64,000 bases of DNA from a virus (IMGVR_UViG_3300037313_001572); one strand, 5' to 3'. Positions 1-64,000 are shown, counted from the first letter of the stretch. Numbers and translations are program-made. The notes: generated by a model not told the origin, from the sequence alone.

Positions 1-1872
1 GCCGGCGCCACTGCTGGTGTCCGGGTGTGTCTGGTCGCTATCCGTACGGCCAAGCAGCCAGCGATACCGCGTGTCGGAGGAAACGTGCGTCGAGTCTACC
101 TGAAACTGCAGACGAGCCTCAAAGAAAATCGACCAATCCATCGCGTCGGCAGGGAAAAGCGAGCCATAACCATTCAGCGTCCGCTGCCACTGCACCAAGC
201 CGTAGTTTCCGCTGCTCATGCCGCTGTAGATATTCATCGCCGAATACCCGATCGGGTTTCCGGTGTTGACACCTCCGCCCCCGCTCGTTCCGCTGCTATA
301 GAACGAGCCGGGCGTAAATGGAATTCGCTGCCAGGTGGGCGACCGCTCTCCAATGTAATCCTCGACGGCAGTGAAATGGAACGGCACGGTTTCCGGGATG
401 TTGAAGTCCCGAAGACCGAGCACGCTGTTCATTGTCAAATCCACCTTCCCGGGCGAGATGGCGGTATGGTGCCATCCCTCGATGGAGATGTCCTGAACCG
501 AGGCCAAGGCAACATCGGTTGCGATTCGTCCGAGATAGGTCTGTCCGGCCACTGTGGGGCCGGCGCAACTTTGCTGGCCTTGGATGATCACCCCTTGGGT
601 GTTGCGAACGCTGATGTTTTGCAGCCTTCCAGTGCCGCCTGTGCCATAGAACCGAAGCATATTCGATCCGGCCAGAGAGGTGATGTTTTCGGCGGTGATG
701 TTTTTGATGAACCCATCGCCGCCAGTGCCTCTGCGTGGATCGGCATTTAAAATACCCTCGTCGGTGTTGAACGCCAAAATATCGTCATCGCCGTTGTTCT
801 CGTAATCGACGATGTGACCAGTATCGAGTGGGCACCACATGTGGATGCCGTCGCGGTTGTTGTTGGTCAGCTTGGTAAAGGTGAACGTAAGGCCACTCGC
901 CGTGGCTGTGGCGGAGTTGCTAATCGTGGCCTGCGTGCTGCTAGTAATCGCGGAAATGGTGGTATTGGCCGGGATGCCAGGACCATTGACGGTGTAGCCG
1001 ACCTGCACCACTGCGGCACCAGTCCCGTATCCGGGATCGGCGGCGTAAGTGATGGTCGTATTGGACGAGGTGGCGCCGGTGCCGAGCGTTTGAATTCCGG
1101 GGTTATCAGTCCATTTGCTCTTGCATCGTTCGATCACGAAATCCGATCCGTTGCTCAAAACGATGCTGAACACGCGCGAATCGATCACCGAAACCCCGCT
1201 CAAAAGAAGGTTCTTGAATCCGGAGAACCACACGCCATGCACGAGACCGACAGCACGGTCATACGGGCTGGCAAACTGGAATAGCAGAGAGTTGGTGCCG
1301 CTCGCCGTGGCGTTATTGGTCAGTGTTACGGTAGTTCCCGAGACGCTCAGAACATAGGTATCGGTCGGGATGCCCGTGCCGGTAACCTTCATTCCAATAG
1401 CAACTATGGCGTTGGAAGAGGAAAGCGTGATAGTGGAACTGGTGTTCGTGGTCGTCGCAGTCTGGTTTGTGAAACTCAGGTCGACATTGTTTTCCCATCT
1501 GGATTGGTTATTCCCGTTGCAATTGACGGTAAGTCCGTAAATCGAAATATCCGTGTCAACGATGGAGGAGCCATTGAGCCGGTTGCTAAGAGCGATGCAA
1601 TTGCTGTTTGCGGCTAGGAAAAAGCCGCAGTTCGCAAGGGCAAAGACGGTCGTGAAGCTGCGCGCCACCAGCGTTTTCGAGATCAATCCGACCTTGTCGA
1701 CGTACATCCAAAGAGGGGAAACCGCCGTTGGAGAGTCGAGAATTGCCTGTACCTTATCCGTGCAGTCAGTTCCGCCTCCGGTATCGATGTTAGAGTCCAG
1801 CGTGACCTCTTGACTCAGGAAAACTACCCGGGCCGGAAATCCTTTCGGGAATGGAGAAACGGATAGTCCCAT
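1..1872 (-). CDS. Tailspike / polysaccharide depolymerase (pectin-lyase/GH28-like beta-helix), 3'-truncated by window edge
   Basis: Hand-translated from ATG at 1872 (just after the stop of 1874..2359); open to base 1 (624 codons), absent from the ORF track. Contains DCTDKVQAILD, NRDGIHMW..GDDDILAFNTD and two copies of a VG(M/Y)xVxGxGIPxxTx(V/I) beta-rich insert. Confidence 0.75.
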   Translation of the reverse strand, partial: MGLSVSPFPKGFPARVVFLSQEVTLDSNIDTGGGTDCTDKVQAILDSPTAVSPLWMYVDKVGLISKTLVARSFTTVFALANCGFFLAANSNCIALSNRLNGSSIVDTDISIYGLTVNCNGNNQSRWENNVDLSFTNQTATTTNTSSTITLSSSNAIVAIGMKVTGTGIPTDTYVLSVSGTTVTLTNNATASGTNSLLFQFASPYDRAVGLVHGVWFSGFKNLLLSGVSVIDSRVFSIVLSNGSDFVIERCKSKWTDNPGIQTLGTGATSSNTTITYAADPGYGTGAAVVQVGYTVNGPGIPANTTISAITSSTQATISNSATATASGLTFTFTKLTNNNRDGIHMWCPLDTGHIVDYENNGDDDILAFNTDEGILNADPRRGTGGDGFIKNITAENITSLAGSNMLRFYGTGGTGRLQNISVRNTQGVIIQGQQSCAGPTVAGQTYLGRIATDVALASVQDISIEGWHHTAISPGKVDLTMNSVLGLRDFNIPETVPFHFTAVEDYIGERSPTWQRIPFTPGSFYSSGTSGGGGVNTGNPIGYSAMNIYSGMSSGNYGLVQWQRTLNGYGSLFPADAMDWSIFFEARLQFQVDSTHVSSDTRYRWLLGRTDSDQTHPDTSSGAG

Positions 1873-1873
1873 A

Positions 1874-2359
1874 TCAAATCACCTGCGCGAAGTAGATGGA
1901 ATCGGCGCCTCCGATGGCCTTCGTGAAGTTGTTATTTGGACCGTTGCAAATGACGATGCCGGCGCTGGCGACGATAGGGTCTGGCAAATCCAATGCCAGG
2001 AAAGTTCCGGCCGCTACCGGGATCGGAGGGTAAAGAAGTTGAACGGCTCCATCCACTGGCAGTGTGGCTGAATTTATCAGCAGATAGTATTGCGTCGCGC
2101 CACTGGTGTTGTTGATTGCCAGGCTTTTCAGGCTTCCGGGAGAACCCTTTAGAACCTTACCGGCTTCAAGGGCTGTGCTCATTACCTGCGTGGGCGCTAC
2201 TCCCTCGGAAATCACCAATGAACCATCGGCACCCGTAGCCAGCGGATTCCCTGAGTTATCGACGAGGATGACGTACTTTACGTTGTTGTCGATGCGCCGA
2301 CTCCCGGCGCTGGTCTGCAAAATGACTGGCCTATTTGCGGCCGGGGCGTTGTCGGACAT
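1874..2359 (-). CDS. Putative virion structural protein (161 aa)
   Basis: Tightly packed in the late operon; small/hydrophobic beta-rich composition. Confidence 0.6.
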   Translation of the reverse strand: MSDNAPAANRPVILQTSAGSRRIDNNVKYVILVDNSGNPLATGADGSLVISEGVAPTQVMSTALEAGKVLKGSPGSLKSLAINNTSGATQYYLLINSATLPVDGAVQLLYPPIPVAAGTFLALDLPDPIVASAGIVICNGPNNNFTKAIGGADSIYFAQVI

Positions 2360-2390
2360 GCCACCCGAATTTAAGAAAACGGGCTTTCTG

Positions 2391-2732
2391 TCAACGCTGA
2401 TCTGCCGCGTCTTGCTCCTCGGCGGCGACCGCGTCTAGCTCCTTCTTCGTCGCGCTCCGCGTATCCAGTGCCCAACAGAGTATTTTCTCAATCTCGATGC
2501 GCAGCTGCACCGACATGTCTCGCTCGGCGCTGCTCTTTTGTGGATCCAAGGCGTCGCTGGTTACCTGGTTGAGCCGTTTTTCGACGACGGTTTCCAGGAA
2601 AAAAAGGAACGATTCGTTTCCCAGCAGGGAACTGGCGTGGCCGAACAGGACGCGCTGGGCGGCAATCGCTTCAGCCCGCTCCTTGCTGTTTTCGACGCGT
2701 CTATTTACCGGGAGGCTTGGGAGGTTGTTCAT
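2391..2732 (-). CDS. Hypothetical helical protein downstream of portal (113 aa)
   Basis: Overlaps the portal 3' end; helical, charged sequence. Confidence 0.6.
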   Translation of the reverse strand: MNNLPSLPVNRRVENSKERAEAIAAQRVLFGHASSLLGNESFLFFLETVVEKRLNQVTSDALDPQKSSAERDMSVQLRIEIEKILCWALDTRSATKKELDAVAAEEQDAADQR

Positions 2733-4989
2733 GCTGAGGAGCAGCCTGTTTTACGGCCAACTTTTCGGCAAGGTCATTCTGCTGCTTGCCCTGTATCTCG
2801 TCGTCACTGGCCGGCTTGATGCCCTCCTGCTGCAAAATCTGCACCTGTTCGCTCCGGGCGAGGTCGGTGTATTTCGTGGCGATGTTTTTGGATGGTGGCT
2901 TGTTCTCGCCCTGCTTCGCCGCCTCGGCCTGCTGCTGCAGAAATTGCTGCGCCTGCTCCTGGGTGACTTCGGGCAACAAATGGTCTACGTCATCCACCTC
3001 GAGCCCCTTCAGCTGCTTGACGTAGAAGGGCCGACCGATGAACTGCTCGTAGGGGTTCAGCTTCATGTAACGCATCCAGACCGCTTCCGCCTGCTGGTTG
3101 TTCTGCTGCTGCTGCGTGGAGCGGCTCTTGGTCAGCAACAGCCGCACCTTGCGCCGCAGGGTCCGGACTTCGTCGCGGTTGAGCGAGACCAGCTTGTTGC
3201 TCTTCATGCTGAAGAAGAGCTCGAGCCTATCCATGTTGGTAAGCAGATGCTCCACGGCATTCTTGAGCACCTCTTCGATGCCCATGATGTTGTCATACTC
3301 GGTATCGGAGGTGACGACATTTGCGTCGCGATCGATCGACATTACTCCGGTAGCCGTCTTGCTCTGGTTGAGGTCGCTGGCGCTGGCATCGCGCGAGGAG
3401 ATGACGCCAAACTCCAAATCGCTCGCCTGCTGCATCCTGTCCATGAGCGAGAAATCAAGGGTCGTGTTGGCGTTCAGGTCGACCGAGAAAGCCGGCGGAT
3501 TCTTCGAGTCGTATCCGGGCAGGCAATCCAGGAACTCGCGCGAGCCCGGCCGGACTGGCGCCTGGTCCTTCCACTGCTTGACCGCGTGCGGGACACGGAA
3601 ATTGAATCGGCTCGCCTGGCTGTCCTTCTCGTTGGCGCGGTTCAGCTGCGTGTCTATGTAGAGCTGGCTGTGCTCCATCTTCGTGAAGACGCCAACTCCG
3701 TACCAGCGGTTTGGAACCTTCTCCAGACCGGGAATCACGGAAAACGGCCGCGCATCCATGTGGTTACCAAGGAAGTCGTAGAAGATCGTGTCTTTCTGGT
3801 CCATGTCGATCATCACCCACAACTCCACTTGCTGGCCGTTGGAAACTCCGGTCGTCAAAAGACCGTAGTCGATTCGCAGGTAGACATCGGCAATCATCAC
3901 GTCTCCCAGAACGCGGCTGGGGACGGTGTCTTTTTCCCCCATCGGCTGCTTTGCGGCGTCCTTCCCAGTCATCTGCCCGCGGGCGCCGCGGCGATTGAAA
4001 TACTCGATAGATGGAGCAAGGCCGGAAAATGTTCCGCGCAGGTTGTCCGGATTCTCGTGGAAGAAGTGCACGTTGATATCCGCCTGGTGGATGGACTCGT
4101 GTTTCAGAGGGCAGAGGAAATCCCGATGATCCAGCACCGTCGAATAGGCGTTGTCATAGTGGACGATCTTTTGCGTGAGATTCGGGAAGTTTTTATACGC
4201 GAACTGGTTTTTCGTCATCTGGAAGGACGGGTCTTTGACCAGATACATCACCCCTTGCGCCTCGGGCAGCGGAGCGAAGTCGTCCATTTCGTAAATGTAG
4301 AGCCGCTTGATCGGCGTCTGGATCGGCATGCCATTGGGCGCCACCATCACCTTCACGGGCCCAAGATACATTGTCTCGTTTTTCAGATAGGTCGTCTTGA
4401 CGATCGCCTCGTTTCGAATCAACCCGATGCGCAGCGCGTCGCGCAACACGTTCGGCACGTTGCTGGCCGTGATCCTCTCCTGCACGTATTCCTCCACTTG
4501 TTGGGTCAGTTCCGGGTCTCCGAATTCCTGCGTCATGGCACCGAAGAAAGGGCGGGTGCTCAGAAGATCGGAGCGGGTGCGCGCGGAAATCAGTCGGGCG
4601 TACCGGCGGTTTGTCCCAAGAGTGAAGTTGTTGCCCGTGCCGAAGACGCCCCCCAACGATTTTCGCCACTCGAGATTATTGTCGTAGGTGTCTTGGTTCC
4701 TCTGGCGGATGTCTAGCCAGGTGCCAGTCTGCACGCTCCCGTCTGAGTTGAGACCAATCTCGAACATCACTTCCGCCATTCGCCCGAAAATGTATTCGTT
4801 TACCAGCCATTGCCGGCGGTCCTCGGTGATATTCAGGCTGCTGGGGATCCCACCTACGGAGAGCGTGCTGTACTCTCCGTCTCCCTGCGGGTAGGCCGCC
4901 TTTGACTGCATTTCTGGAGTGATGGGGCCGGCCAGAGGTTGCGGTTTTCCTCCGATGCTGGAATTGAGAAGGGTGCGCAGGGGTGTCAT
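2701..4989 (-). CDS. Portal protein (P22-like, 762 aa)
   Basis: Size, late-operon position, WYGVGVF..ME.SQ..ID.QLN segment, SKTATGV motif and Q-rich C-terminal barrel resemble podovirus portals. Confidence 0.7.
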   Translation of the reverse strand: MTPLRTLLNSSIGGKPQPLAGPITPEMQSKAAYPQGDGEYSTLSVGGIPSSLNITEDRRQWLVNEYIFGRMAEVMFEIGLNSDGSVQTGTWLDIRQRNQDTYDNNLEWRKSLGGVFGTGNNFTLGTNRRYARLISARTRSDLLSTRPFFGAMTQEFGDPELTQQVEEYVQERITASNVPNVLRDALRIGLIRNEAIVKTTYLKNETMYLGPVKVMVAPNGMPIQTPIKRLYIYEMDDFAPLPEAQGVMYLVKDPSFQMTKNQFAYKNFPNLTQKIVHYDNAYSTVLDHRDFLCPLKHESIHQADINVHFFHENPDNLRGTFSGLAPSIEYFNRRGARGQMTGKDAAKQPMGEKDTVPSRVLGDVMIADVYLRIDYGLLTTGVSNGQQVELWVMIDMDQKDTIFYDFLGNHMDARPFSVIPGLEKVPNRWYGVGVFTKMEHSQLYIDTQLNRANEKDSQASRFNFRVPHAVKQWKDQAPVRPGSREFLDCLPGYDSKNPPAFSVDLNANTTLDFSLMDRMQQASDLEFGVISSRDASASDLNQSKTATGVMSIDRDANVVTSDTEYDNIMGIEEVLKNAVEHLLTNMDRLELFFSMKSNKLVSLNRDEVRTLRRKVRLLLTKSRSTQQQQNNQQAEAVWMRYMKLNPYEQFIGRPFYVKQLKGLEVDDVDHLLPEVTQEQAQQFLQQQAEAAKQGENKPPSKNIATKYTDLARSEQVQILQQEGIKPASDDEIQGKQQNDLAEKLAVKQAAPQHEQPPKPPGK

Positions 4990-4992
4990 GGG

Positions 4993-7900
4993 TCAGGAAT
5001 GGAATCCGGTGAAAATGTGCTTTGGCTTGCTGGGGGCCTCGGTAACGGATGCCGCGGCGGAGATGCGTTGCAGCATGGCCATCATAACGGCCTGCTTCGC
5101 TGTTGCGCGGTTGTAGACGGTCCGCTGGTGCTGGGACAGACCTTTTACAAAATCCTGCTCGGTTTCTCGGCCGCCGCTGAACGGGCGAAGGAGTGATTTG
5201 CGGAAACCCTGCATCACCTGATCTCGTCCCTCTTGCTTGGCTAGTTCGTCGAATGCCTGGCGCGCCTTGGATTCGTTGCCATCCTCGAGAGCGTATTTAA
5301 GCTTCTGGTATTTCGAGGGAGGAAAGACTTCATCCGGGTTGGCTTTGCCGTGGGCGACTTGATAATCGCGGCCGGCGACGCGCGTTTCCGTGATGTCGCT
5401 ATGGCGTTTGATGCTGAGACCGGTCGCGCCGGCCAGTTCCTCGCCAGGGTTGATGTCGGTGCGCTTGTCGATGATGCCGCGGATGGCGATGGGCACCGGG
5501 GCTTTCAGCATGTCTCCAAGCTGCTCTCCGAAACTGCGCTTCTGCCCGCGCCAGTCGCGGCCGGTCAATCCCTCGATGATGCCGCGGCTGATAATTGGCG
5601 ATATGCGGCCGTAGATGAAACGGCGGGTGTCGGCAAAAAGATCAATCATGTCGCCGGGCACGCTGCGCAGTTTGTATTCGCGCCCCTTGTAGGTAACGCT
5701 AAACGGGTGCCTCCAGTCGTAATCGCCGGTCAGCGCCTTCTCCGCCAACTTGGCGGTGAGGAACATGGTGGCGGCCAGGATGAGCAACGCGCGCCGCTGC
5801 TCGGATCCGTATTTTGTCGTCGCGTCCGCAGCAAACTTGAGGCGCGACTCCAGGAAGTCCGGTGCCAGTAATCCGAGGCGGAGGATGTCTTGGAAGGTCT
5901 GCGACCGGCCCATCATGCGGTAATTCTGCTCGCCGAATGCGTCGTTGGACTGCTGGGCAGTCTTGAACAGGATTTGCTGGCGGGTGATCTTGCCGGCCTT
6001 GATGTCGTCTTCGAAGCGGGCCAGGTTTCGTTTCAAGGCCTCGATCGCCATGGTCATTTTCAAACGCGGGATGTAGTCCTCGAAAAGGAAGGCATTCAAT
6101 TCCTGGTTCATCTTGCCAATGACGGGAAGCTTGTCGATGAGTCCGCCGCCGGCAACGCCCTCCATGAAATCCCTGCGGGCCTCGTGGCTGGCGATCATCA
6201 GACCGGAGTTTATGAGTTCCCGCTGCGTCTGGTCGTTGATGTCGATCTGCACCGGATGAAAAGGATTTATCGTGTGGCCGAGGGCGTGCGTGCCTTCCTG
6301 AACGAAATGGAAAGCGGACATACTGAGGAGGGTCTGCTTCACCGCGAATTGCAGGTTGCGCAGCTGCCGGATGATCGGCGTATTTTGAATGGCCGATTTC
6401 CCAAGTGTCCGCTTCAGGTCGCCGGCAATTTCCGGGTGAATGAGGATATCCCCCTTCACGAAAGTATTGGTTCCTGTGACCGGATCCACGTGCACCCATT
6501 TCCATCCGCGCAGCGCAGGGTTTTCAATGCGGACGTAGTCGGCGGTCTCGTCGCTCTTGCCTCGAGGCGTGACAAGAAGAGCGTCTCCGCCCGAATCCGA
6601 GACCGGCTTGGCGTATCCGCTGATCGTCGCTGCCGGGCGCCCATCGGTGGCGTTGATTTCATGCAGCAGCAGCTTTATGAAAGCGCGGTTCTGCATCACG
6701 CGATTGAAGCTCTCCGCCCAGAGGGCCATCAGCTTGCCAATCTTCTTCGTGAATGGCTTCAGGCCTTTCTGTTCCCCGGCGAAATAGCTCTCGTGGATCC
6801 GCTCGAAAGCGTTTTCAAATCGAGTATTCAAGCGACCTGGTCCTACCACATCGCCAAGGTTTCGGTTGCGCGCGTTCTGCGCCGCGTAGCTGGGATCGTT
6901 TCGGCGGTCCCACATCTGATTGACGTAATCGGTGAGCAGGTCGTCAAGGATTCCGGCTTCCTGGGCTTGCTTGGCCTTGGCCGCATAGAAAGACTTAACC
7001 TCATCGACGAATTTCAAAGGCTCGCCCGAAAGCTTGGCGGCTGCCTCGTACCCAGGAGCCAGTGACGGGCTGCTGGCGCCCGCGCGCTGCTGCAGGGTGC
7101 TCTTGTCGCCACCGGCTTGGATGAAATTGGTAATCGCCTCCTGCTCGGCCGGCGAAAACTTCGAGTTGATGGCGCGCTCCATCTGGCGCACTTCGTAATC
7201 GCTCTTTTGCCGGCCCGTGCTGCGCGGGTCGTCCAGCGCGCCGGTTCCCAGCCATTCACCCTTTGCCTTAAGGTAGTCGGTTACCGGTGCCAGCTGTGTG
7301 AAGAAGGATTTCGCGCTTCCGTAGACGGCCTTTGCGCCAGCGATGACGTCGGACAATTTCTTTTTCGCCTCTTCCTTCTGCCTTCCGATGTCTTCGGCGA
7401 TCGAGGATGCGGAAACACCAGCAGGCTTATTGGTCGAGGCCTTGGCCGCCGCGGCGGCCTTTGCTTCAGGCGTCTCTGCGGGGATGGGCGTGACGTTGTC
7501 CACGTGCGCAGGGATGACGCCCCCCTCATCAAGGGAAACGGTCATCTTCTTGCCCTTGATGCTCGTGATGGTGCCCGGCTTTTTGTAGACATTCACCCGG
7601 TCTCCAACTTTGATCTTCGAAGGATCCGCCGCGGCCAGTTCGGTGCCGGAATTAGGCCGGTATCCCAACGTTGCGCCGAGTCTGTCCATGATACCGACAA
7701 CCTCACCAAGATTGGAAATTTCCCCAACCATCCATTGGCCCTTCTGCTCAAACCCGTTCTTCATCGCGCGATTCACCGCCGGATCCTGCCAGAACTTCCC
7801 ACCGGCCTGCTTGCTGGATGGAACTTCCAGCAGATACTTTCCGCCCTTCAGTGCGATACGCACCTTCCCATCGCTGCTGCTGATTTCTTGCCCATTCCTC

Positions 7901-10900
7901 AAAACGTCCAGCGCGTGACCGACGTCACGGATGTTCTCGCGCTCGACTGCGTTGGGGTCGTAATCGCCTGGCATCAGAATGCCGGTTGCAACAGAGCCAT
8001 CGCTCTTCGTGTAGAGAGTGACCGCTCCACGCCACTGCAATTTGGCGTATGCCGCGATTAGGTTGCCCGTGATGATGACACGTTGCGCCTTGTCCTCTCG
8101 AGACGCGTTATATTGAACGTCGAACTGGTCTGGATCCATGTCGACCAGGCGTTCAGCCATCTGGCTGGCAGGGATCTTCATTTCCCGGCGAAGGGTGTTG
8201 TTGGCAACGGTGAATATCACCTTGCTGGGAGTGACCGGTGCATCCGGGTCAATCTCTACGTTGGTGATGGCGCCAACTTTCTTGCCGTTGGAGGTGTTGA
8301 TGATGACCGGGTTGCCGAGGCGCCCCAATTGCGCCCAGACTTCTGCATATTGGTTGCGCAACCGCTCGCGCTCTCGCTGTTCCTGGGTCGCCCAATCCGA
8401 GATGCTCTTTTCCTTTCGCTTCTCGAGATATTTTTCCACCCATTCGGAGGATTGCTTTTTGTAGTCGGCGATGATCTTGGGCCGGCGAATGGCAATGTCG
8501 TGGGCCTGCTTCATCACCTCGGCGGGCTCCAGCGGAGTCTGTTTCGGCTTCACCTTCACCATTTCCATGTGACTCGGCGCGTCGAAAGAAGATTTCCCAT
8601 TCGGGTCTCCGGGAGTGAATACCTTGCTGCTTACCGTCTCGGCGCCAAGATCGGCCGCCGCGGCGCGCAACTTGTTCTCGCCAATCTGGTCGAGATATTT
8701 GATTTGCGCGGTGTAGCGGTTGAGCACGTCATCCCAGAACATTTCCTGTTCTTCTACGGGCAAAAGCCCGGCATAGCTGGCCACGTTTCGCGCCAGCTTC
8801 CCGTCTTCCTCCATGTCGTCCAGAATATCTTTGATCGGCGCCAGCTTCCCGTCTTTGTCGACGATCTTGGGATATTGCAGGTCTTTCAGGAACTTGGGAT
8901 TGTCCGCCAGATATTTGTAAACGACCGCGTCCCCGTACTCGTTGAAAACATCCACCACATTCGTTCCGTGGGAAACCTCGGAGTCCGTGTTGCTGGTCGT
9001 ATTGGCGTTCAGGCTCGCCATCTTCTTTCCCAGGATGGCGGCCGGCCGCTTCTCCGCCGGCAGAGCCGTTTGAAGCAGCTGGTATCGAGGCAATTCAACC
9101 TGACCGGAGCGAAAGATGCGTCCGAGGGTCTGCGTGAACTCGTTGATGTCCAGATGCGGCTGCGCAATGACCATCATGCGCGGACTGTGATTCTTGAACG
9201 TCTTGTCTGAGTGCGCGCTGATCCCCGTCGATCCGCTCTGGTTGATGACCAATAGGTGCGTGTCGCCGTTGTTGAAGTCTTTCAGCGCGGCCAGTTGCCC
9301 CCTCTTCGTGCTGTCCTCCGGTTCGCGCTCGTAGACCGCGCCGTATTTATCGATACCGGTAGTTCGACCGGTGATTTCGGCCGTCTTGATTCCCTCGTCC
9401 TGCACCCGCTGCCGGATATGGTCGATGGGCGAGAGCGGCATGCCGCCAAGATTCAATTGCTTGAGCTCTGCCTCGGCGTCGAGGAAAGCGTCGTTGGCGA
9501 TGCGGCGGAAGACTTCCGCAGCCACCTCGGGAACGACCACGCCAATTTGTTTCGGTCCTTCATCGGTGCTGATCGTCTCCACCTTAATCAGCTGTGCGAC
9601 GAGGTTGTCGTCACTGTCGTTTTTAAAGCGCGGATCGGGCTTTCTACCAATGTGGGTGTATTCAGCGGTACCGGCGGATTCGCTGCCCCTCGTCTTCACG
9701 CGGCGCAACCCGTTCAATGTTCGCACTAGCAGGCTTCCAAACTCCAGAGTAAGACCTTCCTGGTGCAATCCCTTGATGGGTTGCTCCATGGTATTCTGAA
9801 CGGCCACGATGACCTTGTGCGACTTTACCGTTCCGTCCTTTGTCTGGTGGCCAACCTTAATCGCCTGGATGGCTTGCTGGGCTGCTGCCTCTGCCTTGAT
9901 GGCGAAGAGATATTGAGAAACGAAGTTGTGAATCTGGCTGGCGAAATCGGCCGCCTCCATCTTGATGGTGGAGATATCCATTTTTTTGCCGGCCCTCACC
10001 ATAATGGCGTTCATGGATTTCACCGCGTCCTTTACGCGGTTGCTCATATCCAAGATCGTCCGAAGGCCTCGAGTGTATTCGTTGGCCAACTTTCGATCGC
10101 GCTCCTCGGTGTCGGTATTGATGCGAGTCTCAAACGGAACGCCGTCGTAACTGCGTTCCCGCCGAATGTACTGCCCGTCTTGGGCGAGCATCTGGCTCGC
10201 CACCTGTTGCATTACCACGCCGCCTCGCTTGAAAACTTCCATTAGGTTTTTCGCGCTTCCGGCCGCCTTGCTCAGATTGGTCTTGAAGTAGAGCGGCATG
10301 GAGTCGGGCCGCTTGGCAAAGGTTGCGCTGCTGTAGTAGGCTCGAGCATTGGGATTCTCGAGCATCTTCAGCAGTCGGCCGCCCTGGATGCTTTCGCCGG
10401 CAGCGAGATGCGATTCGTCCAGCAGGAAAAGAACGCGATTGCGAGCCACCAGCGCATTCAGCGCGGCCGTTCGCTTTCCAGGAAGCGGAAGGCGGCCGGC
10501 GCGCATGGCAGCCCGGCGCTCTTCGGCGGTCTCTCCCTTGGCGAAATCCTTGCCCAGCTGGTGGTAGGAAGTGAAAACCGCATCATGCCCATGCGGCATC
10601 TGTCCGTCCTTGGCGATAAGCTCCATGGTCGGATTCATGTCGCGCGTTTTGATTTCCGCATCGGTGATCGGATGCAGGATGTTCAAATTATTGTTCGTGA
10701 ACAGCGGATTGACCGTCCGGCCGATGTTGTGGAAGTCGCCCAGCATGGCCGAGAAAAGAGCCTCGTCCTTGGTGACGAAGATCGGAAGAAACCCATTGCG
10801 TTTGGCGTATTCGATCAATCCGGCCACCACGCGCCCCTTGCCAACACCAGCCATGTCTCCCAGCACCAGCGCGCCCGCGGTCTCGATGTTGTGAATTGCG

Positions 10901-13900
10901 CTGGCGATGGCGTCCAGCTGCTCGGCCGCGAAGTGTTTGCTGAGGTCGTATCCCTTTTTATACCCCATCTTTTCCCGGGCGTATTCGGCCAGGGGTTTTC
11001 CTACCTTGCGCTGAATTTCTTCCAGGGCGTGGCGTTGCGCGTCGGCAATGCCGGCGGGCGTCTCGATGCCGAAAGACGTTCCCTTCGACACGGGAACATA
11101 CGGCTTGTGAAACTGCGGTTTCTCCTCGTCGCTCTGAGCCTCGAGGGTTACCAGTCCCCGCTGCCCGCTCCCGCCGTGTTCAGCTGCTCCATTCCCCAAT
11201 CCGCCCTCTGGTCGCTCGGCAGGCTGTTCCACTCCTTCGCTGGAACTAGTTGCGGCTGGTTCTCGAGAAGCTGCTCCAGACTCATCGTTACCTCCTCCAC
11301 TGTTGGATTCCGCGGGAAATTGAGATGCAGGCCGTTTTTCTCCAGCCCCTCGACGACCGGCCAAAGCTGTTCGGACTCCAGCAAGGCTTTCGCCAAGCTC
11401 GTTGCGATGCTTTCCCTCGTCGTATTGGCCTGCTTGGATTCGGTCGTCATCGGTGCGGTTGAGTTCGGAGCGAAGTTCGCTCCACGTGTTCAAAATACGC
11501 GGCGGTTCCTGGTTTGGCAACTGGATAGGGGACTTGCCCTTTCCGGCGATCGTGATGATGTCCACCGGCCATCCGGCACCCTGTTTTTTGTAGAGGTCGC
11601 CGTTGACGGTGAAATGATCGACTACCTTGTATTGCTCGTAGAGACGCTTGAAGAACTCGCCCCGCTCGCCGCTGGCGTAGTGCTGTCGGCGCGCATTCGG
11701 GTCAATGGCTTGCGAACCTCCGATGATTAGCGAGGCGCGGCCATTGGGCGCAAGGTTCTGCAACGTATTCAGGACGATGGCATGGTCGATTTCACGCGTT
11801 TCGCCGCCGCCGGCCATAGGGAACATCGTCGCTTGGCCATTCTCGCCCTTGAGCACGCCGAATGGAGGGTTTTCGACAATGCGCGTAAACTCGCCGCTGA
11901 ATGGTTTGGTCGCGTCCTGGTCGGAGACGTCGAACCCCTGCGCCTTGAGTGCGGCTCGGCGGGTCGGGTCAATCTCGTTCGCCAGGACGTGCGCGGGATC
12001 CGCCTCGAGAAGCAGCGCGCCGTTGCCGGCGGTTGGCTCGAGTACGTACGTCTTCTCGTTCACTCCAGCGAGATGGCTTGCCAGGAATCCGAGTGGAATC
12101 GGGGTGCTGTATGCCTGGTTGATTTTACTGGCGCTCGTCTTGGCCGTGAGATTCGGCTGCCTGTTGTAGAGCTCAAGAAGGCGGTCGAAGACCTTTCCGG
12201 CATCGTGATTCTGGGCGCGTCCCTCCTCTACGATCATGCGGCCACGAATGACGACACCGTGCTCCGCCGCTTCGTCGATCTGCTTCACAGTAAGACCTGG
12301 ATGCTTCGCGGCGAGCTTTCCGAGGTCGTTTCTGTTGAGCGGGCCGTCTTTCAGTGCATCGGCCACGACGCTCGCGAGTCCCATGGCTGGCTTAATCTTT
12401 TCTGGCTTTTTCGACGGTTGGCTTAATTCGCCAGGCTCGTAGATGCTCTTCCAATCCGGCTCAGACGGCCCATCGGCACCGATGCCCTTCATGAAGAACC
12501 AGAACGATTGCGAGTAACCCTTGGCCTTCTCGCTGATGCGCCCCAGCGTTGTTGCGAGGTCTTCGGGCGATTTGATGCCGAGGCCTTCCAGCTTTTGCGC
12601 CATGGTGATGGCGTCCGCCATGCGCTCGGGCGGCAGCTTGGACGTGTAACCTGCTTCGGGGTTGGCTGCGTATAGATTGAATTGCGGGGTCTGCTCCTTC
12701 CATGCTTCGGGAATCGGCATGGTGTGGATGGGAGCCTTCCCGAAGTCTGGATTTTCAGCACGGTCAAGATGATCGCCCATTTCCATCTTTTCAGGATTGA
12801 GCTTATCAATCTGTCCGCGCTCCACCTTGCCGCCAACCTTCTCAGCCAGCTTGTTCGCAATGCGCGGAAGCATCACGTCGTAAAGGCTCTTCAGTCCTTC
12901 GCCTCCAACTTTGAGATCGGTGTTAGAATACGTCTGGGTTTTACCTTCTTGCGCGACGATTTTCTGTGCCAATTCCTTTCCGACAATGGCTTCTAGTTCA
13001 GACGGTGTTTGATCCGTGACATGAATTATCGGTTCGCTGTCGTTCCCTTTTTTGAACGCTTGGACATGGAATTGATTTTGGATACTCGACTTTGAGGCAA
13101 CGATTTTGGATATGGTATTGCTCAAGTCATACCGCTCCGTCTGCTGCTCGCCGGTAGTCCACCCAATCGCATCCGCGCCCTGGTCGATCGCGTCGCGGAT
13201 AGCCCGCTTCATGCCAATCTCATAGATGCGCTTGCGCAGTGGTTCAGGCATCTTCTGTTGCTCGGCCGCGCTCGGTCCCTGTATTTCCTCGATGAAGTAG
13301 GTTCGGCGCCCTTGGGAGTCCTCGCGGATGTTGCGGCGGATGCGGACAATCGGGTTGGCGATGTCGTTGTATTGGCTGTGCCCGTCGTGCCAGTTCTCCG
13401 ACGAATCGCGCTCGTTTCCACGAACCTGAATTTTAGAAAGCCTGTCCGCTTCCTTCAATTCTTCATCCATCCATCTGCCGCGCTTGGTTGCGGATTCTAC
13501 AAGCGCCTTAAGCTTCGACTGCGCCTCTGCGTGAGTGAGTCCGCTAGATGGCCACGTCACGAACTGCTCGCGGTAGCTGCCAGGTTCGGCGCCGGGGAGT
13601 TGGTATTGCGAGAAGCTGGCAGGCGTCCCGCGCGTAACTATTCCGCCAGCACCATCATCCATCGGCCTGCCATTCGCATCCAATACTCGCTGCTCTCCGC
13701 CCATCATAACATCCTGCACCTTGGCCTGTCGCTCAAGCGAGTAGTCCGTCAGTTCACTCTTGGTAACGCGCGAATCATCGGGCTTGCCGACGAGCGGGCT
13801 CAATGGGTCATCCAAAAGCCCCTGCTGCTTGATCTCGTCGGGTTTCGCGCCCTTTAGGATCGCCGCCCGCGCCTGCCCTACGGTCATCGTCGACTGCGGC

Positions 13901-16900
13901 AAGCTCTGGATGGTCTTGGTCAGCTTCGAAATGAAAACGGGCTTCTCTTCGTCTGGGTTGGCTGCGAACAGGTCGCCGAATCCCTTTTTTAGCTCGTCGG
14001 CCGCCTGGTCGAATTTGTCGCCCTGCTTTTTGCTGGCGATTTTCTTTTCCCGCTTATTGATGCGTTTCAGTTCGGCGTTTTGATGCGCCAAAATCTCATC
14101 ATCCATCTCTGGACGCGAGGGCTCGAGTTCGCGCTTTTTGTAGCGTCCCAGCTTCTCCTCGATGCCGTTTAGTAATTCGCGCACGTCCTTAGACAGAGTC
14201 CCCAGCTTTTCCCGCAGCCACTTCAAAAGGTTGTCCAGGAACTTGTAGCTGGATTCAGTGAGGTTTTCCGGGCCCTCGAGAAGCACTCGCGCCGCCTCGG
14301 CCGCGCGCTGGAATTCGTTCAGCCCTTCCCATTCCGGACCATAGATTTCACCGGTCTTCTCCATCAGTTCCTTGTCTCCGTTGAGACTGAGCAGCCGTTG
14401 CATGTTGGCCGTGCTTTCCTTGGCGTACTTCACGGTGCCAAGGTGGATAATTTCGTGCGCTACGGCTCGCTTCACCCACTTGGATGCCTCTTCCTTTCCG
14501 AGTTTGGAGACCGCCGCGGCAAATTTCTCTTTGTCGATGACGATACGTCCGCTGTTGGAGTCGGTGATGATTCCGCTTTTTGCCGGCGTCTCTCGGAAAA
14601 TGAATTCGTCCGGGTGCCCAAGGGCATCCAGTTCGGATTTGTGCAGCTTCAGCGCGGCATTGGCCAGTGCTACCGCGTAGTTTTTCTGTCCCTCGGTCGG
14701 TTTTTCCTCTGCCTCTGCCTTGGCCTTTTCAATCGCGGCATTTCGCTCTTTCTCCGTGGAGATTTGTTTCTCCTTCTGGAATTTATCGCGAGTCTCCTGC
14801 AGCTTCGCCTTGGCCTTTTCGGGTGTCAGTTCGGCATCGGACAGTGAGAAGTTTCCGCCGGTCTTTTCGTCTTTGAAAGCGTGCAACCCTTGGTCGCCTT
14901 TACCTTGGTATGTCGCTCCGATTTCCTTGGCGATCGACTCTGGATTGACGTTAGATGAATTTATGGCACTATTCGGCTCATGGGACGCCCTTCCACTGGT
15001 GGACACATCCGCCGATTTCCTCGCCATAATACTTCCTATCGCCTTATAAGCGTCGTCGTTGACGGTGTCAGGCGACAACGGTTTGAACACCGAATTGTTA
15101 TGGAGAAAGCTCTTGGAAGAAAGCTCTCCTCCAAGGAGGTCGTTCACCATCGCGACGGGAATGGACTTAACAACTCCATCGGAAATCTTGAGATCATTTC
15201 CCAGCGGGAGCATGTTCAAATTCACCGGTTCGGACGACTTCGATGGCCGCTGGATGAGGCCATTGAGCTTCGCAAGCAGGGATTTACCATCGCTGCGATT
15301 GCTGCCCGATACAAAGTGACCTACGCCAGCATCCAGCGCGCTTTTAAGCGCAGAGGACTCCTCGGGCGTTACGTGAAGACCGTTCGCATTCGAGACGCTG
15401 CCACCGGAAGGATTCTCGGCAGGAAGACGCTCCCCGCGTGATCTCTGCACGCGAGTCGACATTGCCCACTGCTTGAACATCTCAAGCGAAGGAAATTCCG
15501 CGATGCTATGAATGCCGGGAACCTTCGAGTAATTCGATGCGTAAAGCTCGTGCGCTTCCTTTTTTGATCCTACGCCGATTACGGCCTTCGCCTCGTCGTA
15601 TGTTCCATCCGGTTTATTTTGGTTCACGACAAACACGGGCCCCTTGTAGTCCAAGGGCGTGCCGGGCTTGATGAAGGTATCGATGTGGTCGCCGTCGTTT
15701 CCTTCCGTTCCGCGGATGTAGCCGTAGTGCGCCGTGAGCGGCGGCCACTCCGGGCGCCGACTGCTGCCGGCCGGGTTCTCGATCGAAATATCCATACCGC
15801 CAAGGCGCAGATGCCCCTTGGCGTAGTTTCCGGCCTTCTTTTGCCCCTCGGTGGGGTGCTCGAGTTCGTTCTTGGTCGAGGTTGCGGCTTCGTGCGCCGC
15901 CTGGTCTACGGTTTCTTTCGGCGCCGTGGCGGATGCGCCAGTCGCTCCAGTGGATTGTTGCTGACGTGCTCCGGAAGGCTGCTGGGATCCGGCGTTTCCT
16001 TGGCCCACTTCTCCGCCTTGTCCTTCATTTCCTGCCCCAGTGCTCCCGAGAACGCTGCTCTCATTTGCGCTTTGCTCTTGAACGGCATTACCTGGTCCTT
16101 TCGTTGGTTGCTGGCCTCGAGGTGCCGCCCCCTGTGGCTCCGTAGTGACATTCGTGGGCGGCACCTCTTCTTGGTTTTCTACGGACGGCGATTTACCGAT
16201 GGCCCGAACGATATCGTCATTGTTCAGTCCCAGTTTGGTAAGTTTGTCGGTCGCCTCGGCGTGCGACATCGTTCCGGCCATGACAGCCTTTTGAATTGCC
16301 TCCTTGCCTTCCACTTCTGGCGATGGCGGCTGCTGTTGCGTTCCCGTAGTTTCCGCGGCCGGCCCGCCAACGGCAGGCGTAGTCGGCTCGGGCTGACCTC
16401 CGCCGCCGGACTCTCCCGGATTGGTCTCGATCTTGGCCGTGGTCAACGGAGTTCCTTCGCGCTTCCCAAATTCCGGGATGAATGCCTGCTTGGCGGTGAT
16501 GCCCTTGATGGTCGACGAATCAAATTGGCCGGTGGCCTTCATCTGCTTCGCCTGCTCGCCGATGGCATTGAATACCGCCTGTTCGGTCTTCGAAAGAGGC
16601 GCGGAATTGGTATTGGCCGCCTGGTTGCTGTCCAGACCCATCTTATTGAAGGCCTCGGCTACCTGCTGCGGAGTCAGTTCCGCATCCAATGGTACGCCCA
16701 CCATGTTGCGCATCTGGGCGCGCGTGAACATGCTGGCGATGTCCTGGCTGGAGTAGTCCTTGAACTTGATGTTGTGCCCGGCGGTGATGATGCCGAGTGC
16801 GATGTTCGTCGCCATGCTCTTCAGTGTCGGACTCTGCACCTGGTCATGCTGGATACCCAGCTGATCGGCCAAAGCATTGCTGGCGTAGTCGAACAGCGGG

Positions 16901-18606
16901 CGAATCGCTCCCTCGAATACTGCGCCGCCGGCCGCGCCGCCGGCCGCGATCTTGCCAACCAGCTTCGCCGCCGCGACCGTTCCGCCCACTTGTTTTGCGA
17001 TCTGGGCGGCCTTGTAGACGTTGCTCACCGCTTCCGGCGCGTTGGCGCTCATGCCTACCAGTTCACCGGCCGCATCAAACATCGGATGCAGCTGCGCAGA
17101 CGAGTTGAGGCTCTTGATGGTGTCCGAGTAGTCGGCCAGCTTGTCCAAGGCCTTACGCGCGGCAAAGGCGGCAATGGTGCCCGTGGTCAGGCCGCCAAGT
17201 GCGCCGCCAATGAGTTCCGGTATGCCGGTCTCGCCTGCTCCTGGAATCGCAGCGCCGGCCGCCGCTCCAAGTTTCGCTCCCGGTATGGATCCAGCCCAGA
17301 AAGCCGCTCCAATTCCGCCGCCATGCAGCAAGGCTTTCAACTCCTGCGCGCCGCCGGCGGCCTGCTGCAGGGCTTGATACTTGTCCTGCGCTGCCTGGAA
17401 GTCGGGCAAATGTTGCTGCGCCCACTCCGGAGACACCAGATGATCATTTACGGCCTGACGAAGACCATCCGCCATGTTCTGCGGCTGGAAGTGAACCCCG
17501 CTGGCATCATCGTAGGTGTACGGCTTGTTGCCCGCCCGTGCATCGGTCAAAGCCTTGTTCAGCTGGTCAATTTGCTCCGGAGCAAGCGCCGGACTCGAAC
17601 CGGCCGCACTGGGATTATGAGCCCCAAGCGTATCCTGATCTTGCCCCGGAGGAGGTAGCGCCCCAAAATCTTGCGCGCGACCTACGGCCACGTCCGCGCG
17701 CTGGTGTAAAAGGTTAGACTGCTGGGCGGTCTGCTGGTCGATATGCTGCGACCGCTCGGCAATCAAATCCTTCAGGCTGCTCATCTGGTCGAGCAGCTGA
17801 TGAGCCTTTGCCTTCTGCTGGTCGTAGCCATTGCGCAGAATAGTGGCTTGCGGAGAGAAATCGCCGGATCCAAACCAGCCCGACTTTTCATTCGCCTCTG
17901 GTGCCGCGTAGAGGTCGTTAAAATGGCTGTCGATCGCTTTATGGGCGTCGTCGAGCGAGGTGTCGTCCGGCTGGTTCTGGAGGGACGGCACCATGCCGAA
18001 AAGCCCCTTCTGCATCGCCTTGTATTGAGTCTGGTCGCGATGCAGCTGGCGCTCGTCCACGGTCAGCTGTCGACCGAGGGCCTCGGAGGCATCCTTTACG
18101 GCCTTCTGCTTTTCCTGTTCGAGCGCGGCCGCGGTGGCCTGCTCGTCCTGGCCGAGATATTTCCACCCCAATCCCTTTCGAATTCGGTATTTAGCGCCCG
18201 TGTCTTGATCGATCGTAGTTGGGACATCCTTGAAGGCATCCTCCACGGCCGGCGCGCCGCCATACTCGTTGGGAGTTACCTGCACCGGGTTACCCTGGCT
18301 GTCGTATCCGACATTCGCCGCCTTATTGTAGTGCGAGACCGGTGTTCCGGTCGCGTCTGTTACCGGCTGGACGTTCCCCTTGTCGTCGGTGTAGATCGCA
18401 TTCCCCTGCGCGGCAAGGTCGCGGCCCTTCATCCGGTTTACCGTCTGCTGCGCTTGCTGCTGAACGCGTTGCGTGGATACCTGGCGTTCCTCTGTCTGGA
18501 ACGGGGTTTCGCCGGGAAGCGGAGGATTGGACGCGTAATCGCGCTCCACATCGCCTACTTCACCCGGCACATTGAGCAGCGCGTCGAGTGGGTTGTTCGA
18601 GTCCAT
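4993..18606 (-). CDS. Giant polyvalent virion/ejection protein, DarB-like (4537 aa): Gly/Ala hydrophobic N-region, inorganic-pyrophosphatase-like domain, zincin, N6-adenine MTase, Strawberry-notch SF2 helicase, KOW-like, helical C-terminus
   Basis: GNYAKGH..ISIENPAGS..HYGYIRGTEGNDGDHID (~15465-15910); HEIIH (~14445); VLEPTAGNG (~12030) and NPPF (11860-11871); GDMAGVGKGR (~10845), DESH (~10413), SGSTGISAH and TLGRIFRSGQ (~9100-9240). Confidence 0.85.
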   Translation of the reverse strand: MDSNNPLDALLNVPGEVGDVERDYASNPPLPGETPFQTEERQVSTQRVQQQAQQTVNRMKGRDLAAQGNAIYTDDKGNVQPVTDATGTPVSHYNKAANVGYDSQGNPVQVTPNEYGGAPAVEDAFKDVPTTIDQDTGAKYRIRKGLGWKYLGQDEQATAAALEQEKQKAVKDASEALGRQLTVDERQLHRDQTQYKAMQKGLFGMVPSLQNQPDDTSLDDAHKAIDSHFNDLYAAPEANEKSGWFGSGDFSPQATILRNGYDQQKAKAHQLLDQMSSLKDLIAERSQHIDQQTAQQSNLLHQRADVAVGRAQDFGALPPPGQDQDTLGAHNPSAAGSSPALAPEQIDQLNKALTDARAGNKPYTYDDASGVHFQPQNMADGLRQAVNDHLVSPEWAQQHLPDFQAAQDKYQALQQAAGGAQELKALLHGGGIGAAFWAGSIPGAKLGAAAGAAIPGAGETGIPELIGGALGGLTTGTIAAFAARKALDKLADYSDTIKSLNSSAQLHPMFDAAGELVGMSANAPEAVSNVYKAAQIAKQVGGTVAAAKLVGKIAAGGAAGGAVFEGAIRPLFDYASNALADQLGIQHDQVQSPTLKSMATNIALGIITAGHNIKFKDYSSQDIASMFTRAQMRNMVGVPLDAELTPQQVAEAFNKMGLDSNQAANTNSAPLSKTEQAVFNAIGEQAKQMKATGQFDSSTIKGITAKQAFIPEFGKREGTPLTTAKIETNPGESGGGGQPEPTTPAVGGPAAETTGTQQQPPSPEVEGKEAIQKAVMAGTMSHAEATDKLTKLGLNNDDIVRAIGKSPSVENQEEVPPTNVTTEPQGAAPRGQQPTKGPGNAVQEQSANESSVLGSTGAGNEGQGGEVGQGNAGSQQPSGARQQQSTGATGASATAPKETVDQAAHEAATSTKNELEHPTEGQKKAGNYAKGHLRLGGMDISIENPAGSSRRPEWPPLTAHYGYIRGTEGNDGDHIDTFIKPGTPLDYKGPVFVVNQNKPDGTYDEAKAVIGVGSKKEAHELYASNYSKVPGIHSIAEFPSLEMFKQWAMSTRVQRSRGERLPAENPSGGSVSNANGLHVTPEESSALKSALDAGVGHFVSGSNRSDGKSLLAKLNGLIQRPSKSSEPVNLNMLPLGNDLKISDGVVKSIPVAMVNDLLGGELSSKSFLHNNSVFKPLSPDTVNDDAYKAIGSIMARKSADVSTSGRASHEPNSAINSSNVNPESIAKEIGATYQGKGDQGLHAFKDEKTGGNFSLSDAELTPEKAKAKLQETRDKFQKEKQISTEKERNAAIEKAKAEAEEKPTEGQKNYAVALANAALKLHKSELDALGHPDEFIFRETPAKSGIITDSNSGRIVIDKEKFAAAVSKLGKEEASKWVKRAVAHEIIHLGTVKYAKESTANMQRLLSLNGDKELMEKTGEIYGPEWEGLNEFQRAAEAARVLLEGPENLTESSYKFLDNLLKWLREKLGTLSKDVRELLNGIEEKLGRYKKRELEPSRPEMDDEILAHQNAELKRINKREKKIASKKQGDKFDQAADELKKGFGDLFAANPDEEKPVFISKLTKTIQSLPQSTMTVGQARAAILKGAKPDEIKQQGLLDDPLSPLVGKPDDSRVTKSELTDYSLERQAKVQDVMMGGEQRVLDANGRPMDDGAGGIVTRGTPASFSQYQLPGAEPGSYREQFVTWPSSGLTHAEAQSKLKALVESATKRGRWMDEELKEADRLSKIQVRGNERDSSENWHDGHSQYNDIANPIVRIRRNIREDSQGRRTYFIEEIQGPSAAEQQKMPEPLRKRIYEIGMKRAIRDAIDQGADAIGWTTGEQQTERYDLSNTISKIVASKSSIQNQFHVQAFKKGNDSEPIIHVTDQTPSELEAIVGKELAQKIVAQEGKTQTYSNTDLKVGGEGLKSLYDVMLPRIANKLAEKVGGKVERGQIDKLNPEKMEMGDHLDRAENPDFGKAPIHTMPIPEAWKEQTPQFNLYAANPEAGYTSKLPPERMADAITMAQKLEGLGIKSPEDLATTLGRISEKAKGYSQSFWFFMKGIGADGPSEPDWKSIYEPGELSQPSKKPEKIKPAMGLASVVADALKDGPLNRNDLGKLAAKHPGLTVKQIDEAAEHGVVIRGRMIVEEGRAQNHDAGKVFDRLLELYNRQPNLTAKTSASKINQAYSTPIPLGFLASHLAGVNEKTYVLEPTAGNGALLLEADPAHVLANEIDPTRRAALKAQGFDVSDQDATKPFSGEFTRIVENPPFGVLKGENGQATMFPMAGGGETREIDHAIVLNTLQNLAPNGRASLIIGGSQAIDPNARRQHYASGERGEFFKRLYEQYKVVDHFTVNGDLYKKQGAGWPVDIITIAGKGKSPIQLPNQEPPRILNTWSELRSELNRTDDDRIQAGQYDEGKHRNELGESLAGVRTALAGRRGAGEKRPASQFPAESNSGGGNDESGAASREPAATSSSEGVEQPAERPEGGLGNGAAEHGGSGQRGLVTLEAQSDEEKPQFHKPYVPVSKGTSFGIETPAGIADAQRHALEEIQRKVGKPLAEYAREKMGYKKGYDLSKHFAAEQLDAIASAIHNIETAGALVLGDMAGVGKGRVVAGLIEYAKRNGFLPIFVTKDEALFSAMLGDFHNIGRTVNPLFTNNNLNILHPITDAEIKTRDMNPTMELIAKDGQMPHGHDAVFTSYHQLGKDFAKGETAEERRAAMRAGRLPLPGKRTAALNALVARNRVLFLLDESHLAAGESIQGGRLLKMLENPNARAYYSSATFAKRPDSMPLYFKTNLSKAAGSAKNLMEVFKRGGVVMQQVASQMLAQDGQYIRRERSYDGVPFETRINTDTEERDRKLANEYTRGLRTILDMSNRVKDAVKSMNAIMVRAGKKMDISTIKMEAADFASQIHNFVSQYLFAIKAEAAAQQAIQAIKVGHQTKDGTVKSHKVIVAVQNTMEQPIKGLHQEGLTLEFGSLLVRTLNGLRRVKTRGSESAGTAEYTHIGRKPDPRFKNDSDDNLVAQLIKVETISTDEGPKQIGVVVPEVAAEVFRRIANDAFLDAEAELKQLNLGGMPLSPIDHIRQRVQDEGIKTAEITGRTTGIDKYGAVYEREPEDSTKRGQLAALKDFNNGDTHLLVINQSGSTGISAHSDKTFKNHSPRMMVIAQPHLDINEFTQTLGRIFRSGQVELPRYQLLQTALPAEKRPAAILGKKMASLNANTTSNTDSEVSHGTNVVDVFNEYGDAVVYKYLADNPKFLKDLQYPKIVDKDGKLAPIKDILDDMEEDGKLARNVASYAGLLPVEEQEMFWDDVLNRYTAQIKYLDQIGENKLRAAAADLGAETVSSKVFTPGDPNGKSSFDAPSHMEMVKVKPKQTPLEPAEVMKQAHDIAIRRPKIIADYKKQSSEWVEKYLEKRKEKSISDWATQEQRERERLRNQYAEVWAQLGRLGNPVIINTSNGKKVGAITNVEIDPDAPVTPSKVIFTVANNTLRREMKIPASQMAERLVDMDPDQFDVQYNASREDKAQRVIITGNLIAAYAKLQWRGAVTLYTKSDGSVATGILMPGDYDPNAVERENIRDVGHALDVLRNGQEISSSDGKVRIALKGGKYLLEVPSSKQAGGKFWQDPAVNRAMKNGFEQKGQWMVGEISNLGEVVGIMDRLGATLGYRPNSGTELAAADPSKIKVGDRVNVYKKPGTITSIKGKKMTVSLDEGGVIPAHVDNVTPIPAETPEAKAAAAAKASTNKPAGVSASSIAEDIGRQKEEAKKKLSDVIAGAKAVYGSAKSFFTQLAPVTDYLKAKGEWLGTGALDDPRSTGRQKSDYEVRQMERAINSKFSPAEQEAITNFIQAGGDKSTLQQRAGASSPSLAPGYEAAAKLSGEPLKFVDEVKSFYAAKAKQAQEAGILDDLLTDYVNQMWDRRNDPSYAAQNARNRNLGDVVGPGRLNTRFENAFERIHESYFAGEQKGLKPFTKKIGKLMALWAESFNRVMQNRAFIKLLLHEINATDGRPAATISGYAKPVSDSGGDALLVTPRGKSDETADYVRIENPALRGWKWVHVDPVTGTNTFVKGDILIHPEIAGDLKRTLGKSAIQNTPIIRQLRNLQFAVKQTLLSMSAFHFVQEGTHALGHTINPFHPVQIDINDQTQRELINSGLMIASHEARRDFMEGVAGGGLIDKLPVIGKMNQELNAFLFEDYIPRLKMTMAIEALKRNLARFEDDIKAGKITRQQILFKTAQQSNDAFGEQNYRMMGRSQTFQDILRLGLLAPDFLESRLKFAADATTKYGSEQRRALLILAATMFLTAKLAEKALTGDYDWRHPFSVTYKGREYKLRSVPGDMIDLFADTRRFIYGRISPIISRGIIEGLTGRDWRGQKRSFGEQLGDMLKAPVPIAIRGIIDKRTDINPGEELAGATGLSIKRHSDITETRVAGRDYQVAHGKANPDEVFPPSKYQKLKYALEDGNESKARQAFDELAKQEGRDQVMQGFRKSLLRPFSGGRETEQDFVKGLSQHQRTVYNRATAKQAVMMAMLQRISAAASVTEAPSKPKHIFTGFHS
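11148..11450 (-). CDS. Candidate nested gene in the +1 frame of the giant ORF (100 aa, or 45 aa from ATG 11285)
   Basis: Protein-like acidic helical sequence while the host frame here reads as a G/R/A/E/S-rich shadow; ATG at 11285 is preceded by GGAGGAGGT. Confidence 0.45.
   Translation of the reverse strand: MTTESKQANTTRESIATSLAKALLESEQLWPVVEGLEKNGLHLNFPRNPTVEEVTMSLEQLLENQPQLVPAKEWNSLPSDQRADWGMEQLNTAGAGSGDW
14980..15441 (+). CDS. HNH homing endonuclease (HNH_3-like + C-terminal HTH), nested antisense in the giant ORF
   Basis: EHRIVMEKALGRKLSSKEVVHHRDGNGLNNSIGNL..H motif; C-terminal helix-turn-helix-like LRKQGFTIAAIAARYKVTYASI. Confidence 0.85.
   Translation: MGRPSTGGHIRRFPRHNTSYRLISVVVDGVRRQRFEHRIVMEKALGRKLSSKEVVHHRDGNGLNNSIGNLEIISQREHVQIHRFGRLRWPLDEAIELRKQGFTIAAIAARYKVTYASIQRAFKRRGLLGRYVKTVRIRDAATGRILGRKTLPA
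15906..16088 (-). CDS. Nested 60-aa 'MPFKSKAQ' small phage protein in the +1 frame of the giant ORF
   Basis: MPFKSKAQMRAAF..AEKWAKETP..SLPEHV matches a recurring small phage protein pattern (from recall); AAGGA 7-8 nt upstream of ATG 16088. Confidence 0.6.
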   Translation of the reverse strand: MPFKSKAQMRAAFSGALGQEMKDKAEKWAKETPDPSSLPEHVSNNPLERLAHPPRRRKKP

Positions 18607-18609
18607 TGA

Positions 18610-20133
18610 TTAAACGCCGTCGTTGACGGAGGTGTCCGTGAGCCGCTTTTTGAATTCCGCATCCTGCGGACTGGTGGCGAATCGATCCAATGGGTTCTCC
18701 TGCATCGAGGTAGTTCCCAAGGGAGTCGGCGCCGCGGTGTTCTCGCCAAACAAAATCGTGCCCGGCGATCCATACTCTGGATTCCCCTTGTCCATCTCTT
18801 CCTTCTGCTGCGGTAGACTTTGCGGGGCCGGCTGCGCATTGATCTGCTGCGCGCGCTGCGCGTCGGAGGCATCTTTCTGCTTCGCCTGAAATGCGGCATC
18901 CTGCGCGGCCACATCCGACATTTGTTTCGCCTTTGCCTGCTCTGCTGCTTTCAGCTGATCGGCTCCGGTAATGGGCGGCTCCTGCGCGGCATTCGAGGAT
19001 CCCATCAACTCCGCCGGGTTGATTCCGGCGAAGGGAGATTGAGGAGCGGTCGCATTCGCGGCGGCGGCCGGCGCGGCCGGCATGTCGGACAACGAATCGA
19101 AGAAGGATCCGTGCTGCGGGCTGCTGCTGGCTCCTGTTCCGGCCGATGGGCTTGCGGTTTGGACGTCTGCCGGATGCACAAAACGAACGCCATTCTCGCC
19201 GCCTGGGGTGCCGTATTTCTCCGCGATCTTCGCGCCGCCCATGGTGTCGTAACGAGGATCGTATTCGATTGCCTCGGTCGTGCGACGATCGCCGCCGGGG
19301 GTGCGCGCCGTGCCTTCGCCGGTCTGCAACGTCTTTTGACCGAGCACGCGCTCTCCGCGGTAGTCGAAAGCACCAGCCCCAGTGTCCGTGACTTCGCCGG
19401 TACTCGGCGCCGGGTTTTCCCGAAGCCACTGTGCGCGCTGTTGCGGCGTCCACGTCTGCCATTGTCCGCCGGTACGCGCGTGCATCACCTGATCGAAGGT
19501 AGGAGACACTCCCACCTCTCGGGGCCCGCTGTGGGTTTGCACCGTGGAGACCAGGCCGGCGCCTGTCTGGGTGACGTGCGGATTCATCCCATTGGGAAAA
19601 GGGATGGCATCGACCGCTTTTTCCAGCGGGGTTCGCTCACTTCCAGGAGTGTTCACGGCCGGGGAGCGCAATGGCGTCTGACCCGGAGACGTTCCCGGAA
19701 CCGGGATACCCGTTACCGCTCCTGCCATGGCGTTGCCGGCGTTCTGCACGGCTGCCGATACCTTTCCGGCGGAATTGGTGTTAGGCGTCGCGCTGGTCGC
19801 CTGTGACGAAATTCGGCGTTGTTGCGCCTGGGCAATTCCGTCCATCCGAATGGTGGCATCGGCGATATCCTTGGCGGACATTTCGCCGTGAACTACGGGA
19901 AGAGCGGACTCCATGGCGCCGTTTTTGATGAGATTGGCCCGCTGATTTCGCAAGGCGGCCACCAATTCGGCGCGATGCTGCTCCTGCTGCATCTGGTGTG
20001 CCGCGGCCTTCTCCGTGGCCAGATTGCTCATCACAGTTCCCGCGCTGGGCGGGCCGTAGGGTGCGTAGGGGCGGCTCATGTCTCCCGTATTTGGGAAACC
20101 TTCGTCAAAGTCAAGTGAACGCCGCCAGTCCAA
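18610..20133 (-). CDS. Putative internal virion / ejection protein (507 aa, A/P/Q-rich)
   Basis: Lies between terL and the giant protein; low-complexity composition typical of podovirus core proteins. Confidence 0.55.
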   Translation of the reverse strand: MDWRRSLDFDEGFPNTGDMSRPYAPYGPPSAGTVMSNLATEKAAAHQMQQEQHRAELVAALRNQRANLIKNGAMESALPVVHGEMSAKDIADATIRMDGIAQAQQRRISSQATSATPNTNSAGKVSAAVQNAGNAMAGAVTGIPVPGTSPGQTPLRSPAVNTPGSERTPLEKAVDAIPFPNGMNPHVTQTGAGLVSTVQTHSGPREVGVSPTFDQVMHARTGGQWQTWTPQQRAQWLRENPAPSTGEVTDTGAGAFDYRGERVLGQKTLQTGEGTARTPGGDRRTTEAIEYDPRYDTMGGAKIAEKYGTPGGENGVRFVHPADVQTASPSAGTGASSSPQHGSFFDSLSDMPAAPAAAANATAPQSPFAGINPAELMGSSNAAQEPPITGADQLKAAEQAKAKQMSDVAAQDAAFQAKQKDASDAQRAQQINAQPAPQSLPQQKEEMDKGNPEYGSPGTILFGENTAAPTPLGTTSMQENPLDRFATSPQDAEFKKRLTDTSVNDGV

Positions 20134-22414
20134 GCCCGCTGCGTAAAGAAATGTCGCCTGCGTCGGTATCGGAATGCAGAGAAGTGAAGACCGCCGGCGG
20201 CATGTACATGGTGGCCCGCTCGATATTTGCCAGTCCGATGCCGATACCCATCACCCAATCGTCATGGCACCCGGGCTTCGCTTCTGCGCGGCCGCGGTCG
20301 GTCACGATGAAGGTCTTCAGTTCCACGATTGCCGGCATAAATTCGCAGTCCAAGGCGTCCTCGGAGACGTAATTCGTGATCGCGTTCACCACGATTGGAC
20401 GCGTGTCTTTGTTCGTCTCCCATCCGATGACATTGATTCTCTCGTTGGGGTGGACATTGTCCATCTTCTCGCGCTGGTAGATGCGGCACCCGGCGCGGCG
20501 AAGCTCGTTGAGCATTCCAAGCCCGTTGCCGGTCTCGGGAATAATCTCGCACCCCCCATACCAGTCCAAAAGCATGCGCATGCGCTCCGCATAAAGTGCG
20601 TCGTCCCACCGGCATCCGGTCGGAACATCGATCGCCGCCACGAGGCGCGGCTTTCGCCACCGGCCGCGATCGTCGAAGTAACCTTGCCGCAGGATTCCGC
20701 CAGCGTGCGCGTCTGGGAACAGGCTGCCCTCGCTCTGCTCGCCCTGGCACGGATCCAGGAACGCGATGTAGGAGCAGCCGGCGGCTGGCCGCTCTTTCAC
20801 CCAGAGCCAATTATCCGAGTCTCCTCGAGGCATGAAATTGATGCCGCCGCGCTCGCCCTTCTCGAGTACACCGGTTTCTGCGATTCCGTAGGAAACGCGC
20901 GCCACCTTTTCCCACCGTGAGAGCACGTCGAGATTGAATTTTGGCCGGCCCGACGCAAGGAAGCAGCTTTCGGCGTCTTCCGGGAAATCCTGGTCGAACA
21001 TACGCACATCGTTGGCGCAGTCCTTTTTGATCTTCATGCGGCGCCAGGCGATTTGCTCTGGTGACCAGTTGTAAAGGTCGATACCGCGGCGCTCGCGGTG
21101 GTCAAGATCGGAAGAAAAGTAGTCGGCGTTGTCCGCCGTGCGCGCCAGCTTGTGCTCCGGGAAGTAGAACCAGGCTGCGAAGACCTTGATCCAGCCATTT
21201 CCAACGACACCCTTCTTTCGCTGCTCAAGCGTCACGGCGTCCTGCCACGTCTCGTAGAACCAGCCTGATGCGCCTTCAGCCGTGCTCTCCGCCGCGCAAA
21301 GGGTATTGGGTTTGTCCGGGAGAGAGTTGAGAACGGCGGTGATGACCTTCTTGTCCCGCCCGCTGTTCTTCATGTAGCGGGCCGCCTCGGTCAACCACAC
21401 AATTTGCCGGGTGCCAGAGATACCGGCTTTCGGATCGAGCGCGGTGTCGTGCTCCACGACTGCCTCGCTTCCATCGTCCATCTGGAAAACAATCTTTTCC
21501 GTGTTCGATTTGATGATGGCCGTGTCCCACTGGAAATTATCGTGCTTGGGGATGTCCTGGAACATTTGCCAAACCTTTTCCGTCCGCTTGGCCACGTCCC
21601 CCATCATAATCATGTCGAACTTGAACCGCCGGATGTGGTGATAACATACCGCGGCGCAGTAAGTAGAGCATCCAACCTGGCGCGGCTTCAGGATGATGAG
21701 CCGAATCGGGATGCTATTATCTAGGCAATACTGGTAGGCATCGGAGATTGAGAATTGCAGGATGTTAGGAATCGGAGTTCTCCACACGTGCTCCTTATCC
21801 TCTATCTCCGTGAATCCTGCGAAGTGCACCAGCGGGCTGTTGCGCACCATCTCGATGCCGATTTCCGCAGTCATGTCCGGAATTTTCGGCGCCTCCACCT
21901 CCGGTATATTCATCGAGGGAAATCGCCGGCCGCCTTTGAACTCGTGCCAGTTCTTTCGCATCCATTCATCCAGTCCTTTGCCTGGCCGGTATTGGCAATT
22001 CGTCAAGAGCTCGAATTCATCGGCCGCTTCATCAAAGGAGGCGGCAGTGATTCGATACAGCACCTTGGCAAGAAAGAGAATTGCCAGCGTTGGGGCCCGG
22101 CTTTCTCCCTGGTTGCAGTGGATGAGGATTTTCCGGCCTTCCTCCCACGCGTGCCGCATGAATTCTATGAAGGAGTCGAACATTTCACGCTGAAAGAGCG
22201 GAGTGCTCGGATCGATCATGTTCAAAAACAGGTCGTTCCCCTCGCGATAGGCGAGATAATTTGAGGAGCTCGAGTCGGGCCGGCTGCCACACTTGGAGGC
22301 ATGGCACGGATGCTTGCAAGCATGCACCACGCTCCACTCTGGGTTACCCTCTACGGCTTTGCAGTCCTCGAGCGAGCCGACGTAGAGGTTATCGATTACC
22401 CGGCAACGGGGCAT
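20111..22414 (-). CDS. terL: Terminase large subunit with N-terminal dual-specificity-phosphatase-like domain
   Basis: IILKPRQVGCST (Walker A), VWLTEAA (Walker B), ESTAEG coupling motif, FLDPCQG and HDDWVMG nuclease motifs; N-terminal ~160 aa has NLYVGS..D and ILIHCNQGESRA (CX5R). Confidence 0.9.
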   Translation of the reverse strand: MPRCRVIDNLYVGSLEDCKAVEGNPEWSVVHACKHPCHASKCGSRPDSSSSNYLAYREGNDLFLNMIDPSTPLFQREMFDSFIEFMRHAWEEGRKILIHCNQGESRAPTLAILFLAKVLYRITAASFDEAADEFELLTNCQYRPGKGLDEWMRKNWHEFKGGRRFPSMNIPEVEAPKIPDMTAEIGIEMVRNSPLVHFAGFTEIEDKEHVWRTPIPNILQFSISDAYQYCLDNSIPIRLIILKPRQVGCSTYCAAVCYHHIRRFKFDMIMMGDVAKRTEKVWQMFQDIPKHDNFQWDTAIIKSNTEKIVFQMDDGSEAVVEHDTALDPKAGISGTRQIVWLTEAARYMKNSGRDKKVITAVLNSLPDKPNTLCAAESTAEGASGWFYETWQDAVTLEQRKKGVVGNGWIKVFAAWFYFPEHKLARTADNADYFSSDLDHRERRGIDLYNWSPEQIAWRRMKIKKDCANDVRMFDQDFPEDAESCFLASGRPKFNLDVLSRWEKVARVSYGIAETGVLEKGERGGINFMPRGDSDNWLWVKERPAAGCSYIAFLDPCQGEQSEGSLFPDAHAGGILRQGYFDDRGRWRKPRLVAAIDVPTGCRWDDALYAERMRMLLDWYGGCEIIPETGNGLGMLNELRRAGCRIYQREKMDNVHPNERINVIGWETNKDTRPIVVNAITNYVSEDALDCEFMPAIVELKTFIVTDRGRAEAKPGCHDDWVMGIGIGLANIERATMYMPPAVFTSLHSDTDAGDISLRSGLGLAAFT

Positions 22415-22418
22415 CCGA

Positions 22419-23375
22419 TTACGCCGATTTGGCCGGCGTATCGAAGAGCGTCCACGTGTCCGCCGCGGTGCAGACCGCGCGCACGCCCTTGCTGGCCAGC
22501 AACGTCACCGAGGCATCAGCGGATCCGCCGTTGATCGTTCCTCCGGTGGCCGGATAAATCTTGCAGTTGGTCGCCGATGTATTGATGACCAGGAAGTCAT
22601 AACCTGTAACGCCGGTCGGAAGCTTCACTCCCTTGGCTGCCGAGTCACTGCTGACCGTCTGAATATCCTTGGCAACGAGTGCCGCGGCATCGGTGGTAGT
22701 GGATCCAGCGGCGGCCACGGGAGTTGCGACCGTGGCGCCCTTGATAGTAACTCCGCCGAGGGTGTTGGCGCCGGTCGAGGTTTTGAAAGTGCCGGTCGAG
22801 GCACTGAAATCGTTGGAGGCGGATCCGGTTGCCGTCAGGCCGCTGGTTATGATGGGCCCGGTAAGGGGAAGCCCGCTGGCGTTGGAGATACCATCGGTGC
22901 GCTGCCAGGTGCTGGCCGCGACCTTGACGTAGCTGATGACCTGGTTTACCGCGAGACTCGAGGGAGTCAGGCCGTTGACGGTCAACCCGCTGGCCGAAAG
23001 CGTCAGCGCCGTGATGATGTGGCTGCTGACCACGGAGAGACGTTGACCGATGCGCGAATTTGCGTTCGTGGGGAAGGCGACCGTGAGCGCGGCCAGGGTG
23101 CCGGCGGGCGTCAGGTTGAGCAACTCGTCAGCCTTGGCCGTTCCAAAGGAGACCGTGCCGCCCGTGGTGGGACTCGAGGTGGTAACCACTTGCACATTGC
23201 CCAGACTGCCGCTCGGAGTCACGAAAGCGCCATTGTCATCGATGTAGGCCACCACGGCGCCCGTCTTCGGGTGAATGAGGGCGACGCTCAGAACCGAAGC
23301 GGAAACTTCGATCGGCGGAAGTCCGAGTTTGATGCGGATGGCGTCGGCTACTGCGCGGAGATTCAAAATGCTCAT
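22419..23375 (-). CDS. Putative virion structural/decoration protein (318 aa)
   Basis: T/S/G/A-rich beta composition; late operon. Confidence 0.55.
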   Translation of the reverse strand: MSILNLRAVADAIRIKLGLPPIEVSASVLSVALIHPKTGAVVAYIDDNGAFVTPSGSLGNVQVVTTSSPTTGGTVSFGTAKADELLNLTPAGTLAALTVAFPTNANSRIGQRLSVVSSHIITALTLSASGLTVNGLTPSSLAVNQVISYVKVAASTWQRTDGISNASGLPLTGPIITSGLTATGSASNDFSASTGTFKTSTGANTLGGVTIKGATVATPVAAAGSTTTDAAALVAKDIQTVSSDSAAKGVKLPTGVTGYDFLVINTSATNCKIYPATGGTINGGSADASVTLLASKGVRAVCTAADTWTLFDTPAKSA

Positions 23376-23444
23376 AGGAAAGAAGTGGGTGCTTCGGGTT
23401 CGTTCCCGCTATTTGTCAAACGCCGTTTCGGCGCAAGAAAATTC

Positions 23445-23678
23445 TCACTCCAACATTTTCAACGCCTCGATCGATTCCATTTTAACGCACCGGACGCAGC
23501 CGCGGCGGAAGGTGCTGGAAGTCTCCTTGCGATGGTCTTCCGGGTGGCAAACAACGCCGGTAATAATCTCGTGAGTAGCCAGGCCGCCGCGGCAATCGTC
23601 GCGCAGATGACACGCAGATGCGAAGTTTGATGAAACCGGCTGAACCTTGATGAAGGTGATTGGGAATGGCGAAGTCAT
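23445..23678 (-). CDS. Small Cys/His-containing hypothetical protein
   Basis: Fills the gap in the operon; CHLRDDC and CVRC. Confidence 0.35.
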   Translation of the reverse strand: MTSPFPITFIKVQPVSSNFASACHLRDDCRGGLATHEIITGVVCHPEDHRKETSSTFRRGCVRCVKMESIEALKMLE

Positions 23679-23718
23679 AGGCGATGGTCTACGCGCAATT
23701 CCTCATCCTGGTCAAACA

Positions 23719-23748
23719 AAAGGGCACCGGGATGAACCGGTGCCCTTT
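23719..23748 (-). terminator. Intrinsic terminator hairpin
   Basis: AAAGGGCACCGG-GATGAA-CCGGTGCCCTTT just after the stop of 23770..25113. Confidence 0.7.
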
Positions 23749-23769
23749 CAATGTTGATGACGAATCCGA

Positions 23770-25113
23770 CTACTGATTCGCCGGCGGCTGAGTCGGCGGC
23801 TGTGCGGGCGGCGCCGAAGTATCGGGCGAGTCGGGCGCGGGGGATGCCGCGGTATTCGCTGCCGGATCGGATTCGCCAGCGGGCGCCGCCGGCTGCTGCT
23901 GCTCGACGGGCGGCGCGGTGTCCACCGGCTGCGGAGTCGGCGCGGGTTGGCCGGCGGTCTGCACGGACACCGCGGTCGCACCAGTCGGCGGGATCGTCGT
24001 GGCCGTCTCGTTCACCACGGGATTGCCGGCGGCCGGTTCCTGCGGCTGCTCGACCGGAGCGGATTCGATGACCGGCGCGGGATTGGCGAGCGTGAAGTCG
24101 ACATAGTATTTCTCGCCCTGCTTGATCTTGCCGAACAGCGCGGGATTGTTGCAACTGATCTCGAAGTTACCGCTGGGACTCCACTTCGCGAAATCGTTAT
24201 CTTCATCCGTGCCGTCCTCCGGGTAACCGTGCTGCACCTTGTCTCCGCCAACGCATGTCATCTGGTAACTCTCGCAGACAATTTGGCTCAGTGTCGGATC
24301 GGCGCCGCCCTTATCGGTGCCATACGACTTGACTCCAGTCACCAGCATCTTGCAGCGCATGGATGGAGCGGCGATCTTGGTGGCGAGGTCGACGGAGACG
24401 GGAATGTTGACTTCCGAGTAACCTTTCTCGAATGCGTCCGCCGGGCTGTAACTAACATACCCGTTTTCGTATTCCACGAGATAGCCGCCAAGTTCCGGCG
24501 CGAAATGTTTCATCCAGTCCAGGCCGACGACAGCCAGCGCGCCGTCAGCGCCAAGGAGGGACAACTCGGTGCGGCCGGTAGCATCGCTGTTGATGCTCGT
24601 GATCTTGGCACCACGGACGATCTTGTGCGACTGGTACCGCGGCATATCCGGCAGGGCTCGCACGGCGGCCTGCGCGGCATCCGGCTGTGACACCGATTCC
24701 GCAACCTGCGACGCAACCGGCTGGACGGAAAGGTTATCCTGGCCGAGGTCGTGCAGGGGCCCGTGAGACGGAGTCAGGGTGTCCGCGGCATTGGCGAGTT
24801 TGACGAGGCCGAGATTCCCTTGCTGGTCGATCGTCACGGTGTCGCCGGGTTGCGGGTTGTGCGCGGCGGCGAAGCCGAGCGGGACGCTGATCTTGGAGAG
24901 GCGCGGATTCTCGGGGTGAACGTCGATGCCGCCGCCGGGGACGGCGCTCGGTTGGGTGCCCTTGATCTTGAACACGCTCACAATCTTCTGCTCGAGATTG
25001 TGGAACATGGTGGGCAGGCTGCCCCAGGCGATGCCGATATTGAAGCGCGGCTTGGGGGCCGGCGCGGTGTTGACGGTGGAGGACGACGGTGCGGAGGAGT
25101 TGGTAGGTTCCAT
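23770..25113 (-). CDS. Multi-domain hypothetical phage protein (447 aa)
   Basis: Contains YQSHKIVRGAKI..GGYLVEYENGYVSYSPADAFEKGY and MRCKM..DEDNDFAKWSPSG..NPALFG..YYVDFT modules plus P/A-rich ends. Confidence 0.65.
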   Translation of the reverse strand: MEPTNSSAPSSSTVNTAPAPKPRFNIGIAWGSLPTMFHNLEQKIVSVFKIKGTQPSAVPGGGIDVHPENPRLSKISVPLGFAAAHNPQPGDTVTIDQQGNLGLVKLANAADTLTPSHGPLHDLGQDNLSVQPVASQVAESVSQPDAAQAAVRALPDMPRYQSHKIVRGAKITSINSDATGRTELSLLGADGALAVVGLDWMKHFAPELGGYLVEYENGYVSYSPADAFEKGYSEVNIPVSVDLATKIAAPSMRCKMLVTGVKSYGTDKGGADPTLSQIVCESYQMTCVGGDKVQHGYPEDGTDEDNDFAKWSPSGNFEISCNNPALFGKIKQGEKYYVDFTLANPAPVIESAPVEQPQEPAAGNPVVNETATTIPPTGATAVSVQTAGQPAPTPQPVDTAPPVEQQQPAAPAGESDPAANTAASPAPDSPDTSAPPAQPPTQPPANQ

Positions 25114-25151
25114 GGCCGGTCACTGCAACATATCCTCCGCAACGGTGTCAA

Positions 25152-25231
25152 TGCTGCTCACCGGCCGGAATCGAACCGAGGGCTCCTTAGCCGGGCGTTG
25201 AACCCGGTTCCGTGCATCACTGCAAGGTGGC
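25152..25231 (-). tRNA. Degenerate tRNA-like element (possible pseudo-tRNA-Leu(CAA))
   Basis: T-arm CTCGG-TTCGATT-CCGGC; perfect 5-bp stem CCGGG-TTCAACG-CCCGG; 4-bp D-like hairpin; acceptor stem only ~4/7 paired; no CCA. Confidence 0.35.
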
Positions 25232-25391
25232 TGGAGTTTCCAAACTCCCTCGATGAGCAAGGCGCCACGGGCGGCCGAGTGAAACACTCCCGAAACCGGT
25301 CTCTCGACGAGCACAAGTATCCAGAGATTATCATCTGCCGGCCGCCACGTGACACCAGCATCCCTACCCCGTCTCCCGGCATCCGCGCAAC

Positions 25392-25428
25392 AAAAAACCG
25401 GCCGGCACCCCTAAAGGCACCGGCCGGT
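25392..25428 (-). terminator. Intrinsic terminator
   Basis: ACCGGCCGG..CCGGCCGGT stem followed by TTTTTT on the minus strand. Confidence 0.6.
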
Positions 25429-25546
25429 CGCACGAGCAATGACAAAACCCGGGGTACCAAACCTGGTCGGCATCGCTTCTGCCACCTCCCACCCCACCAG
25501 TCAAACTTTTCCTCGCGTAGCGTCCGCAAAATTTTTCGAAATTCCA

Positions 25547-25832
25547 GTATCCGGCCACCGGTTTCCGCCTCTCTCCACCACAAAAACGCCCTCCTTTTCT
25601 CTGTATCCGGCCACTTGTCGCCCATTGGGCGACAGCACACCATCGCCGCCTTGCAACGGACACTTGTTCCTGCCACCTTGCTGCCTGTATCCGGCCGGCG
25701 TCCCTGTCCCGCTAATCAGGGCTCGCGCTGCAAATGGCTCGGTGTGGCAATGGAGACCATCGCCCTATCGGCGCCTTGGTCTGGGAAACCGATGGTTGTG
25801 CATCGGAATCCCAGTCACGGCCGGCCGGATAC
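25547..25832. repeat. GTATCCGGCC boxes: three direct (25547, 25603, 25687) and one inverted (25823-25832)
   Basis: Exact 10-mers read directly in the non-coding region downstream of terS. Confidence 0.7.
25616..25634. promoter_or_regulatory. 19-bp palindrome TGTCGCCCA-T-TGGGCGACA, copy 1
   Basis: Perfect 9-bp inverted repeat; further copies at 25997-26015 and 60998-61016. Confidence 0.75.
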
Positions 25833-25996
25833 CACTGCGTCCAGCGACCGGTATCAGGGTAACATCCGCTCGTGCGAGGCTCCGATGCGGGAGAGGGCAT
25901 TGGATTATGGCCGCCAATACGAGTTGAGGGGTGCCGGGTGGGGTAGCGACCCTCCGCCCCGACCATCCCTCCCGGCGACCGGCCGCCGGCTGCAGC

Positions 25997-26015
25997 TGTC
26001 GCCCAATGGGCGACA
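25997..26015. promoter_or_regulatory. 19-bp palindrome TGTCGCCCA-A-TGGGCGACA, copy 2
   Basis: Read directly. Confidence 0.75.
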
Positions 26016-26039
26016 CGGCCGCCGGTTGCCGGCATCCAG

Positions 26040-26109
26040 ATGCAAGTTGGTTGCATCTTTGTGGGTCAAAAGGCGGGTTTTGCCGCATCCATATGCAAGT
26101 TACTTGCAT
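26040..26109. promoter_or_regulatory. Two ATGCAA-N5-TTGCAT palindromes (26040-26056, 26093-26109)
   Basis: ATGCAAGTTGGTTGCAT and ATGCAAGTTACTTGCAT at the terS 3' end. Confidence 0.65.
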
Positions 26110-27020
26110 CACGGCTGCTGGTGATGCGTGGCCCGGGCATCGAACAGGGCCTTGAGCGTGCCGGCGACCACGGCCGCCACGGTCTCGGCAGCGACCGGCT
26201 GCCGGCCGGCGGCCCGGCGGCTGGCTTCCGGCGTCTCCGGGGCATCGATCTTGCCGCGGAGCTTGAGCAGGAGCTCGGCATCCTTGGTGTTGCGCACCCG
26301 TTTGTAGCCTACGAGTAGGCCACCTTGGTAGACGGGAGCGGTGTCGCCGATGGTTGCGCCTCTGAAGACGGCCGCTTCGACCAGGTCCGTCGCGTGGGCG
26401 ACCGCATCCGCCGAGGCGCGGGCGAACTCCGGGCTGGCCGCCTGGGCATTCTCCACGCTTTGCCGGCTCACGTTCACCTTCCGGCAGGCCAAAGCGATCA
26501 CTCCGCCGTATTCCATCAGCGCCAGGACGTAGCGCGCCTGCCACTGCGGCAGCCGTTGCAGCTGGTCGCCCAGAGATTCCGGCGGTCTCGCGCGCGCAAG
26601 CGGCTCAGAGGAAGCCGGGGCGTAGCCCGCGATGGCCAAAGGCTCCGCCTGCTGCTGCTCCGGATGCTCCGCCGATTGCCCGTGCTCCGGCTCCCTGATA
26701 TCGGCTACAGTCGGTTGCTCCTGATTCGCTGTTGCCCGTTCCCTGATACCTTCCGGATGCTGTTCATGCTCTGCTGGCTGTGGAGGGTGATCTGGCTGGC
26801 ATTTTGAGATGATGTCGGCTTTTTCGTCGTTGAGTGGGTCGGGTTCGTAGGCGTCCTCTAGGGCTTCGTCGAGAGGGTAGGGCGGGGGTTTTGGGACGAG
26901 AGTGGGGTCGTAGCCTTCTTCTATCGCTCTTTCGCGCTTGGATTTGCGGCGGCTGGTTTGGGCGGGAGTCGTGTCGGCTTCGTAGTCGCCGTTGGATTGG
27001 TCGTAGTCGGTATCGCTCAT
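26109..27020 (-). CDS. terS: Terminase small subunit (likely start ATG 27020; ORF track extends it to 27371)
   Basis: YVLALMEYGGVIALACRKVNVSRQSV..PEFA..A..A.DLVE..FRGA..G..PVYQGG.LVG...DAELLLK pattern of HTH-type TerS. Confidence 0.75.
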   Translation of the reverse strand: MSDTDYDQSNGDYEADTTPAQTSRRKSKRERAIEEGYDPTLVPKPPPYPLDEALEDAYEPDPLNDEKADIISKCQPDHPPQPAEHEQHPEGIRERATANQEQPTVADIREPEHGQSAEHPEQQQAEPLAIAGYAPASSEPLARARPPESLGDQLQRLPQWQARYVLALMEYGGVIALACRKVNVSRQSVENAQAASPEFARASADAVAHATDLVEAAVFRGATIGDTAPVYQGGLLVGYKRVRNTKDAELLLKLRGKIDAPETPEASRRAAGRQPVAAETVAAVVAGTLKALFDARATHHQQP

Positions 27021-27397
27021 AGGTCGGAGGGGTTGAGGATGGCGCGGTATCCGTGGAATCCGCAGGCTGGGCAGTGGACGTGGCCGGGTTCTGGGTGCTC
27101 GAGGAGGGCGCAGCCGTTGGGGCAGACTCCGTCCTCTTCTCTGGTGCGGCTGCGGACGTAAGCGCGAAGATCGGCAATTGCGGCGGCAAGGTGAGGGGCT
27201 GGCGGATAGACTAGGTGGGGCGAGGCGTCCAGTTCCTCGATCGCTTTTAGCATCCACCGGGCGTGGGCGCCGGATTCGTGGCACTGGAGGCAGACGGGAT
27301 AACGGTTCTCGGGCTCGTCGGTGTGTCCGTGAGTTCCCATCACCTCTCTGATTTGGTCGCAGACTACGCACGGTTTCTTCTCGGATTTGTCGCTCAT
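27017..27397 (-). CDS. Zinc-finger hypothetical protein
   Basis: CxxC, CxxCH, CPNGC and CPACG; ATGA-type overlap with terS. Confidence 0.55.
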   Translation of the reverse strand: MSDKSEKKPCVVCDQIREVMGTHGHTDEPENRYPVCLQCHESGAHARWMLKAIEELDASPHLVYPPAPHLAAAIADLRAYVRSRTREEDGVCPNGCALLEHPEPGHVHCPACGFHGYRAILNPSDL

Positions 27398-27634
27398 GTC
27401 AGGGTTTCTATGTATAAAATTTCGCGTTTAAATGCCCGTGGTACGGACTCTGATGCTTTGTTGGGTGCCCTAAAATACCTTGCATTCCGTACTGGTATTG
27501 TGTTCTTTTACTCTGGAGAGTGTCATTCGTGAAACCCGTTTTCCGAATGGTAACATAGCGGACACCCGCTTGATTTCGGAAAATGTTTCCGATTTGAGCC
27601 CGGCAGCCACTTTTGGCGACCGCCGGGCCGTGAA

Positions 27635-27832
27635 TTACGGCATCTCGTCGCCGTCGTTGTCGCTGGGCGCGGCGGGTGCGCCGCCAGGCTGCGCGGGCTG
27701 CATCGGCATCTGCGGCTTGGTGCCGCCTCGATCGTTGCCGCCTGCCGGTTTCTGCATCGGTGGCCGGCGATGCGGCGGCGCCGAGTGGCTCTTGCCGCCT
27801 TGCGTGTGTGGCCAGGGGTTGGACTGTGACAT
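27635..27832 (-). CDS. Small P/Q/G-rich hypothetical protein
   Basis: Position between neighbouring ORFs. Confidence 0.4.
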   Translation of the reverse strand: MSQSNPWPHTQGGKSHSAPPHRRPPMQKPAGGNDRGGTKPQMPMQPAQPGGAPAAPSDNDGDEMP

Positions 27833-27868
27833 GTGGTGGTCTCTCTTTCTAGCGGACGGATCCGCGGT

Positions 27869-28084
27869 TTACTTGCTGTGGTTCCAGCCCTTTGCGTTGC
27901 GGGCGAAGTTCGCGCGCTTCCGCACGGCTGGGTCTGAACTGTGAAGCGCTTGCTCGAGTTTCTGCGCCGGAATCGGCTGCCCCTGCGGCGTGCCGGTGTC
28001 GCGGTGCAGTTCCCCTTTGTGCGCCGGGTTGATGTGGATGCCCGATTTCTTCGGGCCGGTGTGTGGCCAGTGTGCCATTTTCAA
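27869..28084 (-). CDS. Small basic phage protein (HKGELH..GQPIP..KL..A.HS..RKRANFA)
   Basis: Recurring small phage protein pattern (from recall). Confidence 0.6.
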   Translation of the reverse strand: MKMAHWPHTGPKKSGIHINPAHKGELHRDTGTPQGQPIPAQKLEQALHSSDPAVRKRANFARNAKGWNHSK

Positions 28085-28308
28085 TCACCTCCTTCGGCTT
28101 CGTCTTTGAGACGCTCAAAGCAGTCGATGCACGCGTACGCATCGGTGATCGGCACGTGTTCCCCCATCGCCTCGCCACCGCATACCACTTCGACATGCTC
28201 CTCGAAAGGCTCGATACGGGAGTCGGGAAGCCCCAGCTGCAGGCAGCGGAAGCACATCCGCGGCTCGGGCGAGCGGACCAGGTCCATCCGCAACAGCTGC
28301 GTGCTCAT
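28081..28308 (-). CDS. Small CxxC..CxxC protein
   Basis: CFRC and CIDC; overlaps its neighbours. Confidence 0.45.
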   Translation of the reverse strand: MSTQLLRMDLVRSPEPRMCFRCLQLGLPDSRIEPFEEHVEVVCGGEAMGEHVPITDAYACIDCFERLKDEAEGGD

Positions 28309-28463
28309 TTAACCGATCCTCCAGAAGCTCTCGTCTAAATTCACTGGCTCGCCAGCCTTAACGATTCGAAGCCCGGCACGAAGAAACCGTCTGCCCTCCT
28401 CGATTTTTTCCCAAGGCGTGGTGTCGATGGCCGCCGGTACCGTGATGATGCCGCGCCAGAGGT

Positions 28464-28787
28464 TCAGGAGTCGGAGGAATGTGTGCATGGCGCGAAGCAT
28501 GCCCGCACATAGCTCCATAGTCCAGTCCACGCTTCCTCCTCGGCGTGGCGATCGCACCGGCCGGCGATGAGTAATGCCGCCATCGCGTAACGGCTCGCCT
28601 CCCACTCGACGAGCACCCGCACCGGGCGCGCCAGGAATGGCCAGTTTCCTACCCGCTCGTGGATCCGCCAGATGCGCGTCCGCTCCCGCTGCTGCCACTC
28701 ATGGGCGCGCTCGTGAGCCAGCTGGTAGGGACTGGCGTCCGGCGGGAGAGTGATCTGCTGCGTCTGCGGGTCGTAGCTGGGCTGCAT
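28464..28787 (-). CDS. HExxH metallopeptidase-like protein (ImmA/IrrE-like)
   Basis: LAHERAH followed by VEWEASRYAMAALL; likely start ATG 28787. Confidence 0.5.
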   Translation of the reverse strand: MQPSYDPQTQQITLPPDASPYQLAHERAHEWQQRERTRIWRIHERVGNWPFLARPVRVLVEWEASRYAMAALLIAGRCDRHAEEEAWTGLWSYVRACFAPCTHSSDS

Positions 28788-29020
28788 GCCGCCGCTATTT
28801 GTCAGGGGCGAAAAAAAATCAAAATAATTCGTGACATACGCGAGGCTTAGGTTATTCGTATCAGTGCCAAGCAATCACACGACCATGACTATTCTGCTCG
28901 AATACCTCAATGCGGACGGCTCTGTCCGCTCCGCTCACATCATCCACGTCTCGGAGCTCTCCGAGTGGGAGAATACCACATCCAATCACTATCAATGCAC
29001 CTATCTCGCTAACTAACACT

Positions 29021-29929
29021 ATGCCAAGCACCAACAACAACCCTGACGCTGCTCGCGATGCAGAGCTCCCATTGCCACCGGATCCCGAAAACCTAAACGA
29101 CGACCGCGCAGGATGGGCGCAGGCTGCCATTGCTTCGTTCATCGACAAGACGAAATCGGATGACTGCGACGCAATTAGCGATCTGCTCGCCGATATCGCA
29201 CATTACTGCGACCGCAACGGATTCGACATGAAGGAGGAATTGCGGCGCGCCGCCTTCCACTATCACGCTGAAACGGATGGGGAGGGTAAACAGCTTCTTG
29301 TTGAATCGCAGGAAGAGCCTCGTGCTTCCAATGTGGATACTTCGGAACTCACGCTGGAATGCTTACTGCGCGAAGGGAAGGGCGAAATATCCTCACCGTT
29401 CCTTAACAATGATGCGCCAAAGGTGGAATGGACTTCCACCGATGCGCACAACACCTCTGGCATGCTGAACAAGCTGCAAGGATGGTTGCGGCGGTTCTCG
29501 GTCAAATGCTCCGTCGAAGTTACCTGCCTTCACATCCCAACCGCTCTCGGAGGTTGTTGGAAAGTGGGCGACGCTAATGACAATTGGGGAATGGATTTCT
29601 ACGAAGACGAGACCGATTTGTCAGAACCAACATTCTCGCTGGAGTTGCCCATTTCCTCGGATAACAACAGCAACGGCTACACGCTCGCTGCAGCCATCTG
29701 CGCGGCCATGATTGGCAGCGCCATTTCGCCCGCAGCCCGTGATTACCTTCGTGAGTCGGTGAAGCTCGGATTTGGGCATACCTACTTCAGCGCACTGCAT
29801 GATCTTTGTGACGCCAACATGCTGCTTCCGGGTGCCACTGCTGCGTATTGCACTGACGACATGTTCCGCGTCTTCCACAATGCCGTGATGGAGGAGTTCA
29901 ATAACCTGATGGAAAGGGGGACACTGTGA
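29021..29929 (+). CDS. Early hypothetical protein (acidic, multi-domain)
   Basis: NDDRAGWAQAA..DLLADIAHYCDRNG..A..HYHAE phage module; start of the plus-strand early cluster. Confidence 0.65.
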   Translation: MPSTNNNPDAARDAELPLPPDPENLNDDRAGWAQAAIASFIDKTKSDDCDAISDLLADIAHYCDRNGFDMKEELRRAAFHYHAETDGEGKQLLVESQEEPRASNVDTSELTLECLLREGKGEISSPFLNNDAPKVEWTSTDAHNTSGMLNKLQGWLRRFSVKCSVEVTCLHIPTALGGCWKVGDANDNWGMDFYEDETDLSEPTFSLELPISSDNNSNGYTLAAAICAAMIGSAISPAARDYLRESVKLGFGHTYFSALHDLCDANMLLPGATAAYCTDDMFRVFHNAVMEEFNNLMERGTL

Positions 29930-30168
29930 AAATGAAACCCATCACTCGCGGCCAATTCGAAGACATCGAACAGGCTCTTGGCCACCTGACCCTCGCGCGC
30001 GGGATGCTGCGGGGCGCAGGCTGCCCGGAAGCTGCGAAAGCCGTAACCCGTGCCATCAAATCCACCGAGGGCGCCAAACGGCATGGCGAGCGTCGCATGA
30101 TGCACTCGCCGCGCCCGGAACGGCGGCATGTTCCCGTCCGGCTGCCGGAATGCCACCGGCAGCCGTGA
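29926..30168 (+). CDS. Early hypothetical protein
   Basis: GTGA overlap with the upstream gene. Confidence 0.55.
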   Translation: MKMKPITRGQFEDIEQALGHLTLARGMLRGAGCPEAAKAVTRAIKSTEGAKRHGERRMMHSPRPERRHVPVRLPECHRQP

Positions 30169-30203
30169 GGAGCAATACCGCTCCATCCAAGCACAACTCA
30201 ATT

Positions 30204-30620
30204 ATGAAAAACGCACTCGCGCAACACGCGCTAAAATACAGCATCGGGGCAGCATCCCTCACGGAATTCGCAGCTAAATTCGGCGAACAACTTCCGGCAG
30301 TCGCCTGCGGCTGCATGGTCAGCTACGACGGTATTCCTTCCGTCACGCTCTACACGGGCAATACCTCCGATGACAAGGACAAGGCCTTGAGCCTCTACGG
30401 TGATGTCTTTGGCCGGGATGGTTGGATGGCCGAAGAGAGTCAGACTTATCGCGGCACGTTCAACTGGAGCAAGACCATTGACGGCGTCCCCGTGACCATC
30501 CTCCACGCCGAACAGCTTCCTCCGAAGCCGACCGCGATTCCGGTGCCGCCGTCCAAGTTCCCCATTCAACTGGCCGATGCCGCTCCGGTCGTGGTGGATG
30601 TAGAGGAGGATAGGATATGA
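30204..30620 (+). CDS. Early hypothetical protein
   Basis: ATG 30204 after an A/C-rich leader; protein-like composition. Confidence 0.55.
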   Translation: MKNALAQHALKYSIGAASLTEFAAKFGEQLPAVACGCMVSYDGIPSVTLYTGNTSDDKDKALSLYGDVFGRDGWMAEESQTYRGTFNWSKTIDGVPVTILHAEQLPPKPTAIPVPPSKFPIQLADAAPVVVDVEEDRI

Positions 30621-30901
30621 GCCAGCACCCGCAAATTGACGATCTGCTTCGCGAGGCGCGCGCGACTGCTCGGTGTCTCGAGCTTTCGCTTCGCCAAGCA
30701 TTGCAGGCCGCCGGTAAGCTCGAGGATCCTCTCACGTCAACGGCTTTGCACATCACGCTTTCGGGCCATGTGGAAAGCGTGACCACGATCGAGCGGCAAC
30801 TCTCCCGCATGCTCGAAGACATCCCTGCGGAATTGAAGGAGGATGCCGGTATCGACACCACGGGTATTCCTGTCATCCAACCTCGGCGCGTGACGCTATG
30901 A
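30617..30901 (+). CDS. Early hypothetical protein
   Basis: ATGA overlaps on both sides; GGAGGA upstream. Confidence 0.55.
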   Translation: MSQHPQIDDLLREARATARCLELSLRQALQAAGKLEDPLTSTALHITLSGHVESVTTIERQLSRMLEDIPAELKEDAGIDTTGIPVIQPRRVTL

Positions 30902-31167
30902 AGAAACGCCACCTGTCTCCAGAAACCCGCGCGCGGCTGGCAGCAGCCGGCCGCCGCGGCGGGAAGAGCACCAGCGCGGCCAAGGCGGCTGCGGTTGCAA
31001 AGAACGGCGCCATGCCGCGCAGGGACGGAAAACCCCGCGGCTGGCCTCGCGGAAAACCAAGGAAAAAGATTGATCCAGAGCAGAGGCAGCTGTTGCCCAA
31101 GGTGCATCCGCCGGGCTGCGCCTGTCATCGGTGCATCCGGGAACGGATCCGGGCACGGGGCGAGTAG
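30898..31167 (+). CDS. Small basic protein (GRRGGKSTSAAKAAA..KNG motif)
   Basis: KGG-like / AT-hook-like basic motif; last gene before the terminator. Confidence 0.55.
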   Translation: MKKRHLSPETRARLAAAGRRGGKSTSAAKAAAVAKNGAMPRRDGKPRGWPRGKPRKKIDPEQRQLLPKVHPPGCACHRCIRERIRARGE

Positions 31168-31179
31168 CCGCTACGCACA

Positions 31180-31834
31180 TCACAGGCCGCCCTGGTCCGC
31201 CGGGGCGGCCTTTTCTTTTACAGCGTTCCTAAGTCCAGCCTGATAGGCCGCCTGCATCGATAAGAGGATTCGTTCCGGATGCTGCAATCCCGCTTCTGAT
31301 GCCTCTGCCAGCCACAGCGCTTCGCGTTTGGCTATGAAATGGGTCAGCACCTCAATTTCAAGCAGGGTCAGCTTTACAGGCGTCGTGCTCATCCGAGTTC
31401 GGGTAGATGCGGGACGTGCTCAGTCGGCGGTCGGCGGCTGAAGGTGCTATGCTTCAGCGCGGTGCGCAGCAGCGGATCCGAGGCGGCGATTGTTTTTAGC
31501 GCCATGCAGAACTCAGCTATCGTGAGTTCGCTTTCGGCGGCCACGGGTTGGAGCTCGTCGGCGAGCCGGTGGAGGGCGAGGTGTTGCAGGTCGGGGTCGG
31601 TCATAATGTCTCGAAGTTTCTGGTTCCCTAATCCTCGCGCAGTATTTTGTGCTTGGCGTATTCGATGAGCCCGAGCGATGAGGCGCACGTTCCGCACGTC
31701 CTGTAACTGAGGTGGCAAAGCGTCGGGTCCCTGTCCTCCATCGCGTCTGTCTCGAAGACGAATAACGCCGAGTCGAAATGTTCGCGCATTAGCTCAGTGA
31801 TTTGGTTCAAGGCGGTAGTTTGTGCGTCGGTCAT
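31180..31834 (-). CDS. Three small hypothetical ORFs (31180-31392, 31389-~31606, 31628-31834)
   Basis: Overlapping start/stop chain downstream of the MTase. Confidence 0.45.
31184..31219 (+). terminator. Intrinsic terminator of the early plus-strand operon
   Basis: AGGCCGCCCTGG-TCCG-CCGGGGCGGCCT followed by TTTCTTTT. Confidence 0.7.
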
Positions 31835-31966
31835 AATGAAAGTGCTTTGGCGATTCGATGGGCTACGAGCAGTTGAGCACGGTGTCGTAGGTGCGCAGCT
31901 TCCCGTTGATGCGGATCCGTTCCCTGTAGGTGCGGTGTCCTCGTGGCCGGTGGATCGTTTGGCGCT

Positions 31967-33172
31967 TCATTGGATTGAGATGGCTCTGGTGATTCGGTCG
32001 CCGATTAGCCGAATGCAGTTAACCGCGAAGCTATTGCCGTGCGACTTGTAGCGCGGTCCGTCTTTGGCTGGTTTCCCTTTCACGGGAATTGCCGTGTAGT
32101 TGCGCGGAAATCCCTGCAATAACTCTGTCTCCCTTACGGTAAGACGCCTCACCTCGTATCTAGTTTTCCCCTCCTGGCCTGCATGGCATGCATTCCACAA
32201 TAGCCATTCGCGTGATATCGCCTCCCACACGCTGGAACTTTGCAAATTCGCCGCTCGTTCTCCTCCGAGTCCTTCCGAAGAGCCGTGAATTGATTGTCCT
32301 TCACCATGTTCGGATCGCCCCATTTCTTGAACCGCTGGTAATGCATCTCGCAATAACCCAATCCCTTCACTGGCTGCCCGCAGATGGCGCAAGACCTCCT
32401 TACACGATGCGCTCGGATGTGACAGCCACGACAAATACGCTGCAAGTTCGACCGTTCGTTGTTCGTGTGGTTCCCATCCAAATGATGAACGTCTTTCGCG
32501 TTGGGTTTCCCGCATCTCTCGCACGAGCCTTTTGGCACCATCTTCCGCGCATGGTAGTGCGTAACGGACGACTCCAAACTCTTCGATGGTCTGGCATCGA
32601 ATGCCGAAGCCATGCACTGCCGATTGCAGTATTTGCGACGGGAAAAATGAAGCAAGCACTCCAAGTCCCCATTCGGAAAACGCTTCCTCTCCAATTTCGA
32701 ACCGCAGTGCGCGCAGAACTTCAATGGTGTTGGTTTTAGTGGCATGCTCATAGGATTTTTCTTGGTGTGAAATCGCCACATACGAACGTGAGGTATCTGC
32801 CTGCTTGGAGTTTCCACACGAAAGCGTGTTGGCATTATCGTTGCCTTCCTGCACATCGGTTCCGTTGACGTGAATTGCCGTAACGACGCAGTTTCGAACG
32901 CCCTGGTCATTGTTTCCGGCGACCGCCCCGCCAGAGCGATACATGTCCGAGGTGACGGTTTGCGCGACCAGCGGCAGTCCGCGCCCGGTGCCGTCTTCCG
33001 ACGCGTCGAAGCCATCGGCCTTGAGCGTGTGTGCAACGAGGTTCGCATGTGATCCACCGCCAAGACTGGAGTCGCGCAGTGCTTGCGCTACTGGGTCGTC
33101 ATTCCACCATCCATGGCCTGTCTCTTGGAAAGTCCAGGTAGCCTCGTCAAAGAAACCTCCTTGAGGCGTCAC
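31967..33172 (-). CDS. C5-cytosine DNA methyltransferase, C-terminal part (TRD, motifs IX-X) carrying an in-frame HNH-shadow insertion
   Basis: VRRLTVRETELLQGFPRNYT (IX) and RYKSHGNSFAV (X); frame fuses to 33147..34061 if the 14-bp repeat has 1 or 4 copies. Confidence 0.8.
   Translation of the reverse strand: MTPQGGFFDEATWTFQETGHGWWNDDPVAQALRDSSLGGGSHANLVAHTLKADGFDASEDGTGRGLPLVAQTVTSDMYRSGGAVAGNNDQGVRNCVVTAIHVNGTDVQEGNDNANTLSCGNSKQADTSRSYVAISHQEKSYEHATKTNTIEVLRALRFEIGEEAFSEWGLGVLASFFPSQILQSAVHGFGIRCQTIEEFGVVRYALPCAEDGAKRLVREMRETQRERRSSFGWEPHEQRTVELAAYLSWLSHPSASCKEVLRHLRAASEGIGLLRDALPAVQEMGRSEHGEGQSIHGSSEGLGGERAANLQSSSVWEAISREWLLWNACHAGQEGKTRYEVRRLTVRETELLQGFPRNYTAIPVKGKPAKDGPRYKSHGNSFAVNCIRLIGDRITRAISIQ
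32149..32751 (-). CDS. HNH endonuclease with Zn-ribbons, nested in the +1 frame of the MTase
   Basis: CAHCG..KYCNRQC; CERCG..DVHHLDGNHTNNERSNLQRICRGCHIRAH; two CxxxxC..GYCxxH modules; ATG 32751 or 32745. Confidence 0.85.
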   Translation of the reverse strand: MSMPLKPTPLKFCAHCGSKLERKRFPNGDLECLLHFSRRKYCNRQCMASAFDARPSKSLESSVTHYHARKMVPKGSCERCGKPNAKDVHHLDGNHTNNERSNLQRICRGCHIRAHRVRRSCAICGQPVKGLGYCEMHYQRFKKWGDPNMVKDNQFTALRKDSEENERRICKVPACGRRYHANGYCGMHAMQARRGKLDTR

Positions 33173-34061
33173 TATCAGATGCCCCTCTTTCGTGCTGCTG
33201 TCCTGGCCCTTCGCGTCGCGCTCCTGAAGCGCCCACGCTACTTCCGGAATGTCCGCGCTCTGATGTCCGCGCTCTGATGTCCGCGCTCTCTACTGCGACT
33301 ACCGGGTCCTGTCCTCGCGTTTCTCCGGTTCGTTCAACACCCCTGCCACTGCTTGTAAGGCACGGCGCAGACTCGAAGGTAGTTCCTTTCCCCTGGCTTC
33401 GGCGCGGCGGAGAATTCCGGCGCAAGCCTTGGGCGTCAAGAAATAGCGGCGCGCGACTGGACCAGTCTCCAGAATCTCGGACAAGGAACACACGTCGGCG
33501 TCGTTGAGGGACAGCCCGAGGGTGTGATTCCACTCGCACGAACTGTGCATCCAGAGTGAACCACTCGACGAGCCCGCGGCTCCCAAGCGCCACACCGGCA
33601 TTTCGCCAGCCGTCTTCTGGAACGTCGACTTGGCACCCAGCCAGCTCTCCAACCACTGCAGCAAACGCCCGCCCTGCATCGTTGCTGAATAGACCGGGGA
33701 CGTTCTCGGCAATGGCCCATCTGGCTTTTGACCATTCGACGATTCGGCAGGCGACGTAGAAGAGCCCGCTTCGAGTAAGAGATCCATCTGCATGTGTGAG
33801 TCCTTTCTGTTTTCCGGCAACGCTCAAATCCTGGCAGGGGAAGCCGAAGATTACGGCGTCGATGTGGCCGAGAGCTTCGATTTGCTCCCGCGTGATCTTG
33901 GTGACGTCGCCTAGGTTTGGAACGTCTGGATAGTGGTGCCGCAGAACCGCACACGGGAACGGCTCGACCTCTGCCACGGCCACGCATTCCCAGCCGAGTG
34001 GCAGCAGGGCCACGGACGCGGCCTCGATCCCGCTGAAGAGGCTGATAAATTTGAATCTCAC
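33147..34061 (-). CDS. C5-cytosine DNA methyltransferase, N-terminal part (motifs I-VIII), frameshifted
   Basis: SLFSGIE (I), GFPCQD (IV), ENVPG (VI), VPQRRRRVF (VIII). Confidence 0.9.
   Translation of the reverse strand: MRFKFISLFSGIEAASVALLPLGWECVAVAEVEPFPCAVLRHHYPDVPNLGDVTKITREQIEALGHIDAVIFGFPCQDLSVAGKQKGLTHADGSLTRSGLFYVACRIVEWSKARWAIAENVPGLFSNDAGRAFAAVVGELAGCQVDVPEDGWRNAGVALGSRGLVEWFTLDAQFVRVESHPRAVPQRRRRVFLVRDSGDWSSRAPLFLDAQGLRRNSPPRRSQGKGTTFESAPCLTSSGRGVERTGETRGQDPVVAVESADIRARTSERGHSGSSVGASGARREGPGQQHERGASDSDASRRFL
33249..33289. repeat. 14-bp tandem repeat ATGTCCGCGCTCTG x~3
   Basis: Units at 33249, 33263, 33277 (last one 13/14). Confidence 0.95.
33299..33820 (-). CDS. Alternative-frame (+1) polypeptide within the C5 MTase (M.EcoHK31I beta-like)
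   Basis: CSLSEILETGPVARRYFLTPKACAGILRRAEARGKELP..L..AL motif. Confidence 0.6.
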   Translation of the reverse strand: MPENRKDSHMQMDLLLEAGSSTSPAESSNGQKPDGPLPRTSPVYSATMQGGRLLQWLESWLGAKSTFQKTAGEMPVWRLGAAGSSSGSLWMHSSCEWNHTLGLSLNDADVCSLSEILETGPVARRYFLTPKACAGILRRAEARGKELPSSLRRALQAVAGVLNEPEKREDRTR

Positions 34062-34241
34062 GGCATCAATAGGTTTAGGCGCATCTCTTCCACCATTTCC
34101 TGATATGCACGGTCTCTATCCGATGGGCGGATGTAGCATGGGTATTCCAGCCGCACAAAGACGTAGCTATCCTCGCTGCGATTGCCGCGCGCCTCCATGA
34201 CAAAAACGCTCTCTCGGATGGGACTGTGCTCGGTGAATTCT

Positions 34242-34604
34242 TCAATGATCGGCATGGGTGGGGATGATGTTGGGTGAAAAAGGAAGCCCGGCGAGCTCGC
34301 ACAGTTCGCGGGCGTGGTGGAGTTCGGCGTTTACAGCGTCGACATGGATACACGTCCAACGCTCTGGCTCTTCCCCGCGCCGTATAGGACACTCAATGCG
34401 GATATCGAAGTCTTTGCAGGAGCATCGACCACGGGGAAAGCCCGGGTCGTCCAAGTCGACTCGATACCAGTCGGGGCAGGCCGGGCGCTGGGAGCGGACG
34501 TCGTAGGTGCCCCGGTCGACTCTTCGCACTGCTAGAGGTTTGGCGTCCATCTCATTACGGCAATACTCCTGCGCAGCGAAGGCTGTAGTAGCTCCCGCGT
34601 CCAC
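34242..34604 (-). CDS. SWIM-type zinc-finger protein
   Basis: YDVRS..WYRVD..RCSCKDF..TCIHV. Confidence 0.65.
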   Translation of the reverse strand: MDAGATTAFAAQEYCRNEMDAKPLAVRRVDRGTYDVRSQRPACPDWYRVDLDDPGFPRGRCSCKDFDIRIECPIRRGEEPERWTCIHVDAVNAELHHARELCELAGLPFSPNIIPTHADH

Positions 34605-34809
34605 TGGTCTTTTTCACACGGACGATGAGACCCATATCGGCCAGCCGCTCGAGTCGATTATAAGAAGCCTGGGTGGATATTCTCAGCTGCTTTGCTACGT
34701 GCGTAGCCGTAGAGGGAATCTTGAGGGCGGATATTGTCGCCTGGATTCGGTTGGATGCCGTTACGCTCCCGCTGCCGCCGCAGTTAGGGCACTTGATTTT
34801 CTTGGGCAT
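34555..34809 (-). CDS. Zn-ribbon + winged-HTH protein
   Basis: CPNCGGSG; TATHVAKQLRISTQASYNRLERLADMGLI. Confidence 0.7.
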   Translation of the reverse strand: MPKKIKCPNCGGSGSVTASNRIQATISALKIPSTATHVAKQLRISTQASYNRLERLADMGLIVRVKKTSGRGSYYSLRCAGVLP

Positions 34810-35239
34810 GGATGTCCGCCTCCTTCGGTGGTTGCAGGTATCCGCGCTCCTGGAGCCGCAACCCCAGCCAGCGCGGCAGGATCCACATCACCACGCAATG
34901 GCGGGCGATGCGGCGTGCGGCCTCGATGCCCTTGCGGCGTGAGTAGATATCGCGCTGGAGATCGTAAAACTGCGCGGCGATGGCGAGGCGACGAAAGAGT
35001 CCGGCGCCGGCATTGGTGCGTGCCAGGTCTTCCACGGCCCGGATGCGGATTAGTTCCGCCTCAAAGTGCGAGGCGCATTCCTTCAGGACGAAGTAGGACG
35101 TGCGGCCCTTGCGCATCGTGCGGGTGCGACCATCGATCGCCGTCCAAGTGCTCTGTACGGTTGTCATTCGGCTGCGGGGAGCGGTGCCGCCGCAGCCGCA
35201 TTGGCAGGTAAATGTGAAGGGCGTGGGTTTAGTTGTCAT
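34784..35239 (-). CDS. Hypothetical protein (true start probably ATG 35239)
   Basis: MTTKPTPFTFTCQCGCGG..; the 380-aa call's N-terminus is only an alternative reading of the 9-bp repeat. Confidence 0.5.
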   Translation of the reverse strand: MTTKPTPFTFTCQCGCGGTAPRSRMTTVQSTWTAIDGRTRTMRKGRTSYFVLKECASHFEAELIRIRAVEDLARTNAGAGLFRRLAIAAQFYDLQRDIYSRRKGIEAARRIARHCVVMWILPRWLGLRLQERGYLQPPKEADIHAQENQVP

Positions 35240-36011
35240 TGGAAGATTCCTCTTTCGCGCAACGCTCGATGTCAGCCATAGCCACCTCGTTCTTTTCGTA
35301 GAAGCGAACTGGAGCAACTGGGATCGACGAAGACGCCTTGTAAATCTGCTTGGCAGCGAACTCGGTCGATGTCCGTTCTTCCAGTTCCTTGCCAGCCTGA
35401 CCGGCAAGCGTGACGACCCACCCAGCGCGGCAGTGGGTCGTTTCGCAGGTGTGCCAGTTTCCCATATCAAGCTTGTTTCCGTTGTTGGTAACAGCCTCCA
35501 GAACCCGCTGGTGTATGTGCTTGATTTTAGGTATCTGCATCGGGTTCTTTGCGGGCGCCATATCCGAGCAACCCGAGCAACCCGAGCAACCCGAGCAGTC
35601 CGAGCAGTCCGAGCAGCGCGAGCAGCCCGAGCAGTCCGAGCAACCCGAGCAACCCGAGCAGTCCGAGCAGTCCGAGCAGTCCGAGCAACCCGAGCAGTCC
35701 GAGCAGCGCGAGCAGCCCGAGCAGTCCGAGCAGTCCGAGCAACCCGAGCAACCCGAGCAACCCGAGCAACCCGAGCAGTCCGAGCAGCGCGAGCAGTCCG
35801 AGCAGTCCGAGCAGTCCGAGCAACCCGAGCAACCCGAGCAGTCCGAGCAGCGCGAGCAGCGCGAGCAGTCCGAGCAATTCCAACAACCTTCGTTACCGCG
35901 CTCATGCGCCCAGTTAGGGTTGGCATCGGCGAACGATTGAGAGACGCCGTTAATGGCTTTGTCCTCGCGGTTGTAGAACGTGATATAGGATTCGAAGATT
36001 TGGGTTTTCAT
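35229..36011 (-). CDS. Cys-rich (SxC)n repeat protein with C-terminal LDMxxWHxCETTHCRAGW domain
   Basis: ~36 S(D/G/R)C triplets encoded by a 9-bp repeat (~35563-35880); the C-domain is usually seen with pentapeptide repeats in phages (from recall). Confidence 0.75.
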   Translation of the reverse strand: MKTQIFESYITFYNREDKAINGVSQSFADANPNWAHERGNEGCWNCSDCSRCSRCSDCSGCSGCSDCSDCSDCSRCSDCSGCSGCSGCSGCSDCSDCSGCSRCSDCSGCSDCSDCSDCSGCSGCSDCSGCSRCSDCSDCSGCSGCSGCSDMAPAKNPMQIPKIKHIHQRVLEAVTNNGNKLDMGNWHTCETTHCRAGWVVTLAGQAGKELEERTSTEFAAKQIYKASSSIPVAPVRFYEKNEVAMADIERCAKEESSNDN

Positions 36012-36723
36012 ATTGTTAATTCACTTTTTAGCGTGACTCGTTTGGGTTGTCTACAGACAATTTGCATCTGAATTCTTCAGTAATCTTATTCTCGCAATTT
36101 AATTCCTCCTCCCTTAAGGCATCCCTAACTCTGGTTGCCTGCTGCTCGCTGCACCGGAATTCCAGAAGCATCTCGTGAACGGTCGGAAGTTCCTTTCGAG
36201 TCCGCAGCTTGGTGATGATGGTCGAGTCTTTCATTGTTTCGATGCGGTGACTGCTACGAGGGTGAACGTCATGGCCGCGAATAGTCCGACGATTTGCGGA
36301 ACAGGATGGGTGGCCGTGAGGCTGGCATGCAGCATTATCGCCGCGACCAGAAAGCTAAGTTGATTGGCGCTCATGGCCGGTGACACTCGCAGTTGCAGCT
36401 TGCGATGCGAAGACCGCGCTGGCTGGCGCAGTGGGTCGCGTTCTGGTGCGCGCAGTCGCAGGGCGCTCGCAGCGGATGCGGATACTGGTGCGGCTGCGGG
36501 CCGGCGTGCTGCGGGAAGCGCGGCAGCGTGGACGGGTCGGGTTGTTCCTCGGATGGATGTGATGTGCTCATGGTTTCTTTTTCTCGTATTCTCGAAGCGC
36601 GCGGCGACCACAGCTCTTGCAATACCGTCCGCATGGCGCGTTTCGATCGTTGTAAAGTTCAACCGTCGCGACCTTTCCGCATCTGCAACGGTATTTAGGT
36701 ATTTCTCTCAGGTGTGGCATAAG

Positions 36724-37227
36724 TTAACAAATCTGGTTCCACTCGCCTTTTTCCCACTGCCACATTTCAAAATCGAATTGCGGCCACTGGGCGCGGGCTC
36801 CTTTGTAGCGGACGGAATCCTGGTAACGGATGTGCGCGCCCTTTGTCTCGATGCACTTGAACCGCTTCCATGTAACATGGCGGTGCTCTGCATCGTCGTA
36901 ATACGATTCCTCGATCGTCACGAAGAAATCCGGCTTGTAAAACATCGCCTGGCCGGTCTTCGGGTCTACACCCCATTTCAGACGCACGCCCTCATAGACG
37001 TAGTCCTCGATATCGCCGCGCCGCTTCATCGCCTCGAGGATGGCCGCGTAACGCTCCTCGGTCTTGTTCATCTTCCTGCCCTGCTTTATCTGCGGCGCGG
37101 CGGGTGCGGATTTCTCGGCCGGCTGCTGGGCTCCGAAGAGATGCGGGTTGAGCGCGATGGCGGCGGCCGATAGCTGCGGATTCCCGCGGCGCATGTTGTC
37201 ACCCAGAGCTTTTGCGGGGTCGCTCAT
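36724..37227 (-). CDS. PD-(D/E)xK nuclease (DUF1064-like)
   Basis: MNKTEERYA..YEGVRLK..YKPDFFV..ETKG; likely start ATG 37227. Confidence 0.7.
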   Translation of the reverse strand: MSDPAKALGDNMRRGNPQLSAAAIALNPHLFGAQQPAEKSAPAAPQIKQGRKMNKTEERYAAILEAMKRRGDIEDYVYEGVRLKWGVDPKTGQAMFYKPDFFVTIEESYYDDAEHRHVTWKRFKCIETKGAHIRYQDSVRYKGARAQWPQFDFEMWQWEKGEWNQIC

Positions 37228-39236
37228 TTTGCGGCCTCTTTCGCGATTTCGAGTTTTTCCAGAGCCAGCAGTTCCTTGGCCGATTCCCGATATTCGGAGA
37301 CGACGGCCGGCGGCATAGGCTGCCCGGATTCCTCTTCGGAATCCTGACAAATCTGGAAGGCAAGGTTTGCCGCATTGAATCGCGCCTGGGCGGAGTCGAG
37401 TTCGGAAATGATAATCATTTTGGTATAGATGACGGATTTGTGACGATAAATTTTAGCCCGCATGAAGCGCATCGAAATGCGGGACTATCACCACTTTGAG
37501 GTGTTTTCCCACAGCCAATTACAGCCGATCCGCAGGACGGACAATTTAGCTTTCCGGCGAGCTTATTAACCCATCGCTTAAATACGATAGGTATCACGGA
37601 AACACCTCCCGGCCTTCGCATTCCCGCGGGTGATGCGGATAACGCACAAACATACCTCCCACGCGCTTTCCGTTCTTCGTGCCGTCCCAGAAGCCGCGGT
37701 CTGGCTGCGGGCCGCGGATGTGCATTCCCGGGCCGCCGTTGGCGGTGAGTAGCGGGCTTGTGCACGTGATTCCCTTTCGAAGCTTGCAGGCCACGCACAT
37801 GGGCATGATGCCTGGAAACGGGCCCATCTCCGGAAGTTCCGAGTAAAGCCGCGGGTGCGGTTCGATTAGTTTGTCCGAGCACGCCCGGCAGAGGATGACG
37901 ACGACCGAAGTCGTTTTGTCGTTCTCGTCGCACTCTTGCCAGCGGAGGAGGTCCGTATCCTCGAGTCCGGTCGCGATGCCTTGGCCGCAGTTTTTGCAGC
38001 TTTCGGGATGGTTCTCGAAACGGCAGGTTTCCGAGAGCTTCGGCCATGGAGATTTCTCGCTCATCGTGCAACCCCCTGGCGCTTGTCGTTGATGCGGTCG
38101 ACGAGGTCTTTAATCATCTTTTCGGCGATCAACTGAGATAGGTGTTCGACCAGCGCGCGCATCCTCCGCGTGTCGCGGCGTGCGTAGTAAGCGGTTTCCG
38201 GGTTTACCCCCACACCTATTACACGCCGCTCTAGGCGAACGATCGTCTCGATCATTCGCTGCATCGGTGGAAAATTAGAGGTGTAATCCGCGCGCACTTC
38301 GATCAGGCCTGGAAAATCGAGATAGCTCCCGGTAAATCCAGACGCATCTATTTTAACCTGGAGCCCGTTATTAAGCATCTCGTGGTTGAGCCGGATAAGT
38401 TCCTCATTGTACTCTTCGATGTGTCGAAGGAGACCAAGTAGGCGAGCCCGTTCCATCGACGCGTTACTCTCCTCGGACAGAAGCTTGCGCACCCGCATTT
38501 CCAGTTTCCACCGCTCTCCATGGAGAGCGATATTCACGCGGCGCCGGCACCAGCGCAAGAAGGCAGCTGTAGGAAGATTGGCCAGTTTCGCGAATTTATG
38601 GTGTGTCATGGCTTGGCTTCCCGGTGAGGTCTTGTTTCTCCGTTCCGAGCGACGGCATAAGATTGCCCATCAATCGGCGCCGGTCTTCGTCGAGCGCCGT
38701 GCTCATGTTGCGGAAGTAATCGGCGATCTGGTGCCGAAATGACCAGAGCGCGCCCCCGAAGGATTCGGCGAACTCGCAACTGCAGGCATCCACGAGGAAG
38801 TATCCGCCCAGTGCATAGCCGGCCCGGAGCGGTCGCTCCTCGGTGCTTTTGTGCGACTGCCCGCACTCGCAGGTAACGGTATCGCCTGGTTTGATTCGCT
38901 CAGTGCAAAAGGCTTTTTTGAATGCGTCGGTGAGTAGGCTCATAAGTTATCGGTGGTTACGTTGTAGAGATAGATATCAGATTCGGCGTGGAATAGTTCG
39001 TGCAGGATTTGGTAGGTGTTCGGCGATAGAAGCGCGCGCATGTCCCGCCGCTTTTCGTCCGTCGTCATTACCAGCTTCAGCGTGTATCCACGATGGTCCT
39101 TCCTCCATTTCACTTTCGCGCAGTGGTGTTTGATCAGGTCGGTGAATCGGAGGTCGTTTACGGCCTTGCACATTCGGCGCATGGCGGCGCGGATCCCAAT
39201 AGCTTCCGCCGAGACGGTGTGATAGATTTCACTCAT
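37224..39236 (-). CDS. Cluster of hypothetical ORFs (37224-37472, 37594-38064, 38061-38609, 38596-38943, 38940-39236)
   Basis: Overlapping start/stop chain; two have Cys clusters. Confidence 0.5.
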
Positions 39237-39408
39237 AGCCGTAGAAGGCGAGGGCCTCGCGATTGGCGCGGATGCAGTTGCGGGCGCTAGATCGGATGAA
39301 AAGACCGTTCAGGCTCCGTGCCCGTGACAGCGCAACGTAGGCCTGGGGCGATGTGTAAATGCGTGCGGCCGCCTGCTCGTCGCTCAATTGGGGCTCTGGT
39401 GTTTCCAT
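39229..39408 (-). pseudogene. 59-aa Pif1/RecD-like helicase remnant
   Basis: Hand translation METPEPQLSDEQAAARIYTSPQAYVALSRARSLNGLFIR..ANREALAFYGYE*; not in the ORF track. Confidence 0.6.
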
Positions 39409-39409
39409 A

Positions 39410-39835
39410 TCAGTTTACCCCATGACGATGTGCGTCATTAATTTCACCGATTACAACCTCGTGCAGAATTGGGAATTTTTCCGGGTCTATGCGCCAGGGG
39501 CGCTTATCATCGAATACCGGCGTGGCATCAATTCCAAGCACCTCCCTTACGGCTTCGATGGCTGACTCGGAGTCCTTTGGGGTTCGGAATACGAATCCCC
39601 CAAGAGTCTCGAGTCCTTCTTCTCCCTCCTTTATCAATTGAATCCCCAGCGTTCGCTTGCTGAAATCCGAAGCGAAGCACCAGAGCACTCCGTCATGGAA
39701 GTTGTATCCAAAAAGATCGGGATTTGGATGGACGCTTTGAACTAGATCCCGGAATCCATCGATAACCATTTCAGCTAGGGCTATTCTCAATGCGTGGTTG
39801 ATTTTATTCATTTCCGAGTCCTCCAAGATTGCCAC
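39410..39835 (-). CDS. Hypothetical protein (141 aa)
   Basis: Protein-like acidic sequence in the operon. Confidence 0.55.
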   Translation of the reverse strand: MAILEDSEMNKINHALRIALAEMVIDGFRDLVQSVHPNPDLFGYNFHDGVLWCFASDFSKRTLGIQLIKEGEEGLETLGGFVFRTPKDSESAIEAVREVLGIDATPVFDDKRPWRIDPEKFPILHEVVIGEINDAHRHGVN

Positions 39836-40671
39836 TCACACGAGAGTATCGCGCCCGTCTCGGTAAGTCGGCTGATGATAGACTGATTCATTTCGGCGCG
39901 AAAGGTCTGGGCGTCGCGGTTGCTGATTAAGATGGTGTCGCGCCGCTCCGCGTACCGTCGGTCGATCAAGTCCACCAGCATGGCCATTGCCGGCTGAATG
40001 GTCTCGGCATCGTGCACCTCGTCGATAACGAGCAGGCTTTCCTTTACCCAATTGTTGTAGAGCTCGGTCAGCTTGGTTTGCTCGATCGAGCCGTATCCCG
40101 CGAAGATGGCTTTGAACATCACGCCCAGCTTGGTCAGTTTCTCGTAGCGGCCGGCGGATGGCGGCTCATTCTGCCCCTTGTTTTCCGCGCGGTCGGGCCC
40201 GTAGTGGTATTCCACGAGTGCCTCGAGGCGACGAAGCATTACCTGCGTGGCGATCGTCGTCTTGCCCGTCCCGCGGCTGCCGACCAGCGCGACTACCGCG
40301 CCCGTGCCGCGGCAAAGATCGCGGGTCCGGATGAAAGTCTTCTCCTGGCTGGGATTACCCCAGTCCTCTAGGAGAGTGCGGTGCAACTTCGGAATTCCGG
40401 CGCCGGCGGCCCATTCCTGGCCGATCGTCGCCCACCGATGGCGCCGAAGCACTTCCGGGCTGGACGGTTTTAGGTTTCCGATGACTCGACGGATTTCTCC
40501 AAGGACGCCCTGGAGTTTGGCGTCGTCGACGCGCTCCGCACGGTCTCGAGCTTCGAGTTCTCGTAGTTCCGCCTGGCGATGCGCTTCCTCGCGCTCCTCC
40601 GGGCTCAGTGTCGCCCAATGGGCGACACTGGCCTCAATGTGCTCCAAGATTTCTCGGCGTGGCTTGCTCAT
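39808..40671 (-). CDS. DnaC/IstB-like AAA+ helicase loader
   Basis: LVGSRGTGKT (Walker A), LLVIDE (Walker B), LIDRRY..TILISN, IISRL; follows the initiator. Confidence 0.85.
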   Translation of the reverse strand: MSKPRREILEHIEASVAHWATLSPEEREEAHRQAELRELEARDRAERVDDAKLQGVLGEIRRVIGNLKPSSPEVLRRHRWATIGQEWAAGAGIPKLHRTLLEDWGNPSQEKTFIRTRDLCRGTGAVVALVGSRGTGKTTIATQVMLRRLEALVEYHYGPDRAENKGQNEPPSAGRYEKLTKLGVMFKAIFAGYGSIEQTKLTELYNNWVKESLLVIDEVHDAETIQPAMAMLVDLIDRRYAERRDTILISNRDAQTFRAEMNQSIISRLTETGAILSCEWQSWRTRK

Positions 40672-40946
40672 ACTTTCGGATTTGGTCGTTGTACGTCTCC
40701 CGGTGATGTGCATTCCCAATCTGCTGAATCCCACCGTTCATCGATGGTGAGTTGATAACATTCAGGATGAGCATGTGCCGTTGAGAACCCCTCTCCCGGT
40801 TCAAGCCCGCTCCACCTTACGCATTCCTCTCCGGACTCGATTCGTTCGTCGCAAAGGCGGCAATGGTGATGCTTCCTTGGCTTGCAAGGCTTCGGGAATA
40901 GGGCCTTCAGCTTCGGCGACCAGTCTTCGAATTTTACGTTATTCAT
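40668..40946 (-). CDS. Small Zn-binding protein
   Basis: CRLC..HPEC; ATGA overlaps. Confidence 0.55.
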   Translation of the reverse strand: MNNVKFEDWSPKLKALFPKPCKPRKHHHCRLCDERIESGEECVRWSGLEPGEGFSTAHAHPECYQLTIDERWDSADWECTSPGDVQRPNPKV

Positions 40947-41854
40947 AGGGTTTCGATCGGCGGAAGGTCGCCAGGAGAAATTGCGACGGTCGGCGGCGGC
41001 GTGGGCCGGCCGTTGCGCTGCTGCGCAGGCCGCTTTAGGGCCGGCAGGAGCCGCGCCAAGCCGTTTGCGAGGTCGTAGAGGGTATCTGTGGCCGTGAAGG
41101 GGTAGCCTTCGGCCTGGCGCTTGTGGCACGCCCTGATGAAGGCGATGGATTTTTCCATGGGCGTGCCTTCGCCGGGTTCTTTGGCGAAGTGGGTGAGCAG
41201 CTGTTTTACGGCCTTTGCGTCCCGGGGACCGAAGGGGTAGTTGAGTCCGTGGCTGCGGATCTTCGAGTATTCCATCCATCGGTCGATGAATTCCTGGTGC
41301 TCGCCGGATGCCTTTTTTCCCTTCTTCTCATCCGCCGGAACGGCAGGCTCCGAAGGAGCCTTCTCTGCTTCTGTCTCTGCTTCTGTCTCTGCTTCTGTCT
41401 CTGCTTCTGTTGTTTGACATTGAGGACAATTGTTGACTTTGTTGACCGTTGTTGACTCCGTGTTGACAGTCTTTCCAGATGATTTTACACGTAACCTGCT
41501 CTCCTGCTTCTTGATACGAAGATATTCCCTGCGTTCGTCAGCACCCATTTTTGCACGATATTTAGCGTGATTTAACACAGACCATCCACCTTCGACCTTT
41601 TCAATCCTTCGACCTTCGAAGTCAGATGTCCTCGAATATTTGTCAGGTGCCTCCAGTCTGGATATAGCCTCCTCGCACTCCTGAATCGTCACACGGGATA
41701 GGTCCGCCAATCCTGGAAGTGATGCCTCAACTACCCCATATCGGTTGGCAATTGCCAGCATGGTTATCCAGACAATCCGAACTGTGTTGGGTTCGCGCCA
41801 GACGGTTGACGCCACGATGGAGCTAAATAGTTTAGTGTAGCCGGTCATGGGCAT
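40943..41854 (-). CDS. Phage replication initiator protein
   Basis: GYTKLFSSIVASTVW..VWITMLAIA..SRT..EGRRI..GGW.VLNH.KYR N-domain, (AETE)4 linker, upstream of the DnaC-like gene. Confidence 0.75.
   Translation of the reverse strand: MPMTGYTKLFSSIVASTVWREPNTVRIVWITMLAIANRYGVVEASLPGLADLSRVTIQECEEAISRLEAPDKYSRTSDFEGRRIEKVEGGWSVLNHAKYRAKMGADERREYLRIKKQESRLRVKSSGKTVNTESTTVNKVNNCPQCQTTEAETEAETEAETEAEKAPSEPAVPADEKKGKKASGEHQEFIDRWMEYSKIRSHGLNYPFGPRDAKAVKQLLTHFAKEPGEGTPMEKSIAFIRACHKRQAEGYPFTATDTLYDLANGLARLLPALKRPAQQRNGRPTPPPTVAISPGDLPPIETL
41364..41467. repeat. Candidate replication origin: 12-bp repeat x4 (41364-41410) plus TGTTGAC x4 (41431, 41440, 41450, 41461)
   Basis: Read directly inside the initiator gene. 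Confidence 0.6.
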
Positions 41855-42258
41855 GACGCTTTGGAAAGAGGCATGAACGTGTCAACATTATTTTGTTGAC
41901 CGAATTCGGACACAGAAATTGGCAGCGTGATCATGGTGTTGCAGCCTTCTCGAAATTGCACCCTTCCCGGCGCTGCAAGGCTCCTGTAGCCACGTTACAC
42001 GCCAAACCGTGCCCGGGGCACACCCGGGCTCCGTTTTCCAATGGCGCGCCTGCCAGCGAGATGCTCTTTTCCATCACGCACCCCTCTTTCCATCGCTCTC
42101 GTGGCTGCCAAGCACACATTTATGACCCAATCCAGAGTTTCCTCCATCAATGAGCATGAGAGCGATGGAAGGAAGAGTGCGTAACGCAGGAAGAGTCATA
42201 AGTTGAAATGTGAACGCCTTGGCAGCAATGCGGGTATAGGCTGAGTAGGTCATCGGGG

Positions 42259-44985
42259 TCAAATCAAAGTTTGTTGGATGGCGTGTTTTTCTTCCGCGGG
42301 TTTTCCGTATACGATCTTCTGAACGTAGCGGTAGACCGCCGGGTGCTTCTCCTGGACGAGCTTCCAGCTGTTTCGGCAAGCCTGGTCGGCGCCGGATGTC
42401 AGCCAGTCCCAGTAACGCTTCGGAACTTCGTCCAGCGGGACGCCCTGGTGCTTCTTGCCGAAGGTGCACGGGAACTTTGTCCCAAGCGTTCGGATGGCGT
42501 CGTTCATGGTCATCCTCGCCGGATCCTCTACGCCGGCCGCGCGCAGCTGCGCAAAGGCCTGTATCGGCGCCATGCCGTCACGCTGCCGGCCCTCGATCGA
42601 ATCGATGATCTGGCTGGCGTGGCCGGCGCAGGTAATCGACTGGGCCGTAAATCCGTATCGTTCCAGCTTCTCCTTTTGCCAGTGGTTGACCGGCAGCTGT
42701 TCTGACGCGGTGGCCGGCTCGTAGTTGAGCAGGGAGTGGTTTCCGAGCTCGAGCACGATTTCCCGAGCGTCCCGCAGCGATGCCTTGCGCGCCTGGTCCT
42801 TGGCGGCCTTCTCCAACTCCTTGCGGAGTTCCTCTTCCTTGGCGCGCTTCACTTCCTCGCGGATGTCGGCGAGCTCCTCGGCGGAACGCTTCTTTGCCAC
42901 GCGTTTGGCAATCTCCTCTTCCTCCTGCTCGGTATCGGCGATGATGCTGGCCGCGCCCGCCAGCCCGATACGCTCGGTCTGCCAAAGGACATCCAAAATC
43001 AGGCAATTATGGACTAGAAGACCGTTGGCAGTGAAGCGATGAAGTGGTCCGCAGTTGAGAATGTCCCATACACGCCTTTTGGTTTGCGGGATGGGCGATG
43101 ATAGCGGGCCACGATCTGCTGAAAAGTCATCGTGGCGACCATCTTTTCCAGCGTAGAATCTGCATATCGAACCTCCGGGTGCTCCAATCGGAAGCGATGG
43201 AAAAGAGGAGCGTTGGGTGTCCTTCTGGTATGCGACTGATTTTGATGGGCTGTTGACCAGCGAATGTTGCCGGCCTCGTAGTGTCCATCGTTGTTGATGC
43301 GGTCGAGTTGCTTGCCCTTCTCCAGTCCAAGATTCTCCATAACCCACACGCAAGCTTCGTAGGTGCTTGGAAAATTGAAACGAATGCCGCGACCTCCGTA
43401 CCGTTCGTATCCGCTGTCTTTCGGATTCTCGCATCGTTGTTTCTGCGCCATCACACGATTCAATAGCCATTTCGGAACTCGAACTTGGCGCTTGATGGTA
43501 CCACATTTGCGGCAGCCAGATTGGCCATTTAGAAGGGCTCCACGCCAGCGCCATCCCTGCCTGCCGCAGGTTACACATTCCATAAGCATCTGGATGTGAT
43601 TGCCTGGCTGTGCTCTCCGATACGCTGCGGAAATAACCTTCAACCTCCCGAATCGCTCGCCAACCGTCAGCGGTGGAAGCGATGGGCGCGGCTTCCCTCG
43701 CGGCTTCTGCAAAGGTGATCCATCCGTTCTGAGTCCAGACGAGATGCGTGGGGGTAGCTGTGAGACCGGCGTAGGTGATGGTTTCTTGTTCACCCTTGTA
43801 AATTGCCCCATCGTGTTTGCAGTAGCAAGTACCATCCCACACGAGCATTGATTTAGTCACCCGCTCAATGGGAACAAGGCCAATATCCGTGAGAATCATT
43901 GTCCCCTCGGCGATGCAGTCCGGCTTTTCGCTGGCGGCGATGGCGGCCTTGCGCTCCTCCGCCGTGGGCAGCGTCACGCCTCCCGGATCGATCACCCCTG
44001 GCAGCAAGCGCATGATGCGGCCGGCGCGCTGCCGGTATTCGCCGCGGCTGCGGGTGGCCGCCAAGTTGAGCATGCAATCGCAGCGGATGAAGTCTACGCC
44101 GGTCGAAAACACCTGGCTGTTGGAGAGGATTTGAAATTCGCCGTTCTCGAATTGCTCGATTATTTCGTTTCGATTGTCGCTGGCTCCGTCGCAGTGCCGT
44201 GCGGTCAATCCTTCTCGCTGCATCACGGAAACGAATTCCTGGCTGCTCTTGATCAGCGGTAGGAAAGCGAGGATGCGGCGGTTGTTGGCGTATTTCTTGA
44301 TGGCCGCGGCGATGGCCACGTAATGCGGCTCGAGAGCGATCGAAACTTCGTCCTGGTCGAAATCTCCGCTGCGCTGGTGAACCTGGGCCAAATCCACCTC
44401 GAGCGGCATGGTCAGCACTTTTACCGGCGTGATGTATCCTTCCCCGATGAGGTCGAATGTCCCGAGCTCGAAGGCGACCGTCTTGTACCACTTGGACAAG
44501 TCCGCCATGTTCTTCCGAAAAGCCGTGGCGGTGATGCCAAGCACGTTCGCGTCCGGATAGGCGTCGTGGATCTTCTGGCGGCCATCGGTGTTGCGGTGGG
44601 CTTCATCGTCTATTATGACGTCGAATGGCCGGCCACCGGGCAGGCGGCGGGAAAGCGTCTGGATGCTGGCTACGACAACGTCCGCCATCGGGCTGGCCGA
44701 CTGGGTGCCGCGGTGAATCGCAGCGGTGATGCCGCAAGCTTTGTGGAACTTTTCCACGGGCTGCATGATGAGTTCCTCACGATCGCCCACGAACAGGATG
44801 CGTTTCCCCATCTTGCGAAGGGTTTGGCACAGAAACGCGCTGATGATAGTTTTGCCGGCCGAGGTGGCGAGATTGGCCACCGTCTTTTTTGAAGTCGGCC
44901 GCTCGCCGTCCCACCATGGAGCGAATCCGAATTCCCGTAGCACGGCGTCATGCGCCGCTACCTGATAGTCTCGGAGTCCTAGCAT
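42259..44985 (-). CDS. SF2 DEAD/ResIII-like helicase with intein
   Basis: NLATSAGKT, IIDDEAH, GITATAFR, TGVDF, QRAGRIMR, KPD|C..HN|CLILD. Confidence 0.9.
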   Translation of the reverse strand: MLGLRDYQVAAHDAVLREFGFAPWWDGERPTSKKTVANLATSAGKTIISAFLCQTLRKMGKRILFVGDREELIMQPVEKFHKACGITAAIHRGTQSASPMADVVVASIQTLSRRLPGGRPFDVIIDDEAHRNTDGRQKIHDAYPDANVLGITATAFRKNMADLSKWYKTVAFELGTFDLIGEGYITPVKVLTMPLEVDLAQVHQRSGDFDQDEVSIALEPHYVAIAAAIKKYANNRRILAFLPLIKSSQEFVSVMQREGLTARHCDGASDNRNEIIEQFENGEFQILSNSQVFSTGVDFIRCDCMLNLAATRSRGEYRQRAGRIMRLLPGVIDPGGVTLPTAEERKAAIAASEKPDCIAEGTMILTDIGLVPIERVTKSMLVWDGTCYCKHDGAIYKGEQETITYAGLTATPTHLVWTQNGWITFAEAAREAAPIASTADGWRAIREVEGYFRSVSESTARQSHPDAYGMCNLRQAGMALAWSPSKWPIWLPQMWYHQAPSSSSEMAIESCDGAETTMRESERQRIRTVRRSRHSFQFSKHLRSLRVGYGESWTGEGQATRPHQQRWTLRGRQHSLVNSPSKSVAYQKDTQRSSFPSLPIGAPGGSICRFYAGKDGRHDDFSADRGPLSSPIPQTKRRVWDILNCGPLHRFTANGLLVHNCLILDVLWQTERIGLAGAASIIADTEQEEEEIAKRVAKKRSAEELADIREEVKRAKEEELRKELEKAAKDQARKASLRDAREIVLELGNHSLLNYEPATASEQLPVNHWQKEKLERYGFTAQSITCAGHASQIIDSIEGRQRDGMAPIQAFAQLRAAGVEDPARMTMNDAIRTLGTKFPCTFGKKHQGVPLDEVPKRYWDWLTSGADQACRNSWKLVQEKHPAVYRYVQKIVYGKPAEEKHAIQQTLI
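43006..43917 (-). mobile_element. Intein (304 aa) in the helicase; no LAGLIDADG in its own frame
   Basis: Block A CIAEGTMILT, block B TATPTHLVW, blocks F/G RVWDILNCGPLHRFTANGLLVHN, Cys+1. Confidence 0.9.
43014..43811 (-). CDS. HNH homing endonuclease nested in the +1 frame of the intein
   Basis: GERFGRLKV..ECVTCG..GCRKCG..KQRCENPKDSGYERYGGRGI..QLDRINNDGHYEAGNIRW; ATG 43811 (ORF open from 43835). Confidence 0.85.
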   Translation of the reverse strand: MGQFTRVNKKPSPTPVSQLPPRISSGLRTDGSPLQKPRGKPRPSLPPLTVGERFGRLKVISAAYRRAQPGNHIQMLMECVTCGRQGWRWRGALLNGQSGCRKCGTIKRQVRVPKWLLNRVMAQKQRCENPKDSGYERYGGRGIRFNFPSTYEACVWVMENLGLEKGKQLDRINNDGHYEAGNIRWSTAHQNQSHTRRTPNAPLFHRFRLEHPEVRYADSTLEKMVATMTFQQIVARYHRPSRKPKGVYGTFSTADHFIASLPTVF

Positions 44986-45914
44986 TGGTTTCCGGATTCT
45001 GGGTTGGGTGAGAGGGCAGCTTTAATAGCTCCCACCATTTCGACTACTACTTCAGGAACAAGTATCTGGTAACTCATGCCTTCCATCTGAATCACGTTTT
45101 CTCCAGCTTCTGGAAGTTCGGTTCTTACATATGCCAGTGTCTCCCGTAGCCGTCCGCACTCGGCCTCCAGCTTGTTGCGTTTGGTTAGCAATAATTCCTT
45201 TTGGCGATTTAAGGACATGTTGCTAGTGATCTTTACGTGCAAGTCGTCCTCCAGCTCCTTCACTCGGGATTCGAAAGCCTCAGCGCGTTCAATCGCTGCA
45301 TGTTGTGACAACACTGCGCTCACACACGTCTCCCGCACCTGCACTAACTCCTCGTTGGTTTTGATTCCAACCTCAATTGCCCTTGCGTAGTTCGCATGTG
45401 CCTCCGCCAGTTGCGCGCGTGCTTCGTCGCGGTCCTTAGCGACAGCCGCAGTTTCCTTGCACTGCGCCTCCACGGCTTGGATAAGCAACTGCGCCGTCTC
45501 TTTGGCTGGACGCTTCAGAAGTTCATCCCGCTCCCTCTCTGCCTTGTCTGCGCGAGCGTTGGCGACGTCACGCTCTACTACTATATCGGTGATTACAGTC
45601 GGCAGTGTCGCAACATCGCCTGTGAGTGGAATCCCCGCGCTATTTGCAGCCAAGGACAGAGTCTGAGCCATTGTTCCCGCTGCTAATGTCAACCGCTCCA
45701 CCTCAGCCCGTGCCGCGTCCCGTTCCTCGGTGAGCTTGGTTGCTTCGGCGCGGGCGGCGTTGCGCTGGCGTTCGAGGGTGCGGGCAAATTTGGAAAAGAC
45801 GTAAGGACCGTCTAACCTGAAAAATCGCACATCGTAGCCATTTGCGAATGCTGCTGCATCCGTATCCGGCGTGTCGTTCTGCCCCTGCGAGGACGGTGTT
45901 GTTTCTTCAGACAT
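44979..45914 (-). CDS. Coiled-coil hypothetical protein
   Basis: TPDTDA..FARTLERQRNAAR and repeated ERDxARA heptads. Confidence 0.65.
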   Translation of the reverse strand: MSEETTPSSQGQNDTPDTDAAAFANGYDVRFFRLDGPYVFSKFARTLERQRNAARAEATKLTEERDAARAEVERLTLAAGTMAQTLSLAANSAGIPLTGDVATLPTVITDIVVERDVANARADKAERERDELLKRPAKETAQLLIQAVEAQCKETAAVAKDRDEARAQLAEAHANYARAIEVGIKTNEELVQVRETCVSAVLSQHAAIERAEAFESRVKELEDDLHVKITSNMSLNRQKELLLTKRNKLEAECGRLRETLAYVRTELPEAGENVIQMEGMSYQILVPEVVVEMVGAIKAALSPNPESGNQC

Positions 45915-45916
45915 GG

Positions 45917-46681
45917 CTATTTCCTACGCTTAGACTGTTTTACGACGATATCGAATCCGTTGACGGTTCCCTCCCACGTGCCGCTTCCAGCGACGCAGAG
46001 GTTGATTAGCTCTTCGATCTTGGTATCAGCGGTGACCATCTTATTGATGGCCGCAAACGCTCGCTTCGGATCCCAGCGTTTTGAAACTACGAGTTCCTGG
46101 ATGTCGGCCATATCGGAATCTTTCAGGCCAGCCCAGTAAATGGCGGCCTTCTCCGTGACGTGGTCAAGAATTCCGTTTTGCACGGCCTTGGACACTTCCG
46201 CGCCGCAGACCTTTTTAATCCGCTCGATCGCGGCGGCATACTTTCCACCGGCATCCTTGTTCGGTGCCTTGGATTTGTCCGGCTTCGATTTCGCCTTTTT
46301 TTTCGGAGTGCGCTTCTCCACTTCCGCGGCCGAAGTCTCTCCGGTCGCCTCGGAGCCGCCAGCCGCCTGGTAAGCTGCCTTCTGTTCTTCCGGAGGCAAT
46401 TTACCGATCTGGCGCGAGACCTGTGTCGATACCGCGGGCGCGCCGACATTTTGCGCAACCTCGTCTTGCTGCATGAGGCGGTAGACCTGAGACCGGCAGC
46501 CGTAGATATCGCGGAATTCCTTTTCGCAGGCCGCCTTAAACGAGGCGTATCCCATCACGCGCCAGCCTTCTCGGTCGCGGTATTCGCGCAGCAGTATCCC
46601 GGAACGTATGACGCTGTCGTTGATGTCTTTTACGACTCCCCTGGCTTCTTCCAGGCTCATTAGAATTATTGCTTTCGACAT
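45917..46681 (-). CDS. Hypothetical DNA-binding phage protein
   Basis: LREYRDREGW..GYASFKAAC..RSQVYRL pattern. Confidence 0.6.
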   Translation of the reverse strand: MSKAIILMSLEEARGVVKDINDSVIRSGILLREYRDREGWRVMGYASFKAACEKEFRDIYGCRSQVYRLMQQDEVAQNVGAPAVSTQVSRQIGKLPPEEQKAAYQAAGGSEATGETSAAEVEKRTPKKKAKSKPDKSKAPNKDAGGKYAAAIERIKKVCGAEVSKAVQNGILDHVTEKAAIYWAGLKDSDMADIQELVVSKRWDPKRAFAAINKMVTADTKIEELINLCVAGSGTWEGTVNGFDIVVKQSKRRK

Positions 46682-46688
46682 GGGGTGT

Positions 46689-47318
46689 TTATTTTTGGGC
46701 GCGCAGTTCGCAGGCGATGCGGTAGGCCTCGCCTACTTGGTGAAATTTTTCGGCATCTGGCTCTTTACCGTCCGGATGGTACCGGCGGACCAGGTCGCGG
46801 CGCGCATCGGCGATTACCTGGAGGGACGCGTGCTCAGGCACACCCAACACCTCAAACCATTTGGCCTGCGTCTGCGCCTCGAGCGCAAGGTATCCAGTGA
46901 AGGCGCGCTCCAAGCTTCCGACTCCCCACCGCTCTTGCCCTCGCAACGCCTCGATGTGCTTGGACAGAGCGTAGATATTGCACTGCACATGCTGCCATTT
47001 ATCGCAGGCCAGGACGTTGCGCTTGCCGCGTAGTTCGAAGTAAACGGCGGCTCCGCAATCCTGCGGCTGTGCTTGGTTTCCGTGCGGCTGGCCGTTGGCC
47101 TTCAGAACAAGATTCGTGCTCAAGACAACCTTGGTAGCTTTCAAACGGTCGAGTTCATCAAAGAGACAGCGCGAGGCGTCTGCGATCGTGTGCCGGCGGT
47201 CTCCGATGCGGGTGCTGTTGGTCTGAGACCCTGGACGAAGGAAGCGAGATTGCTGTGGAAACTTCGTGCGCGGCCAGCCGATAGGCCACGATAGGGGATA
47301 GGCTTGGGGTTGGTTCAT
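46689..47318 (-). CDS. Phage J-domain (DnaJ-like) protein
   Basis: AYPLSWPIGWPRT N-terminus; WFEVLGV..RRYHPD J-domain. Confidence 0.85.
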   Translation of the reverse strand: MNQPQAYPLSWPIGWPRTKFPQQSRFLRPGSQTNSTRIGDRRHTIADASRCLFDELDRLKATKVVLSTNLVLKANGQPHGNQAQPQDCGAAVYFELRGKRNVLACDKWQHVQCNIYALSKHIEALRGQERWGVGSLERAFTGYLALEAQTQAKWFEVLGVPEHASLQVIADARRDLVRRYHPDGKEPDAEKFHQVGEAYRIACELRAQK

Positions 47319-47354
47319 GGAATAAAATCTGAATAATTTAAGGGAGTTTTGTTA

Positions 47355-47807
47355 CTAAATCAGCCAGCCGCGGCGCCGCGCTTCGTTCGGGTGCTGCTCA
47401 ATCCACCGATGCCCCTCGCGTGACACGCGGATGCACTTCGAGAAATCCAGAAGCAATTTTCCTTCTCGTCCGCCCTTGTGGTGGGTGTCGGTCGCCAACA
47501 GTTTTCGGCGGCGGCATTGCTCGATCGTCTTGCCGCAGTGAAGGCAGTTTTCGCAGGTTTCTCCCTCGTGCTCTTCAAAGTAGTGCGCGACTCCAATGAA
47601 TTTGCAGTCGCTAAGAATCAACCCGGCCGCGGCCACTGGGCACCAGCGATTTTCCGGGAGCTCGGCAAACTCCTTGTTGAGCTTCGCGTATTGCCGGCGC
47701 CGTGCCGCCAGTGCTGGCGACGCCTGGCGCATGCGCTTCTGCGGCTTCATGGGGAACGGCTTCGGCTTCCCGAACGGAGTTTTGCGTCGGAGGGGCGTGC
47801 GCTTCAT
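47355..47807 (-). CDS. NinG/HNH-like small nuclease-fold protein
   Basis: Basic N-terminus; WCPV..ATDTHHKGGR..CIRVSREGHRWI. Confidence 0.55.
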   Translation of the reverse strand: MKRTPLRRKTPFGKPKPFPMKPQKRMRQASPALAARRRQYAKLNKEFAELPENRWCPVAAAGLILSDCKFIGVAHYFEEHEGETCENCLHCGKTIEQCRRRKLLATDTHHKGGREGKLLLDFSKCIRVSREGHRWIEQHPNEARRRGWLI

Positions 47808-49465
47808 ACCAGCAACCCCGCTTCCTTGATGAAGATGCTGGGTTGCGATTCCTTCACTCCTCCCCAGTTCTGCCGTCGCTGACTAACGCTGCTGATGTGG
47901 CATTCATCGGCGGCGCGCGTGATGGCCACGAATGCCAGGCGACGCTCTTCCTCGAGGTCTGCGTCGGCTCGCAACGACGGAAGCACTCCCTGCTCCCATG
48001 CAGGAAGGAAGACGATCGGGAATTCCCGCCCCTTGGCGCTGTGGATGGTGCAGACGGTGACTCCGTGGCTGTCGCCATCGGTCTTTGCCCACTTGTCGTG
48101 GTTGAATAGGTCGTGCCGAAGGTCGGTCAGGGTCGGGTTCGGCATCGGCAACTGCTTGATGCGCTCGGCGATGAGTTCGCACGTCTCCATGTCGACGTTC
48201 CATAGTGGTAGCGCGCTAATTAGACTGGCTGGATCATTGTCGTAACCGAATGTATCAGCCGGGCACAATCCCCAGAGGACATGCGCAAGGCTTATCCCTT
48301 CGGTTGAAGCAGTCCGCTTTCCATCCGCAATCTTTTTAGGCGACTCTGATTCTTTGGCGACCTTCTCGGCGATGATGTCATTATACGGGTCAGCAATGAG
48401 GCTAAGCACGTCGACGCAGTGCCGGAAATCGGCCGGCAGGTCGGCCGCGCCGCTGGTGTGCATCGGGATTCCGTTCTGCTCGAGCACCTGGCGAAACTCT
48501 TCGCACAGGCGATTGGTGCGGCACAGGATGGCGATGTCGCTGTAGCTGTAGGCTTGGTGCTTCTCCTGAATCTGCAAGCACACGCTGCCGCGCTCGGCTG
48601 CGTCGTTCCGGTGCAGCGTATAGAGCGTTTCGCCCTCGTCGCGGCGCCATGGCTCCACGTTCTTGGGGATACGATTGACGTTGTTGGAAATCAGCTTCGT
48701 GGCCGTCGCGCACACGCTGACGCAACTGCGGTAGTTCGTCGAAAGCGTGTAGCACGAGGCGGACGAGCCTTGATTCCACCGCTCAATAAATCCGGACGGG
48801 TGCGCTCCACGAAAGGCAAATATGCTTTGGTCAGTGTCGCCTACGATGAAGACGTATGCCGCTTTGAGCAGGTCGTAAATCTCCCAATCGGCGAGGGCGG
48901 AGTCCTGTGCTTCGTCCACGAAAAGGAACTTGGGTAGTCCCCAGGACTCGCCTTGTACTGGCGTGCCGAGAAGTTCGATCGCCTCGCGCAAAACTCCGTC
49001 GTAGTCGACGAGGTTGTTTTTCTTCAGCGTGAAATGATACTCCTTCCAGCACAGTTGCGCCTGTGGATCCCGGCCGGCGAAAAGCGCCTTGTCGCTGCCC
49101 TTGTAGCGGAAACGCTTCGCGACATCCCGAAGCAGTTCCTCTGAGGTCTTCTCGTCGATCAAGTTGATAGAGCCATGCCGGTAGCCGAGAATCTTCCCGA
49201 ACCGCTGGAGCAGGCGGAAGCAGTAGCCATGGAGCGTTCCCAGGAATCCCAGCTTGATGTGTCCGAGCCGATCGGCGAGTTCATTTGCCCCGGCATTGGT
49301 GAACGTCAGGCAAACGATGTCCTTGGGGCTGGCGCCGCGCGAGATCGTCGTCAGGATTGCGGCGCAGAGGGTGCGGGTCTTGCCAGCCCCGGGGTTGGCG
49401 GAGACGATCGTGACGGGTGCCGTGCTTTCGGCGGCGGCGAGTTGGTGCGGGTCAAGGGAGCTCAT
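47804..49465 (-). CDS. UvrD/Rep/PcrA-family SF1 helicase
   Basis: LDPHQ..ANPGAGKT, TFTNAGA, VDEAQD, VGDTDQSIFAFRGA, NYRS, TIHSAKGREF, EERRLAFVAITRA. Confidence 0.9.
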   Translation of the reverse strand: MSSLDPHQLAAAESTAPVTIVSANPGAGKTRTLCAAILTTISRGASPKDIVCLTFTNAGANELADRLGHIKLGFLGTLHGYCFRLLQRFGKILGYRHGSINLIDEKTSEELLRDVAKRFRYKGSDKALFAGRDPQAQLCWKEYHFTLKKNNLVDYDGVLREAIELLGTPVQGESWGLPKFLFVDEAQDSALADWEIYDLLKAAYVFIVGDTDQSIFAFRGAHPSGFIERWNQGSSASCYTLSTNYRSCVSVCATATKLISNNVNRIPKNVEPWRRDEGETLYTLHRNDAAERGSVCLQIQEKHQAYSYSDIAILCRTNRLCEEFRQVLEQNGIPMHTSGAADLPADFRHCVDVLSLIADPYNDIIAEKVAKESESPKKIADGKRTASTEGISLAHVLWGLCPADTFGYDNDPASLISALPLWNVDMETCELIAERIKQLPMPNPTLTDLRHDLFNHDKWAKTDGDSHGVTVCTIHSAKGREFPIVFLPAWEQGVLPSLRADADLEEERRLAFVAITRAADECHISSVSQRRQNWGGVKESQPSIFIKEAGLLV

Positions 49466-49992
49466 GGGACGTGTTTCCAAGTTTTTCCTGTTGTGATTTT
49501 TAGAATGGCGCCACATGTCACGCCGTACTCTTTTGCCAACAATGTTGCGTTTCCGCGATGCAGTGCGGTGCTGACATACCTAGCTCGAATACTGCGTACA
49601 TCTTCTTCCGTAAGAATTGAGTTGTGATGCTTCTCTCCGATAGGCGATCTGCGTCTACCTTTTTGTTTCGAGTCAGCATAGTTATCCTTCCCGGTGCCAG
49701 CAAATAAGTGTGACGGGTTGCAGCACGGTGGATTGTCGCAGCGATGGCAAATCTCGCTGCCATTTTGAATTGGACCGTTCGCGGCCATAAATGCAAAACG
49801 ATGAGTTCGTATACTCCTCCAATTGAACCAAATCCTGCCATACCCAGACGGGAATCGCCTACCATTCCACTCCCAGCATTCTTGAGGAGTTTTGATGTCC
49901 ACGAGGCTCCAGAATTGAAGCAAGGCGTCATGGAGTGTTTTTTGTCTGCGACCTTTCAGTGCTTTTCCTTGGTCGTCCCCCGCGTCTTCCAT
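49462..49992 (-). CDS. Free-standing HNH endonuclease (zinc-binding loop type)
   Basis: FWSLVD..ECWEW..YGRI..THRFAF..ICHRCDNPPCCNPSHLFAGT..DN. Confidence 0.85.
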   Translation of the reverse strand: MEDAGDDQGKALKGRRQKTLHDALLQFWSLVDIKTPQECWEWNGRRFPSGYGRIWFNWRSIRTHRFAFMAANGPIQNGSEICHRCDNPPCCNPSHLFAGTGKDNYADSKQKGRRRSPIGEKHHNSILTEEDVRSIRARYVSTALHRGNATLLAKEYGVTCGAILKITTGKTWKHVP

Positions 49993-50080
49993 TGCGGCGG
50001 GCGGCCTCTGCTTTTCGTTTTGACGTAATTCTTCCGAGCATTGCTGCAGCCTCGCTAGCTGGAGTTTTATATTTTGGCAT
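49928..50080 (-). CDS. 50-aa basic ORF (SKRKAEAARRNGRRGGRPRK)
   Basis: Hand translation; overlaps the HNH start. Confidence 0.5.
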   Translation of the reverse strand: MPKYKTPASEAAAMLGRITSKRKAEAARRNGRRGGRPRKSTERSQTKNTP

Positions 50081-50120
50081 GTAAACATTAACCCAACGAT
50101 GGGTTTTAGTTTTAATTCTG

Positions 50121-52142
50121 TCAATGGATATTTACGACATCCCATCCATCCTTTTTAAGTGGCTCATCGGATGGTATGATGACGATAACCTGATCTAGTG
50201 TGCCTGATTCAACAGCACGTTTCAGATTGGCCATTAGACGCTCGCGAAGTCCTTCGGTTGCACGCGCCAACTCGTCTATGATAGGCACCCTTAACCGGGA
50301 TTTTGCACTGAGCGCACAAGCAACAGCGACGTACGAAATAAATCGTTCGACACCACTAAATGTCCGATGTGACACAAACCCGCTGGTTCGCCACATGCCG
50401 AGCTCGTTGTCGTGGTAGGCCAGAGGGGCCGGCAGAAGTTCCCCAACGATGCCATTGGCGGTATCCAGCAGCACCTTGAAAGCCGTAGTTACCAAATCTC
50501 CCTTCACCTCGGTCAGCTTGGATTTTACCTGCTTGATGACATCCCGGCGCGCGGCGGCCTTCTCGTGCTCCTCGGCGGCCTGCGCCTGGCGTTTGATGTC
50601 GTGCGCCAGGGATTGCGCATCGAGGAGCCGTTGCCGGGCTTCCCGGAGATTAGCGTTGATGGCACCCAGGTCGCCGTTCACGCGCTCGATTTCGTCCGCG
50701 GATACGTCCTTTACGGATTCGATGCGCACGAGCTCCTCCCGAAGGGATTGCATATTTTTCGCGTGGGATTCGACGATCATCTTCCGCGTGGCGATGGCGT
50801 GGTCTACGTTGCGGTCGTAGGCATCGACTTCGCGCTCGTATTGGCGAAGCTTCTGATTCAATTCATCGATTTCGGAGAGCAGTTGCCGGCGGCCCGCCTG
50901 CCGCGTTTCCATCGCGCGCCAAGCTGCATGTGCTTCGCCTTGGGATTTCTTCTTTTTCTCGGCATCTTGCGTGGCAGTCTCGAGATTGAATCGCAGTGGC
51001 CGCAACTGTTCTTCCAGCGACTTGGCGACGATGTCCTTCCATCCTTGCTGGGCACTACGGCAAAACGGGCAGCAGTCGAGGCCCTGAAGGTCCAACAATT
51101 CGGATTCCTTGTCGCTGAGAATCGATTGCCGGTTCTCCATCTCCATGTGTGCCTCGACCCATTCACGATCGGCAGCATCGTAGGAATTTCGTACAGAGGA
51201 TGGATCCTCGGCCGGATACTTCTCGAGCGTTTGGTTCGCATGCCGAATGGCAGAACGAACTTTCTCGATGTCGATCGCTGATTTAAACGGAGCCAATGGT
51301 TTCTCTGCCGGAACCTCCTCGAGCAGCGCGTCGGCAATTTCCTGCCGACGCTTTTCGGCGGAAAGGAAGTACTTCTTATTCGCCCGAAGTTCGCCCTCCG
51401 CCCGGCTGGTCTCCTGCTGCGTTTTCTCGAGCGCGGCAATGTCCCGTTTAATCTCATCGAGCGTGGTGGCAGAACACGTGCCCTCACGCAGCTTCAATTC
51501 GGCCAGGATGCGAACGCTTCCCTCCGAGTCGGCAGCCCGGCGGTTGTAGATCGTGAATTCCTGCGCCAGCGAGGTTTCCGCAGAAAGTATCAGGTCGGGC
51601 AAAAATTCTGGGCGATTCAGAATCTCCGATACGTCCGAAATCACGGCATGCTTGGCGTCCTCGATCGCCTCGGAGTGCTCGGCACCGAAATCGATGCGCC
51701 GAAGCATGGCGACGATTCCGGCCGGCGTCTTGTCTTCCGGCATGGTGACATTGCGGAAAATGAAATCGATGCGCTCGCGCTCGCTCTGCTTCAACCAGGC
51801 TTCGCAGTCCAGGAGAGGGCATGTGTAGGCAGGATCCGCCTTGGACGGAACACACTTTATGCTGCCCTCAGACTGGGTCAGTGAGCGGCTGATGTTGACT
51901 CCGTCTTCGCTGTAATCGCCCAGCGTGACGCCAACCGTCATCTGGTGTCCGCTGGCCAGCGCGAAAGCGGCACCGGGTTTCTCGCCCACTTCGGGCAACT
52001 TGCCCAGCAGGGCGAAACGAATGGCGTCCACGATGGCGGTTTTCCCGGCCATGTTCGGGCCGGCGATGATCGTGAGAGGAGACAGAGCGTAACGGAAGTT
52101 ACGGCCCTTGAGGTTTTTGGCTTCTACGGATTGGATGTGCAT
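50121..52142 (-). CDS. SMC/Rad50/SbcC-like ATPase
   Basis: IAGPNMAGKT, long coiled coil with CPFC zinc hook, FSGVE signature, IIDE. Confidence 0.85.
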   Translation of the reverse strand: MHIQSVEAKNLKGRNFRYALSPLTIIAGPNMAGKTAIVDAIRFALLGKLPEVGEKPGAAFALASGHQMTVGVTLGDYSEDGVNISRSLTQSEGSIKCVPSKADPAYTCPLLDCEAWLKQSERERIDFIFRNVTMPEDKTPAGIVAMLRRIDFGAEHSEAIEDAKHAVISDVSEILNRPEFLPDLILSAETSLAQEFTIYNRRAADSEGSVRILAELKLREGTCSATTLDEIKRDIAALEKTQQETSRAEGELRANKKYFLSAEKRRQEIADALLEEVPAEKPLAPFKSAIDIEKVRSAIRHANQTLEKYPAEDPSSVRNSYDAADREWVEAHMEMENRQSILSDKESELLDLQGLDCCPFCRSAQQGWKDIVAKSLEEQLRPLRFNLETATQDAEKKKKSQGEAHAAWRAMETRQAGRRQLLSEIDELNQKLRQYEREVDAYDRNVDHAIATRKMIVESHAKNMQSLREELVRIESVKDVSADEIERVNGDLGAINANLREARQRLLDAQSLAHDIKRQAQAAEEHEKAAARRDVIKQVKSKLTEVKGDLVTTAFKVLLDTANGIVGELLPAPLAYHDNELGMWRTSGFVSHRTFSGVERFISYVAVACALSAKSRLRVPIIDELARATEGLRERLMANLKRAVESGTLDQVIVIIPSDEPLKKDGWDVVNIH

Positions 52143-52241
52143 GATGATTTTTGGTGAAAGGGTTGATCGTCCGGCGGCGGAGACAGTCACCCCCGCCGGA
52201 CTCGCGTGCGCCTCGGTGCGACGGTTCTGTTCCGGCGCTCG

Positions 52242-53006
52242 CTAAAAGGGAATGTCTGATTCCGCGTCAGAATCGTCGATCGCCGGATGCGCGCGTTCCG
52301 GCGGACGCTCTTCCCGCGGCGGCGGCTCCGGTGCGCGCTCCTCGCGTGCCGGCGGCTGTTGCTGCTGCCGCTGCTTGGTGTCGATCCACTTCACCGGCAG
52401 CTTGTGAATGTCCGTGCTGCTCTTCGTCTCAATGAAGATGGTCGTCGCCAAGGCGCGCACATCCTCCGGGTTTCCTTCGGGGATATGCTTCGTAACCAAT
52501 CCTTCCGCCACGTGCAGGCACACATCCATCAACACGCCACACTTGGCAGCGAAATGCTTGGCCTTAGTGAATGCCTCGCGCTGCTCCTCCTCGCGCTCCT
52601 CTGCCGATTTACGATGCGAAATGCTTGCCTCGCGTCGGTTATCACGGCCGCCACGCTCTTCGCCGCGGTCGCTACGGTCGTCGCGCGATTCCCGGCGCTC
52701 TTCGCGGTGATGGCGGTGGCCATCGCCATCAACCTCAATCGCGGCTTCTTTTTCGCGACCGCTGGCCACAATCTTGATCGTCTTTCCCTTGTATCCGCTG
52801 AGAGCATCCCCGCACCGATCGTTCTCGATGGGGTAGTAGTGCGTTTCGCCGTAGCACTTGAATGCGATCTGCTTCGGGCGTCCCTTGAATTTGCTTTCCT
52901 CGGGCTCGTCGCAGAGCAACGAGATTTCCAGCGGGCCATTGTCCTGGGTCTCTTTGACGATGGCGGAGTGATAGACGGTTGCTTTTTCGAACGGGGATTT
53001 GCTCAT
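52242..53006 (-). CDS. SSB-like protein
   Basis: Acidic C-terminal tail DDSDAESDIPF; recombination/replication context. Confidence 0.55.
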   Translation of the reverse strand: MSKSPFEKATVYHSAIVKETQDNGPLEISLLCDEPEESKFKGRPKQIAFKCYGETHYYPIENDRCGDALSGYKGKTIKIVASGREKEAAIEVDGDGHRHHREERRESRDDRSDRGEERGGRDNRREASISHRKSAEEREEEQREAFTKAKHFAAKCGVLMDVCLHVAEGLVTKHIPEGNPEDVRALATTIFIETKSSTDIHKLPVKWIDTKQRQQQQPPAREERAPEPPPREERPPERAHPAIDDSDAESDIPF

Positions 53007-53010
53007 AAAA

Positions 53011-53190
53011 TTACCTGGAAGATTTGCGGGCGTTTTTCTGACGCTTGAGTGAGTTCTCATTCCTTGCAATCCATTCGCAAACCGCCTCGCCGACTAAAAA
53101 ACTAACCGATCGCCTACGCAATTTCGCATGCTCAGAAAGAGCCTTTGACTGATCGTCTGTTACTGAAGCCGAAATGCGAGGTGCCTTCAT
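53011..53190 (-). CDS. Ribbon-helix-helix transcriptional regulator
   Basis: RISASVTDDQSKAL..AKLRRRSVSFLVGEAV. Confidence 0.7.
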   Translation of the reverse strand: MKAPRISASVTDDQSKALSEHAKLRRRSVSFLVGEAVCEWIARNENSLKRQKNARKSSR

Positions 53191-53191
53191 T

Positions 53192-53218
53192 TGCAGCACT
53201 ATGCAGCAACGTGCTGCA
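53192..53218. promoter_or_regulatory. Candidate RHH operator: TGCAGCA-ACG-TGCTGCA plus an extra TGCAGCA
   Basis: 7-bp inverted repeat immediately upstream of the RHH ATG. Confidence 0.5.
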
Positions 53219-53251
53219 CGTTGGCAAGAAAAAATCCGAAATAAATTCCGC

Positions 53252-53890
53252 TCAGTTCGTCGGAGGCTGCAATTCCGCGCCTGTGGCCGTGTCGTAAATC
53301 GGGCTTCCGTCCTTTAATGCCGCGTACGGCCAATACTCGATGATCGTGAGTGCCAGGGAGGTGGCAGAGTGGGAAAATATCGTTCCCTGAGTGGAAACGT
53401 AGAGTGTTATGCTGTGCCCCTCAAAAGTTCCGGTGAACGTCGATTGATTGTCGGTGAACTGGTATCCCCCCGTCTGCACGCTGAGCGCGTTTACGCCATC
53501 GCCAATGACAAGCGAATACCCGCAGACAAGGTAATAGTCACCTGAGTATTTTGCGACTCCGAACGAGGCACTTCCATTTCCATCCGATCCGCCGAAAATA
53601 ATCACGGGATTTAGGATGAAATCTAGCTCGCGAGTTGGATTTGAGCCTGCAGGAATCATGGTTCCGCTGGCGGCCGTAAATGTTCCGCCTGGTGTGTCTA
53701 CCGTTGCGCCGATTGAAAGCGCCCAATTTTTCGGCTTCCAGTAGAACTTTATGGCATCGCCAAGTGGCACCGGTCCGTAGGTGTTATCCGGAGGAGTCGA
53801 AATGAAATTGGCAATCCCAAATGGAAACCCCTGCTCTGATGCGCTTACCGCTGGTGAAGCGACCGAAAGAAACCTGACCGTGTCACTCAT
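53252..53890 (-). CDS. Putative virion protein (212 aa)
   Basis: End of the tail operon; aromatic/Gly-rich beta composition. Confidence 0.55.
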   Translation of the reverse strand: MSDTVRFLSVASPAVSASEQGFPFGIANFISTPPDNTYGPVPLGDAIKFYWKPKNWALSIGATVDTPGGTFTAASGTMIPAGSNPTRELDFILNPVIIFGGSDGNGSASFGVAKYSGDYYLVCGYSLVIGDGVNALSVQTGGYQFTDNQSTFTGTFEGHSITLYVSTQGTIFSHSATSLALTIIEYWPYAALKDGSPIYDTATGAELQPPTN

Positions 53891-54165
53891 ACCGGGCCGG
53901 TGATTTTACCACTGAGGCTGCAGTAATATCCCGTTCCACTGAAGACGATAATGACATTGTCGATCGTCGTACCGGAACCATCATCCTGGCGCCGCGGTAT
54001 CAACAGCGGATTCGGCGGCGGATTCGGTGCGTCCGACTGGCTCTTTTTTGGGTCGTTAATGACAGCATCATGCCGACGCGTGTCGATCGGCGGAAGCGGC
54101 GGCCGAAGCTGCCGCATGAGGTCGTCGATGTACTCGCGGTTTTTGTCGGCCTGTTGATTGCTCAC
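53887..54165 (-). CDS. Small tail-associated protein (GTG 54165)
   Basis: GTGA overlap with the upstream stop. Confidence 0.5.
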   Translation of the reverse strand: MSNQQADKNREYIDDLMRQLRPPLPPIDTRRHDAVINDPKKSQSDAPNPPPNPLLIPRRQDDGSGTTIDNVIIVFSGTGYYCSLSGKITGPV

Positions 54166-56432
54166 GACATCACAATAATTCGAACGAGATACACGTCGAA
54201 GTGCAAAATCTCTCCGGGCCCCATCTGCACAATGCCGGGGCGGTCTCCCTTGACCAGCGGAGTAACGCGGAACGTCCATACTCGAGCCTGGCCGTTGGTG
54301 ACGTTTGCGCCCCACAAGGTTTGCGTGACCGAATCCCCGCCAGTGCTGAATCCGGACGGCAAGGTCATCGCCTCGTAGTCCGAGGAGTCGAGGAAATACT
54401 CGTAGCAGGTCGCCAGAGCTGATCCGTGGCCGCCATTGTTGAGCACCTCATCCAGTCCTAGGTCCACATTGGTTCCGTAGGCGTAGACCAGAGACCAGGA
54501 ACCGGTGTCATCAAACTTCTTGTGCACGGCGCAGGGGAACGCCCGCGGGGATGGCAAAGAGGATTTTCGAAGCGAGGAAAGAATGGCCACGCTCTTGATC
54601 GAATCGACCGGAGTCACCTTGACGTACGTGCGCGAACCGATAGTCGCACTGACTACGGCGCCCGTCAGCCCGGCGCAGGTAACGGTGACCGCCGGGGCAC
54701 CAGTGTAGAGCGATCCGGGGTTGGTTAGGCTGACCGCGCTGAGATATCCGCTGGCGATCGTCACGTGCGCGGCCGCGGAAGTTCCGCCGCCACCGATACA
54801 ATTGACCGTCGTAGTCAGCGCGGCATATCCGCTACCTGCGGTGTCGATGACCACCGAGGCTACGGGTGTAGGTTTCACCTTGATCGAGACGACCGCCGTA
54901 GAGGATCCGTGCACGACGATTTCCGGGCTCTGATACCTCGAGCCGGATTGGGTCATTTGAAGCGAGGCGATACTTGTAGCGAGCAGCGTCCACGGCCCGA
55001 AGGATCCGCCGCTGCCGCCGCTGGTTCCAGGGTCAACCGTGACCGCTGGACGTTTGGTGTACCCTGATCCGGCGTTTGTCATGCTGTACCCAGTGATTAC
55101 ACCACCGGTCAGCACCGGGTCTGCTGTGGCCTGGGTTCCTCCCGATACGTCAGGAGCACCAATTACGAGAGTCGTGGTTGAATCGTATCCGCTGCCGCCG
55201 GAAATAAGTATTCCGGCCGCTCCGTCCAGTGCAACGGGCGTGTTAGTGGCCAGAACGATGGCGCCGCTACCGGGCCCGTTGTCCTGGTCGATCACTTCGA
55301 GCAAAACCGCGTCTGTGATATCGCTACCGGCGACATCGATCGAGAGCGAAGCAGGATCCAGCAGCGAGGGCGAAAGAAGGCTGTGACCGGTGGCACCGGT
55401 GCCCGCTCCGGAAAATGCCACGGCCGGCGGACTGGTGTATTGCGTGCCGCCCGCGTCCATAACGACGCTGGCCAGCGCGCCAGCGGTCGCCGGCATGTGA
55501 ATGGTGGCCGTCCCCAGCGCTGTCGTTCCTCCTCCGCCTGGCGCGGCAATGGTCAACGTGGCGGAACTGCTGGTCGCGCCGGTACCGGCGGAGATGATAT
55601 TCAGACCGGTCACCACGGAGCCGAGTATTCCGCTGGTCAATGATCCGGCGGGGATGACCTGCTTGGAGTAGTCGGTGATGAAGCCGTAGCGTTCATCGGT
55701 ATCGATGCCGGACAGCAGCGGGCCAGGAACTCGCTCCCAGCGTCTTTGCACGCGCACGAATCGGCCTTCCATCATCTCCTCGGCCTTCCCTACGTTCTCG
55801 TCGGTCAGGATGCAGAGCGTGGGCTGCATCGTGGCGGTGATGATGGCCGTGGTCGAGGCTGCCGAGACATTCGGCAGGCTGCCCGCATCGTAGCCGCTGC
55901 CGCTATTGGTCAGGTAGGCTCCGATGACCTTGCTGTTGCGGACCTGGTATTTTCCAGTGGCCTGCGTTCCGGAAAATGGGGCGTCGATGGTCAGGCTGTA
56001 GATTCCATCGGCCAGGGCAGTGACTCCAGCTGACCAGACTTTCACGCTGACCAGAGCCGTGAGGGGATCGCCGAGGACCATCGGCGTAAAGTCTCGAGGC
56101 AACAGGTAACTCCGCACGAAGATCGGATAGTCTGCGTTGGCCAGGTCGCTCAATCCCTGATCGAGATTGTATTGCTCCTGGGCAAGGCGATCGTTGGCGA
56201 AGATCCGCCGGACGCCCATATTGTTGCGGTCGCCATGCACCGGCCCCTGCCAGGTGAGCCGGCAATCGGTGCGGACGTCATGTAGACTCTGCGGGGGCAG
56301 CGTGTTCGGAAGCTGGTTCCGAATTGGTCCCTCCTCGATGATGATGATATCCTCCGGGCATGGTGTCGGGTAGTTGATACCCGGCACTCCGTATTTGTCC
56401 GGCGGCGGCGTTTGCGTCCAGTCGACAGGCAT
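54162..56432 (-). CDS. Tail protein with repeated (I/V)xxxGSGY...P.V modules
   Basis: About 8 GSGY/GTQY/GSLY-type repeats typical of phage tail/baseplate proteins. Confidence 0.7.
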   Translation of the reverse strand: MPVDWTQTPPPDKYGVPGINYPTPCPEDIIIIEEGPIRNQLPNTLPPQSLHDVRTDCRLTWQGPVHGDRNNMGVRRIFANDRLAQEQYNLDQGLSDLANADYPIFVRSYLLPRDFTPMVLGDPLTALVSVKVWSAGVTALADGIYSLTIDAPFSGTQATGKYQVRNSKVIGAYLTNSGSGYDAGSLPNVSAASTTAIITATMQPTLCILTDENVGKAEEMMEGRFVRVQRRWERVPGPLLSGIDTDERYGFITDYSKQVIPAGSLTSGILGSVVTGLNIISAGTGATSSSATLTIAAPGGGGTTALGTATIHMPATAGALASVVMDAGGTQYTSPPAVAFSGAGTGATGHSLLSPSLLDPASLSIDVAGSDITDAVLLEVIDQDNGPGSGAIVLATNTPVALDGAAGILISGGSGYDSTTTLVIGAPDVSGGTQATADPVLTGGVITGYSMTNAGSGYTKRPAVTVDPGTSGGSGGSFGPWTLLATSIASLQMTQSGSRYQSPEIVVHGSSTAVVSIKVKPTPVASVVIDTAGSGYAALTTTVNCIGGGGTSAAAHVTIASGYLSAVSLTNPGSLYTGAPAVTVTCAGLTGAVVSATIGSRTYVKVTPVDSIKSVAILSSLRKSSLPSPRAFPCAVHKKFDDTGSWSLVYAYGTNVDLGLDEVLNNGGHGSALATCYEYFLDSSDYEAMTLPSGFSTGGDSVTQTLWGANVTNGQARVWTFRVTPLVKGDRPGIVQMGPGEILHFDVYLVRIIVMS

Positions 56433-56436
56433 GATT

Positions 56437-57399
56437 TTACGGCCCGATGAATTGGCCGATGGTGGCTGAGGCTGTGGGTTTCCAGGAAATCACCTTTTCC
56501 TTGGCCGCCTGGAACTGCCGAAGAATTTCCTCCTTGGCCTGCTTGTTGGTGAAACCGTTGTGACCGGTGAAGCGCATGGCCACGTAGGGGTAGACGACGA
56601 GTTCATGCCAGTTGGCCGGGATGGGGATATCCGGAGCGGAACTTGCATCGCCGAAATCGGATGCCTGAAAGGTGGGCGCTTCGATCTTCAGACGCATGTA
56701 AAGCCGGTAGGCCTGGTTAGGCATCGGGTTGACGTGCAGATACAGCGGGATGTAGCTCAATCCAAGTGCAGGATCGTTGTGCGGCTCACAGAAGTAGACC
56801 GCGGGCTGGCCGATCGATTTGGACTGCTGGATATAGTACGTGCTGCCGGGCCGCTGGGGAGGGTTGCCATAGTCGTGCGGGATATTCCACGCGCGGAATT
56901 CCTGCCTCGAGGTGGACGGAATCAGCGGAACCGTTTTCGGCAGTTCCACGGGATCCAAAACGCAATCGGTTCCCTGCGGCAATTTCAGGGTGTCGCCGTA
57001 GACAACGCCGCTGACCGTGCCCGTCGATCCCATGTACGGGTAAAGCAGCTGCGTTCCGCTGACAAGTTCGTTGTCCTGGTCATCGCCGCCCAGCCGGAAG
57101 GTGCAAAGCTGCATCCAGTTTTGATACCCGGAAAAGGTGATCGCCTTGGAGTATTGCGTCACGCCGATGCCCGCCACGGACGTTGGTGCGTGCAAAACAT
57201 CCCCGTAACGCTGCTCGCTCCATGCAGAGGTGCCATCGGCGAAGATTTGCGAGATTCCGCCAGTCATGCACCCGGCGAGGAATTCCAAATCCCCTGCCAG
57301 CTGTGGACGCTTCAGAACAGAATCCGGGTTGGCTGTAAGGTCGAAGGAATTGACCCCGATATAAGGGAGCAGGCGGAGGGCGAAATCTTGCGGCTTCAT
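56437..57399 (-). CDS. Head-tail adaptor / tail tubular protein
   Basis: Position after the capsid gene; C-terminal P.IP..WHELVVY..AMR pattern. Confidence 0.55.
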   Translation of the reverse strand: MKPQDFALRLLPYIGVNSFDLTANPDSVLKRPQLAGDLEFLAGCMTGGISQIFADGTSAWSEQRYGDVLHAPTSVAGIGVTQYSKAITFSGYQNWMQLCTFRLGGDDQDNELVSGTQLLYPYMGSTGTVSGVVYGDTLKLPQGTDCVLDPVELPKTVPLIPSTSRQEFRAWNIPHDYGNPPQRPGSTYYIQQSKSIGQPAVYFCEPHNDPALGLSYIPLYLHVNPMPNQAYRLYMRLKIEAPTFQASDFGDASSAPDIPIPANWHELVVYPYVAMRFTGHNGFTNKQAKEEILRQFQAAKEKVISWKPTASATIGQFIGP

Positions 57400-58017
57400 T
57401 TAGGCGACGTTTTTCAGGATGTCGGCAAGATCGGGAAGCGCGAGCAAGCTGGCGCGAAGCGTTTCCGTCGAGGGACTGGGAACGAGCTTGATGCGCTCTT
57501 CGGGCAAGTTGGCCAGCTTGGCGAGATTTCGCATGTCGCGATATCCCATCTCGTCCAGAGCCTTTCGAGGGTCGATATCGGTGCTTTGCTCTTTCACCTC
57601 TTTGAGAGTCGGAATTTCCGCCGCCTGCTGTGCGGCCGGCGGCTGTTCCGGAAGTGCTTTCGCTTCGACCTGGGCCGGCCGCTCGAGTTCGGAGATGCGC
57701 GCAAGGAGGGTCTGGATGGTGATGCGCGATTCCGTCAGCTGCGCGGCCATTGCGTCCAGCTTCTCCTCCGCGATCGTTTCCGGGGAATCCGGATCCGGAA
57801 TGGATTCGGCCGTGACAAAGGAGCGCGCGGTGCGCCGCTTCAAGCCGGCGCAAATATCCATGCCGTGCACGTTCCAATCCTTCTCGGAAATCTTGATTTC
57901 GTGATGCTTGGAAGCGGCGTTGTAGACGGCGTGCCCGAAGGATTTGCCGGTACGTCCGGCCACGTGTTGCGGGATGTGCGGGGGAAGCCCGAGGAAGTGA
58001 ACGAGGTATTGAATCAT
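57400..58017 (-). CDS. Hypothetical head-associated protein
   Basis: Follows the MCP terminator. Confidence 0.55.
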   Translation of the reverse strand: MIQYLVHFLGLPPHIPQHVAGRTGKSFGHAVYNAASKHHEIKISEKDWNVHGMDICAGLKRRTARSFVTAESIPDPDSPETIAEEKLDAMAAQLTESRITIQTLLARISELERPAQVEAKALPEQPPAAQQAAEIPTLKEVKEQSTDIDPRKALDEMGYRDMRNLAKLANLPEERIKLVPSPSTETLRASLLALPDLADILKNVA

Positions 58018-58023
58018 AGGGTG

Positions 58024-58060
58024 AAAAAGAAGGCCGGGGGCGGGGATACCGCCCCCGGCC
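58024..58060 (-). terminator. Intrinsic terminator after the major capsid gene
   Basis: GGCCGGGGGCGG-TATCC-CCGCCCCCGGCC followed by TTCTTTTT. Confidence 0.85.
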
Positions 58061-58080
58061 GGGGATTTGGGCCAGTCGCC

Positions 58081-59667
58081 TTACGAGATGATCGGCGCGC
58101 CCGGGGTCGGGAGGGCCGCTTCAATCACAACGAAGCCCGGATAAACGAGGTCAGGACGTTGCACGGCATTGCAGCCCCACACGGCTTCCACGCCGATAGC
58201 GTGATCCATGTCGTGGTTACGATGCTCTTCCGTGCGCTTGCCGACTTGCGGATCCGCCTTGTTGCCGTTGATCGTGCCGGCGCCGGTGGCGATTGCTTCC
58301 TGTGCCAGGCCGAGGAACCGGCAGAAGGGAACGCCGGCGGCGTTGCACTCCTGAATCAGCGCGCCTACGACGAAGTTCGTCGTTTCGGTGCCAATCCCGA
58401 TGGAGATTGCCGCGCCGCTGATGGTGATCTGGTTGCCGTCATTGGTGATGTACGGGAACACGCCGTAGCTGTTGTTCGGATTCTGGATCCGCAGATACCG
58501 GGTAGTGGAGTTGTCCGCGGCGATCGTCTCGCCGTTGGCAAACGTCCAGGGGGCATTGCTGAAGTATCCGAAGTAGAGCGGGGCCGGCGAAACGGAGGCG
58601 GCGTCATTGCTGCCGCCACCCTGAACGACCGTGGAAGTCGTCGCGCCAGTGATGGCCACGCCGAGGAATCCGCGGGGCACGAGCGGGCTGCCGACCGGGC
58701 CATAGTTGCCGTGGTCGATGTGCTCCCAGCGATAGATGCCATGTCCCAACCAGTCATCATACCGGCCGGTGAAGATGGTATTGTCGGTGCCGCGCACGCC
58801 ACCCTTGATACGGGCCTCGAGGTAGGCGTCTTCGGTGTCGAGCGGGATCCAACCGAGATTCGCGCCGAGGATGAGATGGTTCGAGAAGGTCGAACCGGCT
58901 TCATCCTTGCCGACACGCATCGGCTTGCCGCCGTTGCTGGTGATCTGCAGGCCGGTGCGGCTGATGAGCGAGGTCGACATGACAGACGCGCTGACCAGGT
59001 CTGCACGGCTGTTGCAGCCATCGGGCAGCAGGTAGTTGCGGCCAGAGGTGCCCGACTTGTTGATGATCTTCATCATGATGTCGTCGGACTTCTTCTTCGC
59101 CATGAGCTCTTTCAGGCCGGTGTTCACGATTTCATCGAGGCGCCCACCGATGACAGTTTCATCGCGGGCGACGGCCGTGAAGCCGACACCAAACCAGAAA
59201 CGGCCGATTTGCACCTGAAAGTTACCGATGCGGAGCTTCTGCTCGTTACCGATACGATCGCCTTCACCCATCACCGGCGGGCCGCCGAGACCGGCTACCG
59301 TCGGAATGTTCACGGTGTTACCCGCGACCTTCTCCGTTTCCATGACGTTGACGATGGGCCGGCCGCTGCCAGGCTTCCCGAGCATGCCATCGGCAAACGG
59401 GTTATCCTGATACATGCGGTCGGAACCGAGGACGATGCGGCGCACCCAGAGCTCTTCGCGAGCCTTGGCCGTCATCGTGGTCAGGTTGGAGACGGTAGTC
59501 GTGTTGATGACCGGATACGACGTGCCGAGCATGTTGGACATGCCATGCGGATTGATGAAGAGGACCAGCAAGCCGAAGACGCCAAAGCAGGCGACGGCGA
59601 GGGCCGTGAGGGTCAGATGACCAGCGCGCACAGTGTGGCGCGCCAAGGAGGATTTTTCAGTGTTCAC
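58081..59667 (-). CDS. Major capsid protein (N4-gp56 / DUF4043-like)
   Basis: KVAGNTVNIP..LGG..V.GEG..IGNEQKL..V.I pattern; HAIGVEAVWG; strong downstream terminator; follows the scaffold. Confidence 0.8.
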   Translation of the reverse strand: MNTEKSSLARHTVRAGHLTLTALAVACFGVFGLLVLFINPHGMSNMLGTSYPVINTTTVSNLTTMTAKAREELWVRRIVLGSDRMYQDNPFADGMLGKPGSGRPIVNVMETEKVAGNTVNIPTVAGLGGPPVMGEGDRIGNEQKLRIGNFQVQIGRFWFGVGFTAVARDETVIGGRLDEIVNTGLKELMAKKKSDDIMMKIINKSGTSGRNYLLPDGCNSRADLVSASVMSTSLISRTGLQITSNGGKPMRVGKDEAGSTFSNHLILGANLGWIPLDTEDAYLEARIKGGVRGTDNTIFTGRYDDWLGHGIYRWEHIDHGNYGPVGSPLVPRGFLGVAITGATTSTVVQGGGSNDAASVSPAPLYFGYFSNAPWTFANGETIAADNSTTRYLRIQNPNNSYGVFPYITNDGNQITISGAAISIGIGTETTNFVVGALIQECNAAGVPFCRFLGLAQEAIATGAGTINGNKADPQVGKRTEEHRNHDMDHAIGVEAVWGCNAVQRPDLVYPGFVVIEAALPTPGAPIIS

Positions 59668-59702
59668 GATTTTGGTGAAGAAGTGGTTTATGGTTTCGGT
59701 TA

Positions 59703-60959
59703 CTACCTGATGACAAACTGGGAAGGCCTCGAGCCGTAAAGAATTGCGTCGATACTTTCGGGGTCATCCAGAGAGGCAGCCAGGATTTGCGCCTCGGTCA
59801 GAGGAGCGGCCGGCGGCTGTGTGCCAGTGGCACCAGGGACCGGCGAAACGCGCCGCGGTTCGGGCTCAACCTGCTGTTGCTGAACGGCTGGGACGGGCGC
59901 CGCGGGCTGGGCGCGCAGGCTGTCGAAAGCCTGGGCGAAAGTCAGCGTGCCATTTGATTTCGCGGCCATTTCCGTAGCGAGTTCCACGGCAGCCAGGTTC
60001 GTCACATGGACAGCCGCATTAGTCGTTTGGAGGATGGCGTGATCCGGGTGATTCGGATTCAGCATCGCGTCAATCTTCGTCTGAATTTTCTGGCCGAGTG
60101 GCGTCGCCTTGTTGGCTGCGGTGGGAAATTCCGCCGCTGCCCGCTGCATCGCCTGGCGCCGGCCGTCCACTTCGACCTGAGAGGCTTTCGCCTCTGCGGC
60201 CTTGCGGGCGGAATCAGCGTCGCGCTGCGCAAGTGTCTTGGCTACTTTGGCATCATTGAGAGCGGAAAACTTCTCGGCGATTTTGTCGTCGAGTTCGTAG
60301 TGCCTTTCTCCGATGAAGCCCTCGCCAAGTTCCCTTTTCTCATCACGAAGGGCTTTTAACTCGCTCTCTATCCGAACTACATCCGATGTAGCCGTTTCAA
60401 GAGCGGTCGGACCTGGAGGAGCAACATGGGCGGGTTTGTCCGCTTCCGCAATGCGCGAAATGGCCTCGCTCAAAGTGACATATCCAGGGGAATCCTTGGT
60501 TTTGCCGCCATTAAGCGAGCTCTGAAGATTGATCGCCCGCTGCACGTCCGCCGGCAGTTCCGGCGCGCTGGGGGCGGGTGCCACAGGAGCAGGCGCCGCG
60601 GCCGGCGTTGCCGCTGGCGTAGGTGTCGCCGCAGGAGTCGCTGGAGTGACCGGCGCCGGGGGCGGGGTAGCTGCAGGAGTCGCTGCGGGTGCTGGGGTGG
60701 CGGGTGTCCCTTCCACTGCTGTAACCGGCACTTCGAGCGGTTTGGAACCGGCAAAGAACGAATCGATTTCATCGACGTTCATCGGCAGTCCGCCGCGCCC
60801 GTCATCCGGGGGAGCAGTAGAGGCAGGTTGGTTTTCCGCAACAGGAGGCGGAGTCGGCGCGGCCGTGGCCGGTTGGACTTCGCCGCTTTGCGCCGGCGGG
60901 GTAGTGGGCGTTGCCGTGGGTGCGGGTTCGCTCTGAGTTACCATATTGGATGTCTGCAT
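59703..60959 (-). CDS. Capsid scaffolding protein
   Basis: P/A/T-rich N-half plus coiled coil, directly upstream of MCP. Confidence 0.65.
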   Translation of the reverse strand: MQTSNMVTQSEPAPTATPTTPPAQSGEVQPATAAPTPPPVAENQPASTAPPDDGRGGLPMNVDEIDSFFAGSKPLEVPVTAVEGTPATPAPAATPAATPPPAPVTPATPAATPTPAATPAAAPAPVAPAPSAPELPADVQRAINLQSSLNGGKTKDSPGYVTLSEAISRIAEADKPAHVAPPGPTALETATSDVVRIESELKALRDEKRELGEGFIGERHYELDDKIAEKFSALNDAKVAKTLAQRDADSARKAAEAKASQVEVDGRRQAMQRAAAEFPTAANKATPLGQKIQTKIDAMLNPNHPDHAILQTTNAAVHVTNLAAVELATEMAAKSNGTLTFAQAFDSLRAQPAAPVPAVQQQQVEPEPRRVSPVPGATGTQPPAAPLTEAQILAASLDDPESIDAILYGSRPSQFVIR

Positions 60960-60997
60960 TTATGATGCCGTGACGAATGTCCAGCAATTTTCTGACT

Positions 60998-61016
60998 TGT
61001 CGCCCATTGGGCGACA
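60998..61016. promoter_or_regulatory. 19-bp palindrome TGTCGCCCA-T-TGGGCGACA, copy 3
   Basis: About 40 bp upstream of the scaffold ATG; 22 bp identical to 25613-25634. Confidence 0.75.
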
Positions 61017-61173
61017 CGTTCACCTCTTAGCGCGCGCTTTATTGCGCTTCCGCAGTTCGCCGCTGCTGCGGTCGCGCCGCTTCCGCGCCTCATCTCCGCC
61101 CTTTCGAAGTTCGTAGTCTCGAAGGCCTTTGAGCATGCTGCTCAATCCGTGGATAGTTGACGGGCCGTCATAT

Positions 61174-61773
61174 TCATTCATGGGGGGCGAACGGTATCAG
61201 GATGCCGCGCTCGAGCATCCGTTTCAGAATAGAAGAAAGCACAATTGAAAGCTCATGATCGCTAGATTTCGTCAAAATCTCGCTGGTGTGAAACGCAATT
61301 TTTTCTACATGCCTTTGACCTGCGCAGTGATTCGTGTCCCAAAGTTCGAGGTTTTCCGTCCTGTTGTCGTGCCGAATTCCATTTATGTGATGAACAGTTT
61401 CACCGGGTAGCAGGCCGCGCCCAATCTTCCGCTCCATCACAATTATGTGCTCCATTACGTAGCCATTGCAATCGGCACGATGATGCTCATTCACCTTAAC
61501 CCTTATGTATCCTCCAGACACCACTATCCTTCCCCCTTTCCAGTTGTGGTGTTTTTCTCCTATTTTTTGAGAGCATACTCTGGATACGATTTCTCGTTTC
61601 CAGCAACCACAACTTTTTGTCCTTCCAATTCTCAACGATGTTAACCACGGAGTGGTTATTTTACCGCATTCGCATCGGCAGCGAACCTGTTTTGCTTTCT
61701 TGCGTTTCCCGCGCCATCCCAAATCCTCTATTATCGTCAATCGGGAAAACGTTTGTCCGATCAGTTTGCTCAT
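61174..61773 (-). CDS. Free-standing HNH homing endonuclease
   Basis: LIGQTFSRLT..CRCECG..TKSCGC..GYVMEHIIVME..ETVHHINGIRHDNRTENL; AT-rich relative to flanks. Confidence 0.9.
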   Translation of the reverse strand: MSKLIGQTFSRLTIIEDLGWRGKRKKAKQVRCRCECGKITTPWLTSLRIGRTKSCGCWKREIVSRVCSQKIGEKHHNWKGGRIVVSGGYIRVKVNEHHRADCNGYVMEHIIVMERKIGRGLLPGETVHHINGIRHDNRTENLELWDTNHCAGQRHVEKIAFHTSEILTKSSDHELSIVLSSILKRMLERGILIPFAPHE

Positions 61774-62411
61774 GGCGCGAATTTCAATTTTATACCCCTA
61801 TATTGCATTCTTTTCAATACTGCAGCACATCCAAGTTGCCCATCTACTGCGGTTTTTGAAAACCTGCCATCGCTTACAAATTTTCCAGGTCTTTCAATTG
61901 TTGTTCCAGCCCAAAGATATGGAGAGGGCGGCCGTCCAGGACTCCTATATCCAGGACCATTAAATAGCTCAATTGCGTCCAATGATGACTGAAGATTAGA
62001 CCAATCTTTTTGGTCCAATTTGTCGACAGTATAGTAGGCATCCTCGGCGCTCTCCTCGAACGTGAATGGGGGCAGCTTCGGATACGGCAGCCGGCCCTTC
62101 GGGATATCGCGTGTCCGATGGGTCAGCGGGCTGCCCTCGTGCGGATGGCACCGGAAATTGTTGTCGCTCTCGCGCATGTGCAGGCAGAAGAGTGCCGGCG
62201 CCGGAACGCCGTTTGCGCGCATCTTCGAAATGGCCTCATAGCGGTAGGCGTTGCGCTGATAGAACGCGACCTCCTGGTCGAGCCTGATGGAGTCCTTCGG
62301 ATTGATCTTGGCCGCGCGCCAGCGGGCGACCTGGTCAACCGGATCGGCAAGAATCGACGTGCACCCAGGCACCAGCAGCACCAGGGCCAAAAGTTGCACG
62401 TGAAACCTCAT
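61770..62411 (-). CDS. Endolysin, lysozyme-like (COG5526-type) with N-terminal signal
   Basis: LHMRESD, EGSPL..T..IPKGR, E.FNG.GY..SPYLWAGT..GKFVSDG.F..D.QLGCAAVLK. Confidence 0.8.
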   Translation of the reverse strand: MRFHVQLLALVLLVPGCTSILADPVDQVARWRAAKINPKDSIRLDQEVAFYQRNAYRYEAISKMRANGVPAPALFCLHMRESDNNFRCHPHEGSPLTHRTRDIPKGRLPYPKLPPFTFEESAEDAYYTVDKLDQKDWSNLQSSLDAIELFNGPGYRSPGRPPSPYLWAGTTIERPGKFVSDGRFSKTAVDGQLGCAAVLKRMQYRGIKLKFAP

Positions 62412-62740
62412 CGTCCCACCGATGCTCCGACGATGCATTCGCCGATGAAGAACGCGCACAGGATGACCACGGTGAGAATCAGGCGCGTCTTCGGCTCCGC
62501 GTTATTCCAGGACGACACGAATGAGCCGGCATGGAAATCCTTGTCGAGCGTCTCGCGAAAGAGGAGGTGAATAATCAGCAGAATGGTGCTGACGGCCACG
62601 CAGGAAACCGCCGGGATGTAAATGAGCGCGCCCAGCTTTTGGAAAATCGATTCCTTAAGGCAGAGTCCGACGAAAATCACCGTGATGACAATGATTTGCC
62701 AATGGCGCATGAAGAAGGTGATGAGGGGGATGTTTTTCAT
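62408..62740 (-). CDS. Holin (three TM helices)
   Basis: Three hydrophobic segments; overlaps the endolysin start. Confidence 0.65.
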   Translation of the reverse strand: MKNIPLITFFMRHWQIIVITVIFVGLCLKESIFQKLGALIYIPAVSCVAVSTILLIIHLLFRETLDKDFHAGSFVSSWNNAEPKTRLILTVVILCAFFIGECIVGASVGR

Positions 62741-62742
62741 AA

Positions 62743-63399
62743 TCAGGGGATGACTTTGCCGGCGGCTGCCGCCGAGGTGTTGAGGACGAGTTTGCCTGAG
62801 AACCAGAGAAACCCGAAAATGACAATAGCGAGACCGGCGACCGCCTCGAGAGCACGGCGGATCCAGTTCTTAGACTTGAGCTCTCGAGCTTCATTTTCCG
62901 CCGTGGCTCGAGCAACGCTTTCCTGGCTCGCTTTCACTGCCAGTTGTGCCGCCGCCACTTTGTAATTTTCTTTGTCCGCCAAACTCTGTTTATCGGCCGC
63001 CTGCGCCTCTTCGATCTGCGCGCCGTGCACCGTCTGCTTTGCCTCGATGCTTCCCATCCTGGCGGCAAGCCCGGCATTGGCCGTCTTGATGGCCGCAACC
63101 TCCTGGCGCGCGGCATCGATCTTGTCCCGCAATTCCGGCGGGGCGATGCGGAAAAGGTCGTCCAGCTTCGGGCCAAGCACTTCGATATGTTGCCCCTCAT
63201 CGGCGACCGCCTGGCGGGCCTGTTGCACTTCCGCCTGGATTTCCTTGTGCGATGCAGCCGCGGATGTCACGGCGTCGTGCAGCCGCTTCGTGCCGGCATC
63301 CATCTTCGCCGAGTCCGGGGCCTTGTAGACCACCGGTTTGCTGGCGCAGGCCGTAAGAATTGAGGCAGCTGCCAGAGTGACGAAGAGGTGAGTTTTCAT
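62743..63399 (-). CDS. Spanin-like lipoprotein with C-terminal TM
   Basis: Lipobox ILTAC, coiled coil, ALEAVAGLAIVIFGFLWF. Confidence 0.6.
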   Translation of the reverse strand: MKTHLFVTLAAASILTACASKPVVYKAPDSAKMDAGTKRLHDAVTSAAASHKEIQAEVQQARQAVADEGQHIEVLGPKLDDLFRIAPPELRDKIDAARQEVAAIKTANAGLAARMGSIEAKQTVHGAQIEEAQAADKQSLADKENYKVAAAQLAVKASQESVARATAENEARELKSKNWIRRALEAVAGLAIVIFGFLWFSGKLVLNTSAAAAGKVIP

Positions 63400-64000
63400 G
63401 CGGGATTTGCGGCAGGCAGCTGGGGAAGTGCGTTGTGGTGATTGTGGGGCGTTATACGTGCTCCCCCGAAATAATTCAAGAGCGTACCGTCGCTGCGACA
63501 AATCGGGCTGGCGCTCACTCGGATGAAAGTTCGATGCCCGTGCCGGTCAATGAGGTGATACTCGTCGATGTACCGGCGCTTATGGTCGACCGCAAGGCGC
63601 CAGGCATTCACCACCCGCGGAAGGTCGTTTGGGCATACCCCCAATTCCCATCCCGTGCCGAGCGTGTCATCCAACGAAAGGCCGGTGATGTGCGTCCACG
63701 TGTCATTTACCCAGGTCGTCCTGCCGGTCTCGTCGGTGATGAACCAGATGCGGCTGTCATCGGCGTCCATGGTGTGCTGCCGAATTTTGATCTGGTTTAG
63801 CTGGCCGTCATCAAGCTTGGTCAGTTTGTCGACGATTTCCTTTCTGGCATTCTCGATCGCGGCCGCGTTGTTGTCGCTCAGTTCCTTGAACCTTTCCCGT
63901 ATCTCCAGGTTGAACTTGGCTCCGTTGTAGAACGATACCAGCAACCGGTAGAGCTTCGGCATCAGTGCAAAAATGCCTCCGATGGCGGCCAGGGACGCAA
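63396..64000 (-). CDS. TM + coiled-coil + PAS-domain protein (5'-truncated by window edge)
   Basis: Frame is open to the window end (ASLAAIGGIFALMPKLY); IWFITDETGRTTWVNDTWTHITGL...GTGW..V.PND..W..A..EYHL..GH..V.A.P is a PAS_3-type pattern. Confidence 0.75.
   Translation of the reverse strand, partial: ASLAAIGGIFALMPKLYRLLVSFYNGAKFNLEIRERFKELSDNNAAAIENARKEIVDKLTKLDDGQLNQIKIRQHTMDADDSRIWFITDETGRTTWVNDTWTHITGLSLDDTLGTGWELGVCPNDLPRVVNAWRLAVDHKRRYIDEYHLIDRHGHRTFIRVSASPICRSDGTLLNYFGGARITPHNHHNALPQLPAANPA

Follow-up and report, generated by a model that had tools for sequence, protein, structure and literature searches.

A phage helicase intein that overlaps a putative HNH-like homing endonuclease gene in the +1 frame

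Non-canonical inteins of actinobacteriophages contain an endonuclease VII-like homing endonuclease that is encoded out of frame on the same strand (Gosselin, Arsenault and Gogarten, bioRxiv 10.1101/2025.01.02.630785), and a LAGLIDADG homing endonuclease is likewise encoded out of frame in a cyanobacterial dnaX intein (Phillips, DeSimone and Gogarten, bioRxiv 10.64898/2026.09.14.751524). An HNH endonuclease that is out of frame is found in the ShiLan domain, an insertion in phage DNA methylases (Arsenault et al., Genes 2025, PMC11855218). In fractured genes, the two parts of a split intein are separated by a homing endonuclease gene that is free-standing (Dassa et al. 2009, PMC2677866). The initial annotation of the locus described here took it as established that intein homing endonucleases are normally in-frame domains of the intein polypeptide; the first two of these reports are published exceptions to this. 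The two-frame intein layout has therefore already been published (2025–2026) for other nucleases, and the element that we describe, from a helicase gene of a soil phage, is a further member. The window, which is the whole stretch of viral DNA that was analyzed, comprises 64,000 nucleotides, and all of the features described below lie on its minus strand.

The intein of the phage helicase gene

The host gene (42259..44985) encodes a 908-residue precursor of an SF2 DNA helicase, in which N-extein, intein and C-extein share a single open frame. The protein matches the Pfam domains ResIII (E 2e-20) and Helicase_C (E 9e-15) and the PHROG 16 DNA helicase family (E 9e-62). A blastn search with the gene found no match among 50,697 phage records. 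The N-extein (residues 1–356, 43918..44985), which finishes with ...AASEKPD, aligns end to end with intein-less relatives (598–609 residues, 67–78% identity), and the C-extein (42259..43005), which begins CLILDVLWQTE and continues up to the stop codon, aligns with such relatives straight after the junction.

Comparison with these relatives indicates the extent of the insert. The intein-less helicases P0126, P0128, P0131 and P0132 (67–78% identity) lack exactly the 304 residues and have junctions at KP(D)/(C)LILD, for example KPTALILD and, in the P0131 type, KPDCLIID; the empty target site of P0126, the closest intein-less relative, was compared at the protein level. The Javan85 helicase is uninterrupted across the insertion site. 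Among helicases that are 64–78% identical to that of the window, most are without the insert and two (P0127 and P0129) carry the same intein and nuclease.

The class-1 intein (43006..43917, precursor residues 357–660) extends from CIAEG to LLVHN, is followed by the +1 Cys, is exactly absent from the intein-less alleles and is predicted to have a HINT fold. The initial annotation had placed a 304-residue intein with intact splicing blocks here, and all of the class-1 catalytic residues are indeed present and invariant. In 38 aligned inteins, the invariant positions include the first residue C1 (precursor Cys357), T55 and H58 of block B (T55-P-T-H58, TPTH), and H303 and N304 of block G, where LLVHN precedes C. 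Across the relatives, the intein terminates in HN in 48 and SN in 17, and the +1 residue is C in 63 and S in 2. Model confidence, invariant residues and frame conservation delimit two splicing domains. The N-terminal domain (approximately residues 1–95, 43633..43917) contains block A with Cys1 and block B with T55-x-x-H58, and the C-terminal domain (residues 279–304, 43006..43083, VWDILNCGPLHRF...LLVHN) contains blocks F and G and is 88–96% identical among the closest relatives. The central stretch between them (residues 98–270, 43108..43626) is judged from pLDDT, identity and stop codons to be no domain but a read-through, free of stops, of the nuclease gene.

The AF2 model of the intein has pLDDT values of 95–97 at residues 1–85 and 279–304, and values around 40–50 without secondary structure in the center. 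The top 40 Foldseek matches to this model in the PDB are nearly all mini-inteins, the remainder being other HINT domains (Hedgehog, Vint, BIL), with probabilities of 0.94–1.0, a best E-value of 1e-3 and TM-scores by target of 0.36–0.55; the E-values are modest because the disordered center was included in the model. A profile of the intein family, searched against PDB sequences, matched solely inteins and intein-like domains (E 0.0045–0.1). In the Pfam search of the window protein, no intein or Hint model exceeded the threshold, and the NCBIfam intein_Cterm model matched the intein at E 0.32, under its cut-off.

A putative nuclease gene in the +1 frame

The overlapping ORF (43014..43835) lies in the +1 frame of the intein and encodes 273 residues, including the longest N-terminal extension. 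PHROG and database matches and the structural model identify its product as a putative HNH-like homing endonuclease. The ORF is a complete gene, as first annotated; it runs from just before block B into block G and crosses intein blocks B, F and G. Its TAG stop codon (43014..43016) is made from the Leu-Val codons of block G and falls 8 nucleotides short of the last base of the intein, an offset that is identical in 50 of 65 relatives; 51 use TAG.

Residues 132–207 of the nuclease match the PHROG HNH families phrog_374 (E 1.4e-24), phrog_3377 (E 1e-19) and phrog_2081 (E 1e-8). The nuclease family contains more than 770 database proteins of about 250 residues, annotated as HNH endonucleases by PHROGs, with best matches at E 9e-72 and 54% identity over approximately 90% of the length. 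Pfam and NCBIfam searches of the nuclease gave no family match, and one of 40 family members searched with Pfam touches HNH_3 (E 0.19). At one related locus, L085, a Pfam-recognized HNH_3 gene adjoins the helicase gene. An hhalign comparison of the nuclease family with this L085 protein produced no alignment, and neither the family profile nor a phmmer search with the core found anything relevant among PDB sequences.

The AF2 model of the nuclease (P0002) has a mean pLDDT of 81, with the first 50 residues poorly predicted and values of about 90 or more over most of residues 56–250. This folded core (43086..43670), delimited by pLDDT and by the constrained frame, is predicted to comprise a β-barrel with a Cys4 zinc ribbon, followed by the nuclease core and a helical C-terminal domain. 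The putative zinc ribbon (43503..43577) is assigned from alignment columns: in alignment A3, three of its cysteines (C87, C90 and C111) are invariant and the fourth, C108, is conserved to at least 90%, and in alignment A1 none of the four varies. An HNH-like motif, D178-R179...H185...N190...N199 (43239..43304), coincides with a modeled strand-strand-helix at residues 176–201, formed by strands 176–179 and 191–194 and helix 196–201. Within this motif D178-R179 and N190 are invariant, and H185 and N199 are at least 90% conserved. In canonical HNH enzymes, the catalytic His is positioned at the end of the first strand; compared at the level of this motif, the modeled first strand ends in the invariant R179, and H185 lies within the hairpin loop.

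Searches with the model matched annotated phage and cellular HNH/AP2 endonucleases among predicted structures (BFVD, E 8e-11; AFDB, E 4e-15), including one 79-residue HNH entry that superimposes on residues 132–203 with a TM-score of 0.82. Foldseek found no match below E 0.7 in the PDB. In a VIA-align comparison with solved structures, the results were dominated by the N-terminal SH3/Tudor-like barrel, and the best match to the core was PacI (Z 3.5). The label HNH derives from the PHROG annotation and from the predicted structures that the model matches, and HNH-like is the description that we use. In the models, the intein has ends that are confidently folded as a HINT domain and a center that is disordered, and the nuclease is the reverse.

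We compared the two frames across related loci. In 77 of 79 complete loci, which were gathered through similarity to the nuclease so that decayed copies are under-sampled, the N- and C-terminal parts of the intein are in a common frame, with the nuclease in the +1 frame relative to it. The same 77 loci have 0 stop codons from the first to the last intein residue, and 4–29 in the third frame over the span of the nuclease match. The exceptions, L001 and L078, have the N-terminal part of the intein in the nuclease frame, through single extra frameshifts that may be errors or decay.

Synonymous-codon shuffling of the nuclease ORF in the window predicts 11.4 stops in the intein frame, in which 0 are found (0 of 500 shuffles gave zero), and 7.8 in the third frame, in which 8 are found. 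The corresponding totals for 66 non-redundant copies are 0 stops observed and 713 expected in the intein frame, and 831 observed and 785 expected in the third frame. Patterns of conservation divide along the element. At the ends, the third codon position of the intein varies the most, and identity is 0.47–0.53 in the intein frame versus 0.26–0.31 in the nuclease frame. In the center, it is the third position of the nuclease that varies the most, with identities of 0.21–0.44 in the nuclease frame versus 0.11–0.19 in the intein frame, or 54–65% versus 22–31% among the closest relatives. The description of the intein center as the shadow of a +1-frame gene fits these data: read in the intein frame, the center lacks conservation, and it is predicted to be disordered. 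We conclude that the two-frame layout is genuine and is maintained by selection.

Translation of the nuclease and alternative readings

The candidate starts of the nuclease in the window, scored for start codon and Shine-Dalgarno complementarity, are ATG 43835, ATG 43811, GTG 43793 and TTG 43712 (43710..43835). A Shine-Dalgarno site that is both strong and well spaced is absent from all four; the highest-scoring one, at the TTG, reaches -5.7 kcal/mol, similar to control frames. The ORF is also without the ATG that most relatives have approximately 41 codons before the conserved GxRFG motif. Among the relatives, Shine-Dalgarno complementarity is -7.4 kcal/mol for nuclease-frame starts versus -4.7 and -2.9 kcal/mol for control frames, and values of -7 kcal/mol or lower occur at 37 of 66 loci in the nuclease frame versus 10 and 3 in the control frames. 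The nuclease frame opens 61 nucleotides past the intein start in the window, and 28 to 184 nucleotides past it across the relatives. A promoter scan gave no sigma-70-like site upstream of the nuclease ORF. The scan had two matches inside the intein, both downstream of the nuclease start region. None of the RNA runs that were searched contains the stretch.

These signals bear on the possibility that the intein splices but that, in this phage, the nuclease ORF is silent or has ceased to function. The ORF would then be a relic, retained through the need to keep the intein frame open, and the element would in effect be a mini-intein whose long linker is junk. The atypical start region, the promoter and RNA searches, and a catalytic His that is not evident in the nuclease model are all consistent with a relic. 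Against this, the 273-codon ORF is intact with every family-invariant residue, conservation in the center follows the nuclease frame and not the intein frame even among the closest relatives, and stops in its own frame would be expected to have built up. We consider a relic unlikely. We give considerably less credence to programmed +1 ribosomal frameshifting, which would produce the nuclease fused to the helicase N-extein and the N-terminal part of the intein. A shift anywhere beyond the first 61 nucleotides would enter the open nuclease frame, there is no clear internal ribosome-binding site in the window, and L001 and L078 do have the N-terminal part of the intein in the nuclease frame. However, L001 has a stop between that part and the nuclease, in most relatives a good Shine-Dalgarno site accompanies a nuclease-frame ATG, the position where the frame opens varies, no slippery site was seen by eye in this interval in the window and five relatives, and the database homologues are called as free-standing proteins of about 250 residues.

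An insert that does not splice and is tolerated as a loop of the mature helicase, as the ShiLan insertion is in phage methylases, would agree with the sub-threshold Pfam intein models and has the precedent of an out-of-frame HNH in a non-splicing insertion (PMC11855218). We rejected it as highly improbable, since C1, T55-x-x-H58, H303-N304 and the +1 Cys are all present and invariant, the confident HINT model matches solved mini-inteins, the intein profile matches solely inteins and intein-like domains in the PDB, and the ends are under strong constraint in the intein frame. Nor do we accept that sequencing or assembly errors displaced a nuclease that is really in frame. Such an artefact would require two compensating indels in the window and again in 77 independent contigs, and the avoidance of stops in the intein frame is overwhelming; the only hints of it are the single extra frameshifts in L001 and L078, which may be errors or decay. 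Three metagenome assemblies from three studies carry the stretch with 0 differences and 0 gaps, one of them at a depth of approximately 497, and the frameshift that would place the HNH in frame, raised in the initial annotation as grounds for refutation, does not appear in them. Together, these observations effectively refute a sequencing frameshift.

We propose, with a probability of roughly 78%, that the locus is a two-gene mobile element within an essential phage replication gene, in which splicing and the translation, activity and target of the nuclease are the parts that we infer. The helicase mRNA would be translated straight across the 304-residue class-1 intein, the N-terminal (about 95 residues) and C-terminal (about 26 residues) parts of which would fold into a HINT domain. 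Self-splicing of this domain would also remove the approximately 175 residues of meaningless disordered peptide, and the union of ...EKPD with CLILD... would yield an active helicase of about 604 residues. Read one base later, the same DNA would encode an HNH-like nuclease of about 230–270 residues, with a zinc-ribbon β-barrel, nuclease core and helical tail, produced as its own protein through an internal start. The nuclease governs the sequence of the center, and the intein that of the ends, and the central intein frame stays open solely through the synonymous codon choices of the nuclease. The nuclease would presumably cleave helicase alleles that lack the intein, close to the KP(D)/(C)LILD junction, and repair of the cut allele would copy in the whole unit (homing). 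A composite of this type, in which splicing would remove the read-through and a separately translated nuclease would provide homing, was suggested at the outset; it is backed by the 77 of 79 loci, the frame-specific constraint, and the intein-less alleles in close relatives.

The distribution of the element indicates that intein and nuclease move as one unit. The pair occupies four or five sites in helicases and also occurs in genes for family A DNA polymerases, the element tree needs approximately 7 site changes, and divergence of the nuclease core correlates with that of the splicing domain (r = 0.64). Members of the family occur on at least 278 viral contigs and fall into 770 protein clusters, with approximately 40% identity across the family.

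More tentatively, and with doubt, we raise the possibility that the overlap is a stable strategy, not a short-lived intermediate, in which entanglement shields the nuclease from the decay phase of the homing cycle. Since the nuclease ORF passes through blocks B, F and G and its stop is built from the Leu-Val codons of block G in 50 of 65 copies, most deletions or frameshifts that kill the nuclease would also destroy splicing of the essential helicase or polymerase. If true, entanglement would explain how the family could diverge to approximately 40% identity, and switch between genes for helicases and polymerases, with nearly every sampled copy intact in both frames.

Comparison with known two-frame elements

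At L084 and L085, gene callers reported only the long helicase ORF and missed the nuclease, and at L001 the nuclease was called and the host gene truncated. As a result of such gene calls, two-frame inteins can be mistaken for decaying inteins or mini-inteins. The present family indicates that a two-frame intein-nuclease unit can be abundant, old (approximately 40% identity) and able to switch target genes. It provides a large natural data set on how homing nucleases join inteins and on dual coding kept by synonymous codon choice alone. The predicted ability of the splicing domain to tolerate an arbitrary disordered insert of approximately 175 residues may be useful for intein engineering, and the putative nuclease may bring new cleavage specificities.

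The actinobacteriophage inteins (10.1101/2025.01.02.630785) share a contiguous intein with the nuclease in another frame of the same strand, an in-frame center without recognizable structure, and a sporadic occurrence in phage genes. They were read as the result of a free-standing nuclease gene invading an intein. They differ in having an endonuclease VII-like nuclease in 'frame 3', whereas the protein here is HNH-like with a zinc ribbon and in frame +1. Their host genes encode TerL, DNA polymerase, minor capsid protein and thymidylate synthase, compared to the SF2 helicase and family A polymerase of environmental phages. In addition, the nuclease ORF here overlaps block B plus blocks F and G, where it ends, and the family has at least 278 viral-contig members, whereas out-of-frame inteins were treated as rare in that study. 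The dnaX intein (10.64898/2026.09.14.751524) is similar in its disordered in-frame center, its frame-dependent purifying selection, and the Shine-Dalgarno motifs that precede its nuclease ORF. It differs in its LAGLIDADG enzyme in a +2 ORF, its cellular host gene and its single insertion site.

The ShiLan domain (PMC11855218) likewise hides an HNH-type nuclease in another frame of an open host ORF and has the stop codon inside the last bases of the insertion. However, it is without a detectable splicing domain and is thought to be retained in the protein, whereas here intein blocks and a predicted HINT fold flank the nuclease. In previously described inteins that are paired with an HNH-type nuclease (1997), the nuclease forms a domain within the intein polypeptide, in contrast to the other frame and other polypeptide used here. 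In fractured genes (PMC2677866), an intein and a separately translated nuclease gene also form one mobile unit in genes of DNA metabolism, which supports a model in which nuclease genes invade mini-inteins. There, the host gene is divided into two ORFs and splicing occurs in trans, whereas the host ORF described here owes its continuity to an intein frame that has been kept free of stops across the nuclease gene.

Architecture of the intein and the overlapping nuclease gene

The window is part of a phage genome from a soil or rhizosphere metagenome assembly, with further genes for a terminase and methyltransferases and an ORF of 4537 aa. The 908-aa helicase precursor (42259..44985, minus strand) matches Pfam ResIII and Helicase_C and PHROG 16 "DNA helicase" (E 9e-62), and contains the 304-aa intein at 43006-43917 (-), precursor residues 357-660, exactly the span originally proposed. 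The intein starts with CIAEG, contains T-P-T-H and ends in LLVHN, followed by Cys. P0002, a 273-aa ORF (43014..43835, minus strand), lies on the same strand as the helicase, one base further on (+1). Its frame opens 61 nt past the intein start, within the intein N-terminal domain, and it closes 8 nt short of the last base of the intein, at a TAG stop that the LLVHN Leu-Val codons supply.

The class-1 catalytic positions C1, T55, H58, H303 and N304, plus the +1 Cys, are all present and are invariant in 38 relatives, bearing out the initial annotation of intact splicing blocks. The AF2 model of the intein has a pLDDT of 95–97 at residues 1-85 and 279-304, while residues 98-270 lack secondary structure (pLDDT ~40–50). 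Comparison of this model to the PDB using Foldseek returned almost exclusively mini-inteins among the top 40 matches, the rest being other HINT domains (Hedgehog, Vint, BIL). The matches include the RecA, DnaB, DnaE, gp41-1 and DnaX inteins (probability 0.94–1.0, TM by target 0.36–0.55), and the PDB sequences found by the intein family profile are all inteins or intein-like domains. The boundaries are confirmed because intein-less homologues run straight across the site. The Streptococcus phage Javan85 helicase is uninterrupted there, and close helicase relatives (67–78% identity, 598–609 aa) lack exactly the 304 intein residues, reading KPTALILD, KPSALILD, KPDCLIID or KPDAMILD at the junction, compared to KPD-[intein]-CLILD in the window.

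P0002 is certainly a conserved protein-coding gene. Its relatives comprise 770 database proteins of ~250 aa, matching over ~90% of its length (best E 9e-72, highest identity 54%), and it also hits four PHROG families with HNH or restriction endonuclease annotation (best phrog_374, E 1.4e-24). In an alignment of 40 family sequences, 25 columns are invariant, including three of the four zinc-ribbon cysteines and the motif D178-R179...N190, while the fourth cysteine (C108), H185 and N199 are at least 90% conserved. In the AF2 model (mean pLDDT 81), most of the 56-250 span is well folded and the prediction for residues 1-50 is poor. Both in BFVD (to E 8e-11) and in the AlphaFold DB (to E 4e-15), the model matches proteins of phage and cellular origin that are labelled as HNH, AP2 or homing endonucleases; one 79-aa HNH entry of the AlphaFold DB gives a TM of 0.82 over residues 132-203. 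The intact gene proposed for the +1 frame stands, but its HNH class is less secure. Pfam and NCBIfam searches with P0002 gave no match, PacI is the sole match among solved structures and is weak (Z 3.5), and an invariant Arg occupies the end of the first strand of the model, where canonical HNH enzymes place the catalytic His. For these reasons we call P0002 an "HNH-like" nuclease, with putative chemistry. In one subclade within family A polymerase genes (L038, L042, L044, L051 and L057) the inteins are shorter, at 250–254 aa, and the nuclease lacks the N-terminal zinc-ribbon barrel, with the core still present and the +1 overlap unchanged.

Conservation and constraint of the two frames

We fetched 80 IMG/VR loci encoding nuclease relatives, from 278 matching contigs, and two metagenome contigs. 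In 77 of the 79 complete loci, the N- and C-terminal parts of the intein share one frame, which is free of stops from first to last codon, and the nuclease is +1 to it; the third frame of the same strand holds 4–29 stops across the nuclease-match span. As a null model, synonymous codons were shuffled within each nuclease ORF, preserving protein and codon usage. Across 66 non-redundant copies, 713 intein-frame stops are expected and none is observed; in the third frame 831 are observed and 785 expected. In the window by itself none is observed where 11.4 are expected, and zero was reached in 0 of 500 shuffles, confirming the two-frame layout as more than chance.

A frameshift that would place the nuclease in frame was sought and not found in contigs of three sequencing runs from three studies, which may include the window's own source: a 1.2-kb stretch is identical and gap-free in all three, at a depth of ~497 in one, which speaks against an artefact. 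The two exceptional loci, L001 (3940-3995) and L078 (2644-3587), have a single additional frameshift located between blocks A and B, which may be a sign of decay, an error in the assembly or a naturally fused variant. This shift moves the block A part of the intein into the nuclease frame, and in L078 the resulting 649-codon open frame links the N-extein to the intein N-part and the nuclease.

Aligned by codon, in P0002 residue numbering, the 66 copies show which frame is constrained where. At ~0-39 and 260-279 the intein third position is the most variable, and identity is 0.53 and 0.47 in the intein frame versus 0.26 and 0.31 in the nuclease frame. At 60-259 the nuclease third position is the most variable, with identities of 0.11–0.19 in the intein frame and 0.21–0.44 in the nuclease frame. 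Among the window and its closest copies, L084 and L085, the centre is 54–65% identical in the nuclease frame versus 22–31% in the intein frame, and the ends are 61–96% identical in the intein frame. Therefore, both proteins contain a "shadow" stretch: in the nuclease ORF the first ~50 residues are the shadow of intein block B, and in the intein the central ~175 residues are the shadow of the nuclease, where the sole visible constraint is the absence of stops. The junk centre ascribed to the intein is upheld by both its low identity and its low pLDDT.

Proposed nuclease expression and mobility

Production of the nuclease is the weakest link of the proposed mechanism. For start codons upstream of the conserved GxRFG motif, mean Shine-Dalgarno complementarity is -7.4 kcal/mol in the nuclease frame versus -4.7 and -2.9 in the remaining two frames of that DNA, and 37 of 66 loci reach -7 kcal/mol or lower, versus 10 and 3. 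Many copies place an ATG ~8 nt past AAGGG, itself the conserved Lys-Gly codons of the intein. Both features argue for internal initiation across the family. The window and L085 lack this ATG. Candidate starts in the window are ATG 43835, ATG 43811, GTG 43793 and TTG 43712, all on the minus strand; GTG 43793 is common to all three close copies. None of the four has a good, well-spaced Shine-Dalgarno site, and no promoter-like site was found upstream of them. We infer nuclease expression in this phage from the intactness and conservation of the ORF.

The composite unit of intein and overlapping nuclease gene occurs at the window's site, after helicase motif VI, in 35 of 65 non-redundant copies, at three or four other helicase sites in 16 and in family A DNA polymerase genes in 13. 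In a maximum-likelihood tree the copies group by site, yet ~7 site changes are needed. The window's clade holds 20 copies (support 99/94), 19 assigned to the window's site and one, L077, unclassified. Divergences of the nuclease core and splicing domain are correlated (r = 0.64), which fits their inheritance as one unit. Of the helicases nearest to the window's, most are empty and two have this unit inserted, a sporadic presence that is the pattern a homing element gives. One of the two, L085 (1005-1499, 1501-5106), has a 72% identical helicase whose DExH motif is interrupted by a further intein of canonical type (IIDDE|C...VVVHN|C), in addition to the same intein and nuclease. The start of this helicase lies 2 nt past the end of a free-standing gene matching Pfam HNH_3.

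Contigs with nuclease relatives in the database match list are mostly just ~0.9–1.3 kb, near intein size, as one would predict for assemblies breaking at the borders of a mobile element whose presence varies. The window's DNA methyltransferase is divided between two ORFs (33150-34061 and 31970-33172), the second of which (minus strand) contains, in another frame, an HNH-annotated ORF (32152-33063 (-), PHROG 1271, E 3.7e-21). A 153-aa ORF (14980-15438 (+)), with matches to ten HNH endonuclease families of PHROG (best E 1.2e-16), is antisense within the 4537-aa ORF (4993-18606 (-)), which stays open across it. In a 767-aa ORF (20114-22414 (-)) only the last ~120 residues match a terminase PHROG (E 4e-11).

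The proposed mechanism and known out-of-frame systems

We put the probability of the proposed composite mechanism as a whole at roughly 0.78. The helicase intein would splice itself out along with its read-through centre, and the HNH-like nuclease would be a separately translated product that cleaves DNA, providing homing. The 77/79 layout, the frame-specific constraint and the sporadic insert support this reading, which was also the original interpretation and in which splicing, separate translation and cleavage are predicted steps. The window's intein-nuclease family is large, old and clean, and the nuclease may be shielded from decay by sharing sequence with the splicing blocks.

The layout principle is no longer new, since three papers from one laboratory describe it (bioRxiv 10.1101/2025.01.02.630785; 10.64898/2026.09.14.751524; PMC11855218). 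Gosselin, Arsenault and Gogarten report actinophage inteins with the homing nuclease in another frame, either endonuclease VII-like in "frame 3" or antisense LAGLIDADG or VSR-like, and give HNH as an in-frame type only (bioRxiv 10.1101/2025.01.02.630785). The cyanobacterial dnaX intein of Phillips et al., with a +2-frame LAGLIDADG, shares the disordered centre and frame-specific selection of the window's intein (10.64898/2026.09.14.751524). Arsenault et al. describe an out-of-frame HNH within a methylase insertion lacking a splicing domain (PMC11855218), whereas a true intein flanks the out-of-frame HNH-like gene here. The window's element also differs from all three in host gene, and its nuclease overlap passes through splicing blocks B, F and G. 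We propose that it works like these published out-of-frame systems.
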